Shown: positions 1 to 41,822 of the stretch, one piece after another
How the letters are laid out: every line of letters starts with the position of its first letter
Numbering within the stretch: the stretch's first letter is position 1
Origin: a virus
Taxonomy: Duplodnaviria; Caudoviricetes
Strand: one strand, 5' to 3'
DNA length: 41,822 bases
Virus record (IMG/VR): IMGVR_UViG_3300030098_003679
Location: 1-41,822 of that record
Made by a program: the position numbers and the translations under genes
The notes under the pieces: generated by a model
What the model was told of the DNA's origin: nothing
Seen by the model: only the letters and a program-made list of their open reading frames with translations
Database searches by the model: none

Positions 1-1
1 G

Positions 2-76
2 TTCCTAGAAAAGAAAATAGGCGAACATGAAGAGAAGTTGAAGAAAGAGGAAAGCACAAAGGAGGAGGCTAAATAA
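2..76 (+). CDS. 3' end of a plus-strand gene converging on the late arm (partial, ...FLEKKIGEHEEKLKKEESTKEEAK*)
   Basis: Open frame 2 ends at TAA 74-76. The K/E-rich C-terminus is followed directly by a terminator hairpin. Confidence 0.6.
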   Translation, partial: FLEKKIGEHEEKLKKEESTKEEAK

Positions 77-91
77 TAGCCTCTTCTTTTT
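58..91. terminator. Bidirectional intrinsic terminator between the converging arms
   Basis: AAAGGAGGAGGCTA-AATAA-TAGCCTCTTCTTTT stem-loop, with a T-tract on the + side and an A-tract upstream. It overlaps the stop at 74-76 and lies just past the converging stop at 109. Confidence 0.75.
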
Positions 92-108
92 ACTTTTTAG
101 TACCATGG

Positions 109-1422
109 TTACGAGCGGTTTTTAAGCCAATTGTAAGCTTTATATCCACCATAACCTACTAAACCAGCTAATCCTGCTCTTCTTAGTACATATGGAGCAA
201 CTCTAGCTAAAGCCGATTTAGAGCTTTTAGATAAAGGATTTTTAAGAACTTTATTCCATTTAAAATAAGCATCATTGTATTTATTCATAGCTGTAGCCAT
301 TTCGTTTTTCAACTTATTCCTAGAACCTCCAACCCTTAAACCTTTAGCTTTTTCTTCTCTGTAAAGAGGGTCAAATCTTCTAGGAGTATACGCTTTTTTA
401 CGCTCTGATTTTATACTAGGGTCATTACTAGCTTCTTTTATCTTTTTAGTAGCCTCTTTTATACTTATTTCTTTAGAATCTACATAATTAATAGCATCTC
501 TACCACCACCTTTAAAACCACCTATAACATCTCTTTTATCAGTAGCTATAATTCTTATTTTATCTTTCTTTTTAGGGTCCCATATTCCTACTGAATTATA
601 ACCACCCCAATCGAAATTAGACTTCCAACGAGGACTGGTCTGAAAAACTACTTTTCCATCTTTAATAGTTGCCATTGGGTTAAAATATCCTCTTCTAGAT
701 AAGGCATTAACTTTTTCAACAGCCATATTTACATTACCTTTGTGGTTCTTTAGAGTAGTCATAGCTCTATAAAAATTAGGGTCAAATTGAGCCCCTCTTA
801 CAACATCAGCCCATGCTGGAGTTGCATATTTTAAAAATAATACATTTTTTGAACTTGGAAGATTCCATTGCCTTAAAGCATATCTCCCTATATTGTTACC
901 TCCTGCACTTTTATAGAAATCTCCTGGATTACTCTTTTTTACATATTTACTAGCATAATCTGATAATGCATTCTGAGGAGTTTGTCTAAACATATGTGCG
1001 TTAGAAAAATCATTGGTAAGTTTGAAGTGAACTTGTTTTTCAATATTTCTTATTTGAAACTTAGCATCATCAAAACTTATTCTACCTGATGTATACATAT
1101 TTGTTAATCGAGCTATTTCTTTTTCAGCACCTAGATACCTTCTGTGTAATTGAGGAGGTATACCTGTTTTGTCATAAGCCAATACTTCGACAGGGTCTAA
1201 CAATGAATTATAAGCAAATCTTCGACTAGCTTTAGCAGCTTCTCTTCCCATTAATTGAGTCTTTTGCCAGTTAGTAACACCAGGCCCATAATATCCATCT
1301 AAATAATTATGCATATAATCAGCAACTCTTCTCATAGGAACTGCTTTTGCTGTATAAGCCGTACCACCTATACCAGCAGCTAATTTCAATAAATCCTTAC
1401 TAGTTTTTTTATTTTCTGCCAT
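109..1422 (-). CDS. Hypothetical basic virion/ejection-block protein (437 aa)
   Basis: Last ORF of the late arm, with a TAATG overlap to the 3003-aa gene. Gly/Ala-rich hydrophobic stretches at both termini. No family recognised. Confidence 0.6.
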   Translation of the reverse strand: MAENKKTSKDLLKLAAGIGGTAYTAKAVPMRRVADYMHNYLDGYYGPGVTNWQKTQLMGREAAKASRRFAYNSLLDPVEVLAYDKTGIPPQLHRRYLGAEKEIARLTNMYTSGRISFDDAKFQIRNIEKQVHFKLTNDFSNAHMFRQTPQNALSDYASKYVKKSNPGDFYKSAGGNNIGRYALRQWNLPSSKNVLFLKYATPAWADVVRGAQFDPNFYRAMTTLKNHKGNVNMAVEKVNALSRRGYFNPMATIKDGKVVFQTSPRWKSNFDWGGYNSVGIWDPKKKDKIRIIATDKRDVIGGFKGGGRDAINYVDSKEISIKEATKKIKEASNDPSIKSERKKAYTPRRFDPLYREEKAKGLRVGGSRNKLKNEMATAMNKYNDAYFKWNKVLKNPLSKSSKSALARVAPYVLRRAGLAGLVGYGGYKAYNWLKNRS

Positions 1423-4400
1423 TATCTTTCAACTCCATAAGGAGACCATGGATACCAAGGCCCTTTACCTTTTCTCATTTTCTTAGATTCATTATTTAAT
1501 GATTGTAATGGGAACCCAGCCCATTTATCAACCAACCCCATAGGATTTTCTATTAAATTATTTGGTGCTAGAAAGTCTTTAGCTAACCTTCCAAAAGGAA
1601 ATAGTGTATAAATATGGTAATTTGCAAATCTATCCCATTCTCCAGAATTAAGTGATTTCATGACAGACAAGGGATGTCTCATAATTGGAGGAGTAACTAA
1701 CTGTAAAGGAGCCAATCCTTTAGGCCACATACCAAAGAAAGCTCTATCTCTTTCATTTTCATTTCCAAATAACCAGTCTGCTGTATCTTGAAACCAAGAA
1801 TAAGGAGCTGGCATAGCTGTATCAAATATAGAATAAGCAAAAGCATTACCTAAAGCAAATACTGTTAAATCAGCTTGCATTAACCTTCTAAATCTTTCAT
1901 ATTCTGGAGTACCTGCTCTTAAACCAAATATCTTAGCTTCTCTTGCTATATCATTTCTAAATCTTACAGCATTCCATTGCCATAGTTGGAAACGAGTCAT
2001 TATCTTGCCAAGAGCTGTTCTAGCAAATGCTGGTCTATAAGGAGCATTATATAGGAATTGAGTAGCTTTAACACCTTTCTTTGCTAATTCTATTAAAAAT
2101 GGATGGTCAGGATTCTTTATTGCACCATCAAACATTTCATATGCTCTAGCATAATGAGCCATAAAAGCATCTCTTCTTAGCATTCTCTCAGGAACAGACA
2201 TAAACTTAGAGGCTATATTCATTATACCTTCACTAACATTATGTTTTTTACCTAAATCTCTTAAAGTAGTTTCTGCTAATTCTCCATCATTCCCTATTTT
2301 CTTAGCTATATCCTTAGCAAAATTCTTAACATTAGCAGCTCTCATATCAGGGTCTATACCAAACTGATATAAAATAAACTCAGGAATTACACCGTGTTTA
2401 GTAACAAATGCGTCAATATCATCTTTAGATTTCCATTTAGGATTTATTTTATTAAGATATGAAATATCCCTACCTTTCTTAAAATACTCTAGTCCAGCAC
2501 TTTGTATACTATGAATGCTACCACCAAATATATTACCAACAGAAGCCTTAGGATGAGCAAGTAAAGATGCTAACTCAAATTTAGCTTCTGCATTTGATAT
2601 TTTCTGTAAAGTACTATAATCAATTTCATTCAAATGTTTATCTAATTCAGGATATTCAGATGCTTTCTTACCTAGAATAGTATCTTTCATACCTTGGAGT
2701 TTCTTTTTAACCCTGTTGTCAGCCCACCAATAATAAGGAGTACCTTTTAATTTCATACTAGGGTCATTATATATTCTCTCTGGTATAATAGCTGGATTAC
2801 CCATAGCATCTTGAGCATATAACTTTAAGAAATTCATCCAATTTCTAAGTAAATTACTCTGAACCTTAACACCATCTTCATTTATATAAGTACCAGTTTT
2901 TTCTTTATGCCAACCTAATTCTTCACCTCTCTTTCTAAATTGTTCAATTTTATGTCTAGAAAAAATCTGATTTATTTGATTAAAATATGTATTAGCTATA
3001 TTCCTTAAATAAACTTCATATGTATTCTTGCTTATATCATATCCAGGCATATGATTTGTTCTAGAATGCATACTACCCATCCTTTGATTAGCATTCCACC
3101 ATTTCAATTCATCACCTTTCTTTTTAGAATTTATCTCACCAGCAGCTCTTTCAAATGCATCCCATATTTCAGTTCCAGGCTCAATCCAATCTCCTGATAT
3201 ATTATGACCTTTCATAAGAATTTCTTTTATCTGAGCATCTCTAGCTTCTTCAGTTAGATTTGGGTCTTCTTTTACAGACCTTATAGCAGCCTCCATAGCT
3301 TTTCTAGACTCAGCTTTGCTATGAAACATATGAGGATAGTATCCAGAATAATTTAACTTACCAGTTTTAGTAAGTCTTGTTTTCATTAATTTAGCTCTAG
3401 CTTTATTACCAGCTTTATTTTTAGGGAAAAACTCTAATAGCATAGAACGAGCTATTTGTCTAACACCGTCAATACCTAGGTCTAAAGGAAAATCTTTACC
3501 TTCTCTATATCTAGCTTCTAAATCCTTAACAAATAATCTCCAATTTATTTCAGGCTCTTTTTGCTCGAAGTCAAAAAACTTACCTGTTTTATATCTATCA
3601 AGAGCCTCTGGTTTTCCAACCATCATTTCATGAGCTCTTTTATTCATATTGGTATAAGTCTCTTTAATTTTATCAACAATTTCCCAACCATTCATTTTAA
3701 CTTTAGTACCATCAGGGTTTGTAATATTATAAATTCTTTCTAAAGCAATTTTAGCAGAGCCCTTAGGATTAGCTGTTCTAACTTGATTACTAGAACCTTC
3801 TATAGATTTTATATATTCATCTCTATATGACCTAGCTTGTTGTCTTCTTCTGTCTAGGCTAATATCTTTATTTCTAAAAATACGAGGTATTTCACTAAGT
3901 TCCATTTTCCTGACAGCAATTCTTCTTAATGTTTCTCCGTATTCTGGAACTGCATCTGTATAAAAGCTTAATACAGAATTTAATTCTATATTTAACTTCT
4001 CGCCTAATTCAATAGCCTTTTCTCCAATTCTTCCGTTCCAATCTTGAAGCCCTTCTAATGCCCAACTAGGCTGTCTAACCCATCCTTCTTTCCATTCACC
4101 TGATTTAGTTTTGAAGAATCCTTTCTTCTTAACAAATTCAATATCATATTTCATCATTGATTTACTAACTGTTTTAGGAAACATCATCCAGAATCTCTTT
4201 TTCATATCAGGAGAATCTTCTTTAAACAATCTTTGTTGAAATGTACCTGCTCTCATGTCTTTTAAAAAGTTATTAAATATCTTCCAATCCTGTAAGTCCA
4301 TGACATTCATATCTTTCTTCATAACATCACGAGTAATTTCATTTAGTTTAAGAGTGTGGCCTTTAGAGTAATACTTTAAATTTTCAGCTAATTCAGTAAC

Positions 4401-7400
4401 AATTTTAGTCTGCTCAGGATTTAACTTACCTGCAGTTAAACCTTCATATCCGCTTAAATCTTCTACATAAGAATTTTTAACTAATTCTTTATCAATATTT
4501 TCTGGTTCAAACAATCTAACTTTACCATCTTGACCATCAACCTCTACCTTAACTTCTTCAGCTTTATCAAGAGCTTTTATAGCTTTCTTTATTTCAGACT
4601 CTTTAGCTTTAAATGATTTACCAGCTAATCCCATGTAATCTCTAAGATAGTCTCTAATAGATGTATCGCTTATAGATGTAGATGTATAGCCTAATTTAGT
4701 TAATGAACTTTTAGAGCCTTTCATCATATAGTCATGTTTTATTTTAGGGTCTTTTAGATTAACATTTCCCCTTTTAGCCATTTCATTCCTATTGTAAGAA
4801 CCTAGCATTAAATAATCGTAAAGCTTTTTCTCTGCATTAGTCTCAAGTCCATCTTTAAATTGCTTTATTCTTTTATCTACCTGAACTTGGTCTAACGATG
4901 AAGAACCTTCTGTGAGTTTATAATCTTTTTCTAATAATAATTTATATGCAGCTATTTCTTCAGGTGTATGATGGTCTCTTATAGCGTCTAAATCTCCTAA
5001 TTCCATCCTTTCTTTAGCCATTAAATAACTAGACTTTTTAACATCTTCTACTTCAGTGAAAATTCTTTCGATTGTTTTCATATCTAAAACATCTTTATTC
5101 TTTTCATATAAATCTGCTATTCTCTTCAAACTAACCATTTGATGTATATCGTTAGTTACAAAATCTTGAGCTTTTATCCAGACATCATTTACAATAGCCT
5201 CTCTTTCTTGAACTGAAAAATCTTCCATATCTTTTTTAAATTTCTCAGGAGTATCCTTTTTGTGTCTAGTATAATTTAATCCTTTCATAAAATCAAAAAA
5301 CTCTAGACTATCATTGGCTATATTTCTTCTTTGTCTGTCACTAAAAGCTCTAAAATCTAAAATCTTTTTAACAAATTGGCTTTCAGGTATTGTAAAAGTA
5401 GTTCTACCCATCATTCCTGCTAAAAATTTATAATCTTTAGCCATTTGATTCATATCTACATACAACTGTTCTAACTTACTTTTATCTATTTTATTAAATA
5501 TATTATCAACCCATTTAGGAGACTTATTAATTAATCTAGCTTGTTTAGCCATAATATTAGTTAGCTGAGTATTACTATCAAATTCGTTAATAAACTGCGT
5601 ATTCTCTTTAATTTCGCTCTCTGTCCACATTCTACCAGCTTTATAGTTCTGACCAAATAAAGATGTATTCATTTTCATCACATTTTCTAAAGTACCATTC
5701 TTTAATTTCCATATAGGGTCAAACTTTTTATTAGCAAACTTACTCATAAAGCCATCTAAATCTTTAATCTTAGCATCCACCAATCTATTATTGACGAACT
5801 TTTTAACATTTTTTACTTTGAAGTATGAATCGTAAAGCTCTTTAAAGTAAAATTGATAAGGTTTAATACCACCACTATCCATAGGGTCAGCAGTAAAAGC
5901 AGTCATAGATGATGTAAGCCTTCTAGCATAATCAAGCCATTCTTTTTCTGTTCTAGCTTCAATTTCTACTTGATATGTTTCCCATTTCTTACCTTCTTTA
6001 TTATCAAAATTAAATGTATCTACTTTACCCTTTTTATTAGCTATTAAATCATGAGCAGCTTTCATAGTTTGAGTCATAGATACAACACCACCCATTTGAG
6101 CACGACTATCTACAACATCTTGAGATACTTTTAATCTAGAACTAGGAGCATACATATATATCTGAGATTTTTTAGCCAACTTAGAGAACTCACTAGCTCC
6201 TTCTGTAAGTAAATCTTCCATAGACTGACCTTTATGCTTACCATCAGGTCTATTTACTTGACCAGATTTAGGGTCTGGTATAAATTTATCATAAGCTTCT
6301 TTTTGTTTAGCAGAAAGCTTTTTAAATTCTTCTGGTGTTTTATACTTATATTTACCACCAATTTTCTTCTTAGTCACATACTGAACGTACTCTTCTTTAT
6401 TGGCTTCAAATACATCTTTCCAAGTCTTCTTCATCCCCTCACCAACACCAGCAGCATTCTTTCCACCAAAATACACAAATGCTTCATCAGCATCTAAATC
6501 AGCACCACCTAATGCTCTCATACTTCTTGGATGTAATAAAATACCATGGCCATTTCTACCAGTAAATCCTCTGAACTTTAATGCGTGTGCTCCCGATATA
6601 GAATCCATAGGAACTCTTATAGCCATAGCTCTAAATATTTCCTCAACTTCTTTTTCTAGTCCTTTAAAGTTTTTACTATAATCAACTTTACCCTTGTCAT
6701 TGACAGATGCTTCCCATAACTTTCCTAATGTAGTTTTCTTAAACTTTCCAGGAAGATGTGTTATTATAGGCATATCATAGTATTTATTATCTAAAAAGAA
6801 TATATCATCTCTAGTATTAAGTTCTTTTAAATAAGGATTTGACTTATCTAAATCCATCATCATTGCTTTGTCATATGGCCTCATTCTAGCAGCAGCTGAA
6901 TTACCTATTTTAGGTTTAGCAATTTGATTCATTATATAACTTCTCATTACTTTTAACCTATAAGGTCTAATCCATTTATGAGTATATATTGCAGCAGCTT
7001 TTATATCTGCTTGTTTAGCTACTTTATTAGCTTGATTTAATATTCTATCAGTCATAGTGTTAAAATCTTCTAATTCTTGAATATACTCATTAAGTTCAGT
7101 TTCTTTATGACCGTTTTCTCTAGCTTCTTCATAAGCAGCTTCTTTATTAATCTTTAATAGCTTTCTAAAAGCAGCATCAGAGAATTCCGTACCCTCATTA
7201 GTATTAGCTGCTTCTAGTAATTCATTAACACCTATCTTGTCTATATTCTTTATAAGTTTATTTAAGCCTTCTTTTGTTGGATTTTTCCTATAATTAGCTA
7301 GGGCATCATTCCATTTAGTTTCACCTTGGTATGACTTAGCTATAGTCTCATTAAATATATCAGTTATTACTTCATTATCTATAGGTTTGTAAGCAACTTT

Positions 7401-10400
7401 AGAATTTAAATTACTAAACCACTGCTTAGGTATCCTATGATTATGCTTCCACATATTATCATGCTGTTTAACAGAATAACTATATTTAATATGAGAAGGG
7501 TCTAATGTATATTTATCAGCGTTTAATGAAAATTTACCTCTAGGAGATATATCGTAAGTACCTACGTTTCTTTTACCTAATTGTTTAGTAGAGGATTCAT
7601 ATATTAAATAATGCAATCCTTCTTTTTTCATAGCTTCTGATAACTTTTTACCAGCATCATGAAACATAAATTTACCATACATTCCACCTAATTCTCCATC
7701 AGGGGATAGAATAAATGCTTTATTTTGACCAGACTCTGGCTGACCAGCATCTTTATTATTAAATTTAACTACATCATCTCTAGCTATTATAGCTCCATCA
7801 GTCTTTTCTAAGAAACTATCAGCATATGCTTTAAATAACTTTTCATCATGTTCTTTTAATTTTTCTATATCTTTTACTACCGAATATCTAAAACCACCAT
7901 GCTTCTTAAATACCTTGTCTTTAGCAAACTCTACTTTAGCAAATTCCTTACTACCTGCCCAAGCAGGAGTAAGCATAATCTGTAAACGCTTATTATAATC
8001 TAGAGTATTACTTATAAAGCCTGTAATATCTTTAGGTCCCCACATTTTCTTTAAATTAGCTGGGGTTAAATCATAACCTTGCATCCCCATATCATATAGT
8101 ATATTAGATATAAAAGCATCATCGAACATCTTTCTAGATTCAGCTTTTGTTAGATTAGGAAATTGCTCTCTAAAGAGAGTTAAGGCTTTCTTGTAATTAG
8201 CTTTTCTATTACCCTTAGGTCCTATTAGCCTGTTTAAAGTAGGACCAAGCTTATTAGACTTTGTTTTAGGATGGTATTTAACAAAGAACAACTTATCTGC
8301 ATCACCTCTGCCACCAAAAAGATACATACCAACATTCTTTTTATTCATGTTTTTAACAAGCTTCTGAATAGTAGCATCATAAACCTCTGGACTTGCTTTC
8401 CTTAGGTCAGATAACTTATAATCCTTCCAATGACCAGAACTGTTTTTCATGCTTATATGGTCCACAGTAGTCATATTGCCATATTTAGTATCTATCTCAC
8501 CACCACTTTCTTTTAAATAGATTTCCTCTAGAACCTTCATTGGCTCTTGAGAATCCTTTTTATTACCAGCTTTAGTCATATTTTCAGCCATAGGCTCAAT
8601 TCTAAAATACTCTTTACCTTTCTTGCCTACAGAGTACATAAGACGCATATGAGGCTGTTTTTGGCCATTATTAGCGATGTTTAGCCATTGTCTTAACTCA
8701 CCCCTTGCTTCAGCAGAAAGTGGCGCTCCTAGCTCTTTTTGAAGCTCATTAGCCATTTTCTCTGTATTCGGCTCTTTTCCTGGCTCTATATTTTTAATTA
8801 ACTGTTTGTCTACTTTTGCTGATATTAAAGTTCTTAAATCATTTTTAGTGACCATATCAACTTCGGGTAGTTCAAATAAATCCTTTAGCCATTTATCTGC
8901 AAATTGTTGTGCTCTATTACCTACTCTTATATCGCTAACAATCTCACCTGGGTCTGAAGCATTATCTTGATTTTCCCCTACTTTAGAGACAATATCTTCA
9001 GGCTTAATACCTAGTTCTAACTGCTCTTTTAATTCTGTTTTCTTAACTATTTCATTGGATAATTCACCTATCTTTTCAGATGTATATAAATACATAGCTG
9101 ATTTTTTACCAGTATCTTTAAATATCTTATTTTCTACATCAAATGCTTCTTGTAGGCTCTTAATCTTTTCAGCTGATTTATCTATATCTTCTTGAACTTT
9201 AAATATCTTTTTAACAATTCTTTCTTGAGCTGGCTCTACTAAAGGCTCCTCAGCTAGATAATTAGCATGTTCTTGACTTATTTCGCCAGTCTTCATTATT
9301 TCACGAGCTTTTTCCCAAGACTCTTTAGTTATATTGCCATACTTATCTTGAAGCCCTAATTGCTTTATAATCTCATGCCCCATAAAGCCACCAACATTGT
9401 TAGGATAAAGCTTATCTATTTCTTTATATACTTGCTCTTTTATTTCAGGGTCAAGTTTATCCCACTTTTCACCCATAAGTTTAGGGTCTTTTTTGATGTC
9501 CATCTCAGCATTCTTAACGCTTTTAGCACCAAAGTCTTTCATAAATTTCATTGCACCTGCTTTCTGCCAAGGAACCTCATTTAACCCAAAGAATCCACCT
9601 AATAAATACTCGTATACTTTCTCTGGTGTAGTAGCACCTCTAGCTTCTGCTGATAATCCTTGAAATAAAGAACCAGCTAATCCTCTAGTTAATTTAGTAG
9701 CTTTAGGGTCTCCTAGTTTTATAGCATTACCCAGTGTTCTAAATACACCACCAGCTAGAGCTCCATGAAATGTTCCTTCTAGCATAGCATTTACACCACC
9801 TTGCCATGAAGATAGCCCACTAGCTACACCTAAGTCGAATGCACCTTCGGCTACATGCCTAGCTGCACCTTTATTTAGAAAGCTAGCAACAGTATTTACA
9901 GCACCAGCTTTTCCTTCAGCTGCTTTCTTAATCATAGGAGAACTTATCTTCTCTACTCTTTTCCTTATAGCTTGAGCTCCTAACATAGGTATTGATTTAA
10001 TACCAGACATCTTTTGAGCCCAACCAGCCATTCCTGCCATTCCAGCCATTCTTGCTAATCTTCCTACAGGAGCTGCTACCATACCTGGAGCAAATCCTAT
10101 TAAATGACCTACGCTTCTAGCTATAGCTTCGTATTCATTATCAGGAGCAGACCCTACATTAAAGGTGGTAAAGCCAGAAAACATCCCTTTAGCGAGTTGC
10201 ATAATAGCTTCGCTTGGATTAAATTCTCCAGTATAAAAGGGTATATTGTGATAGTTAGCGTGTTCTTCTAATTTTTTTTGTAAGCTTTTAGGGAGGCTTC
10301 CACGAAACTCACTCGCTCTTTTTATAAGAGCACGAGTTTGTTCAGCCCCATAGATAGGTTGAAATTGCCCAGATTGTTGAGGCTGTTGAACCTGTTGAGG

Positions 10401-10433
10401 AGAACGTAGTTGTGTTCTCGGAATATATACCAT
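1422..10433 (-). CDS. Giant virion/ejection protein containing a single-chain two-barrel RNA polymerase (putative virion RNAP, 3003 aa)
   Basis: Motifs in the order seen in QDE-1/cellular RdRP-like polymerases: TDGAII (about 7794-7802), GKFMFH, YESSTK (about 7584-7598), RVPMDS (about 6609-6617), LGGADLDADEAFVY (DLDAD at 6486-6500, aa about 1312-1316). Gly/Ala-rich N-terminus typical of ejection proteins. Located after the tail genes. Confidence 0.8.
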   Translation of the reverse strand: MVYIPRTQLRSPQQVQQPQQSGQFQPIYGAEQTRALIKRASEFRGSLPKSLQKKLEEHANYHNIPFYTGEFNPSEAIMQLAKGMFSGFTTFNVGSAPDNEYEAIARSVGHLIGFAPGMVAAPVGRLARMAGMAGMAGWAQKMSGIKSIPMLGAQAIRKRVEKISSPMIKKAAEGKAGAVNTVASFLNKGAARHVAEGAFDLGVASGLSSWQGGVNAMLEGTFHGALAGGVFRTLGNAIKLGDPKATKLTRGLAGSLFQGLSAEARGATTPEKVYEYLLGGFFGLNEVPWQKAGAMKFMKDFGAKSVKNAEMDIKKDPKLMGEKWDKLDPEIKEQVYKEIDKLYPNNVGGFMGHEIIKQLGLQDKYGNITKESWEKAREIMKTGEISQEHANYLAEEPLVEPAQERIVKKIFKVQEDIDKSAEKIKSLQEAFDVENKIFKDTGKKSAMYLYTSEKIGELSNEIVKKTELKEQLELGIKPEDIVSKVGENQDNASDPGEIVSDIRVGNRAQQFADKWLKDLFELPEVDMVTKNDLRTLISAKVDKQLIKNIEPGKEPNTEKMANELQKELGAPLSAEARGELRQWLNIANNGQKQPHMRLMYSVGKKGKEYFRIEPMAENMTKAGNKKDSQEPMKVLEEIYLKESGGEIDTKYGNMTTVDHISMKNSSGHWKDYKLSDLRKASPEVYDATIQKLVKNMNKKNVGMYLFGGRGDADKLFFVKYHPKTKSNKLGPTLNRLIGPKGNRKANYKKALTLFREQFPNLTKAESRKMFDDAFISNILYDMGMQGYDLTPANLKKMWGPKDITGFISNTLDYNKRLQIMLTPAWAGSKEFAKVEFAKDKVFKKHGGFRYSVVKDIEKLKEHDEKLFKAYADSFLEKTDGAIIARDDVVKFNNKDAGQPESGQNKAFILSPDGELGGMYGKFMFHDAGKKLSEAMKKEGLHYLIYESSTKQLGKRNVGTYDISPRGKFSLNADKYTLDPSHIKYSYSVKQHDNMWKHNHRIPKQWFSNLNSKVAYKPIDNEVITDIFNETIAKSYQGETKWNDALANYRKNPTKEGLNKLIKNIDKIGVNELLEAANTNEGTEFSDAAFRKLLKINKEAAYEEARENGHKETELNEYIQELEDFNTMTDRILNQANKVAKQADIKAAAIYTHKWIRPYRLKVMRSYIMNQIAKPKIGNSAAARMRPYDKAMMMDLDKSNPYLKELNTRDDIFFLDNKYYDMPIITHLPGKFKKTTLGKLWEASVNDKGKVDYSKNFKGLEKEVEEIFRAMAIRVPMDSISGAHALKFRGFTGRNGHGILLHPRSMRALGGADLDADEAFVYFGGKNAAGVGEGMKKTWKDVFEANKEEYVQYVTKKKIGGKYKYKTPEEFKKLSAKQKEAYDKFIPDPKSGQVNRPDGKHKGQSMEDLLTEGASEFSKLAKKSQIYMYAPSSRLKVSQDVVDSRAQMGGVVSMTQTMKAAHDLIANKKGKVDTFNFDNKEGKKWETYQVEIEARTEKEWLDYARRLTSSMTAFTADPMDSGGIKPYQFYFKELYDSYFKVKNVKKFVNNRLVDAKIKDLDGFMSKFANKKFDPIWKLKNGTLENVMKMNTSLFGQNYKAGRMWTESEIKENTQFINEFDSNTQLTNIMAKQARLINKSPKWVDNIFNKIDKSKLEQLYVDMNQMAKDYKFLAGMMGRTTFTIPESQFVKKILDFRAFSDRQRRNIANDSLEFFDFMKGLNYTRHKKDTPEKFKKDMEDFSVQEREAIVNDVWIKAQDFVTNDIHQMVSLKRIADLYEKNKDVLDMKTIERIFTEVEDVKKSSYLMAKERMELGDLDAIRDHHTPEEIAAYKLLLEKDYKLTEGSSSLDQVQVDKRIKQFKDGLETNAEKKLYDYLMLGSYNRNEMAKRGNVNLKDPKIKHDYMMKGSKSSLTKLGYTSTSISDTSIRDYLRDYMGLAGKSFKAKESEIKKAIKALDKAEEVKVEVDGQDGKVRLFEPENIDKELVKNSYVEDLSGYEGLTAGKLNPEQTKIVTELAENLKYYSKGHTLKLNEITRDVMKKDMNVMDLQDWKIFNNFLKDMRAGTFQQRLFKEDSPDMKKRFWMMFPKTVSKSMMKYDIEFVKKKGFFKTKSGEWKEGWVRQPSWALEGLQDWNGRIGEKAIELGEKLNIELNSVLSFYTDAVPEYGETLRRIAVRKMELSEIPRIFRNKDISLDRRRQQARSYRDEYIKSIEGSSNQVRTANPKGSAKIALERIYNITNPDGTKVKMNGWEIVDKIKETYTNMNKRAHEMMVGKPEALDRYKTGKFFDFEQKEPEINWRLFVKDLEARYREGKDFPLDLGIDGVRQIARSMLLEFFPKNKAGNKARAKLMKTRLTKTGKLNYSGYYPHMFHSKAESRKAMEAAIRSVKEDPNLTEEARDAQIKEILMKGHNISGDWIEPGTEIWDAFERAAGEINSKKKGDELKWWNANQRMGSMHSRTNHMPGYDISKNTYEVYLRNIANTYFNQINQIFSRHKIEQFRKRGEELGWHKEKTGTYINEDGVKVQSNLLRNWMNFLKLYAQDAMGNPAIIPERIYNDPSMKLKGTPYYWWADNRVKKKLQGMKDTILGKKASEYPELDKHLNEIDYSTLQKISNAEAKFELASLLAHPKASVGNIFGGSIHSIQSAGLEYFKKGRDISYLNKINPKWKSKDDIDAFVTKHGVIPEFILYQFGIDPDMRAANVKNFAKDIAKKIGNDGELAETTLRDLGKKHNVSEGIMNIASKFMSVPERMLRRDAFMAHYARAYEMFDGAIKNPDHPFLIELAKKGVKATQFLYNAPYRPAFARTALGKIMTRFQLWQWNAVRFRNDIAREAKIFGLRAGTPEYERFRRLMQADLTVFALGNAFAYSIFDTAMPAPYSWFQDTADWLFGNENERDRAFFGMWPKGLAPLQLVTPPIMRHPLSVMKSLNSGEWDRFANYHIYTLFPFGRLAKDFLAPNNLIENPMGLVDKWAGFPLQSLNNESKKMRKGKGPWYPWSPYGVER

Positions 10434-10459
10434 TTATAAGATACCTTGTTTACGTGTTA

Positions 10460-11632
10460 CTATTCGCCACCGAAATAATCAATGCCTAAGTCTATTAAGT
10501 CATAAGCACTCCATAGTCCCATAGCTACATTACCAATTAAAGGTAAAGACGAGCCTGCAGCTTGTCTTCCTGCAGCTTTAACGCCCCATAATGCAGCTTT
10601 ATTCCTTAAGTAATTAGCACCTTTCTTCTTCCCAAGAGTAGATACAGTTTGTTTTACTGATTGGTCTTTAATCTTATTAGAAACAGTTTTTTGTAAAGCT
10701 GCCTTTTTAATGCCTTTATCTTTTATATCAAAAGCTCTTGCCATTTCTCTTAATTCTTTAGATTTCATGGTTTTTATATCTTTCATCATACCATCTCTTA
10801 CACTTGAGGATAAAGCACTTCTTATCGACTTATAATCTTTCGGCACATTAGTAATAGCTTTTTTGCCTAAATAACCAGCACTAGCAAGTCTAGCTATATC
10901 TGTAGCACCTTGAGGAGCTCCTAATTGGCTCATTAACATCGGTGTAAAAGCAGCTGCACCACTTTTCATTGCACCACCTTTTAAGAAGTCAGGGAATTTA
11001 TCTTTAAGCATATAAGCTACTCCTCCAAGTCCAGCAGCACCAGCGGCAGTCGTTTTTGGATTATCTCCCATCCATTCAGGGATTGCACCTGAGCCCATAA
11101 AGGTATCACCATGTCTCATATAAGAGCCACTTGGCTTGTATTTACTAAATTCAAGTCTTTCCATTGTACCTAATTCATCAGCAGAAAATCCAGTAGCTTC
11201 TATATCTAAGAAATCTTTTGCAAATCTAGGGTCGTCTCTAAATAAACGATGGACATCTTTCTCTCTAGCTCCCATAGCTATTGCTTCATCAAAAGATGCT
11301 CTCCAAGTAGCATTTTGAGCTGATTTAAAATCATTGTATAAAGTATTAAATGTTTCTACATCTATAGGAATTTGTTTACTTTTAGCAATTCTTTGAAACT
11401 CATTCCAGAGTGTAGTCTTGTCTTTTATTGCTAAATTACCAGGATTATATTGAAGGTTTCCATTGGAGTAAGAGACCGAAGAAGACCCTTTTTGAAGTAA
11501 GTTTTGAAACTCAGTTTGCAAAGCTTTATAAAAATCAGATGTTCTTTGAGCATCTATAGCCTCTTGTCTTTGTCTATTTGCATCTAATAAAGATGCCATA
11601 CGTTCTCTTCTTTCTGAAATGTTTATTGCCAT
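10460..11632 (-). CDS. Putative ejection (internal virion) protein (390 aa)
   Basis: Located in the ejection block. Ala/Gly-rich hydrophobic segments (TTAAGAAGLGGVAY; GSSLPLIGNVAMGLWSAYDL). Confidence 0.6.
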   Translation of the reverse strand: MAINISERRERMASLLDANRQRQEAIDAQRTSDFYKALQTEFQNLLQKGSSSVSYSNGNLQYNPGNLAIKDKTTLWNEFQRIAKSKQIPIDVETFNTLYNDFKSAQNATWRASFDEAIAMGAREKDVHRLFRDDPRFAKDFLDIEATGFSADELGTMERLEFSKYKPSGSYMRHGDTFMGSGAIPEWMGDNPKTTAAGAAGLGGVAYMLKDKFPDFLKGGAMKSGAAAFTPMLMSQLGAPQGATDIARLASAGYLGKKAITNVPKDYKSIRSALSSSVRDGMMKDIKTMKSKELREMARAFDIKDKGIKKAALQKTVSNKIKDQSVKQTVSTLGKKKGANYLRNKAALWGVKAAGRQAAGSSLPLIGNVAMGLWSAYDLIDLGIDYFGGE

Positions 11633-11641
11633 ATCTAATCC

Positions 11642-12298
11642 TTATTTAAAATATTTATTTACTCCAAGCCTTTTAGCTATATTCTCTGGTTCCCATCCCA
11701 TAGCTTCTCTTAAAAGACCCTCTTTTTTCCATTCTATGTTTTCTATAAGCTCTTTATCTTTTTCAGGGTCACCAGTTAGGTAAAGAGGTTTATTGTAATT
11801 AGCGAATTCTTCTGGAGGGTTTACTCTCCATCCAGTCACATCTCTCGCCTTATAAGGCTCACCTTTATCCCATTGCCCATTATTATTTAAATCTTTGTAC
11901 TCATCTCCCTCAGCATACTCAACTAAAGGATTGTAAGTAGCTTCTACACCATAAAAGTCTTTAGTGTAATCATCTTTAGCCTCTAAGTCATAAAAAGGAT
12001 TATCTCCTGTATACACCCCTTCATCTTTCCTCTTATTTATAGCTACTTTTTTATCTATCAAAGCCTGTCTTTCCTTTATTTCTTTCTCTTTCCTCCTTAT
12101 CTCTCTTCTTTCCTCAATTGTTTCTACAAATCTATCCAAAAGCGATTTTCCAGGCTTATAAGCACCTCTTCTAGCATTTGACATAATACTTTTAAATCCT
12201 TCAACAGCATTAGCCTCTCTATTCATAGACTCAGCTAATAGCCCTGCTAATAAAGGGCTTTGAAATGTAGCTCCAAAATTGCTATCATAGTAACTCAT
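11642..12298 (-). CDS. Putative internal virion protein with a DxNxNGxWD loop (218 aa)
   Basis: Long ORF in the operon. Contains EYKDLNNNGQWDKGEPY, a Dx[DN]xDG-like Ca-binding loop. Confidence 0.55.
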   Translation of the reverse strand: MSYYDSNFGATFQSPLLAGLLAESMNREANAVEGFKSIMSNARRGAYKPGKSLLDRFVETIEERREIRRKEKEIKERQALIDKKVAINKRKDEGVYTGDNPFYDLEAKDDYTKDFYGVEATYNPLVEYAEGDEYKDLNNNGQWDKGEPYKARDVTGWRVNPPEEFANYNKPLYLTGDPEKDKELIENIEWKKEGLLREAMGWEPENIAKRLGVNKYFK

Positions 12299-12940
12299 CT
12301 ATTCAAATAGTCCTGTAATAGCATCCCATGCTCCTTTAGCCGCATCAACCGTCTGACCTATTCCCCCTCCTTCTAAAAAGTCAAAAACTTGACCCCCTAT
12401 ACCAGACATTGCATCTGCTTGTTTTTCTCTCATTCCTTGTTGGTACATTAAATTTTGCTGTCTAGCGCTAGCTAAAGTATTAGCAGCTGCTCCAGCCTTA
12501 CCATAAAGGTCTGAAGACATTCTCATTCTATCTGCGTGCCCCCTATTGTAGTTCTCTAAAGCATTTGCTATAGCGGTGCTTATAGCGTTCTGACTTAAAT
12601 TTCTTGAAGAAATACTATCGTCAACCATTCCTGTAGCCTCATTTGCAGCTCTTCTTGCTATGTCTGTCATAGCATCTAAATTCTGTCCTCTTATATTATC
12701 TCTCATTTGAACATTCATTTGACTATTGGGGTCGGCATATTGCCCAGCTTGATATAATAAGTTTTTATAAGACTCCTCTAAAGGGTTTATAGACTGCTGA
12801 AGTTGAGCAAAAGAAGGTCCTTGAGTCCTGTGCCTCTCTATTCCATAATCTATAGCCATAGCAAACGGGTCCCACCATTGAGCTTGAGGAATAGATGTTG
12901 GTTGAGTATTAACGTTTTCTAAATTTTGTAATGATGACAT
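12299..12940 (-). CDS. Putative ejection protein, Q/A/N-rich helical (213 aa)
   Basis: AAGGAG SD upstream. Composition and position are typical of podoviral ejection proteins. Confidence 0.6.
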   Translation of the reverse strand: MSSLQNLENVNTQPTSIPQAQWWDPFAMAIDYGIERHRTQGPSFAQLQQSINPLEESYKNLLYQAGQYADPNSQMNVQMRDNIRGQNLDAMTDIARRAANEATGMVDDSISSRNLSQNAISTAIANALENYNRGHADRMRMSSDLYGKAGAAANTLASARQQNLMYQQGMREKQADAMSGIGGQVFDFLEGGGIGQTVDAAKGAWDAITGLFE

Positions 12941-12953
12941 AATTCTCCTTTAA

Positions 12954-13448
12954 TTAAACTCCTGTCCAACCACCACCATATCCACCTATATTTTGCTGAG
13001 AGTAATCTATAGTAGGATTAACAGGCATAGGGCTTGGTTGATAATGTGAACTAAATTTTTGTCCTGTATATTGAGGTGTAGTAGGCGGCATAGGACCTTG
13101 AGGCATAGGAGGTTGAACCATAGGTGGTTGCATTTGTGGCCCCATTTGCGGTTGAGAGCCAGCCATAGCTTGCCCTAATAAACCACTAGCTTTCTTTCTA
13201 AGTTGTCCTTTTATAAATTTATTACTAGCAAGATTCTTTATACCAGCACCTATTTTACTGCCTACTCCACCTAACATGTTACCTAATGGACCAGCACCAA
13301 ATAAACCAGCACCACCAAGACCTAAACCTAATAAACCAAGGCCTTCGCCAAACTTCATTTGCTTTATACCTTTACCTATCTTCTTTAGGTTCTTTCCAGT
13401 ACCTATATCTTTAAGTCTTAATTTTTTTAAATTACTAAATAATCCCAT
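12954..13448 (-). CDS. Putative ejection/pilot protein, Gly-rich with a Pro/Gln-rich tail (164 aa)
   Basis: GLGLLGLGLGGAGLFGAGPLG hydrophobic segment and PQMGPQMQPPM low-complexity tail. First gene after an internal promoter. Confidence 0.6.
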   Translation of the reverse strand: MGLFSNLKKLRLKDIGTGKNLKKIGKGIKQMKFGEGLGLLGLGLGGAGLFGAGPLGNMLGGVGSKIGAGIKNLASNKFIKGQLRKKASGLLGQAMAGSQPQMGPQMQPPMVQPPMPQGPMPPTTPQYTGQKFSSHYQPSPMPVNPTIDYSQQNIGGYGGGWTGV

Positions 13449-13470
13449 TTAAACCCCTTTTCATCGTCAT

Positions 13471-13499
13471 AATATAACGAAGTTTTACATTTATTCCAA
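13471..13499 (-). promoter_or_regulatory. Putative late promoter TTGGAA-N17-TATATT upstream of the ejection block
   Basis: Sigma70-like hexamers with a 17-bp spacer in a 55-bp intergenic gap. The same motif occurs at 36109, 39727 and 39876. Confidence 0.65.
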
Positions 13500-13503
13500 C
13501 TAT

Positions 13504-14046
13504 TTAAAAATTTGTTCCAAAAAATATTGAGTTGTCTGTTGCTACAGGTAAATCATAATCAACTGTAACATAACAATATGTAAATCTTGTTGTTCCTCCT
13601 GAATGAGCATCTAAATCAACTCTTACTCTTAAACTGTTTAATAATGCATTAGTCCAAGCATTTGAACCATCATGTGTTGTTCTAGTTGTATATGTCTGTG
13701 TCCTGTAATTTCTATGAGCAGCTTGAGACCCAGAGGATTCTGTGTAATAATCACCACTAGGACTTGTTAATTTAGTTTCTAGTGTAAAAGATGCTCCTCT
13801 TCCATTATTACCAGCCTTTGTAACTAATGTAATGCTATTAATAGCACTATGAGATTCAGAAAAATCCTGAAGTTCTACTGTACAAGTGCTACCAGCAGAT
13901 GTTGAGCTAAGATAACTACTATCAGTTGCTACTGTTCCTGTATGGTCATCATCTATTAAAGCATATACATCAGAGCCTGTTGACAAACTCCAATCATTGA
14001 CAACAGTAGGCACATTTGCATTAGGTAGTAAATTAACAGTAGCCAT
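13504..14046 (-). CDS. Tail-associated beta-sandwich protein (180 aa)
   Basis: S/T/D-rich with a beta-strand pattern. Coupled (TAATG) to the upstream fibre-like gene. Confidence 0.5.
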   Translation of the reverse strand: MATVNLLPNANVPTVVNDWSLSTGSDVYALIDDDHTGTVATDSSYLSSTSAGSTCTVELQDFSESHSAINSITLVTKAGNNGRGASFTLETKLTSPSGDYYTESSGSQAAHRNYRTQTYTTRTTHDGSNAWTNALLNSLRVRVDLDAHSGGTTRFTYCYVTVDYDLPVATDNSIFFGTNF

Positions 14047-15464
14047 TAAAACTGAAAGTCCAATGTTGCAACACCATAAGCTATTTCATTATCAGCATCC
14101 CAATAAAATGAGATAATATCAACATGATTAGCATCTGTTGTTAGTGTTGGAGCAGAGCCACCTGCCCATTTAACTCCTACTGCCCCATCAGCAGAAGACT
14201 CATCAGATTCAAAAACCTTCCAATTAGTTACTGTGTTACTGCCACTACCATTTTGTTTTAATAACAACACAAAATTACCTGACATATTGGGAAATGTTAA
14301 TTTTACATTTGTTATGCTTCCACCAACAAATGTTAGATTCTGCTTATTGCCCAGCCTAAAATCTACTTCAGTATTAGTAGCATCATAAGTAGGTTCTAAT
14401 TGATTAAAACCTACACTAGCCCCATAAAAATATAATTGATTCCCATCAGTTCCCTGCTCCAATACTCTAAATATCTCATCACCACCTACAAAAAGCTTTA
14501 AACTGTCTGCTGAATTTTCATATATATAAGTATCTCCACCACCATCAAGATATAATTTTTTTGTGGCATCTATTTTAACATCTGCACCTGTTATAAGCAA
14601 ATCTCCATCAGGGTCAATAGTTAAATGTGCTGCTGTACCTCCAGCATCTGCTGTCCTAATAGTAGTTGCTCCATTAGCTGCTGTATAAATTTGAAAAAAA
14701 TCATCAGATGAAGCCCCTCCATCTTCGTATAAAGTCAATGACGAATAAGCACCATTAGTAGAAACATTTCCAAAAGTAGTTCCGTCATCTTTAAAATATA
14801 TCTCACCACCATCTGCATCTAGGGTGATATCACCACTAGAGTCTATCGCTAAATCTCCAGATATGATTGTATCTAATGATGTAATAGTTAAGTCTCCACT
14901 AGAATAGGTAACATCACCTAAATCATTTAGATTTGCAACAGTACTAGTACCTGCTCCTATGTAACTCCTTAGATTCGCCCCAGTAACATACTTAATAACC
15001 CCACTATCTGACATTAAGAATTTATCAGTATCAGAACCAATAGCAGAGATATTGTTTATTGTTAAGCCACTACTACTTAAAGAAGCTAAATCAGCACTGT
15101 CATCTTTAAACGCAAAATCTCCTCCATCAGCATTAAATTCTATATCTCCAGGTGAATCAATAGTTAGATTTCCTGTTTTTGCTACTTGAAAATTAGTAAA
15201 CTTAGCTAAAGAACCTAATTTTATAGTTGAAGTTTCTCCAGCTCTTTCATTTAAAACACTTAAAACAGTATTATTGTATGTAAGAGTATCATATTTAGTT
15301 AATTTAAACTTAGCATTATTGACTCTAATACCAGTTTTTGTAGTTGCCATTTTACCAGCACCATTCTCGCTTGAGCTTGACAATTCATTTAAAGTTTTGT
15401 AGATATCATTAAATATTCTTGAAAACTGTGCATCCTTTACTATAGGCGCTTTCTTTGTAGCCAT
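14046..15464 (-). CDS. Tail fibre/needle-like protein (472 aa)
   Basis: Repeated LxIDSxGDIxxxADGGxxxFKDD units. The C-terminal LLLKQNGSGS...VKWAGGSAPTLTTDANHVDIISFYWD module is typical of phage fibre tips. Confidence 0.65.
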   Translation of the reverse strand: MATKKAPIVKDAQFSRIFNDIYKTLNELSSSSENGAGKMATTKTGIRVNNAKFKLTKYDTLTYNNTVLSVLNERAGETSTIKLGSLAKFTNFQVAKTGNLTIDSPGDIEFNADGGDFAFKDDSADLASLSSSGLTINNISAIGSDTDKFLMSDSGVIKYVTGANLRSYIGAGTSTVANLNDLGDVTYSSGDLTITSLDTIISGDLAIDSSGDITLDADGGEIYFKDDGTTFGNVSTNGAYSSLTLYEDGGASSDDFFQIYTAANGATTIRTADAGGTAAHLTIDPDGDLLITGADVKIDATKKLYLDGGGDTYIYENSADSLKLFVGGDEIFRVLEQGTDGNQLYFYGASVGFNQLEPTYDATNTEVDFRLGNKQNLTFVGGSITNVKLTFPNMSGNFVLLLKQNGSGSNTVTNWKVFESDESSADGAVGVKWAGGSAPTLTTDANHVDIISFYWDADNEIAYGVATLDFQF

Positions 15465-18400
15465 TATTTTACTTTGCCCATTCTATATATAATGCCTATA
15501 GAAAATATTGTTGAAGTTGAATTATACTTATCAGTTGTTTCATCTAAAGTTCCATCTCCCCAGAATAATTGAATAGCTTTTCCTTTTTTGTAACTACCTG
15601 ATAACTTGTATTCATAAGTGCCAGCTCCTGTTGTCTGCCCTGTAGAAGTTACAGTAACCGCATTTCCATCTACTTTTACTACAGGAGTATCAATAGTACC
15701 ATCAGCTTCTACCTTTATTTTTACAAACCTTTTATCAATAGTATCAGCATCCATAGTAAATTTCTTAGATATCCACTGGTACCCATCTTTTGCATCTGAC
15801 TCTGTTTCCCAGAGCGAAGACTGCGCAAACATATATAAACTACCATCTGACTTTGTTGTGAAAAAACCTAAATTTTGACTTGAAACATCTAAGTATGAAG
15901 AAGGAAGCATCTTTTTTAAGTCCCATCTTTGTTTTAATAGATGATAACAAAATATGTAAGTGTAGTTATTATAAGTTACAGCAAATCCTATCTGATTTGT
16001 TTTATAAAGAAATATAGCTTTAAAATCTCCAGATGAGGCAAAAGTTTTCCATCCGCCATCTACTCCAGAAAAATCATCACTCTCTATAGGATAACTAATT
16101 ATTTTAGCATTAGAACCATCATGCTGATATATGTGATTTCTGTCAGCATAAAACATTCCATATTCCGTAACAACAACCCCATCTTTACTAGTGCAACCAA
16201 ACCCATGTAACACATCCTCTTCAGTAAAAGAATCAGGGTCTATCCTTACAGTGGCATTATTTGTAAAAACATAAAGCTTACCATTAAAACTGGTCATTGC
16301 ATTAATTTCTTCTTCTACCCCTAATGCATTATCAGAGTCTCCTAAAAACTGACTAAACTTATTTTTTTGAGACCTTAATATTGTAGTTTTAGGAGGTCTG
16401 TCTACATTTATATGCTGAACATCTGATACAAAAAGATAGTTTCCGCATTTAACAGATAAACCATAGTTTGCCGAAACATGTGTAGTAGTAAAACTAAGAC
16501 CTGTATAGCCATCGTAATCTTGCCCACTCGCAATACTCTCTGCCCCCCTATCTCTAACAACAGTTTCGAGTATACTTTTACCTGCTAGTGTGCTAGGTTT
16601 AAAATTAGCTGTATCAGCAGGTATAGATTTTACAAGATAATAAAACATACCTTCCTCGTTTTTTCTCCAAAGATTAACCCTGGTAACTCTAGGAGATATA
16701 TTTCCTGGCAAAGATATATTAACATCAATCGACGCATAATCTGTTGTGTTGTTTCTGTAAAGATAGTCACTAACAGTTAATGGAGAGTCTTGAAACCCAT
16801 CATACTCATATGACAATTTATACCATCTAGTAGTTTGCTGAGGAAAATAATCGGCATAACTTTGGGTATTATCACCACTTGGGTGGTCAGTATCCACCCC
16901 TGAAAATGTGACATCAGATAATGTGTTAGCCTCTTGATGTTTACTAATAGCATATATAGATAGTTTATTAGCATTTGTTCCTTCAGTTGGAGAATCTGAA
17001 AAGTCATCAGTAGTTGTAGGAGTAAAGTCAAGTTCATCAGTTAAAGTGCAATGAAATGCATCCTTTGTCCCTTCTTTATTAAATACCGATAATTCATAGT
17101 CATTTACCCCATATTCAGATTTATTTCCTGTTGCATCGGCATTAACAGTACCTGTTCCTGTAAGACCAGCAGGGTTTCCTTTTGGCCATATATGCCCTAT
17201 CATTAATCGATTTGTGCTTTCTACAGGAGTTTCTTCAGTTCCAGTCAAAAGACCAAAAGATGATGCAGCTAAGCTATTGTTATGAGCCTCTAATCTAAAT
17301 ATTTTTGAATATCCCAAGTCATTCATATTTGCACTTCCTCTAAGAGATGTAGTCTCATACGGTCCTAGATTCCCTGTAAATATAGATTGTGAGAAATTAT
17401 TAGACAAAAAAGCCACTTGAGCACCAGAAACTGCTCCAACAGGTAAATTGGATATAGAAAAGCAATTTTCAATTCGAGATTGACCTGTGTTAAATCCATT
17501 AAAGTCAATGTTATGCATAAAACTTATAAAAGGGAAATCCACATCACTTGAAAAGTTGTCATAACTAGATGGGGAGACACTAATAGCCCTGCCAAATGTT
17601 ATAAACTTAGAAGGACCATTAGGAATTATATCTTCTACATCCCTAATAGCAGATGTTAATATTCCACTACTATCTACAAGATTTGTAACGTCAATAGAGT
17701 TATCATCTTGACCTGGTATCCCCTGGGTACCATCAATAGAAAACGCAGCATTTGTATTTTGAGGGCTAGCTTCTTTAGAAGCGTCTCCACCAGTTGCCGA
17801 AACAATATTAGTAGAACTAGTCCCTTTAAAGTAGCCACATAATCCGTTTGTAGCAATCGAATCATCAGCAATAAGAGTATCGTACTTATCACCTAATTCT
17901 GCAGTAGTGTTGAGTTTGATAACATTTCCAAATCTTGAAACTCCACTTGAAAGTTCATCTCCAGTCTCTTCATTATCATAAGACAAGAATAAAGAACTAT
18001 ACTTTGGATTGTTATCATTAGTATTAGAGGGCCAAGAAATATCGCCACTAGAATTGGCAATGTTAAATTCGCTTAACATTTTATTCCTAGTGTGAGCTGT
18101 AAGTCTATTAGGAAGCTGATAAGGTAACCACTTGAAAATTCTAACAGTAGCTCCTTCACTTTCATTTAGATTGCAACAAGTTGTAGACAGGTTAATATCT
18201 TGATATGTATTACAATCTTGGGTTACACCATAAGCTGAACTATCACTCCATTGGGGCCCATTCCTAGCCCATCTCCATCCTACATTTGCATGCCTAGTAT
18301 AATAAGCTCCATAATTTTCTAAATTCCCGCTAGAAATCCACAAGCATGAAGTTCCCCTTACTTGTCGTATTCTTTTCCCCCAATTTCTACCGTGAGTATC

Positions 18401-20818
18401 CTCTCCGTATTGGTGTTTGTTAGTCCTATGGTGGTCCCATAAATCCTCTAGTAAATACCCTTTATGAAAATTAACATAGCATCCTACTACATGAGATAAA
18501 GATGATTCATCGCTATTTCCATTTGGTACTTTATACAAATCACTTAAATCTATCAAAGAATTGGGTATAGGTTTAAATACAATTGAATCTTCTATGTGCT
18601 CTGCATGGTCATCTTCATACCATGTTGGCCTAGATTGCCCTACTTTGGTTTCAGTTTTCTCGTCCCAACCTGATGTTGAATTTGGCTCTATTACAGAATG
18701 CGTTATTCTGCTTTTACCATAATGCTCCATTACATGGGTTCCTTCCTCAGGATAATTACTAGGATTAGTTCCTCTGCTATCCATATACCAAGGTCCTCCA
18801 CCGTTTAAAAGCACAGAGTAATTTTCATTCCAGTCGTTAGTTAATTCTGGGCTTGAATGATTAAAGACTACTTGATTATTCCAACTAGCTGTCTCTTCTC
18901 CATTATCATTTATAGCTCCATTGCTAATATAACTACCAAAACCTCCATTAGAATTAGCATTATATGTTGTAGCACCAGGAGTTGGGACTTCTCTTTTTAT
19001 CCATCTCATATAAGTTTTCTGTTTTGCACTACCACTTGGTACACCTTCTGTAAAGTATGGCCCAATCGTAGCTTGCCTAGCATAATCTGAAGTGTCGCCT
19101 TTTGCATGTTCCCTTATTTGCATCATAGAAAATGACTTATCGTTAAAATATACGTCAAGAACACCTCCTCCATTTAACTCATCACCTCTTATATGTTGTA
19201 ATGCATCACCATGATGGTCATATCTTTCATAAGAGCACCATAGAAATCTAAAACAACAAAAAGGATTTAAAGTGGGGCTATCTACTGGTAAATAAGGAGT
19301 GGCCCTAAACCAGCTCTTGTCAGGGTCTTCATCGTCAACATCCAATGGGCTAGCTAATATCCATAATTTACCATTTCCACTAGCATCAACGGTCTCTAGA
19401 ATATCGCTTATTTCTTGACCACCTTCATATTCAAGTCCTTCATCTTCATCAAATCCTTTTGTATATAGTGGGGTAGACTCATATCCATAATTCTTAGAGT
19501 TAATATTACTAGCTTTAGGAACAGAGTCTTCTGGAGCAAAGAATATGTTAATAGTTTTGTCTAATATAGGTGTCCATCCATCTGCGAGCCCAGAAGAGCC
19601 TAAAATAACAGCTCCATCTGCTGTAGTATGGTCAATATTAGGAATTGTTAGCAAGTGAATTCTCCCTGTATTTTCTATATCCGTATCATTTCCTTTTTCA
19701 TAGACCCATACTTTTAAAAACTTTTTACTAGAAACGCATTTACATATATTGTCAATAGTGAAATTTAATGAAGCAGAAATATACGCCTTTCCAGTATCAG
19801 CGTTTATTAGGGCTAAATAATCAGTATCTCTTTTAAAGGCAATATGTATGACTTTACTATCACTGCTAAGTGCAGTTAAGTTTTTAACTGATTCAGAAAC
19901 AGTATAATCAGTAAATGACTGTTGGAAAGTTATCATTTTGTCATATCCAAAACCGCTTATCGCAGGTGATACTAGCTTGTCGTCTAGCATTAAAAAGCCT
20001 GATAGACTACTTACATTAGCTTTTTTTATCCTTCCAAGCCACTTAGTAGTGTGAGAAGAACCGCATCCTATAAAAAAGATATTATTTTTAGCAACAATAG
20101 AAGGATTGTCATTATGACTTATCTTATGTGGAAATGTAGAGAAATCATTCACTAAATCACCTGTCCCTAACTGCTCATTAACACCCTGGCCAACAGTTGC
20201 AATTCTTGAAGAGCTTTCAGTTCCATCTGCGTTATATTCAAACAAGTTTTTATTCCAGTCATAGACTCCATCTACCCATCCATTTTTACTTACCACAACC
20301 ATGTTTTCTTTATCATCAGAGTCTTCGCTTTTATAGGTAAAGGATGAAACTGGATTAATAGCTCTATATATATGAACTATAGGGTCAGAATCTAAATCAG
20401 TAAAGTGCTCTACTGCGGTTGTTCCTAATTGCCCTCTAACTACGTCTATAAAACCGTGACTTCCTTCATCAGTTATTCCTGTTAATAACATAATTTCAGA
20501 CGTAGTTCTAGTCTCATTTTCTACAATTATATAATCATCTACTAATAAATTTCCTAAATTACTACCTATGTATAAAATTCTAGTTTGTGTAAAGCCTATA
20601 TCTCCATCTACTTTTAAACCAGTATCTACCTTTATCTTAGCATGGTCTACATGACCACCTTTCAATCTATCACCTTTTCTTGCTCTTAAAACGCCCCCTG
20701 GGCCATTACCTTCTACGTTATATGATAATATAGGTGCATCATCAGGAGTCTCTCTTGGGTCTGCATTGCTTATTGTACCAGCATTAAAATTCTTTATTTC
20801 TTTTATACTTCTAGCCAC
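15464..20818 (-). CDS. Giant tail nozzle/stabilisation-type protein (1784 aa, GTG start)
   Basis: N-terminal IKNFNAGTISNADPRE. C-terminal beta-propeller-like repeats (INAMTSFNGKLYVFT; GCTSKDGVVVTEYGMFYADRNHIYQHDG) and WISKKFTMD...KRFVKIKV, as in P22 gp10/podoviral tail stabilisation proteins. Confidence 0.7.
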   Translation of the reverse strand: MARSIKEIKNFNAGTISNADPRETPDDAPILSYNVEGNGPGGVLRARKGDRLKGGHVDHAKIKVDTGLKVDGDIGFTQTRILYIGSNLGNLLVDDYIIVENETRTTSEIMLLTGITDEGSHGFIDVVRGQLGTTAVEHFTDLDSDPIVHIYRAINPVSSFTYKSEDSDDKENMVVVSKNGWVDGVYDWNKNLFEYNADGTESSSRIATVGQGVNEQLGTGDLVNDFSTFPHKISHNDNPSIVAKNNIFFIGCGSSHTTKWLGRIKKANVSSLSGFLMLDDKLVSPAISGFGYDKMITFQQSFTDYTVSESVKNLTALSSDSKVIHIAFKRDTDYLALINADTGKAYISASLNFTIDNICKCVSSKKFLKVWVYEKGNDTDIENTGRIHLLTIPNIDHTTADGAVILGSSGLADGWTPILDKTINIFFAPEDSVPKASNINSKNYGYESTPLYTKGFDEDEGLEYEGGQEISDILETVDASGNGKLWILASPLDVDDEDPDKSWFRATPYLPVDSPTLNPFCCFRFLWCSYERYDHHGDALQHIRGDELNGGGVLDVYFNDKSFSMMQIREHAKGDTSDYARQATIGPYFTEGVPSGSAKQKTYMRWIKREVPTPGATTYNANSNGGFGSYISNGAINDNGEETASWNNQVVFNHSSPELTNDWNENYSVLLNGGGPWYMDSRGTNPSNYPEEGTHVMEHYGKSRITHSVIEPNSTSGWDEKTETKVGQSRPTWYEDDHAEHIEDSIVFKPIPNSLIDLSDLYKVPNGNSDESSLSHVVGCYVNFHKGYLLEDLWDHHRTNKHQYGEDTHGRNWGKRIRQVRGTSCLWISSGNLENYGAYYTRHANVGWRWARNGPQWSDSSAYGVTQDCNTYQDINLSTTCCNLNESEGATVRIFKWLPYQLPNRLTAHTRNKMLSEFNIANSSGDISWPSNTNDNNPKYSSLFLSYDNEETGDELSSGVSRFGNVIKLNTTAELGDKYDTLIADDSIATNGLCGYFKGTSSTNIVSATGGDASKEASPQNTNAAFSIDGTQGIPGQDDNSIDVTNLVDSSGILTSAIRDVEDIIPNGPSKFITFGRAISVSPSSYDNFSSDVDFPFISFMHNIDFNGFNTGQSRIENCFSISNLPVGAVSGAQVAFLSNNFSQSIFTGNLGPYETTSLRGSANMNDLGYSKIFRLEAHNNSLAASSFGLLTGTEETPVESTNRLMIGHIWPKGNPAGLTGTGTVNADATGNKSEYGVNDYELSVFNKEGTKDAFHCTLTDELDFTPTTTDDFSDSPTEGTNANKLSIYAISKHQEANTLSDVTFSGVDTDHPSGDNTQSYADYFPQQTTRWYKLSYEYDGFQDSPLTVSDYLYRNNTTDYASIDVNISLPGNISPRVTRVNLWRKNEEGMFYYLVKSIPADTANFKPSTLAGKSILETVVRDRGAESIASGQDYDGYTGLSFTTTHVSANYGLSVKCGNYLFVSDVQHINVDRPPKTTILRSQKNKFSQFLGDSDNALGVEEEINAMTSFNGKLYVFTNNATVRIDPDSFTEEDVLHGFGCTSKDGVVVTEYGMFYADRNHIYQHDGSNAKIISYPIESDDFSGVDGGWKTFASSGDFKAIFLYKTNQIGFAVTYNNYTYIFCYHLLKQRWDLKKMLPSSYLDVSSQNLGFFTTKSDGSLYMFAQSSLWETESDAKDGYQWISKKFTMDADTIDKRFVKIKVEADGTIDTPVVKVDGNAVTVTSTGQTTGAGTYEYKLSGSYKKGKAIQLFWGDGTLDETTDKYNSTSTIFSIGIIYRMGKVK

Positions 20819-21020
20819 TTTTCTCCTTTACCTTACACTGACACTTAGAGCACTTGTTTTCTAGGCTAGAATCTATCATATTTTGCATTCTAGCTATATT
20901 TCCTTGCATAGTTCTAATCTCAACCTCTAAGCGTCTAATTTTATGAGCATCAGGATTTACTCCTAACTTCTGTTTAATCATTCTCTCTATTTGATTCATC
21001 AATGCTTTTTTAACTATCAT
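20811..21020 (-). CDS. Small coiled-coil protein with C-terminal CxxCxC (69 aa)
   Basis: Overlaps both neighbours in the operon. Ends in CSKCQCK. Confidence 0.55.
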   Translation of the reverse strand: MIVKKALMNQIERMIKQKLGVNPDAHKIRRLEVEIRTMQGNIARMQNMIDSSLENKCSKCQCKVKEKSG

Positions 21021-21139
21021 TAATATTTCTTTTTAGGCTTAGCTTTAGTTACTTTCTTGCCTGTTTTTTTAGCATAAGTTTTAGCTTTGGCTTTACCTTT
21101 TTTCGTATAGCTGAACTTCTTTTTTCCTACTTTTGGCAT
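21020..21139 (-). CDS. Very small Lys-rich basic protein (39 aa, MPKVGKKKFSYTKKGKAKAKTYAKKTGKKVTKAKPKKKY), absent from the ORF track
   Basis: AAGGAG SD, ATG at 21139, TAA overlapping the next ATG. 18 of 39 residues are Lys. Confidence 0.75.
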   Translation of the reverse strand: MPKVGKKKFSYTKKGKAKAKTYAKKTGKKVTKAKPKKKY

Positions 21140-21152
21140 TTTAACTCCTTTA

Positions 21153-21341
21153 TTAATTTCCTGTTAATTTCATAGCTATTTTATGAGCTTCAGTAAAAGT
21201 TCTTCCGCTTATAATAGCTTGTACCATTATTTTTATATGATTAGGGCTATGATGAACAGAGTGATTTTTCATAGCAGCCTGCTCTCTTGGTTTTAACATT
21301 CCTATATCTACACCTTTTATTTTCACTATTTTTCCTTCCAT
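21153..21341 (-). CDS. Hypothetical protein (62 aa, His-rich HSVHHSPNH)
   Basis: Fills the operon gap and overlaps the MscS-like gene. Confidence 0.65.
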   Translation of the reverse strand: MEGKIVKIKGVDIGMLKPREQAAMKNHSVHHSPNHIKIMVQAIISGRTFTEAHKIAMKLTGN

Positions 21342-21691
21342 TTACTTAAGTCTAACATTTGTAGCGGCTTTTCTATCATCTGGTCTTTTAGCTTATCATT
21401 TTGTATTTGTATCTTAGTGCCACCTTTAACATAAGGTTCACCATTAGCCATACCTATATCATAAGCAAAGAACGTCGTCTTCCACATGCCCACTCGTACT
21501 ATTCTGGCAGGTCGACCATTCAATATCACAACATCGTCCGTGTTCAGGTCCTTCCCCAAGAATACTTTTATACTCTCTACCAGTGACTCTATAGTCGATT
21601 TGACTAGTAATAGAGCCACGCCAGATAGGACGAAGTACATTATATAACCTAATATACCTTCTGCTTGACTTTGTAGTTGTTCTTCGTTCAT
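21326..21691 (-). CDS. Minimal MscS-like (small mechanosensitive channel-like) membrane protein (121 aa)
   Basis: One TM helix, then LNTDDVVILNGRPARIVRVGMWKTTF...IQIQNDKL, matching the MscS beta-domain pattern (GDxIxixGxxGxVxxIglxxT...ipN). Confidence 0.65.
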   Translation of the reverse strand: MNEEQLQSQAEGILGYIMYFVLSGVALLLVKSTIESLVESIKVFLGKDLNTDDVVILNGRPARIVRVGMWKTTFFAYDIGMANGEPYVKGGTKIQIQNDKLKDQMIEKPLQMLDLSKWKEK

Positions 21692-21693
21692 TT

Positions 21694-22473
21694 TTAGTTA
21701 CCATCTATATATTTACCCCACACTGAGGTTTTGCCATCAATTATCTCTACTACTTCAACCTTGAAATCGCCATTAACAAACCAATCAACTATAGCGAATG
21801 CATGGTTCCAATTGTGCAGGTTACCTCTTAACCATTTATTCTTATCAGAACTCATATCTTTTAAGCAACCCATACTCCAAGCACTTTGAGTTCCACCTAA
21901 ACCAGTATCAGTAAATCTCTGTAAATCATGTGTATGTCCATACATGATATTTTCTTTATAAGAAGATAGATGCTTTTTAGCATGGTGTATAGGCACGTAA
22001 TCTCCATGAGTGAAGTTTAATTTACCTATCTTTAACTTCTTATGAGAAATGTATTCCCAGTACTTATATTTACGCTCTTTTAATCTTAGAGCTTTCTTTG
22101 TTTCATACTGAGGAAGATAAGGATGTTTAGTAACAAACTTATCAAGCCATACTTCATGATTTCCTTGGATAAAATGCCTTTGTTTACACTTAGCTTTGTC
22201 TAAGGAGGCATCTATAATATCCATACCATCATTCACTAACTCTACTTCTCTATCTAACATAGGTATTAACACCTCTAAAGGTGGTTTTTCCCTATCTTTC
22301 CAGTAATGAGAGCTAAACATCTCCCATTCTCCTGTATCACCTAAATCTATATAAATTTTAGGCTTTACTAACTCTATTGCTTTGCAGACTACTTTTATTG
22401 CTCTTTCATCTGCTAGTGGAAAGTGCTTATCTGGAGTGACAATAGCACGTTTCACTACGCCTTTTTTTCTCAT
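21694..22473 (-). CDS. Calcineurin-like metallophosphoesterase (259 aa)
   Basis: All five motifs are present in order: PDKH, LGD, GNHE, THG, GHTH. Confidence 0.9.
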   Translation of the reverse strand: MRKKGVVKRAIVTPDKHFPLADERAIKVVCKAIELVKPKIYIDLGDTGEWEMFSSHYWKDREKPPLEVLIPMLDREVELVNDGMDIIDASLDKAKCKQRHFIQGNHEVWLDKFVTKHPYLPQYETKKALRLKERKYKYWEYISHKKLKIGKLNFTHGDYVPIHHAKKHLSSYKENIMYGHTHDLQRFTDTGLGGTQSAWSMGCLKDMSSDKNKWLRGNLHNWNHAFAIVDWFVNGDFKVEVVEIIDGKTSVWGKYIDGN

Positions 22474-22481
22474 TTAATCCC

Positions 22482-22862
22482 CTAACTGAACTCTGTTTTA
22501 GGTTGATATCCCCAGTCATCGGGCACTGTGTATGTATCTTTAACTTTCTCTAGCAATTCATTTGTAGTTTTCTTATCAAACTTCAAATACCTTTCATCGC
22601 ATTTCATACATTGCCACATCAAAACTCCAGGAGTTGCTCCTAGTACTTCTATTCCTAAAACAGCCTCGCTATTACAGCAAGGACATTCATCAGGTTTTTT
22701 GGAGAAATGATTAGTACCTATAATACCAACTTTAGAAACCATGTCTTTTTTATCTGGGAAACATACTAAATCGCCACATATGGTAAGCAATGGCTCACTT
22801 CCATGTGGCGAAACATCACTAGGCATAACAAACTTTATATCTTGCTTTTTACTGTCGCCCAT
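22482..22862 (-). CDS. Zn-ribbon protein (126 aa)
   Basis: CPCC...CMKC cysteine pairs. Confidence 0.65.
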   Translation of the reverse strand: MGDSKKQDIKFVMPSDVSPHGSEPLLTICGDLVCFPDKKDMVSKVGIIGTNHFSKKPDECPCCNSEAVLGIEVLGATPGVLMWQCMKCDERYLKFDKKTTNELLEKVKDTYTVPDDWGYQPKTEFS

Positions 22863-22984
22863 ATCTTATCATCTAACTTATTCTTAGTTGACTTCACTAA
22901 GTGGTCACCTAAAGCAATAAACATTTGTTTTTTCATCTTAGGTGTGAATACCATCTTTAGCAGTTTAGATATCATTACTTTCAT
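22835..22984 (-). CDS. Small amphipathic protein (49 aa, MKVMISKLLKMVF...LVKSTKNKLDDKIWATVKSKI), absent from the ORF track
   Basis: AGGAG SD and ATG at 22984. STxNxLDD motif of a type I recall in small phage lysis-region proteins. Confidence 0.7.
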   Translation of the reverse strand: MKVMISKLLKMVFTPKMKKQMFIALGDHLVKSTKNKLDDKIWATVKSKI

Positions 22985-22992
22985 CTGTTCTC

Positions 22993-23238
22993 CTATTTAT
23001 TAAATAACCAAGTTATCAAGGCACCAAATATGCCTAGAATAACACTTCCCATGCCAAATATTTTAGAGATAGCACTTTCGTTCTTTCTAACTCTTCCATT
23101 TTGCTCTCTCAATAAAGTTCTTTGGTCTACCAAAGTTTCCTTTATATGTCTGACATCATGTTTTAAGACAGTCAAAGTTGTAACCATCTCCTGTCTATAC
23201 TTATCTATATCAAAGTCTTTACTTGGTTTCTTTGACAT
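22993..23238 (-). CDS. Holin-like/XhlA-like membrane protein (81 aa)
   Basis: Coiled coil (…LREQNGRVRKNE) followed by a single C-terminal TM helix. Confidence 0.6.
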   Translation of the reverse strand: MSKKPSKDFDIDKYRQEMVTTLTVLKHDVRHIKETLVDQRTLLREQNGRVRKNESAISKIFGMGSVILGIFGALITWLFNK

Positions 23239-23362
23239 CTTTCTTTGATTCCTTTTCTTCTTCCATCATACTCTCTAGAACTTCTATAGCACCCTGACAT
23301 TTAATGAAAAGCTCCTTAGCAGCTTCCTGTTGCTTTTTAAGTTCTTGTATCTTTTCTTCCAT
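23219..23362 (-). CDS. Small coiled-coil protein, possible fibre assembly chaperone (47 aa, MEEKIQELKKQQEAAKELFIKCQGAIEVLESMM...), absent from the ORF track
   Basis: GGAGG SD and ATG at 23362, directly downstream of a fibre-like gene. Confidence 0.7.
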   Translation of the reverse strand: MEEKIQELKKQQEAAKELFIKCQGAIEVLESMMEEEKESKKDVKETK

Positions 23363-23383
23363 CTTACCTCCGTATTATAAATC

Positions 23384-24859
23384 TTATGATGCTGCCATGC
23401 CAAGGTTAGCTTGACTATCAACTCCACCACCTATATAGTTCCATAAACTTCCATCAGATACAAATATATATACTCCATTAGATTCCATTACATCGTAACT
23501 TGCATGTATACCTCTAACTAAAGCTGTTCCTTCAGTTCCATGGAATGTTAGTTTTTCACCGCCTGTATTATTTACAATTATTATCTGACCAGCTGTACCT
23601 GTTCCTCCAAATCTAATTCCTGTTCTAGCTCCACCATTAGCATCTATATTAACACATGTTGCTGTTACAGGGATAGAACCGTCATCTGCAAGATTATTTA
23701 CACTAGTTCTTGTAGCAATAGTTGCTCCAGCTGATGTAATACCTCCAGTAATCGTCAAATCGCCACTAGTTGATAATTTCAACATTGTATTAGTAGCAAC
23801 AGCACTGCCTGTTCCTATATGGAAAGTATTGTCTGTCCCATCGCTACCAGCATACCATAAACTAGATGCAGCTTCTTGGAATATCACTTTAGCATCATAG
23901 CCTGATGAAGGAGCATTTATTACAAGTTCTGCATTCACTGAACCTGTAGGCTGAACTAAACCTTGACCAATAATTTGAATTATATCACCAGTTAATTTTA
24001 TTGTTCCATTGGTTTCGTTATCTATAGTTTCATCATTACCAAAAGTTATTTTACCCCCATTAACCTCTAAATCTCCCAACATATAGCAATTTCCACTAGC
24101 ATCTATAGAGAAGTCATTGTTTAAAATAGTAGCATCAAATGTTGCATCTGTATTTATTACAAATCTATCAGCTGAATCATCGATTCCCATGATAGTCTTT
24201 AAAGTTCCATGTCCAAATACAATACTTCTGTCCGTACCATCAGCATCAGCACCAAGAGTAATTGTTCCGCTACTAGTTCCTGTTACCGTTAAGTCTCCAA
24301 CTATTGTAGCATCATCTGCTAATAATGTGATAACTGTATCGGTACTTGATTTTATATCATTACCACTAACAGTTAAATCTCCCCTTATAGCCACATGCCC
24401 ATTCGCATCAACTTCTAAATCATTAGCTCCTGAAGCTTCAAAAGTAGCGTCAGTGTTTATTGCAAAAACATCTCTACTATCATCAATTCCAATAGTAGAT
24501 TTTAAAGTAGTATGTCCAAATATAATTGTCCTATCGGCACCATCAGAATCTGGACCTATTGTTAAAAGCCTCCCAGTTAAAGTTACTGTGTTGGCGAAAA
24601 TAGCATTCTGGTCTGTATCCATTGTAATTGTGGTTTCACCTTCTGAATTTTTCAAAGTATTTCCAGTTACTTGAAGACCACCAGCTATAGTTACATTATC
24701 AGATGTATCTAAAGTTATGGTCGCTCCACCATCAGAGGCGTATATAATATTATTTCCTACTTTTAGCCCAGCTGTTGCAGTAACTAAACCTGTAACACCA
24801 AGTGTCCCTGATACTGCTTCGCTTAATCCTGCTGTACTACCTTCTCTTATTAATGACAT
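23384..24859 (-). CDS. Tail fibre-like protein with an internal duplication (491 aa)
   Basis: Repeated GDLTVxG units and two roughly 70-aa repeats. G/T/D-rich. Confidence 0.65.
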   Translation of the reverse strand: MSLIREGSTAGLSEAVSGTLGVTGLVTATAGLKVGNNIIYASDGGATITLDTSDNVTIAGGLQVTGNTLKNSEGETTITMDTDQNAIFANTVTLTGRLLTIGPDSDGADRTIIFGHTTLKSTIGIDDSRDVFAINTDATFEASGANDLEVDANGHVAIRGDLTVSGNDIKSSTDTVITLLADDATIVGDLTVTGTSSGTITLGADADGTDRSIVFGHGTLKTIMGIDDSADRFVINTDATFDATILNNDFSIDASGNCYMLGDLEVNGGKITFGNDETIDNETNGTIKLTGDIIQIIGQGLVQPTGSVNAELVINAPSSGYDAKVIFQEAASSLWYAGSDGTDNTFHIGTGSAVATNTMLKLSTSGDLTITGGITSAGATIATRTSVNNLADDGSIPVTATCVNIDANGGARTGIRFGGTGTAGQIIIVNNTGGEKLTFHGTEGTALVRGIHASYDVMESNGVYIFVSDGSLWNYIGGGVDSQANLGMAAS

Positions 24860-24867
24860 TTAATCTC

Positions 24868-25263
24868 CTAAAAATCTATTTGCTTTATAAAACCATGAGT
24901 CTGATAATTCGACCTAGCTTGTTTTCGAGCCTTTTTAACTACTTTTTCGTATTCTGCATCAAAAAATTGAGACATATCTATTTTCATATTTCGAGCATCT
25001 CTGTATCCCAAGGAAATGACCTTATTTACTAAAGCCTCATGATAACGCTTAGGTATGTCGGTATTTTCTGCAGATAAATTGTTAACAACATAATCCTCTT
25101 GAGTATCTATAGTATATATTCTTAAATCTTTTGCTTCTGAAACAGAAGCCCAGTCTGTTGTAATAGTTTCTTTTGTAGTCTGAGAATTTGCTTTTTCAAC
25201 AATACCTAACCTATCCCTACCACCTTGTCCTCTATCTATGTACCAGTATCTCTGTAAAGCCAT
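24868..25263 (-). CDS. Head-tail adaptor-like protein, C-terminal-half-like (131 aa)
   Basis: DIPKRYHEALVNKVISLGY...FDAEYEK pattern typical of podoviral adaptor C-termini. Confidence 0.6.
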   Translation of the reverse strand: MALQRYWYIDRGQGGRDRLGIVEKANSQTTKETITTDWASVSEAKDLRIYTIDTQEDYVVNNLSAENTDIPKRYHEALVNKVISLGYRDARNMKIDMSQFFDAEYEKVVKKARKQARSNYQTHGFIKQIDF

Positions 25264-25559
25264 TATTCTACCTCACTCGTATCATCATCTACTGGAGGCT
25301 TTTCTAGTAACCTCGGTATAAGAGTATCATTTAACCACACTTCTCTAACTTTTAGCACTGTAGATGTAACATCATCTCCTATATCATTTAAAGCGTAGTA
25401 TCTTTGATTAGCGACAGTTTGAATAGTATAAGTAGATTTAACTATTTCAGTTCTTTCGCAAAAGTCATCCTTAGCTCTATTTAATAATCGTATAATTTCA
25501 GTTTCGCCCATATGAGAGTGATGTTGTTGTACTAATTCTATCATTTCTTTTAATTTCAT
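25263..25559 (-). CDS. Head-tail adaptor-like protein, N-terminal-half-like (98 aa)
   Basis: MKLKEMIELV...IIRLLNRAKDDFCERT...TVANQRYYAL...VLKVREV pattern typical of adaptor N-termini. Confidence 0.6.
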   Translation of the reverse strand: MKLKEMIELVQQHHSHMGETEIIRLLNRAKDDFCERTEIVKSTYTIQTVANQRYYALNDIGDDVTSTVLKVREVWLNDTLIPRLLEKPPVDDDTSEVE

Positions 25560-26249
25560 TTAATCTGTAGCATCTCCTTCAGGATTATTAGTCAATCTTT
25601 GCATTTCAATATCGTACATTGAAGTTAAAGATTGCATTTGCGCCTGTTGCATTTGTAGCATCTCATCATCCTCTTCATCTTGAACAGTATCACTAATTAA
25701 TACTTGAAGTATGTATATAGATGCTTTTAAAGCTATTGCATGTTCTACTTCATGGGGAAGCCCGTCTATACTTTCCAATGTGTACATTGCAATGTTACTC
25801 GGATATTCAATATAATATACAAGAGCATTCTCCGTTCCTGAAGAAATAGTAGGCAAGACTTTTAAATAATTATAATCAGAATTAATAGAATCTATTGTAT
25901 ATACAGGAGAATGATTCGTTGGTGCGTATATGCTGTCAGAATCATCTAACTCTTTAAAGGTATCAATATCTACATATTCACAGATTCTATATACCGAATA
26001 AATTGCAACACTATTATCTGCCCTTAATACTCTTAGAATTCTTTTACCAGTTGCATCGAAAGTAGAGTCAGGATTAGTAGTAGTTATAGTCGTAGGACTT
26101 ACTGCATATTTAAGAAGGTAATCAGAAGGAAGTCTATCTATTACTTCAGCACAAGCAGTCTTAATACCTTCATTTTCAGTATTCATAGTGTTTGATTCAA
26201 AATCAAATCCAACTAAATCCTTTATTCTTTGTCCTAAATTAACAGCCAT
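25560..26249 (-). CDS. Head-tail adaptor/tail ring-like protein (229 aa)
   Basis: RILRVLR...SPVY...LKVLPT...GLPHEVEHAIALKAS. Located between head and tail genes. Confidence 0.6.
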   Translation of the reverse strand: MAVNLGQRIKDLVGFDFESNTMNTENEGIKTACAEVIDRLPSDYLLKYAVSPTTITTTNPDSTFDATGKRILRVLRADNSVAIYSVYRICEYVDIDTFKELDDSDSIYAPTNHSPVYTIDSINSDYNYLKVLPTISSGTENALVYYIEYPSNIAMYTLESIDGLPHEVEHAIALKASIYILQVLISDTVQDEEDDEMLQMQQAQMQSLTSMYDIEMQRLTNNPEGDATD

Positions 26250-26252
26250 TTA

Positions 26253-26357
26253 TTACCTTTTTAAATTCTTTTTTCTTCTAACAGTAGGCTTATTCCCATG
26301 AAAGGGGTTGCCAATACTGCTCGAATATACAACTCTTTTTGTTTTTTTAATAGACAT
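26253..26357 (-). CDS. Very small basic protein (34 aa, MSIKKTKRVVYSSSIGNPFHGNKPTVRRKKNLKR), absent from the ORF track
   Basis: ATG directly after the upstream TAA. Its TAA-TAA is followed directly by the next ATG, exactly filling the gap. Confidence 0.6.
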   Translation of the reverse strand: MSIKKTKRVVYSSSIGNPFHGNKPTVRRKKNLKR

Positions 26358-26708
26358 TTATTCTCCTGTAAATGTTGAGCTAGCAGCTAATGTCCGTGCC
26401 TCAGATTTAGTTAGCACACTAAAGTTAGGATATGACTTGCTAGCACCTAATGCTATAAGCTCACTTAATACCCCTTCCTTCATTGACCATTCACCTTTGA
26501 TAATACAATATGCTTTATCATGTGAATATCTAGGTGGACCAACTTTACCTGCAAATATAATATCATTCCATGTAGGAGCTGATTTATATGTTATAGTACC
26601 ATCATCTGCTACTGATTCCACTATTGGATATAGTGCTTTTATCTTTGCGCCTACTGCACTGCTATATGCACTGCTTGGTAAGCAAAAATACATTTCATAA
26701 TGTGCCAT
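26358..26708 (-). CDS. Hypothetical protein, possible partner/chaperone of the LamG fibre (116 aa)
   Basis: TAATG-coupled to the 996-aa LamG gene. Confidence 0.6.
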   Translation of the reverse strand: MAHYEMYFCLPSSAYSSAVGAKIKALYPIVESVADDGTITYKSAPTWNDIIFAGKVGPPRYSHDKAYCIIKGEWSMKEGVLSELIALGASKSYPNFSVLTKSEARTLAASSTFTGE

Positions 26709-29698
26709 TATTTATGACTCCTTTTTCCTGCTTTGTAATTTCTATCAATTTCATCTGTGGTTAATATTCTACTATATATCTGAAATTCATCTATATTTCC
26801 AGCTAAATAATTTCCTTGCGTTATCTCAAAACCAACATTCCAAGCATCTGTACTGAAAGAGGTTCCTGACTGAGCAGATATATCTTGAGTTATAACCGCT
26901 GAGTTATCTATATATAAAATAGCGTTTCCACTTCTATCTATATTATGATGAGCGTAATGCCATTCACCATCATCATAAGTGGAAGATGTATATACTGCTG
27001 TTACACCAAAAGGTCTTGACCTTATTTTTCCACCACCTGCATCCATTATCAAACCAGTAATATCAGAAGCTCCCATAACTCCAACTCCAACTAAATAACC
27101 TAATTCTCCATCCTCTATCTTAAACCAGCAACTATAGCTAAAATTATCTGTGCCGAATGCATGGTTTACATCAACAGTAGCATAGTCATTTTCAGCTAAA
27201 TTCAATGCATTGGTATCTTTCTGTCTATTCATTAAGAAACCTTGACAATCTCTTGAAGCATCCACTCCTGCTTGTTGTAATATGGTTTCAGACATATCAT
27301 TTGGTGTTGCATTATAAGTCGTTACAGTTGAATTTTTTAAATCTTGCCAAGAAGCAAGCCCATTATTTCTCCAATAATGTAGAAGCCTTCCATTATTTGC
27401 AAGATAAGCTGAATGCTCTAATGCATTTAAAGCCTTGCCATCATTATATAATTCATTTATATCTGATTGAGATAATACGTGATTTTTCCAATAAGAAACT
27501 TCTGTTATGCAACCATCTAGATTATAAGAACTACCTCCAACAGAACCTATATATACAGTAGTTCCATTTGATATATCAGTAGCGGCTTCACTTAAAGTTA
27601 TAGCATCCCCGTTTCTTTCACCATTAGTATAAAATTTAAATTCTCCATCTCTATCAAATGTTCCTACAACATGATGCCATTTATCTTCTGCTAAAGAAGT
27701 ACTATTAGCTATTAACCCATTATGAACAGGGGAACCGTCACCTTCTGGGTTATATTGAAGAAGTGGTGCTCCAGAAGCATTAAAATAAATAGTCCATCCA
27801 GCACTATCCGCATAGCCACCTCCATGCCTTACTAATCCTTGAGACCCTCCATTTTCTAAATTTAGGTTTATCCAAGCACTTATTGAAAAATCAGAATCTC
27901 CTGTAGTAGAGGAAACTGTTGCAGTTACATCAGAAGTTGCCCCATCAAACCAAGCCAATTGATTATAAGATTGCAATGCTGTTTGTGGTATATCAAGTTG
28001 TTGGTCTGCATCTGTCCAACCTGAAGCTGTACCTACTTCTCTTATTTGAAGTGTTTTTATTCTTATAGCATGCCCTGATGTGGCACTAAAAACATACACC
28101 GTTAAATGTAAAGCTGTAGAAGTAGCTGTAAAGGTTTGACTTACCGAATCAGTTGCTGAATTTGCATTAGAGTACTGAGTTCCTCCAGAAGATGTTCCAA
28201 GAGAAATACCTAAATCTGCATCAACAAAAGATTCAGTTTTAGCGTACATAGTTAAATCTACCTGATATGTTCTTCCTACTACAACAGTAAATTCGCCTTT
28301 CATACTACCAACTGCAAGACCACTATTTTTTATTTCCAATCCTGTAGAGCTATTATCAGTTTCAATTAAACATGTTGAGTTTGTTGCAGTAAATGCTGAA
28401 TTCGCAACTACATCATAGCCATCACCTCCTGAAAAAGCAGTTGATTCAGTAGTGAAGTCAAATTTAGTATTAGCAGTATTGTAACATTTTCCATACTGAG
28501 CATCACTATCTGTGGCTATATCTGTCATATCACCATAAAATACAGTTGTTGCATGATTTTTATTATTGACTCTATAAACCTTTATATTATTCATAGAAAA
28601 ATCAGTAGAAGTATTATCGGTAAAAAAGAAAAGTCCTCCAGTACCATTTGCTATACAATTAAGATAATAAGTATACGAATTACTTTCTGTTATAAAACCT
28701 AATGTAGTAGTTAAATCACTTCCACTTGTTCCTATTTTTAACTTAGGCCCTTGAATCTGCCCTCCATTAAAAGTTACATCAAAAGTTATTTTAAAAACAT
28801 CTCCTATAGCACAAGTTATTCCTGAATTAGTCACCATTCTTCCATTTCCAGAACTATTAACTGCAGAAGTAACGTCTAATCCAGATGAAGTAAGTGTTTC
28901 AAAAACATCTGCTCCAGTAGACCAAGAAGTAAGACTAGATGTAACATCAGCCAATCCTACATTTGAAGCATCAAGAACATATGATTGTTGTCCTCTATGT
29001 CCATCATTCATTGGATACCAGAGTTTTAGATTAGAGTTAGTTAAAGATGTGCCACCTCTATTTAAAGCTAATTGTTCAGGATTTGCATAATCAAATGCTG
29101 CATCTTCAGCTGTCCATGCTGTGTCCCATAGCTGAACATCAGACATCTTTCCTGCAAAATTTATATTATAATCTGAGCCAGTTTTTCTAGCCCCTATTAA
29201 CATTTCAGTAGAGCCTCTAAAAAAATTAGCAGCTTCTTTTGTCTCTTTAACTCCATTTATATAAAAATCAGCATTAGAAAATCCATCAGCATATGCTGCG
29301 TCAACTGCAGCTGTGTCAGTAACATCTACATTTATTACCCATACCAATCTATACCAAGTATTATCTTGCAATACAGTAGTTCCGCCAATATCATCATCAC
29401 CATCAACAGTAGAAGTGGCTATTTTGCCATCTTTTACTCCTACAGATTGCATACTTAAACAAGCGGCTCCTATAACCTGCTCATCTGAAGCATCGTCAAA
29501 TTTTGCCCAACATGCAAATGTTTTTAAAAAACTTCCAAATGCAACATTAGCTCTGCTGCTAGATACACTTAAATAATCAGTAACCCCATCAAATTCTAAA
29601 CCTCTACCTGAATATATTTGTCCATGGTTATTATTACCAGAGGCATCCTGTGCTCTCCATTTTTTTGGTGTTTCTATTGTTTGTATTGTTGCTGCCAT
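26708..29698 (-). CDS. Multi-LamG (concanavalin A-like lectin/glucanase) virion protein (996 aa)
   Basis: Three LamG-type units (FDGVTDY...FAGKMSDVQLW; FDGATSD...WHHVVGTFD...DGCITEVSYW; YSCWFK...DGEWHY...GNIDEFQIYSRILT) with intervening CBM-like beta-sandwiches. Confidence 0.85.
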   Translation of the reverse strand: MAATIQTIETPKKWRAQDASGNNNHGQIYSGRGLEFDGVTDYLSVSSSRANVAFGSFLKTFACWAKFDDASDEQVIGAACLSMQSVGVKDGKIATSTVDGDDDIGGTTVLQDNTWYRLVWVINVDVTDTAAVDAAYADGFSNADFYINGVKETKEAANFFRGSTEMLIGARKTGSDYNINFAGKMSDVQLWDTAWTAEDAAFDYANPEQLALNRGGTSLTNSNLKLWYPMNDGHRGQQSYVLDASNVGLADVTSSLTSWSTGADVFETLTSSGLDVTSAVNSSGNGRMVTNSGITCAIGDVFKITFDVTFNGGQIQGPKLKIGTSGSDLTTTLGFITESNSYTYYLNCIANGTGGLFFFTDNTSTDFSMNNIKVYRVNNKNHATTVFYGDMTDIATDSDAQYGKCYNTANTKFDFTTESTAFSGGDGYDVVANSAFTATNSTCLIETDNSSTGLEIKNSGLAVGSMKGEFTVVVGRTYQVDLTMYAKTESFVDADLGISLGTSSGGTQYSNANSATDSVSQTFTATSTALHLTVYVFSATSGHAIRIKTLQIREVGTASGWTDADQQLDIPQTALQSYNQLAWFDGATSDVTATVSSTTGDSDFSISAWINLNLENGGSQGLVRHGGGYADSAGWTIYFNASGAPLLQYNPEGDGSPVHNGLIANSTSLAEDKWHHVVGTFDRDGEFKFYTNGERNGDAITLSEAATDISNGTTVYIGSVGGSSYNLDGCITEVSYWKNHVLSQSDINELYNDGKALNALEHSAYLANNGRLLHYWRNNGLASWQDLKNSTVTTYNATPNDMSETILQQAGVDASRDCQGFLMNRQKDTNALNLAENDYATVDVNHAFGTDNFSYSCWFKIEDGELGYLVGVGVMGASDITGLIMDAGGGKIRSRPFGVTAVYTSSTYDDGEWHYAHHNIDRSGNAILYIDNSAVITQDISAQSGTSFSTDAWNVGFEITQGNYLAGNIDEFQIYSRILTTDEIDRNYKAGKRSHK

Positions 29699-30465
29699 TA
29701 TGATAAAGTCCCATTGTTTGAACCATGTGAATCATTAGCATTTGCACTAAGATTCCACCATGATACTAAATTTGTTTTCTCACTATCTGTTAAACCTGCA
29801 TAACTCTTCCACATAATTGATTTGATTTCTGCTGGAGTTAATACTTCCGAGAATATCCCTACATTACACATATAACCATCAAACTCTCCATTATGAGAAT
29901 TATTTTCATTATATGCGCCTAAATCTAATTCTATATCTGTTGTAAAAGCCCCCCAATTTGCATTACTTATATCGCTACTATTAGCTTGTGTATGGAGAGC
30001 TCCGTTTATATATAATTTAAACCCATTACTAGCACTTTCATCTTTTAAAGCAGTAATAACTATATGAGTCCAGTCCTGTGCACCGTCTGTAAAAATTGTA
30101 GAACTTGTTATACTATCTTCATCATTATTAGCACAATGACTATACTTTAACTTCCCATCAGTTAAATGGGCTAAATAAAACTTATCTTCGGTTGAACTAT
30201 TTTTTGAGCCTAAAAAAAATTCATTTGAAGCTGGTTGACCATCATTAGGCTTTACCCACATACATATTGAATGACTATCTCTAAATGTAGATTGGAATGT
30301 TGAATTTGTATCAATATAATCACTAGAACCATTAAATAATACAGCACCATCACTTACAGGCACAACTGAACCTGTATTATACCGATGTAGCATTTTTAGG
30401 TTATCTGTTATATGGGATGCTACTGGCATCCCTTGCTTTGTTAACTTACTACCTAGTCCTAACAT
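29698..30465 (-). CDS. LamG-domain virion protein (255 aa)
   Basis: FNGSSDYID...SICMWVKP...WTHIVIT...LYING...FDGYMCNVGIFSEVLT...LVSWWNL; MLGLG N-terminus. Confidence 0.85.
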   Translation of the reverse strand: MLGLGSKLTKQGMPVASHITDNLKMLHRYNTGSVVPVSDGAVLFNGSSDYIDTNSTFQSTFRDSHSICMWVKPNDGQPASNEFFLGSKNSSTEDKFYLAHLTDGKLKYSHCANNDEDSITSSTIFTDGAQDWTHIVITALKDESASNGFKLYINGALHTQANSSDISNANWGAFTTDIELDLGAYNENNSHNGEFDGYMCNVGIFSEVLTPAEIKSIMWKSYAGLTDSEKTNLVSWWNLSANANDSHGSNNGTLS

Positions 30466-30466
30466 G

Positions 30467-30826
30467 CTATCCTAAATATAGAAATGCAGAACCACTATCT
30501 AAAGCAACTGTTTTCCATCTACCATATATAGTTACACCAGCTGGTAAAGTAGTGCCGCCTATTGCATCGTCATTTGTTGAAGGGCCTGCTTGAGCTCTAG
30601 TAGACCAATTAGAATCTGCAGTTGTACCTGAACTATCTAAAACAGCATCTTCTATAATTTGTATAGCTACTACAACCATGCCATCTGGAGGTGTAACTGT
30701 AGCTGTTGTTCCACTAGCAATAAATGATACTCCATTACCGCCTAAGTCTACACCTTTTGCGGCTGGTCCTGTTTCACTTCTTGTTTGCGTTGTTCCCGCA
30801 TGTGTTATTGTTAAATTACTACTCAT
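30467..30826 (-). CDS. Small virion structural (possible capsid decoration/fibre base) protein (119 aa)
   Basis: C-terminal TLPAGVTIYGRWKTVALDSGSAFLY beta-rich module. Located right after the capsid genes. Confidence 0.55.
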   Translation of the reverse strand: MSSNLTITHAGTTQTRSETGPAAKGVDLGGNGVSFIASGTTATVTPPDGMVVVAIQIIEDAVLDSSGTTADSNWSTRAQAGPSTNDDAIGGTTLPAGVTIYGRWKTVALDSGSAFLYLG

Positions 30827-30846
30827 TTTTTCTCCATTAAATTAAT

Positions 30847-30870
30847 GTAAGGGGCCCGAAGACCCCTTAC
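30847..30870 (-). terminator. Stem-loop with a cUUCGg tetraloop downstream of the capsid genes (terminator/mRNA stabiliser)
   Basis: Minus strand reads GTAAGGGGTC-TTCG-GGCCCCTTAC, a 10-bp stem with one U-G pair, followed by ATTAATTTAAT. Confidence 0.8.
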
Positions 30871-30887
30871 GATTATATTACCACTTA

Positions 30888-31448
30888 CTATGATGGGTCA
30901 ACACCAATTCCACCAACAAAAGCATCTGAAAGAGTACCTTGAAGGCCTAAACCTTCAGCATACTCAGCATTTACTCCAGATACTAAAAACTTAAATGTAA
31001 TTACATCTAAATCATGAGTGTCATCATTCATTGTTAACCTATACCAAGGAAGAGTATAGTCTGATAAATCTACTGTAAACAAATGCACAGCATTTGCTGC
31101 AGCCTCAGGATTTAAATCAGCGCTTAATTCAGAACCGATTCTAACCCAGTTTTTACCATCCACACTGCCTTCAATCTGAAAACCAGAAGCACTAGTTCCA
31201 GTTCCTTCAGCTGCTACAATATGAACACCAACTACTATCTTTTTACCGTTAACCCAAGGACCTTTAACAGCAGGACTAATCATCTCTGCGTCAGTAGTAC
31301 CAGGGTCAAAAGTAGCGTGAGATAAATATGTTATCCCACCTTCTTGATATGATATCCATTTTCCATAAGCTACATCATTAGCATGAGTAGTCCCATCTGT
31401 AATCGCTGTTCCAGTTGAGCCATTTGGTCCTATACCTAATAAAGCCAT
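30888..31448 (-). CDS. Putative capsid auxiliary/decoration protein (186 aa)
   Basis: Directly after the MCP with an AAGGAG SD and upstream of the UUCG hairpin, which suggests high copy number. FQIEGSVDGKNW beta-sandwich motif. Confidence 0.55.
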   Translation of the reverse strand: MALLGIGPNGSTGTAITDGTTHANDVAYGKWISYQEGGITYLSHATFDPGTTDAEMISPAVKGPWVNGKKIVVGVHIVAAEGTGTSASGFQIEGSVDGKNWVRIGSELSADLNPEAAANAVHLFTVDLSDYTLPWYRLTMNDDTHDLDVITFKFLVSGVNAEYAEGLGLQGTLSDAFVGGIGVDPS

Positions 31449-31462
31449 AATCTACTCCTTAC

Positions 31463-32848
31463 TTAAGAAAACTTAAGAACTGCGTGGGTTTCAGGCAAAC
31501 TAATTTCAAGACCAGCTTCGGTCAGAACCATGTCTGAACGGCCATCAACACCATTGTCTTGAACGTTAGTTTCAATAAAGGTATCTCGACTAATACCATT
31601 ACCCACTAGTGGTCTGTATGCTACATTCTTCATATCAACAGCTACGCAATAATCTTCCCAAGGTCCTCTTAATAGAGGTTCAGCTACAAAATGCAAATTA
31701 CCAAATATAGTATTTACAACTGTTACTGTGTGCCCAAAAGCACCAGGAATACTAGTAACGTCTAGTCGATATTGAGATGAGCCAACAGAATTGTTCATAA
31801 AAGAGCCATTACCTAGTTTATTTAAATAAGTAATAACTTTTCTAGAAGCAAGAACTAGCTTATTTCCTGAGTTTCCACTTTCAGGTGCAAAGAAATCCTC
31901 CATTGCATCTAAGAAAGCATCATACCCAGAAGAAGCATAAGACATATTATATACCTTACCATTAGTATTAGTATAAGGCAAAATACCCCAAGTAGTTCTA
32001 TATGGAGCATTTGTTGTTGATGTCTCATTAGATGAAGAGCCAACTCCAAATAAGAATGCTTGCTCTATATCCATTTTGTGCTCCATAAGTTTATCTTGCC
32101 AGATTCTTTGGAACTCATTCTTAATACCTCTATATTCTGTAGCAAGAGAAGTACCAGAAAAGATATTCATACCAGTTTTAAATATCTGAGTATATCCTTC
32201 ACTGTCGTACATTTTGTCTTCCCAACCTACAGGACTATCAGTACCCTCAGCCCATGCAGAGCCAATCACTTGACCTTTATTACCAATTGCAAAGCTTTCG
32301 CCTGAGCCAATATCCTCTAAAGGAATTAATGCTTTACCATTAATTTGAGTAATTCCTGTAGTATTAGCATCATGATTGATATACTTACCATCAGTCAATG
32401 TATTTTCTCTTTCTACTACTGCAGCGTGGTCAACTTTAAATTTAAAAACTGTACCACTATCTGCTTTTACAGCCACTACAACACCAGGAACAATAAATTC
32501 GCAATGATTGTCACTGCTGCTTATTTTTCCATAAGTATCATATCTAGCTGTTATATGTAAATCCTCTCCGTTCGCTAATGCTGTTCCAGCAGTCTCTGCT
32601 CCTGGATTAAATGTCGCATTTGCTACTTCAAAGTTTCTTCTTTGCCATTGATGACGTTGTTCTAAAAACTTAAACACAGGGTCGTTGGTCGCCTTTTTTG
32701 CAACTTTTGATAGATATACAAAAAATGGAGACTGTTGAGGAGCGAGTTCTGCAACTCTATCCCCAAAGTTAAATACTCTCCGTGTATCGTCAATAGAAAT
32801 ACCACCTGGCGTTGTGGCTCCAAAGCCACCACTGTATACGTTTGCCAT
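31463..32848 (-). CDS. Major capsid protein (HK97 fold, SU10-MCP/DUF5309-like, 461 aa)
   Basis: Follows the scaffold gene. SPFFVYLSK...NDPVFKFLE, GSAWAEG, YTQIFKT...EHKMDIEQAFLFG, and C-terminal LTEAGLEISLPETHA. Confidence 0.85.
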   Translation of the reverse strand: MANVYSGGFGATTPGGISIDDTRRVFNFGDRVAELAPQQSPFFVYLSKVAKKATNDPVFKFLEQRHQWQRRNFEVANATFNPGAETAGTALANGEDLHITARYDTYGKISSSDNHCEFIVPGVVVAVKADSGTVFKFKVDHAAVVERENTLTDGKYINHDANTTGITQINGKALIPLEDIGSGESFAIGNKGQVIGSAWAEGTDSPVGWEDKMYDSEGYTQIFKTGMNIFSGTSLATEYRGIKNEFQRIWQDKLMEHKMDIEQAFLFGVGSSSNETSTTNAPYRTTWGILPYTNTNGKVYNMSYASSGYDAFLDAMEDFFAPESGNSGNKLVLASRKVITYLNKLGNGSFMNNSVGSSQYRLDVTSIPGAFGHTVTVVNTIFGNLHFVAEPLLRGPWEDYCVAVDMKNVAYRPLVGNGISRDTFIETNVQDNGVDGRSDMVLTEAGLEISLPETHAVLKFS

Positions 32849-32922
32849 TTTTCTATTTCCTAATTAACACCCAATCCTATCAACTGCTTGTTAGCCTTCT
32901 AGGTGAGTGCCCCATACGGGAT

Positions 32923-33852
32923 TTACCAAGGATTTTTACTTTTAAAATCCGATATCATGTTATCCATAATTTGGTCTTCCGATGAGACTGTGTTTTTTCC
33001 AGCTGTTGGTTGCACACCCATTGGCTGTGGAACTTGCTGAGCTCTTTGAGCTTGCTGGAAAGTAGGGGAAGGTTCTGCAGGTTGCCCTTGCGTAGGGGCT
33101 GCGTTACCTTGTCCATTCTGCAGTCTATACAATTTGACCAAATTGTCAATTGAGATGGACGAAGGGTCTGACATTTGCTTTATAAAATCCTGAGATTCTT
33201 GAGGCGTCATTCCATAATTACCTTGCATAAGCTGGTCAACTTCTTTCATTTGATTAGCTTGCTGTATTTGAGCCTCACGAGCTTTAATAGCTCTAGTTCT
33301 CTCTTCTTCCATTTTTTCCATTTTCTCTCTTACAAGAGCATTGTCGTATTGGTTTCTAAGAGAATTATACTCATCCATTTTATCTCGCCATTCATCTACT
33401 TCATCCAAATATCTAGCAGATTCACTACTAGAGTCTTCAAAGGCTTCTTGCCTATTGAAGTTTCGAGGTTTAGCTGGTCTTTCTGGAGGTGGAGGAAATT
33501 CCTGAACTGCAGGTTCTGGCTCTGCTTGAGGTTGCTGCATTTGCTGTTGAGCTTGCTGCATCTGCTGTTGCATTTGCTGAATCTGATTGTCCTTTTGAGC
33601 TGCCTGTGATTGCCAGTATTGAAACCTTGTATCATCATTCTTTGCTTCTAAGGGCTGAGGTTGTTCCTGTACTTCTGAGGGTGCCGCTTCTGGGGCCTCT
33701 TCTCCAGTTTGCGCAGTAAACGCATCTGTTGGAGTCAATGTATTATCTACGGAGCTCTCTGGAGCTTCAGTCTGAGGAGCGTCTGTAAAAACGCTTTCAT
33801 CAAACATTTCATTGGCTGATTGAGAGGTATCCGTTCCTTGATTATCTACCAT
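32923..33852 (-). CDS. Capsid scaffolding protein (309 aa)
   Basis: Lies between portal and MCP. Acidic disordered N-terminus, YWQSQA motif and Q-rich coiled coils. Confidence 0.8.
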   Translation of the reverse strand: MVDNQGTDTSQSANEMFDESVFTDAPQTEAPESSVDNTLTPTDAFTAQTGEEAPEAAPSEVQEQPQPLEAKNDDTRFQYWQSQAAQKDNQIQQMQQQMQQAQQQMQQPQAEPEPAVQEFPPPPERPAKPRNFNRQEAFEDSSSESARYLDEVDEWRDKMDEYNSLRNQYDNALVREKMEKMEEERTRAIKAREAQIQQANQMKEVDQLMQGNYGMTPQESQDFIKQMSDPSSISIDNLVKLYRLQNGQGNAAPTQGQPAEPSPTFQQAQRAQQVPQPMGVQPTAGKNTVSSEDQIMDNMISDFKSKNPW

Positions 33853-36095
33853 TATTTTCTTCTCCTGTTTTTAGACTGCTTCTTTCCACTAGAAGGTGAG
33901 TCTTTTTCTTGTTTGTCTAGCTCAGACACATAATCTGTAATCTGACGCTTCACTGTGGATAGTGTGTCATCAAGACGCTTTTCATAAAGAGTGCTTGCAG
34001 CTTGAGATTTATTCTGAACCTTATCAAGTCCTGAAGCAAATTTCTCCACTTCAAGTTTTTTACGTAAGTTAACAGACTCTCTATCTCTAGTTTGCAAGTC
34101 TCCTTTGAGCTTCTTAATTTCTTCTTGAGCTCCTTGTAATGCTCCCTGTAACTTAGCAATAGTATCCATTCTTTGCTGAACACCTTCGGCATCGAACACC
34201 TCAGTCTTTTTAAGAACTTCCTGTCTATCAATAAGTCCCATTTGGAAAGCATCTTTATAGAACTCTAATTCTGCGTATCTATTTGTAGGTAAGGTTGAAC
34301 CTGCTACACATACTACGTCATATTTTCCAACGGTTATATCATTAAATATTTCAATTTCACCTGTTTTATCATCAACTAATCGTTGATTTAAAACATACTC
34401 ACTCAAAGAGTTATTTGGATTAACAACTCTAAATACTTTTTTAGTAGTATACAATTGTTGCATTAAAGGTATAGCAACTTGAGCTACTCGTGTTAAACCA
34501 GCTTCTATATCAGCTAATTTAGATTTAATCTTTCTTTGACCAAACTCATCTAAACTTATAGTAGCTTTATAAGTTTGAGGAGCTGCAGCAGTATTTCCTT
34601 GCATCATTTCATATATACCTAATTGATGGTCTATATCATTTTTTGCACTCATTTCATTTTGATAAAGTTCATTAGGTAGTGGAGATGGTTGAACAGCCAT
34701 AGGAGCACCATCGGTTGGGTCATAAGAGATTGCCACGCCTGGTTGAGCCCATTTCTGTTCAAAGTCAGCCATATCCACACTCCCTTCTGGGACAAGTATT
34801 TTTGTATTCGTACTAGTTGTTGCATGTGCTATTATTAATGACCTTGTTTTATTTATATACTCCTGCATACCTTTTACTAATCTTACATCTCCTACTGGAT
34901 AAGGACTCCTTGTATGGATATTCATAAAAGGCACGATTGGATATTGTTCTATTGGAAGAATTCTTTTATATAAAAGCTTGTCTCCAACTACTACACATTG
35001 ATGAACACGGCTCATTAATACTTTTACTACCTCAATTGCACCTTGCTCAATTAAATCTTTATAAGAAACTTCTAAAACATTAACTTCTCTTTGAGGAGGG
35101 TTAGGACTTTCAGCTAAAGCATCCAAACCTTCTTTTTCCATTTCCTTCTCAATTGCAAGCCTATGACCCATTTGCTCTGTCTTATTCTGTTCCTCTAAAA
35201 GCTGAATAAGCTGAGCAGCTTGATTCTTATCTGTTATAATTTGTCCTTCTATAATCCACGCAGGACGTTGAGAATACTTCTCAAATTTCTCCTCGTTTAA
35301 AACATCTTCTTTTCCACTCCATTGCTCAAACACTCTAAACTCTGGAATATGCTTCTTGTAATATCTTTCATATCCTCTTACATAGTTAGTATTATCTAAA
35401 GTTCCTACGTCTTCTGGGAAATGAACAGTTCCATCGAAATGTCTTCCAGTTTCTGGAGCATTCCAGTCTTGTTCGCTATTTGTCTCTTCTATATCCTTTT
35501 TAAACATTGGATATAGTTTTTTAGCCTGCTCTTTAGTGAACAGCCTTGATACTATAATATTTTCTGCATCATCAAAAAACCTATGCTGACTATTAGGGTC
35601 AACATAAACATCTAAAGGGTCTAAGTCGTGGATACAAACCTCACCTTTCCCCATATCCATCATTGGGTCTTGATATACTTGCATATATCCAATACCCATA
35701 ACATAATAGTCATCTACTACTTTTCTAACTACAGTAACACCATCTGATATGTCATACATGTAAGACAGTAAATTACTCATAACATTCGCTACTTTTTTGT
35801 CAGAATCTTCTCTTGGAGAAGCTCTAAAAGAAGGCCTGTTTGCTGTAATCATAGCTTTTGCTGTTTCAACAGCAGGATGGATTCTGTTAACCACTATAGC
35901 AGCTTGACCTCTAGCTTCTAATGTCTCCACTTGTTTAGTGGTCCATTGTTTTCCTAATCTAAACTCTCTATCTTCTTTTGCTTCGACAGCCCAAGTATCT
36001 CTTTTCTTGGAATATCTTTGATAAATATCTATCGTTTCATTAACGAAATCACGCTCGCTGTGAGCAGGTTTAGTATTATTGTCTTCATACGGCAT
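33852..36095 (-). CDS. Portal protein, P22-like (747 aa)
   Basis: EDREFRLGKQW...VVNRIHPAVE, DPLDVYVDP, YPIVPF...QEYINKTRS, GKYDVV and a C-terminal coiled-coil barrel. Follows TerL. Confidence 0.9.
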   Translation of the reverse strand: MPYEDNNTKPAHSERDFVNETIDIYQRYSKKRDTWAVEAKEDREFRLGKQWTTKQVETLEARGQAAIVVNRIHPAVETAKAMITANRPSFRASPREDSDKKVANVMSNLLSYMYDISDGVTVVRKVVDDYYVMGIGYMQVYQDPMMDMGKGEVCIHDLDPLDVYVDPNSQHRFFDDAENIIVSRLFTKEQAKKLYPMFKKDIEETNSEQDWNAPETGRHFDGTVHFPEDVGTLDNTNYVRGYERYYKKHIPEFRVFEQWSGKEDVLNEEKFEKYSQRPAWIIEGQIITDKNQAAQLIQLLEEQNKTEQMGHRLAIEKEMEKEGLDALAESPNPPQREVNVLEVSYKDLIEQGAIEVVKVLMSRVHQCVVVGDKLLYKRILPIEQYPIVPFMNIHTRSPYPVGDVRLVKGMQEYINKTRSLIIAHATTSTNTKILVPEGSVDMADFEQKWAQPGVAISYDPTDGAPMAVQPSPLPNELYQNEMSAKNDIDHQLGIYEMMQGNTAAAPQTYKATISLDEFGQRKIKSKLADIEAGLTRVAQVAIPLMQQLYTTKKVFRVVNPNNSLSEYVLNQRLVDDKTGEIEIFNDITVGKYDVVCVAGSTLPTNRYAELEFYKDAFQMGLIDRQEVLKKTEVFDAEGVQQRMDTIAKLQGALQGAQEEIKKLKGDLQTRDRESVNLRKKLEVEKFASGLDKVQNKSQAASTLYEKRLDDTLSTVKRQITDYVSELDKQEKDSPSSGKKQSKNRRRK

Positions 36096-36108
36096 AATTT
36101 TTACCCCT

Positions 36109-36136
36109 AATATACACTACATTGTCATCCAATCAA
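36109..36136 (-). promoter_or_regulatory. Putative late promoter TTGATT-N16-TATATT upstream of the portal gene
   Basis: Same TTG...TATATT spacing as the other three copies. Overlaps the TerL stop. Confidence 0.5.
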
Positions 36137-37610
36137 AGACTTTTTTTGTTAAACTTTTTTCTTTAGCTTCACCATCATATTCTTTTAGTCTACAAGGCTT
36201 GTGTCCATCGAGTGCAGTCCATACTGCATCCATGACATCATCATGCTTCCCTTTAGGATAAGATAAGAACTCTTGTTGAGGCTCTATATCTTGTGGTCTA
36301 AAGTAAAATTGCTTCTTTGCAAACAAAGGAACTAGTGACATAAGTCTTTCACTTTTTGAGTTTCTTGGTTTCACACCTGTTTCTAGTCCAGGTATGTATA
36401 AATTTTCTTCTCTCATTAAATCTCTTACAGCAACTCTTAATGCTTCTTGATATCCAACAGTCTCTACTTTCATTCTTCTAGGTCTATACTTTTTATAAGC
36501 ATCTATCAATATTTTTGGTTGCTCAGCAGGTGATATACGGTTTCTATAAACGTCGATAATATACTTATTGTTGTCATGGTCAACACCAATAGTAGCCACA
36601 ACGAAAAAGTCAGCCCTAGCAGAAAGAGAACTGGCAGGGTCAACACCGCAGTAGACATCCACTGGTATAATCTTCTTTTCATCTCCAACCTCTCTTACTA
36701 GACAATTCTGCCCATTTATTCTTTCATAATCATAATGATGTAATTGAATCCACTCTGGTTTAAATGGTGCATTATCAGGAGATTGAGCAATGTTCATATA
36801 CTCCTGATAAAAACCATTTAGATTACCAACAGATTCAAACTCTTTCTTTATTCCAAGAATCCTGCTCTTGGGAAATCTTTCGGGCCATATACTCTTTTCC
36901 TCGTCATTCCATATAGAATACCATAGTACTTTCCATGTTTCCGACTCTTTAGCCCAATATAGAAAACAATCTTCCGATATAACAGTTCCAATCATACATA
37001 TCTTCCCATCATCTGATAGTGAAGGTATAACCGCTTCTGTCATCCATTTTCTATTCTTAGCTCTAGCTTCTGGGGTAAATGCATTTAATTCTGATTCAAA
37101 GTCATCCACTACAATAAGATTAGGACGAGTATCACCTTCAATAAAACCCCTAACTCTTTGTCCAGTACCTACCGCTATTATTCTTGTTCCATTAGCAAGT
37201 ACTACATCTGTATGGGTCCACCTACTTGCTGTATTCGGCCCCATATCTCCAAAGGTCTTTCTAAAATTGTCACTATGGGTTAAATGATATTTAATTCTAG
37301 ATAAGAAGTTTATAGACTGGGCCTGTGATTCTGATATGATAACTATAAATAAATCTTCATCACTTCTTTTAAACGCCAATCTCCATAGAGGATAAATCAG
37401 AGTGGTGACAGTGCTCTTAGCCGTTCCCCTAGGGGCAGCTATCAACACTCTTTTTTCGTCGTCGTCAGCTAAGGCAGAATACACCTCATGATGGAACGGG
37501 GGTGTTTGTTTGCGGAGGGCAGTCGGGAAGCAGTACCTTCCGAACAACGCCATATTGTTCCGCAGTTTCTGTAACGCACGTAATTCTTCGTGCCGAGCTT
37601 CGTAATCCAT
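36117..37610 (-). CDS. terL: Terminase large subunit (497 aa)
   Basis: Walker A APRGTAKST, Walker B LIVVDDFE, MIGT coupling motif, FYQEYMN, and nuclease motifs GVDPA and HDDVMDA. Confidence 0.95.
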   Translation of the reverse strand: MDYEARHEELRALQKLRNNMALFGRYCFPTALRKQTPPFHHEVYSALADDDEKRVLIAAPRGTAKSTVTTLIYPLWRLAFKRSDEDLFIVIISESQAQSINFLSRIKYHLTHSDNFRKTFGDMGPNTASRWTHTDVVLANGTRIIAVGTGQRVRGFIEGDTRPNLIVVDDFESELNAFTPEARAKNRKWMTEAVIPSLSDDGKICMIGTVISEDCFLYWAKESETWKVLWYSIWNDEEKSIWPERFPKSRILGIKKEFESVGNLNGFYQEYMNIAQSPDNAPFKPEWIQLHHYDYERINGQNCLVREVGDEKKIIPVDVYCGVDPASSLSARADFFVVATIGVDHDNNKYIIDVYRNRISPAEQPKILIDAYKKYRPRRMKVETVGYQEALRVAVRDLMREENLYIPGLETGVKPRNSKSERLMSLVPLFAKKQFYFRPQDIEPQQEFLSYPKGKHDDVMDAVWTALDGHKPCRLKEYDGEAKEKSLTKKVFDWMTM

Positions 37611-38368
37611 TATTCTTCTTCTTTTATAGTAGTCCTTGTCGCAAGAAGTTTATTCTCTTCCTCTCTAAGCTCATCTATAAGTTTAGTAGTAGAAGTAGCT
37701 TCTAATGTATCCGTAGTCTTTACAAGATGCTTGTCTTTCATACCATGCATATCTTGCAAGTTCTCTATAGCTCTCATTAGGTTAGTGACATCTTTCTTGT
37801 CTCTAGCCATCCCTATTGTTCTTTCTAATAATTCAAGAGTATAATTCTCTGTCATTCCATGGTCTGACAATAATTTACTTAATTCTTCTCTTACCATACC
37901 TTTAAATACCTCCGTTCTCATGTAGCGTTTAACTCTTCTATTCTCGTTAGATGTTACCTCGCCACATACTTTTGCTATAGTCTCCTCAGTATTCATAGTC
38001 TGAGCATACACCATAGCTAGATTCTGCATTTTCTTTTGTTTTGCCTTAACTTCAATTGGTCTTTTTCCGCTCATAGTAGTGTTAGACTTCCTTCCTTTAA
38101 CTTTTAGCTCTCTTCCTCTATATCTAGGGTTATAGAAAGTATATCCCCAGGCAAACCTGAGGTAGACATTATCGATTCTATTATTTGATTTATACGATTT
38201 TTTTGTAATAACTTTCGATACGAAACCATCGTCAGATAATGCCCATTGTCCTTCTCCTGCATCTCTCCAATGATTATATTCAAGTCCTTCTTTATCGGCT
38301 TCTTCTTGTGTATAGATTTCATAGGTCTTAGCTCCTATGTCTTTGTGTTTAATTGTAATAGTATACAT
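37610..38368 (-). CDS. Putative terminase small subunit (252 aa)
   Basis: TAATG-coupled directly upstream of TerL. Helical C-terminal oligomerisation-like region. The call is mostly positional. Confidence 0.55.
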   Translation of the reverse strand: MYTITIKHKDIGAKTYEIYTQEEADKEGLEYNHWRDAGEGQWALSDDGFVSKVITKKSYKSNNRIDNVYLRFAWGYTFYNPRYRGRELKVKGRKSNTTMSGKRPIEVKAKQKKMQNLAMVYAQTMNTEETIAKVCGEVTSNENRRVKRYMRTEVFKGMVREELSKLLSDHGMTENYTLELLERTIGMARDKKDVTNLMRAIENLQDMHGMKDKHLVKTTDTLEATSTTKLIDELREEENKLLATRTTIKEEE

Positions 38369-38650
38369 TTACTTTACTAAGTCTTTCAACTTAAGCTTCT
38401 TAAGGTCGTCTATCTTTTCCTCTACTTTCTCTACATTACTCTCTATTTTAGCTTCAACCTTATCAACTTTCTTTTGTACTTCTTCTTTCTTAGCTTCAAT
38501 CTTTTCTTTTGTTTCTTCCTTAAATTCTTCTACCTTTTTTTTGACTTCTCCATTAAATATAGCACCTAAATCAGTGGTATACAGCAATATAGCAATGCCA
38601 CCACATAGTGTCAATATTATTGATAATTTCTTAATAACTTTATCTAGCAT
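38369..38650 (-). CDS. Membrane-anchored K/E-rich coiled-coil protein (93 aa)
   Basis: N-terminal TM helix followed by K/E heptad-like repeats. Located next to the lysozyme-fold gene. Confidence 0.65.
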   Translation of the reverse strand: MLDKVIKKLSIILTLCGGIAILLYTTDLGAIFNGEVKKKVEEFKEETKEKIEAKKEEVQKKVDKVEAKIESNVEKVEEKIDDLKKLKLKDLVK

Positions 38651-39186
38651 TATAATCCTGGATAATGAGACCTTACTTGCTTAACAAAGTGCTCTGGGGT
38701 CCCTTTTCCCGATTTTGTATTCCAGTATTCCTTCCAATAATCAGCCTGACCTTCTAAGTCACTTGGAACAGACTCTGGAACACTTGCCAGTCCCATCCTC
38801 GTCAAAGCTGCCCCTATTAAAGGGTTATGCCCTTCTTCTTTTAAATCTAAACTAAGTATATCGAAATCAGGCCTATTTAATGCACCCCTCAAATACTCAT
38901 TAACCATGTCAGCTCTTTTTCCAGCGTTACCTCCACCCTGAGCTCTTTGAACTATATCTTTATAACGAATGTCATCTATCTGAAAAGGGCTAAATGAATA
39001 GTCTCCTAGAGTATCTGTACCCAGATTGCTTTCTGTAGCCGCTATGTTCTTCATAAATTGACCAGCATCATCCATACCAAAGCGCATAAATAGTTGGTTT
39101 ATAGAGTCAATATCAGCCTCTAAGCCAGTCTTGCCCATAACTTCCTTGCTTCTATTTAATTCATCGACTAAATAGTCAGCGCTCAT
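38650..39186 (-). CDS. Lysozyme-fold/lytic transglycosylase-like protein, candidate endolysin (178 aa from MSADYL)
   Basis: IAATESNLG (candidate catalytic Glu-Ser), SPFQI (GLMQ equivalent) and QADYWKEYWNTKSGKGT. ATG 39186 is preferred because it follows the upstream TAA at 39188-39190. Confidence 0.6.
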   Translation of the reverse strand: MSADYLVDELNRSKEVMGKTGLEADIDSINQLFMRFGMDDAGQFMKNIAATESNLGTDTLGDYSFSPFQIDDIRYKDIVQRAQGGGNAGKRADMVNEYLRGALNRPDFDILSLDLKEEGHNPLIGAALTRMGLASVPESVPSDLEGQADYWKEYWNTKSGKGTPEHFVKQVRSHYPGL

Positions 39187-39187
39187 A

Positions 39188-39622
39188 TTAGTACCCTTCA
39201 GGGGCTTCGAAATTGCCACCCATATTAAAATACTCAGAACCACCTGTAGTGCCATAATTCCCTCCTTCATACATATTGTCCTCTACTGAAGGAACATTAA
39301 ACCTTCTCTCAGGCATGTTCATACCAAAAGCTAGCAATCCTCCAGCAGGTTCTACACTCTCTCCTTCGTAGTACCCAGGATACTCTTCTTCTGGTAAAAA
39401 GCTAGAGAAATAATTAGCAATATTAGGCATATCCTCGTCACTTAGGTTAGCAAACATAGGATTGCCCCTACTTAGCATGAAGTCTACCATACTAGGTGAC
39501 TCCCTTACTTCATTCTGTTTAAGGAAGTTGCTCATAGCTCTTCCATAAGCTCTTTCTTTCCCATAGTTCCTACCTTCTGAATACATATCATAAGGCATGT
39601 CTGTTGCATCAAAGTTTGCCAT
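39188..39622 (-). CDS. Hypothetical acidic protein (144 aa)
   Basis: AAGGAG SD. M/E/G/Y-rich. No family recognised. Confidence 0.65.
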   Translation of the reverse strand: MANFDATDMPYDMYSEGRNYGKERAYGRAMSNFLKQNEVRESPSMVDFMLSRGNPMFANLSDEDMPNIANYFSSFLPEEEYPGYYEGESVEPAGGLLAFGMNMPERRFNVPSVEDNMYEGGNYGTTGGSEYFNMGGNFEAPEGY

Positions 39623-39719
39623 TCTTTCTCCTTGCTTTCTTAGCTCTTTTATAGGCCTTTACGGCTTGATTTGCTTTCTTCTTAGCTTGTTTACGATGTT
39701 TTGCTTTTTTATTCGGCAT
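39609..39719 (-). CDS. Very small basic protein, first gene of the late arm (36 aa, MPNKKAKHRKQAKKKANQAVKAYKRAKKARRKNGKL), absent from the ORF track
   Basis: ATG at 39719, 7 nt downstream of the TATATT box (probably leaderless). Its 3' end carries the SD of the next gene and overlaps its start. Confidence 0.65.
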   Translation of the reverse strand: MPNKKAKHRKQAKKKANQAVKAYKRAKKARRKNGKL

Positions 39720-39726
39720 TTGGGCA

Positions 39727-39754
39727 AATATACAACAAATAAACGGTTTTCCAA
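39727..39754 (-). promoter_or_regulatory. Putative main late promoter TTGGAA-N16-TATATT
   Basis: Identical hexamers to the 13471-13499 element, at the head of the late arm. Confidence 0.65.
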
Positions 39755-39849
39755 AATTTTTTTTAAAAAATATTTTTAAGGTCGAAGTGTACTAAGTTGC
39801 TAACCTAGGTAATGTTTTATTTATTTAGGTTGTCAATAAGTGTTATCCT

Positions 39850-39894
39850 GGTGTATACACCTAGTTATAACTAGGAATATAATCAAATATTTGA
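39850..39894. repeat. Cluster of perfect palindromes
   Basis: GGTGTATACACC (39850-39861), CCTAGTTATAACTAGG (39860-39875), TCAAATATTTGA (39883-39894). Confidence 0.85.
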
Positions 39895-39903
39895 GAAAAA
39901 CAA
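39876..39903 (-). promoter_or_regulatory. Putative second leftward promoter TTGTTT-N16-TATATT
   Basis: Same spacing as the other copies. The spacer contains a 12-bp palindrome. Confidence 0.45.
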
Positions 39904-39950
39904 GCACTTTCTGAAAATTGTAACGAGAATGGGTACGCTAGATATACAAT

Positions 39951-40084
39951 GTTGGGTACCGCCTGGTTTTACGGGCCTAGCCCCTTGGGCTAGGTTGAAT
40001 TCCATTCAAGTGAACCTTGCAGGTTCGCCCGTACACCAGTCGCTGAACCCAACCTTGCCCCTTCTAGTCTTGCAAAGCAAGACT
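39951..40084. other. GC-rich cloverleaf (four-way junction) with three triloop hairpins, plus a fourth triloop hairpin
   Basis: Closing stems GTTGGGT/ACCCAAC, CTGGT/ACCAG, TACGGGC/GCCCGTA. Arms CCTAGCCC-CTT-GGGCTAGG, TTGAAT-TCC-ATTCAA, GAACCT-TGC-AGGTTC. Then AGTCTTGC-AAA-GCAAGACT. Confidence 0.85.
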
Positions 40085-40124
40085 TCATTCTTTAATCACA
40101 TAAAAATAAAAGGAGTAATCAATT

Positions 40125-40445
40125 ATGAAGAAGCTAATTAATTATTTATTTTCATTTGCTACATCAAACAAAGGAGTAGCAGATGTAAAGAATTCACCTA
40201 GACACGGTTTCTATGGCGTAAACTTTAGAAACCTAGATTGGGTACAAGTCAAATCCAATCTGTCTACCATTGAGAGTATGCTACCAGAGAACTGGACAGC
40301 TAAACTATCAATGGCTGGGGATACCTACAAGGACAGAGGTATTGAGAAGACAGTTCAAACCTCTTTCCTCTGGATATCTAAGGACTTGCGAGAAGACCAG
40401 ACTGCAGAGTCTGTTCTCGCAGATATCCCAGATGACCTTGGTTAG
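40125..40445 (+). CDS. Hypothetical protein, first gene of the plus-strand (early) arm (106 aa)
   Basis: AAAGGAG SD upstream and a terminator-like hairpin downstream. Acidic C-terminal tail. Confidence 0.8.
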   Translation: MKKLINYLFSFATSNKGVADVKNSPRHGFYGVNFRNLDWVQVKSNLSTIESMLPENWTAKLSMAGDTYKDRGIEKTVQTSFLWISKDLREDQTAESVLADIPDDLG

Positions 40446-40458
40446 GTATCTGTCATTC

Positions 40459-40490
40459 GGAAGTTGGGAGCTTAATTGCTCCTGACTTCC
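40459..40490 (+). terminator. Stem-loop after the first early gene (terminator or processing site)
   Basis: GGAAGUUGGGAGC-UUAAUU-GCUCCUGACUUCC, 13 bp with two G-U pairs that form only on the + strand. The U-tract is weak. Confidence 0.65.
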
Positions 40491-40576
40491 TCATTTAGAG
40501 TATAGAGGTAATTAACAGGTGTATATCTCTTTTATTATATATAATCATACACATACAGTTAGTGTGTGTAACAGTT

Positions 40577-40741
40577 TAAATAACCTAGTTAGTAGTAGTG
40601 CAGATGACGTGGAAAGGCGACCAAACAGAGAGTTTCAAGACTCATTGATAAGACCTTAGGGATTATCCATAATAGGAGCTAAACAGCCTATAATATGCAA
40701 CCAAACATCAACTATAACTTGCAATCTAGCTAGGTTATTTA
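40577..40741 (+). ncRNA. Candidate structured non-coding RNA
   Basis: 16-bp closing helix TAAATAACCTAGTTAG/CTAGCTAGGTTATTTA (one U-G) enclosing about 130 nt with internal hairpins. No credible ORF. Confidence 0.45.
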
Positions 40742-40946
40742 TAAGTAAATTAGTAATAAATAATGCGGTGGTAAAATAGGATAGTATCAGTATAGAATGA
40801 ATCTGACTATATGATGTCATATAGAAACAAAATAAAGTAACCACCATAGTCGACTCGTAGTGTAGAGGTTTCCTATTATCCTCTGCACTATTAAAACAAT
40901 TAATAATTAAATAATGCTGTAATTAACAGCAAAGGAAGGTTCCAAG

Positions 40947-41090
40947 ATGCCTAAATTAACAAAGAAATCATATTTAAAAGGATTAATAGTAACAGTATCT
41001 TCTCATCGTAAGCCTAAGCAGGTAAGAGAAGTATTTCAACCAGTTAATAGCTTCAAAGAGGCTGTTAACTTAGCTATAGCTAACGCCTGA
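40947..41090 (+). CDS. Small hypothetical early protein (47 aa, MPKLTKKSYLKGLIVTVSSHRK...)
   Basis: AAGGAAGG SD. Its TGA overlaps the next ATG (TGATG). Confidence 0.65.
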   Translation: MPKLTKKSYLKGLIVTVSSHRKPKQVREVFQPVNSFKEAVNLAIANA

Positions 41091-41251
41091 TGTATAGGTC
41101 TAATAATACATTTAGGCTACAAGCATTTACACCTGCTTGGAACAGAAGACAATGGGTTCGTTGGGCTAGCAATCGCTGGCCTAATGAGCCTGTGTCTAAA
41201 TTCAAGAAGAAAAAGACTAGCGAGCTTATAGCGATGTATCATAGTTTATAA
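41090..41251 (+). CDS. Small basic Trp-rich early protein (53 aa, MYRSNNTFRLQAFTPAWNRRQWVRWASNRWPNEPVSKFKKKKTSELIAMYHSL)
   Basis: Translationally coupled to the upstream ORF. Confidence 0.6.
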   Translation: MYRSNNTFRLQAFTPAWNRRQWVRWASNRWPNEPVSKFKKKKTSELIAMYHSL

Positions 41252-41325
41252 TATTAAAGAGAGAGATGTAATTCCGATGGCAATGCTAGGGGTATTCTCT
41301 CTCTTTATAACATTGGAGGTAATTA

Positions 41326-41469
41326 GTGCCAAATAATGACCAATTATTACATAAATATCAAGACAAAATAGACCACATTCAAAAGTTAGTCGACTTAGAA
41401 TGGAATGGTCTTATAACAATAACAGAATTCAAGAAAAGAGTTATAAACATAGTTATGGAGGACGAATGA
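41326..41469 (+). CDS. Small hypothetical early protein (47 aa, GTG start, MPNNDQLLHKYQDKIDHIQKLVDLEWNG...)
   Basis: GGAGGT SD upstream and an ATGA overlap with the next ORF. Confidence 0.7.
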   Translation: MPNNDQLLHKYQDKIDHIQKLVDLEWNGLITITEFKKRVINIVMEDE

Positions 41470-41582
41470 TAACAGCAATAGCAATATTAGCAGTAGCAAT
41501 ATTATTATGGTTAATTTTAAAACCTTTTATTCTATTATACATAGAAAAGGAGAATGAGAAGCATGACAAGTCTAACAGATAA
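41466..41582 (+). CDS. Small single-TM membrane protein (38 aa, MITAIAILAVAILLWLILKPFILLYIEKENEKHDKSNR)
   Basis: GGAGG SD and an ATGA overlap favour the 41466 start over 41400. Confidence 0.65.
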   Translation: MITAIAILAVAILLWLILKPFILLYIEKENEKHDKSNR

Positions 41583-41822
41583 GCAGAAATCATTGTTTCA
41601 AGAGGATAAATATGTATTAGTAGATACAATAATTATTTTGGAACAAAAGTTAAGTAAGAACGTAGAAGAAATAAAACATCTAAAGAATGAAATGTTATTA
41701 AACGATGAGCAATTAAGGGCAATTATAGACGATTTAAAAGAACAAGTAATGAAACTTACAAATGAAAGAAATAATGCCGAATTAGCACTAGTTAAAGCAC
41801 AGCAGGAAATAGATGGTGATAG
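41563..41822 (+). CDS. Coiled-coil early protein, runs off the window end (MTSLTDKQKSLFQEDK...)
   Basis: AAGGAG SD, open frame to the end of the window, heptad pattern. Confidence 0.65.
   Translation, partial: MTSLTDKQKSLFQEDKYVLVDTIIILEQKLSKNVEEIKHLKNEMLLNDEQLRAIIDDLKEQVMKLTNERNNAELALVKAQQEIDGD

Follow-up and report, generated by a model that had tools for sequence, protein, structure and literature searches.

This 41,822-nucleotide window (the whole stretch of DNA analysed here) raises the question of whether a phage carries its own RNA polymerase in the virion and injects it to express its early genes. A sequence-only reading had placed such an enzyme in the minus-strand open reading frame at 1422..10433, which encodes a single chain of 3003 aa. 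Our analysis suggests that this protein is a late-made, head-packed and injected two-barrel RNA polymerase that transcribes the early/replication arm, a reading to which we assign a probability of roughly 0.75. By its open reading frame, motifs and homologue conservation, the product is a cysteine-free giant with a Gly/Ala-rich N-terminal module, a predicted two-barrel polymerase core and a helical C-terminal part. The five polymerase motifs named in the earlier reading are all found in the order it gave, one copy each: TDG at 878, GKFMFH at 920, ESSTK at 946, RVP at 1273 and GGADLDAD at 1309-1316, the last containing the sole DxDxD of the protein.

As judged from homologue alignments, the conservation of these motifs exceeds chance. 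At least 532 protein clusters belong to the family. Among the 119 near homologues (the best 120 of the 336 listed, minus the protein itself), K921, R1273, P1275, D1312 and D1316 are kept in all 119 and K950 and D1314 in 118. Among 86 distant homologues (the full-length proteins, of at least 2400 aa, out of 140 new identifiers), D879, G880, K921 and K950 are found without exception (86/86), and each of R1273, P1275, D1312, D1314 and D1316 is retained by 85/86. The 80 IMG/VR loci used below were chosen via patterns containing GGADLDGD and are excluded as evidence for motif conservation. The DLDAD on which the sequence-only reading relied is thus present with near-invariant aspartates, but its alanine is a minority state. 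Position 4 of the motif, occupied by Ile or Val in the gp66 family, is Gly in 116 of the same 119 near homologues, so that DLDGD is the usual form, and Gly (49), Ile (23), Ser (7), Ala (5), Phe (1) or a gap (1) in the 86 distant ones. The alanine is real rather than an artefact, because DLDAD is likewise the sequence of a relative, L001, that is 95% identical. Ile and Gly are intermixed among the deep branches of a midpoint-rooted tree, which leaves the direction of change unpolarised.

The core, which takes up the middle third of the protein (aa 590-1700; 5334..8666, minus strand), gave a confident AlphaFold2 model (pLDDT 87.4, pTM 0.87), and the fold searches bear out the earlier proposal of a double-psi barrel pair related to phi14:2 gp66 and QDE-1. 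The top Foldseek match is gp66 (6vr4, E 1.1e-10), with QDE-1 and RDR2 next among the listed rows, and crAss-like phage proteins match the core model at E 1e-10 to 1e-3. With VIA, the highest scores belong to the QDE-1/RDR2 structures (2J7N, 5FSW, 7W82; Z 16.5-18.0 over ~500-575 residues), QDE-1 itself reaching Z 18.0 (532 aligned, rmsd 4.5), and the longest alignment is that with gp66 (Z 11.2, 745 aligned, rmsd 4.0). Foldseek TM values of 0.30-0.39 make the similarity to known polymerases only partial. Every top-ranking row of Foldseek and of VIA is a two-barrel polymerase, and the predicted model shows two strand clusters, the topology of which was not viewed atom by atom. On this evidence the core almost certainly has the two-barrel fold, and it is very likely to be an active enzyme. 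No T7-type fold occurs among the listed Foldseek and VIA matches of the core, and YonO is absent by name from the listed fold-search matches.

Model strands and conservation delimit a first barrel region (aa ~848-985; 7479..7892, minus strand) containing D879-G880, K921 and K950, invariant in the distant set. Two-barrel RNA polymerases have two invariant lysines in the barrel opposite the one that carries DxDxD. The first barrel is presumably the beta-type, two-lysine one, an assignment not mapped residue by residue, and K921 and K950 would by their position be equivalent to the beta-subunit lysines. The second barrel region (aa ~1179-1321; 6471..6899, minus strand), of beta-prime type according to the model and the Pol-chain alignment, contains R1273-x-P and, at 6486..6500 (minus strand), D1312-L-D1314-A-D1316, which its position and conservation predict to be the Mg2+-binding catalytic motif. 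The long helix at aa 1430-1465 (6039..6146, minus strand; H841-876 of the model) is a candidate bridge helix, judged by its place after the aspartate barrel. Pol I/II/IV largest-subunit chains align with model residues ~571-1046, and hhalign pairs the DLDAD region with RIP...DFDID of gp66, a pairing that is not significant (E 0.28). PDB searches at the sequence level, by protein or by profile, gave no relevant match and did not recover gp66 or QDE-1; the whole protein had zero matches in Pfam, PHROGs and NCBIfam, tblastn of the core and C-terminal part had zero among 50,697 GenBank phages, and an Atlas search with the core returned only unnamed clusters below 0.8.

The argument for a virion-borne protein begins with cysteine. 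Suppression of this residue has been reported for N4-type virion RNA polymerases and ejection proteins (PMC11445570, PMC3915230). The 3003-aa protein has none, for 18.4 expected from the other minus-strand open reading frames of the window (P about 1e-8), and six contiguous genes, the polymerase and five neighbours, contain 0 Cys in 4425 aa. The same holds for 115 of the 119 near homologues taken from the best 120 of 336 (4 Cys per 366,635 aa in total) and for 78 of the 86 distant ones, and the polymerase of a relative with 68% GC (L097) is still cysteine-free. Cysteine stands at 11.6 per 1000 aa in the primase-helicase encoded at the same loci. The loss is not exclusive to these genes, several other open reading frames of the window (for example of 472 and 309 aa) also having no cysteine, and the virion protein gp66 of phi14:2 has two. 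Four of the cysteine-free neighbours (390, 218, 213 and 164 aa, recognised by their Cys count) lie directly upstream of the polymerase at 10460..13448 (minus strand) and are candidate channel-forming ejection proteins; homologues of the 390-aa gene occur at 41/80 IMG/VR loci, with 0 Cys in 16,792 aa. The fifth, an optional 437-aa gene 3' of the polymerase (109..1422, minus strand), is found at 9/80 loci and may encode injected cargo. The description of these neighbours as ejection genes in the sequence-only reading is therefore favoured by position and cysteine loss, but not by annotation: PHROGs and NCBIfam gave no ejection-protein annotation, and Pfam only noise below the cut-off.

The two ends of the giant protein are each found in 84 of the 86 full-length distant homologues. 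The N-terminal module (aa ~1-330; 9444..10433, minus strand), recognised by composition, is Gly/Ala-rich (a fraction of 0.30-0.34 in aa 101-300) and weakly hydrophobic, its most hydrophobic 19-aa window scoring 1.24 at aa 103-121; no strong transmembrane helix is predicted. It is likely to be a membrane/ejection anchor. The helical C-terminal module (aa ~2510-3003; 1425..2900, minus strand) is highly conserved, with an identity of up to 0.74 among the near homologues (best 120 of 336, minus self), and is likely to serve in encapsidation or ejection. Weak leads for this module are an LPD38 cluster in the Atlas (0.94, 147 features), NF032893 in relative L097 (E 1.3e-4, 20.6 bits against a cut-off of 100) and phrog_11358 (E 7e-4); Pfam LPD38 matched none of the 30 segments scanned. 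The model of aa 1850-3003 is of middling quality (pLDDT 66; ~50 or below in the final 140 aa) and has no Foldseek match at E<=0.001 and no VIA match at Z>=8, its only Foldseek rows being weak ones to phage E1004 core proteins (E 0.09-0.3). Relatives carry accessory inserts (NADAR, SLOG, Dda-like helicase, 2OG-Fe oxygenase) of a kind typical of injected polyvalent proteins.

In the window and in related loci, the polymerase gene closes the structural arm, as had been proposed, and the convergent replication arm on the opposite strand faces it. The plus-strand early arm invoked in the sequence-only reading is visible in relatives, but the window contains only about 1.9 kb of it. In relatives this arm encodes an AEP-type PriCT_1/DnaB fusion primase-helicase, a Sak4-like ATPase and an HNH protein; the opposite-strand primase-helicase is present at 57/80 loci and the HNH gene at 62/80. 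A head module at 31463..37610 (minus strand) encodes, by profile matches, an SU10-type capsid, a scaffold-like protein, a P22-like portal and the terminase large subunit (PF17236 E 1e-34, PF16510 E 9e-70, phrog_38 E 2e-89). The small terminase may be encoded at 37610-38368. We infer packaging and early transcription from the family-wide cysteine suppression and from the layout shared with phi14:2; that the polymerase is virion-borne and injected is very probable, and that it transcribes the early arm is a somewhat less firm, though still probable, prediction.

Between the divergent arms lies a single-copy conserved non-coding element (39908..39999, plus strand, oriented as the early arm) with the consensus TTT..AAAAA-N7-8-AGAATGSGT-N6-GAWAYAC...GTTGA and fixed spacing. 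It leads into the early arm and may be a promoter for the polymerase, a packaging site or an origin. Its identification as the promoter of the injected polymerase is tentative at best. A packaging site fits equally well, since the terminase is far more conserved among relatives (75-90% identity) than the polymerase (33-47%), and the element need not be a promoter, since the early transcripts of phi14:2 are reported to lack a common upstream motif. The P23-45 polymerase gp96 is reported to use a conserved AT-rich upstream motif (10.1101/2022.12.01.518664). An N4-type hairpin promoter in the element is unsupported: no hairpin is shared, z ranges from about +1 to -4.7 and the folds differ. A repeat scan of the divergent region found no convincing repeats, and Rfam gave a single weak match (E 0.21). 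A strict Bacteroidota-type consensus promoter pattern occurs twice for 1.28 expected and is therefore no evidence about the host. Two distant homologues (24% identity) sit in one Bacteroidota and one Rhodothermales bin; the contig in the Bacteroidota bin is 52.9 kb, as are these phage genomes, and is thus probably a co-binned phage.

[quoted passage not shown] Once inside, the core, likely a DNA-dependent RNA polymerase, would start near the element at 39908-39999 and transcribe the opposite-strand arm with the primase-helicase, Sak4-like ATPase and HNH genes, and the late arm would be left to the host enzyme. By analogy with gp66 and QDE-1, the three aspartates would bind Mg2+ and the two lysines would make up the remaining half of the active site. 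It is improbable that the protein is virion-borne and active but serves mainly in drawing in the genome by transcription or in producing primers or short RNAs, the host RNA polymerase expressing the early arm. The best Z scores, those of QDE-1/RDR2-type enzymes, and the reported role of N4 vRNAP in genome injection (PMC4496689) would suit such a function, as would sigma70-like plus-strand sites near 39854 and 40645; these sites, however, are at chance level (8 for 9.6 expected), the phage encodes its own primase, and gp66 is reported to transcribe the early genes of phi14:2 in vivo.

A second alternative concerns membership only: the phage could be a deeply diverged, reduced member of the Crassvirales and its enzyme an orthologue of gp66, which we consider improbable. 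In its favour are the same terminase-portal-scaffold-capsid...phosphoesterase...large tail protein-cargo-polymerase order with convergent arms, the place of gp66 as top Foldseek match and longest alignment, and the crAss-type DxDID in 23/86 distant homologues. The P22-like portal, from which the sequence-only reading had argued for a separate lineage, does not discriminate, because the crAss001 portal is also annotated P22-like and weakly matches the same profiles (PF16510 E 0.0024, phrog_156 E 6e-9). The separate lineage itself withstood a controlled profile comparison. The window capsid protein matches PF17236/phrog_1328 and not the crAss-type PF23898/phrog_11589 (crAss controls 665 and 758 bits), with a BLASTP E of 2.5 against the phi14:2 capsid protein; its terminase (phrog_38) and portal (phrog_156) belong to other PHROGs than those of the crAss controls (6681 and 6547; BLASTP against phi14:2 E>=0.33), phrog_156 being the one weakly matched by the crAss001 portal. 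At the profile level, the crAss muzzle, ring, auxiliary-capsid and cargo Pfam profiles found 0/30 window proteins at E<=0.05, with controls at 203-1250 bits. Crassvirales encode a DnaG primase and an SNF2 helicase and, in most members, PolA or PolB. DnaG Toprim (PF13155), SF2 helicase-C (PF00271), PolA (PF00476) and PolB (PF00136) are missing from all five near-complete relatives (CheckV 94-100% complete, without end repeats; 52-56 kb), with cellular controls positive. Crassvirales are described as having an IHF-like gene within the structural block (PMC7886860); phrog_12177 matches 0/30 window proteins, and PF00216 matches 0/5 relatives but misses the crAss IHF controls too. Capsid, tail and replication profiles thus support a phage group outside the known crAss-like families, on which a literature search found no paper.

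Less probable still is an enzyme that is absent from the virion and, as with P23-45 gp64 or SPbeta YonO, is produced in the infected cell to transcribe the middle or late genes. The non-virion P23-45 gp64 and P74 gp62 match the core at Z 12.8, slightly above the virion proteins gp66 (11.2) and gp96 (10.5), so that the fold cannot decide between the two; against this alternative stand the gene's position, farthest along the late structural arm, the absence of cysteine across the family and the conserved end modules, which add ~1900 residues to the core, the gp64/gp62 chains being only ~590 aa. A purely structural ejection protein with a dead polymerase fold, suggested by the Ala in place of Gly at motif position 4, is very improbable, the catalytic-type residues being kept in 85-86 of the 86 distant homologues and position 4 also varying in active gp66, reported to have Ile.

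An injected two-barrel polymerase therefore remains our preferred reading, and each known system shares part of its design. Like phi14:2 gp66, the protein is predicted to have two barrels in one chain and shares R-x-P...DxDxD (an alignment of 745 residues at 4.0 A), and its gene lies last in the structural arm, facing the replication arm, as around g065-g067; unlike it, it has ~10% identity to gp66, DxDGD in most near relatives instead of DFDID, one 3000-aa chain in place of gp65/66/67, with no similarity between its C-terminal part and gp67 by profile comparison, a non-crAss capsid and tail, a 52-56-kb genome in which no DNA polymerase was found, and an AEP-type primase-helicase. The eukaryotic RNAi polymerases, Neurospora/Thielavia QDE-1 and plant RDR2, are also single chains and the closest by structural Z, but are cellular, with solved chains of ~930-950 aa, no virion modules and 8-12% identity. 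Thermus P23-45 gp96 is likewise described as a giant virion protein that incorporates a two-barrel core (Z 10.5), but in a long-tailed thermophile phage with a tape-measure fusion and two polymerases (10.1101/2022.12.01.518664); here the head-tail module is of podovirus type and a single polymerase was found. N4 gp50 and DEV gp71 are reported as ~3000-3500-aa N-domain/polymerase/C-domain chains with cysteine suppression and small ejection genes adjoining the vRNAP gene (PMC13434306, PMC11445570, PMC4496689), but the catalytic core of N4 (Schitoviridae) is T7-like, whereas positive fold matches point to two barrels here. LPD38 proteins such as phi24B gp47 are described as giant, capsid-packaged and variable in accessory domains, and the portions of these sources available to us describe no two-barrel polymerase (PMC5512222, 10.64898/2026.04.10.717836); the C-terminal module here resembles LPD38 by language model only, the Pfam profile being unmatched in 30/30 segments.

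Injected two-barrel RNA polymerases are so far established solely in crAss-like phages and Thermus P23-45. The present family, which escaped Pfam, PHROGs, NCBIfam and the search of GenBank phages, would carry the strategy into a separate marine lineage, and it suggests that the polymerase module moves between virion types. It is conceivable, though doubtful, that a large lineage of 52-56-kb marine podophages combines an N4-design cysteine-free chain of ejection, polymerase and encapsidation domains with a crAss/QDE-1-type DxDGD core that starts at the fixed-spacing inter-arm element; if so, its two-barrel polymerase would be single-chain, independent of factors and tied to a defined promoter, and possibly nearer phage kin of the eukaryotic RNAi polymerases than gp66 is. 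Position 4 of the catalytic motif has been linked to self-inhibition of gp66, and the natural G/I/A/S variation at this position opens that question to comparison. The element at 39908..39999 offers a concrete promoter candidate, whereas gp66 has none, and the family provides extra samples for the question of where the eukaryotic RNAi polymerases came from.

Our analysis showed that the giant protein encoded on the minus strand (1422..10433, 3003 aa) contains a core with the predicted fold of a single-chain two-barrel RNA polymerase. The motifs from which the sequence-only reading had proposed such an enzyme, TDG (aa 878), GKFMFH (aa 920), ESSTK (aa 946), RVP (aa 1273) and GGADLDAD (aa 1309-1316), each occur once in this ORF and in that order. 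The intact ORF with DLDAD is also present in an IMG/VR relative at 95% identity, and contigs from four marine runs in three studies cover 30 of 30 bins of window positions 1-14000, no single listed piece running end to end; the matching DNA came from marine metagenomes in every listed case. An AlphaFold2 model of aa 590-1700, built from 67 sequences (pLDDT 87.4, pTM 0.87), had as its top Foldseek match gp66, the virion RNAP of phi14:2, a crAss-like phage (E 1.1e-10), with the RNAi polymerases QDE-1 and RDR2 (maize) next (E between 2e-5 and 4e-4), and so bore out the proposed fold. In VIA, the model aligned with QDE-1 (Z 18.0, 532 aligned, 4.5 A), RDR2 (Z 16.5), the non-virion P23-45 gp64/P74 gp62 (Z 12.8), gp66 (Z 11.2, 745 aligned, 4.0 A) and the virion protein P23-45 gp96 (Z 10.5), and the largest-subunit chains of Pol I, II and IV matched its second half only, as a beta-prime-type barrel there would predict. 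Two unnamed BFVD proteins match the model at 25-28% identity (E<=4e-43), ahead of crAss-like phage proteins at 8-13%. No sequence search with the giant protein or its profiles reached gp66, QDE-1 or the other fold matches, and in the HHpred-type comparison with gp66 that had also been proposed, hhalign paired RVP...DLDAD with RIP...DFDID, but at a non-significant E of 0.28. The model displays the fold and the active-site-type residues of the core, within which putative barrel and bridge-helix boundaries were placed by secondary structure and by known polymerase anatomy. The model of aa 1850-3003 (pLDDT 66) had zero significant structural matches; a relationship of the C-terminal module (aa ~2510-3003) to LPD38 or PLxRFG is a weak lead.

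A search with residues 800-1400 returned 336 proteins of 1651-5256 aa, the best 120 of which, minus the query itself, are our 119 near homologues. The core profile search yielded 532 clusters at 50% identity (284 with E<=1e-30); among the best 150 of these, 140 identifiers were new and 86 proteins of at least 2400 aa were retained as distant homologues, shorter ones being excluded as likely fragments. K921, R1273, P1275, D1312 and D1316 are invariant in all 119 near homologues, and K950 and D1314 are each found in 118. D879, G880, K921 and K950 are present in 86/86 distant homologues, and 85/86 retain R1273, P1275 and all three aspartates, the remaining one (P0196) having a gap at the motif and a DLDID farther along. 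Position 4 of the catalytic motif, alanine in the giant protein, is glycine in 116 of the 119, and among the distant homologues G (49), I (23), S (7), A (5) or F (1); the conservation expected of DLDAD thus holds for its aspartates and not for its alanine. Isoleucine at this position is described as typical of crAss-like phages and linked to self-inhibition (gp66 preprint). The polymerase gene of L054 appears as two ORFs (445 + 1481 aa), and that of L059 has a 1267-aa ORF immediately upstream; either could reflect a natural split or an assembly error. P0096, on a 52-kb contig, has only 2208 aa.

Gene position, cysteine loss and swappable inserts indirectly suggest that the giant protein is a virion protein. 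Its gene is the last in an arm that encodes terminase, portal, capsid, adaptor and tail proteins; the downstream opposite-strand arm, where sequence extends, encodes a primase-helicase in 57 and an HNH protein in 62 of the 80 loci picked by patterns containing GGADLDGD, together with Sak4-like ATPase and exonuclease genes, and the surroundings of phi14:2 g066 have the same layout. The protein has no cysteine against 18 expected (P about 1e-8), six contiguous genes at 109-13448 (4425 aa) have none, and 115/119 near homologues are cysteine-free, whereas the primase-helicases of the same loci have 11.6 Cys per 1000. In N4-type vRNAP/ejection operons cysteine loss is described as conserved (PMC11445570, PMC3915230); as a counterpoint, some non-ejection ORFs are also cysteine-free, and gp66 differs in having two cysteines. 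Inserts in the relatives (NADAR, SLOG, Dda-like helicase, 2OG-Fe oxygenase, DUF7831, DUF1848) resemble those of packaged polyvalent proteins (PMC5512222). Elsewhere in the structural arm, a 1784-aa unannotated tail-region protein (15464-20818), with homologues of up to about 2500 aa in 53/80 loci, occupies the position of the crAss muzzle/podovirus nozzle gene, two LamG/concanavalin-type virion proteins (26708-30465) are ordinary, and the near-complete relative G004 carries a DUF2589 gene (L090:17217-18129, E 7e-34).

The proposed separation from Crassvirales was supported on grounds partly different from those first offered. Pfam profiles for the crAss capsid, muzzle, ring, auxiliary-capsid and cargo proteins, which reach 200-1250 bits with the phi14:2 and crAss001 controls, match 0/30 window proteins. 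The TerL, portal and MCP fall in PHROGs different from the crAss ones, and BLASTP against phi14:2 showed no similarity; the closest GenBank matches of TerL and MCP share 23-29% identity, and those listed (TerL best 40 of 759; MCP 5 of 5) include no crAss-like phage. Five near-complete relatives (48-56 kb, CheckV completeness 94-100%, terminase 75-90% identical to the window's) have no match to PolA, PolB, Toprim primase or SF2 helicase-C (0/5), their primase being an AEP-type PriCT_1/DnaB fusion; crAss traits include DnaG, SNF2, IHF and, in most cases, a DNA polymerase (PMC7886860). IHF had no Pfam match in the relatives, but crAss IHF controls miss Pfam too. With their own primase-helicase and without DNA polymerase A or B, these phages would borrow the host polymerase for replication. 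The P22-like portal fails as an argument, since the crAss001 portal is itself annotated as P22-like and weakly matches the same profiles. Shine-Dalgarno-like motifs precede 18/31 window genes (background 15%) compared with 3/31 in phi14:2. Bacteroidia and Flavobacteriia make low use of such motifs, and the high share here argues against a typical host of these classes. A distant homologue at L097:6959-16657 (3232 aa, GGADLDGD, 0 Cys) lies on a 52.9-kb contig of 68% GC in a Bacteroidota bin, and a homologue fragment, L098, in a Rhodothermales bin; the two bins hint weakly at FCB-group hosts.

Between the divergent arms, the window (39908..39999, plus strand) and 5/5 relatives share an element, TTT..AAAAA-N7-8-AGAATGSGT-N6-GAWAYAC followed by a GC-rich stretch and GTTGA, which is a candidate promoter, packaging site or origin. 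The window contains a single copy (0 in 100 shuffles), as does the examined sequence of each relative, and the phi14:2 and crAss001 stretches examined have none; no shared hairpin or Rfam family was found for it. Across IMG/VR, 23 stretches match, 18 with the fixed spacer and 15 of these also with the upstream tract, most of the others looking like chance; five of the 23 contigs belong to the set of 80 polymerase loci, and two of these had contributed to the definition of the pattern. The motif used by P23-45 gp96 is conserved and AT-rich (P23-45 preprint), whereas gp66 early transcripts had no such motif (gp66 preprint). TTG...TATATT-like sites directed into the late arm (39727-39755 and ~39870-39900, minus strand) recur by eye in 6/6 genomes, including the divergent regions of L081, L085, L089, L090 and L093, and are candidate host-type late promoters; counted across the genome, the strict pattern does not exceed chance.

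The early arm of near-complete relatives opens with a possible phage-borne ubiquitin-like conjugation module (L089:6838-10148, L085:14799-18545, L093:15354-19077, L092:8321-11380), consisting of a ubiquitin-like ORF (Ub-Mut7C, weak), a 490-560-aa protein with no Pfam or NCBIfam match, a JAB-like protease (below cut-off) and ThiF/E1. Early arms of 9/80 loci also carry a spore-photoproduct-lyase-like radical SAM gene (L001:12850-13701), and in L046 glycosyltransferases (GT2 with TPR, 14010-15323; GT4, 16571-17677) flank the arm junction and adjoin the polymerase gene.

crAss-like phages and P23-45 already provide examples of the injected two-barrel strategy, and N4 of the single-chain ejection architecture; our literature search, in which subscription papers were thinly covered, found no report of both designs joined in a compact non-crAss marine lineage, members of which might be among the environmental outgroups of crAss surveys. 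We infer the packaging, injection, template and promoter of the giant protein, and the most likely pathway runs from late synthesis through packaging and injection to early-arm transcription. The protein would be synthesized late and loaded into the head together with its small Cys-free neighbours; these would form a channel, and the giant protein would then be threaded through the tail, refold in the cytoplasm and transcribe the early arm, after which late RNA would be made by the host enzyme.

What the first reader, a model, noticed from the sequence alone, without database searches (positions are those of the whole stretch)
39951..40084. Cloverleaf of triloop hairpins directly upstream of the first early gene: candidate multi-hairpin DNA promoter for the virion RNAP
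Seen: a GC-rich island in an AT-rich genome folds into a four-way junction. Three nested closing stems (39951-39976 with 40027-40053) enclose three nearly abutting perfect hairpins (39976-39994, 39995-40009, 40012-40026). A fourth hairpin (40066-40084) lies 40 nt before the ATG at 40125. All four loops are exactly 3 nt and the core stems are pure Watson-Crick, so both strands can fold. On the minus strand, which is the template for the early genes, the arm loops read GCA, GGA and AAG. Known: GNA triloops form unusually stable DNA mini-hairpins, and N4 virion RNAP promoters are template-strand hairpins with 3-nt GNA-type loops. Inference: this is an extrudable branched DNA structure recognised by the injected two-barrel RNAP, which would be convergent with the unrelated N4 system. 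Alternatives are a packaging/terminus signal, a replication origin or an ncRNA.
Basis: partly seen in the sequence, partly recalled or inferred. Interest (0 to 1): 0.88.

Follow-up and report, generated by a model that had tools for sequence, protein, structure and literature searches.

The report
Phage packaging signal shared with islands
The hairpin cloverleaf is real but is not kept in related phages; it overlaps a 100-base DNA signal found in more than a hundred related marine phage sequences and at the edge of mobile islands in Marinimicrobia bacteria, which is likely the phage's DNA-packaging site and which those islands would use to travel between cells in phage heads.

Summary
The four triloop hairpins exist (z -9), but 0 of 102 relatives keep the cloverleaf. 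It is single-copy and sits upstream of terS/terL in a family of marine podoviruses whose 3,000-aa protein folds like crAss phi14:2 gp66.

The same element occurs in chromosomes of the phylum of a Neomarinimicrobiota MAG (17 of 151 genomes; controls 1 and 0 of 151). Of 40 copies, 17 lie near a tRNA 3' end, all in one orientation. Carriers include an 8.5-kb PICI-like satellite, where a weak copy (E 0.007) sits beside the satellite's own TerS homologue, and a 1.3-kb integrase-less cassette.

Best reading (0.62): it is the terminase-recognised packaging signal, borrowed by host islands. Contig depth of about 2x and clustered contig ends hint at a nearby genome end. No binding or cutting is shown.

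The parts
39904..40003 (+). Conserved fixed-spacing linear motif (candidate packaging/terminus signal): A-tract 39914-39917, AGAATG 39926-39931, GATATAC 39941-39947, C-rich box ~39957-39963, GTTGAA 39994-39999
   Evidence: HMM hit 39903-40003, E 2.6e-11, the only hit in the window; AGAATG-to-GTTGA distance 67-69 bp in 109 of 113 aligned copies; alignment A1
39951..40053 (.).
   Evidence: not conserved
40066..40084 (.). Fourth hairpin; also scored as a terminator-like site on the + strand
39727..39754 (-). Leftward sigma70-like promoter match (TTGGAA-16-TATATT) ahead of the late operon; similar sites seen by eye in relatives
   Evidence: consensus match only; 8 sites found vs 10.6 expected by chance, so weak on its own
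37610..38368 (-). Terminase small subunit (252 aa, helix-turn-helix), the predicted reader of the motif
   Evidence: model pLDDT 80; top VIA hits E217 TerS Z 7.1 (rmsd 10.4, 106 aligned) and SF6 G1P DNA-binding domain Z 5.6 (rmsd 2.5, 55 aligned); 14 of 65 homologues weakly match Pfam Terminase_2; Atlas lead
36117..37610 (-). Terminase large subunit
   Evidence: phrog_38 E 2e-89; PF17289
33852..36095 (-). P22-like portal
   Evidence: PF16510 E 9e-70
31463..32848 (-). SU10-type major capsid protein
   Evidence: PF17236 E 1e-34
1422..10433 (-). 3,003-aa two-barrel RNA polymerase of the crAss gp66/QDE-1 kind; virion packaging inferred from its place in the late operon
   Evidence: GGADLDAD at residues 1309-1316; model of residues 850-1600, pLDDT 89.5; Foldseek 6VR4 E 8.7e-7; 158 homologues
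40125..40445 (+). First rightward (presumed early) ORF, 106 aa, no family hit
   Evidence: similar-sized first ORFs in relatives
39600..40930 (.). Approximate zone of ~2x contig depth: candidate terminal repeat or terminal redundancy that contains the motif; edges uncertain by several hundred bases
   Evidence: three of four runs; contig-mean depths only

Best explanation
The cloverleaf is a genome-specific fold at the right edge of a conserved 100-bp double-stranded DNA element that is likely the packaging (pac/terminus) signal predicted to be read by the phage's small terminase, and that tRNA-anchored islands of Marinimicrobia carry as copies which would get them packaged into this lytic phage's heads. 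Shown: one copy per phage at the late/early switch upstream of terS; fixed spacing and no consensus pairing; copies just inside the attL arm repeats of host elements that use different tRNAs and different arm repeats; one satellite with its own primase and its own TerS homologue directly beside the motif; one 1.3-kb element made only of att, motif, one cargo gene and att. Inferred: TerS binds and bends or wraps the element; the first cut falls some hundreds of bases to its right and packaging runs leftward through the late genes, so early genes enter the next cell first. In the host, the same geometry would start packaging at or beyond the tRNA and run into the island, either from the excised circle or in place on the chromosome. 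The variable hairpins right of the motif, including this cloverleaf, likely act when that strand is single-stranded (terminal-repeat duplication, priming, or first transcription by the virion polymerase).
For: Conservation: 33 of 80 loci found by terL alone carry the motif, including all 17 listed with 6 kb or more upstream. 109 of 120 IMG/VR pattern loci pass the HMM (61 were its training set), and 65 of the first 80 have terS/terL within 3 kb on the same side, down to ~35% TerL identity. One significant copy in each of two full-size genomes. No tyrosine integrase in 5 of 5 full-size genomes. Host copies: 17 of 151 genomes of the phylum and 15 of 38 of the family, vs 1 weak partial hit in 151 SAR86-order genomes and 0 of 151 Flavobacteriales-order genomes. 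Of 40 distinct copies, 17 have a tRNA within 500 bp on the GTTGAA side, all 17 with the 3' end facing (120-479 bp; six tRNA species). G500 satellite (L548): 44-bp tRNA-Thr direct repeats, integrase, CHC2/Toprim primase, TerS (Pfam Terminase_2 above cut-off; E 9e-17 to this phage family's TerS profile), motif E 0.007 between attL and terS, no TerL or polymerase hit. G008 island: 44-bp tRNA-Pro repeats, integrase, two motif copies. L534 mini-element. TerS-TerL-portal contigs of this phage family are binned in two genomes of the same phylum. About 2x depth over the site in 3 of 4 runs. 17 of 51 IMG/VR contigs of 10 kb or more end 300-1,500 bp right of the anchor vs 3.2 expected. Precedent: PICIs either encode a TerS or carry the helper's pac/cos (PMC6092414, passages).
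Against: No binding, cutting or transduction is shown. The TerS-beside-motif satellite is a single case with a diverged, weak motif (E 0.007 in 55 kb); TerS homologues were found in only 3 of 401 genomes. Depth figures are contig means and could reflect a second strain sharing the stretch, or GC bias. Contig-end clustering is weak in the metagenome set (14 vs 8.4 at 300-600 bp, p 0.03; no single end position); the region is also hypervariable between strains, and IMG/VR favours contigs that hold terminase genes. 23 of 40 host copies have no tRNA within 500 bp on the expected side, and 2 have one on the other side. One divergent family contig (L549) has no detectable motif at its strand switch. 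Every full-size phage checked that has the motif also has, or may have, the polymerase (3 of 5 records matched), so phage data alone cannot separate packaging from promoter. In 11 of 35 host copies the cargo ATG lies 24-28 nt from the anchor, which also fits a promoter role in those hosts.
Confidence: 0.62

Rival explanations
1. The linear motif, alone or with the variable template-strand hairpins to its right, is the promoter of the injected two-barrel polymerase. Host islands would carry it because transcription from it is needed for packaging or priming, as T7 polymerase helps recruit terminase.
For: Single copy upstream of the first rightward gene. C(GN[N]A)G mini-hairpins are enriched only on the template strand (56 vs 4 within -22..+250; 46 of 149 loci vs 4.1 shuffled). 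65 of 102 relatives fold unusually well there. phi14:2 gp66 transcribes single-stranded or denatured DNA and its early transcripts share no motif (10.1101/2020.03.07.982082, passages). The role of T7 polymerase in terminase recruitment is stated in PMC4281155 (passages).
Against: In hosts the rightward side leads into arm repeats and a convergent tRNA end, with no gene to express. The satellite pairs the motif with TerS, not with a polymerase. Mini-hairpins vary in position (31-292 bp from the anchor), and are missing from 103 of 149 loci and from this window. About 85 bp of fixed spacing is long for a promoter (general knowledge). This role can coexist with packaging.
Confidence: 0.15
2. The element is the phage replication origin: an initiator or primase-helicase loading site flanked by single-strand priming hairpins. 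Host cassettes carry it to be amplified by the infecting phage.
For: Mini-hairpins of this type occur at G4 and RSF1010 ssiA priming sites (PMC13037366, passages). The phages encode a primase-helicase. Integrase-less 1.3-kb cassettes have no replication gene. T7 phagemids need ori plus pac (PMC13236587, passages).
Against: The G500 satellite encodes its own primase yet keeps the motif, next to terS rather than next to the primase gene. Host copies mostly lack the mini-hairpins (4 of 40). No iterons or AT-rich unwinding element are conserved.
Confidence: 0.12
3. The element is a site for a host factor: a recombination or accessory site, or a leftward promoter/activator site. It builds integron-like cassette arrays at tRNAs, and the phage uses it for circularisation or late transcription.
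For: Tandem same-orientation copies separate cargo genes (L346, L349, L529, L531, L538). The cargo ATG lies 24-28 nt left of the anchor in 11 of 35 copies, with a TAnnnT box 5-7 nt before it. The anchor read on the minus strand is CAnnnT, like a -10 box.
Against: There is no inverted core typical of tyrosine-recombinase sites and no attC-like palindrome. Each element has its own separate arm repeats between motif and tRNA. The distance to the first leftward ORF in phages varies from 33 to ~700 bp, with no fixed promoter register. Truncated copies do not share one breakpoint.
Confidence: 0.08
4. The cloverleaf itself is the functional unit: an extruded four-way DNA junction read by the virion polymerase, or a structured ncRNA.
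For: Very stable fold in this genome.
Against: 0 of 102 relatives have three or more triloop hairpins, and 8 of 102 have any three-branch multiloop. No Rfam hit. No plus/minus asymmetry in RNA folding. Loops lack C-G closing pairs.
Confidence: 0.03

Closest known systems
Helper pac/cos sites carried by PICIs (EcCICFT073 cos1/cos2; cos-type SaPIs) and TerS-encoding SaPIs
   Same: A tRNA- or att-integrated element with integrase and primase that carries a helper-like packaging sequence and, in L548, a TerS homologue (PMC6092414, passages).
   Different: The helper is an integrase-less podovirus with a crAss-type polymerase. The shared site is ~100 bp, with fixed spacing and no recognisable cosN. 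Most carriers are cargo cassettes with no phage gene, some without an integrase, in tandem arrays. Nothing is tested experimentally.
Tycheposons, VEIMEs and PICMIs (marine tRNA- or fis-integrated elements moved in virions)
   Same: tRNA-anchored islands, tandem integration with partial tRNA copies, cargo types and PICI-like types with terS (10.1101/2020.12.28.424599, 10.1101/2022.07.26.501625, PMC10803314; passages).
   Different: The passages read name no DNA packaging motif shared with a helper; the PICMI authors state they could not identify cos or pac. Marinimicrobia occurs 0 times in the main text of the VEIME and tycheposon preprints. Here both the motif and the candidate helper family are identified.
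N4 virion RNA polymerase hairpin promoters P1-P3
   Same: Near the presumed left end, upstream of early genes; template-strand GNA mini-hairpins are enriched in the family.
   Different: N4 has three promoters with conserved -17..+1 sequence and a T7-like enzyme (PMC4496689, passages). Here the enzyme is two-barrel, the hairpins are neither sequence- nor position-conserved, and the conserved part is unpaired.
T7/T3 concatemer-junction packaging signal and phiEco32/SU10 terminal repeats
   Same: Podovirus junction between late and early genes; hairpin near the repeat; DNA carrying the junction is packaged in trans (PMC13236587, PMC4281155; passages).
   Different: No sequence likeness was tested or seen. 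This phage has a helix-turn-helix TerS and divergent gene blocks, and its repeat, if real, is ~1 kb rather than 160-193 bp (the T7 length is recalled).
crAss-like phage phi14:2 gp66
   Same: Fold of the polymerase core; late-module location; host sigma70-like late promoters.
   Different: Catalytic motif GADLD[G/A]D rather than DFDID; ~52-kb genome with SU10 capsid and P22 portal; phi14:2 early transcripts had no common motif.

Membership tests
N4-type hairpin promoter | Hairpin with conserved stem and loop bases at a fixed place | tested here: not met
   0 of 102 relatives keep the cloverleaf; mini-hairpin positions scatter over 31-292 bp; 0 consensus pairs
N4-type hairpin promoter | Template-strand GNA loop in a GC(GNA)GC-type mini-hairpin | tested here: not met
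   Window loops are T(GGA)A and T(GCA)A; no C-G-closed one in the window. Present in 46 of 149 relatives.
N4-type hairpin promoter | Cognate T7-like single-subunit polymerase | tested here: not met
   Core folds like gp66/QDE-1
N4-type hairpin promoter | Transcription start just downstream, dependent on supercoiling and SSB | not testable with these tools
   No RNA run held the stretch
Phage packaging site (pac / terminal-repeat signal) | Single copy per genome, close to the terminase genes | tested here: met
Phage packaging site (pac / terminal-repeat signal) | Shared with satellites that use or mimic the terminase | tested here: met
   L548: motif E 0.007 beside a TerS homologue; one case. 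Other host elements carry the motif without TerS.
Phage packaging site (pac / terminal-repeat signal) | Physical DNA end at or near the site | tested here: inconclusive
   ~2x contig depth in 3 of 4 runs; contig ends cluster to the right in IMG/VR but weakly in metagenomes; no raw reads
Phage packaging site (pac / terminal-repeat signal) | Bound by TerS, cut by TerL, sufficient to make other DNA transducible | not testable with these tools
   needs biochemistry or a cultured host
PICI (for the G500 element L548) | Flanking att direct repeats and a tyrosine integrase | tested here: met
   44-bp tRNA-Thr repeat; PF00589
PICI (for the G500 element L548) | Primase/replication module and terS or helper pac/cos; no virion structural genes | tested here: met
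   CHC2 + Toprim + DUF3987, Terminase_2; no TerL hit, and no hit to the fetched phage loci other than TerS; 3 of 7 ORFs remain unannotated
PICI (for the G500 element L548) | AlpA/Stl-type regulator | tested here: inconclusive
   No Pfam hit among the 7 ORFs scanned; short ORFs were not scanned
PICI (for the G500 element L548) | Excision, replication and packaging induced by a helper phage | not testable with these tools
   uncultured host
Structured non-coding RNA | Rfam match or conserved pairing with covariation | tested here: not met

The most novel reading that the evidence does not exclude
Marinimicrobia build their tRNA-anchored flexible islands from minimal att-pac-cargo cassettes that encode no phage gene and ride a lytic, virion-polymerase phage family. 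The pac copy is kept 120-280 bp from the tRNA so that terminase cuts on the core-genome side and packages ~50 kb of island straight from the chromosome (prophage-free lateral transduction), with the motif itself serving as the recombination anchor. The same site may also be the first defined loading site of a crAss-type polymerase, coupling transcription to packaging.
Probability: 0.25. Interest if true: 0.9.

Novelty: new variant of a known kind. Interest (0 to 1): 0.72.

Why it matters
Helper/hitchhiker pairs in the ocean are largely unmatched because packaging motifs are small, degenerate or unknown (PMC11389934, passages). This gives a concrete 100-bp motif that links an abundant uncultured phage family (about 420 stored IMG/VR stretches match the pattern, ~90% of those checked being true copies) to a likely host phylum. 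It also links that family to a PICI-like satellite and to gene-free cassettes that carry transporters, adhesins and glycosidases. If it is the pac site, it offers a mechanism for island turnover in a streamlined, uncultured marine lineage, a marker for host prediction, and a defined substrate for both TerS and a crAss-type polymerase, whose promoter logic is unresolved.

Tried and rejected
Rfam: no match. Cultured-phage collection: no DNA match to the region, no match to the polymerase core, and TerL only ≤28.5% among the top 30 rows. Sequence searches of PDB with the polymerase found nothing; only the fold search did. Foldseek with the TerS model gave no match at E ≤ 0.001. No RNA holder was listed, which says nothing on expression. 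A wider depth baseline was not obtained, so the 2x zone rests on one call. Two contigs beginning 108 bp left of the anchor looked like a terminus, but one was only a clipped locus. Metagenome contig ends gave no sharp terminus. Plus- versus minus-strand RNA folding showed no asymmetry. No fixed-register leftward sigma70 promoter was found. attC, dif and IHF consensus were compared by eye from recalled consensus and did not fit; no tool test. The 390-aa ORF of the G008 island has 8 homologues, no family and no Atlas hit. A search for relatives of the satellite TerS in IMG/VR gave one marginal 18-residue match. Dropped rows: 11 of 120 viral and 115 of 120 genome pattern matches failed the HMM and were treated as chance; L370 lies inside an ORF and is probably chance. 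Three look-ups of earlier scan findings returned nothing. Literature searches for this motif or phage: 1 unrelated paper; listing of 15, none on this motif by title or abstract; 0; 0. Supplements of the VEIME and tycheposon preprints could not be seen and may list such elements.

Full report
1. Observation. The hairpins, loops and closing stems are as described. The fold is far beyond chance: z -9.0, the most stable of 1,042 windows, and 0 of 20,000 shuffles gave four triloop hairpins. Only two loops are GNA on the minus strand, and both are closed by T-A. The stable DNA mini-hairpins are GCGNAGC/GCGNNAGC, and N4 uses GCGGAGC (PMC13037366, passages).

2. The phage. Portal, TerL and an SU10-type capsid gene identify a podovirus. 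The 3,003-aa protein has an invariant GGADLDxD motif, 158 homologues of about 3,000 aa, and a predicted core (pLDDT 89.5) whose best structural match is phi14:2 gp66, followed by QDE-1. The 252-aa gene before terL is a small terminase: its top fold hits are E217 TerS and the SF6 G1P DNA-binding domain (Z 7.1 and 5.6, middling scores), with a weak Pfam Terminase_2 match in 14 of 65 homologues. Full-size relatives are 51-54 kb, and 0 of 5 encode a tyrosine integrase. No cultured relative was found.

3. The cloverleaf is not conserved. In the homologous 160 nt of 102 viral relatives, none has three or more perfect triloop hairpins, 3 have two, and 80 have none. Eight have a three-branch multiloop, but 65 fold better than chance (z ≤ -3) in differing ways.

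What aligns, almost without gaps, is a linear element: TTTTnAAAAAT-n5-AGAATG-nGTGTGnGn-GATATAC-n5-CC-n3-CCCC...GGG...CGTTGAAA. The AGAATG-to-GTTGA distance is 67-69 bp in 109 of 113 copies (most were selected by a pattern allowing a wider range). RNAalifold predicts no pair. The element covers 39904-40003, once in the window.

It was first seen in loci fetched by terL alone: 33 of 80 carry it, including all 17 listed with 6 kb or more upstream; the ten others in the list end inside late genes. Pattern scans gave 120 IMG/VR loci (109 true; 65 of the first 80 with terS/terL within 3 kb on the A-tract side, some at only ~35% TerL identity) and 120 metagenome loci, mostly phage.

4. The same element in bacterial chromosomes. 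A scan of GTDB contigs returned 120 listed matches, of which 5 passed the HMM. One is a phage contig binned in an archaeal MAG. Four are chromosomal: two titled Candidatus Neomarinimicrobiota and two 'uncultured bacterium' whose genomes fall in the family of one of them. The GTDB name Marinisomatota is recalled.

A sequence-only model then hit 17 of 151 genomes of that phylum (two supplied training copies, and one hit is probably chance) and 15 of 38 of the family. Controls gave 1 weak partial hit in 151 SAR86-order genomes and 0 of 151 Flavobacteriales-order genomes. Of 40 distinct copies, 17 have a tRNA within 500 bp on the GTTGAA side, all with the 3' end facing; 2 have one on the other side; the rest are internal array copies, follow protein-gene ends, or are near contig ends. 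Between motif and tRNA lie short direct repeats that differ between elements and recur at the far end, as integrase arm sites do.

Three architectures were seen. (a) G008: 44-bp tRNA-Pro repeats enclose 9.7 kb with motif, RND efflux cargo, a second motif, small ORFs and an integrase. (b) L534: about 1.3 kb of att, motif, one HupE/UreJ-like gene and att, with no integrase. (c) G500 (L548): 8.5 kb between 44-bp tRNA-Thr repeats, with integrase, methylase, a CHC2-Toprim primase and a TerS homologous to this phage family's (E 9e-17; Pfam above cut-off). A diverged motif (E 0.007) lies between attL and terS in the same order as in the phage, and there is no TerL or polymerase. Tandem arrays of motif-cargo units also occur. 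TerS-TerL-portal contigs of the phage family are binned in two genomes of the phylum, one with a partial motif at its strand switch and one without. Binning is not proof of host, but with the motif's distribution it makes this phylum the likely host.

5. Is it near the genome end? In three of four runs, contigs over the site have about twice the depth of flanking contigs: X3 58.9 vs 29.8-33.1; X2 74.5 and 94.2 vs 43.1-49.5; X6 13.5 vs 5.9-9.3. X10 is a divergent strain with no left flank. These are contig means, and a second strain or GC bias could contribute. Among IMG/VR contigs of 10 kb or more, 17 of 51 end 300-1,500 bp right of the anchor (3.2 expected), but the metagenome set shows only a weak excess and no single end, and strains differ at about 40560-40750. 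This is a hint, not a mapped terminus.

6. In 149 dereplicated phage loci, C(GNA)G/C(GNNA)G hairpins with stems of 4 or more number 56 on the minus strand and 4 on the plus strand within -22..+250 of the anchor. 46 loci have one within -22..+300 (shuffles: mean 4.1, max 10), and the excess vanishes beyond +600. Related loci are not fully independent. The positions scatter, this window has none, and host copies have 4 of 40. The template strand there is therefore probably single-stranded at times. That fits gp66-like transcription of single-stranded DNA, priming sites or terminal-repeat duplication, but it is not the part shared with hosts.

7. Mechanism. Elements that use different integrases and tRNAs, and minimal ones with no mobility gene, keep one helper-like sequence; a satellite with its own primase keeps it beside its own TerS. 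The simplest shared need is packaging, as in PICIs that carry a TerS or the helper's pac/cos (PMC6092414). I infer that TerS reads the phased boxes, that the first cut is some hundreds of bases to the right, and that packaging runs leftward. In the host this would take in the tRNA, attL and the island. Odds: packaging signal 0.62, polymerase promoter (possibly coupled to packaging) 0.15, origin 0.12, host-factor site 0.08, cloverleaf as such 0.03. None of the steps of binding, cutting or transfer is shown.

8. Literature seen. Passages only (term searches) of 10.1101/2020.03.07.982082, 10.1101/2022.07.26.501625, PMC10803314, 10.1101/2020.12.28.424599, PMC11389934, PMC4496689, PMC13236587, PMC4281155, PMC13037366 and PMC6092414; abstract and passages of PMC12595487; other papers as search listings only; no supplements. 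Searches found no report of this motif, phage family or satellite. The library lacks most subscription papers, and the preprints' supplements were not seen.

9. Verdict. The finding as worded (cloverleaf promoter) is not supported, but it flagged the right place. The real feature is a new variant of a known kind (a helper packaging site shared with satellites), unusual in its lytic virion-polymerase helper, its gene-free cassettes and its uncultured host. Interest 0.72.

Noticed in passing
L548:2700-11302 (G500:C4): Complete PICI-like satellite at tRNA-Thr with integrase, N6/N4 methylase, CHC2-Toprim-DUF3987 primase and a TerS related to this phage family's.
   Followed up: partly
L549, L550, L551 (G614, G013): Divergent members of the phage family (TerL ~30-34%) binned in genomes of the Neomarinimicrobiota phylum; L550 has a partial motif at its strand switch, L549 none detected.
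   Followed up: partly
L346:5319, L350:8973, L512, L514, L517 and others: In one host family the left end of the motif reads, on the other strand, TAnnnT 5-7 nt before the cargo ATG with no Shine-Dalgarno: a possible leaderless promoter evolved inside the motif (11 of 35 copies).
   Followed up: partly
L347:15114-16286: 390-aa island ORF with only 8 homologues, one labelled Marinimicrobia; no Pfam, PHROG or Atlas hit.
   Followed up: partly
window 40535-40750 vs L001: Hypervariable non-coding stretch bounded by a 16-bp inverted repeat (40577-40592 / 40726-40741); the strain L001 differs inside it. Further GC-rich hairpins at about 40280-40500.
   Followed up: no
window 41255-41307: Perfect 12-bp inverted repeat (TAAAGAGAGAGA / TCTCTCTCTTTA) around a 29-nt core at which many unrelated contigs attach.
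   Followed up: no
L075, L392, L419, L494, L502, 145-196 bp left of the anchor (also L200, 98 bp): Recurrent [T]ACTAC[GTA]GTAGT[A] hairpin in a TAC/GTA-repeat tract on the late side of the motif.
   Followed up: no
L388 (G001 27166-30799) and L100: Early region of the distant clade encodes a ThiF/E1-like protein (read from its GxGxxG motif), a neighbouring possible JAB-type protein and a small ubiquitin-like ORF; labels from sequence appearance and recall, PHROGs gave only unknown-function families.
   Followed up: no
L420: Metagenome contig with the motif between small HTH-like ORFs and arm-like repeats (GGGGATA): probably another satellite end.
   Followed up: partly
L350:9077-10513: Cargo gene of the serine beta-lactamase/PBP fold family directly left of a motif copy in a marine Marinimicrobia island; probably a peptidase or esterase (inference), untested.
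   Followed up: no
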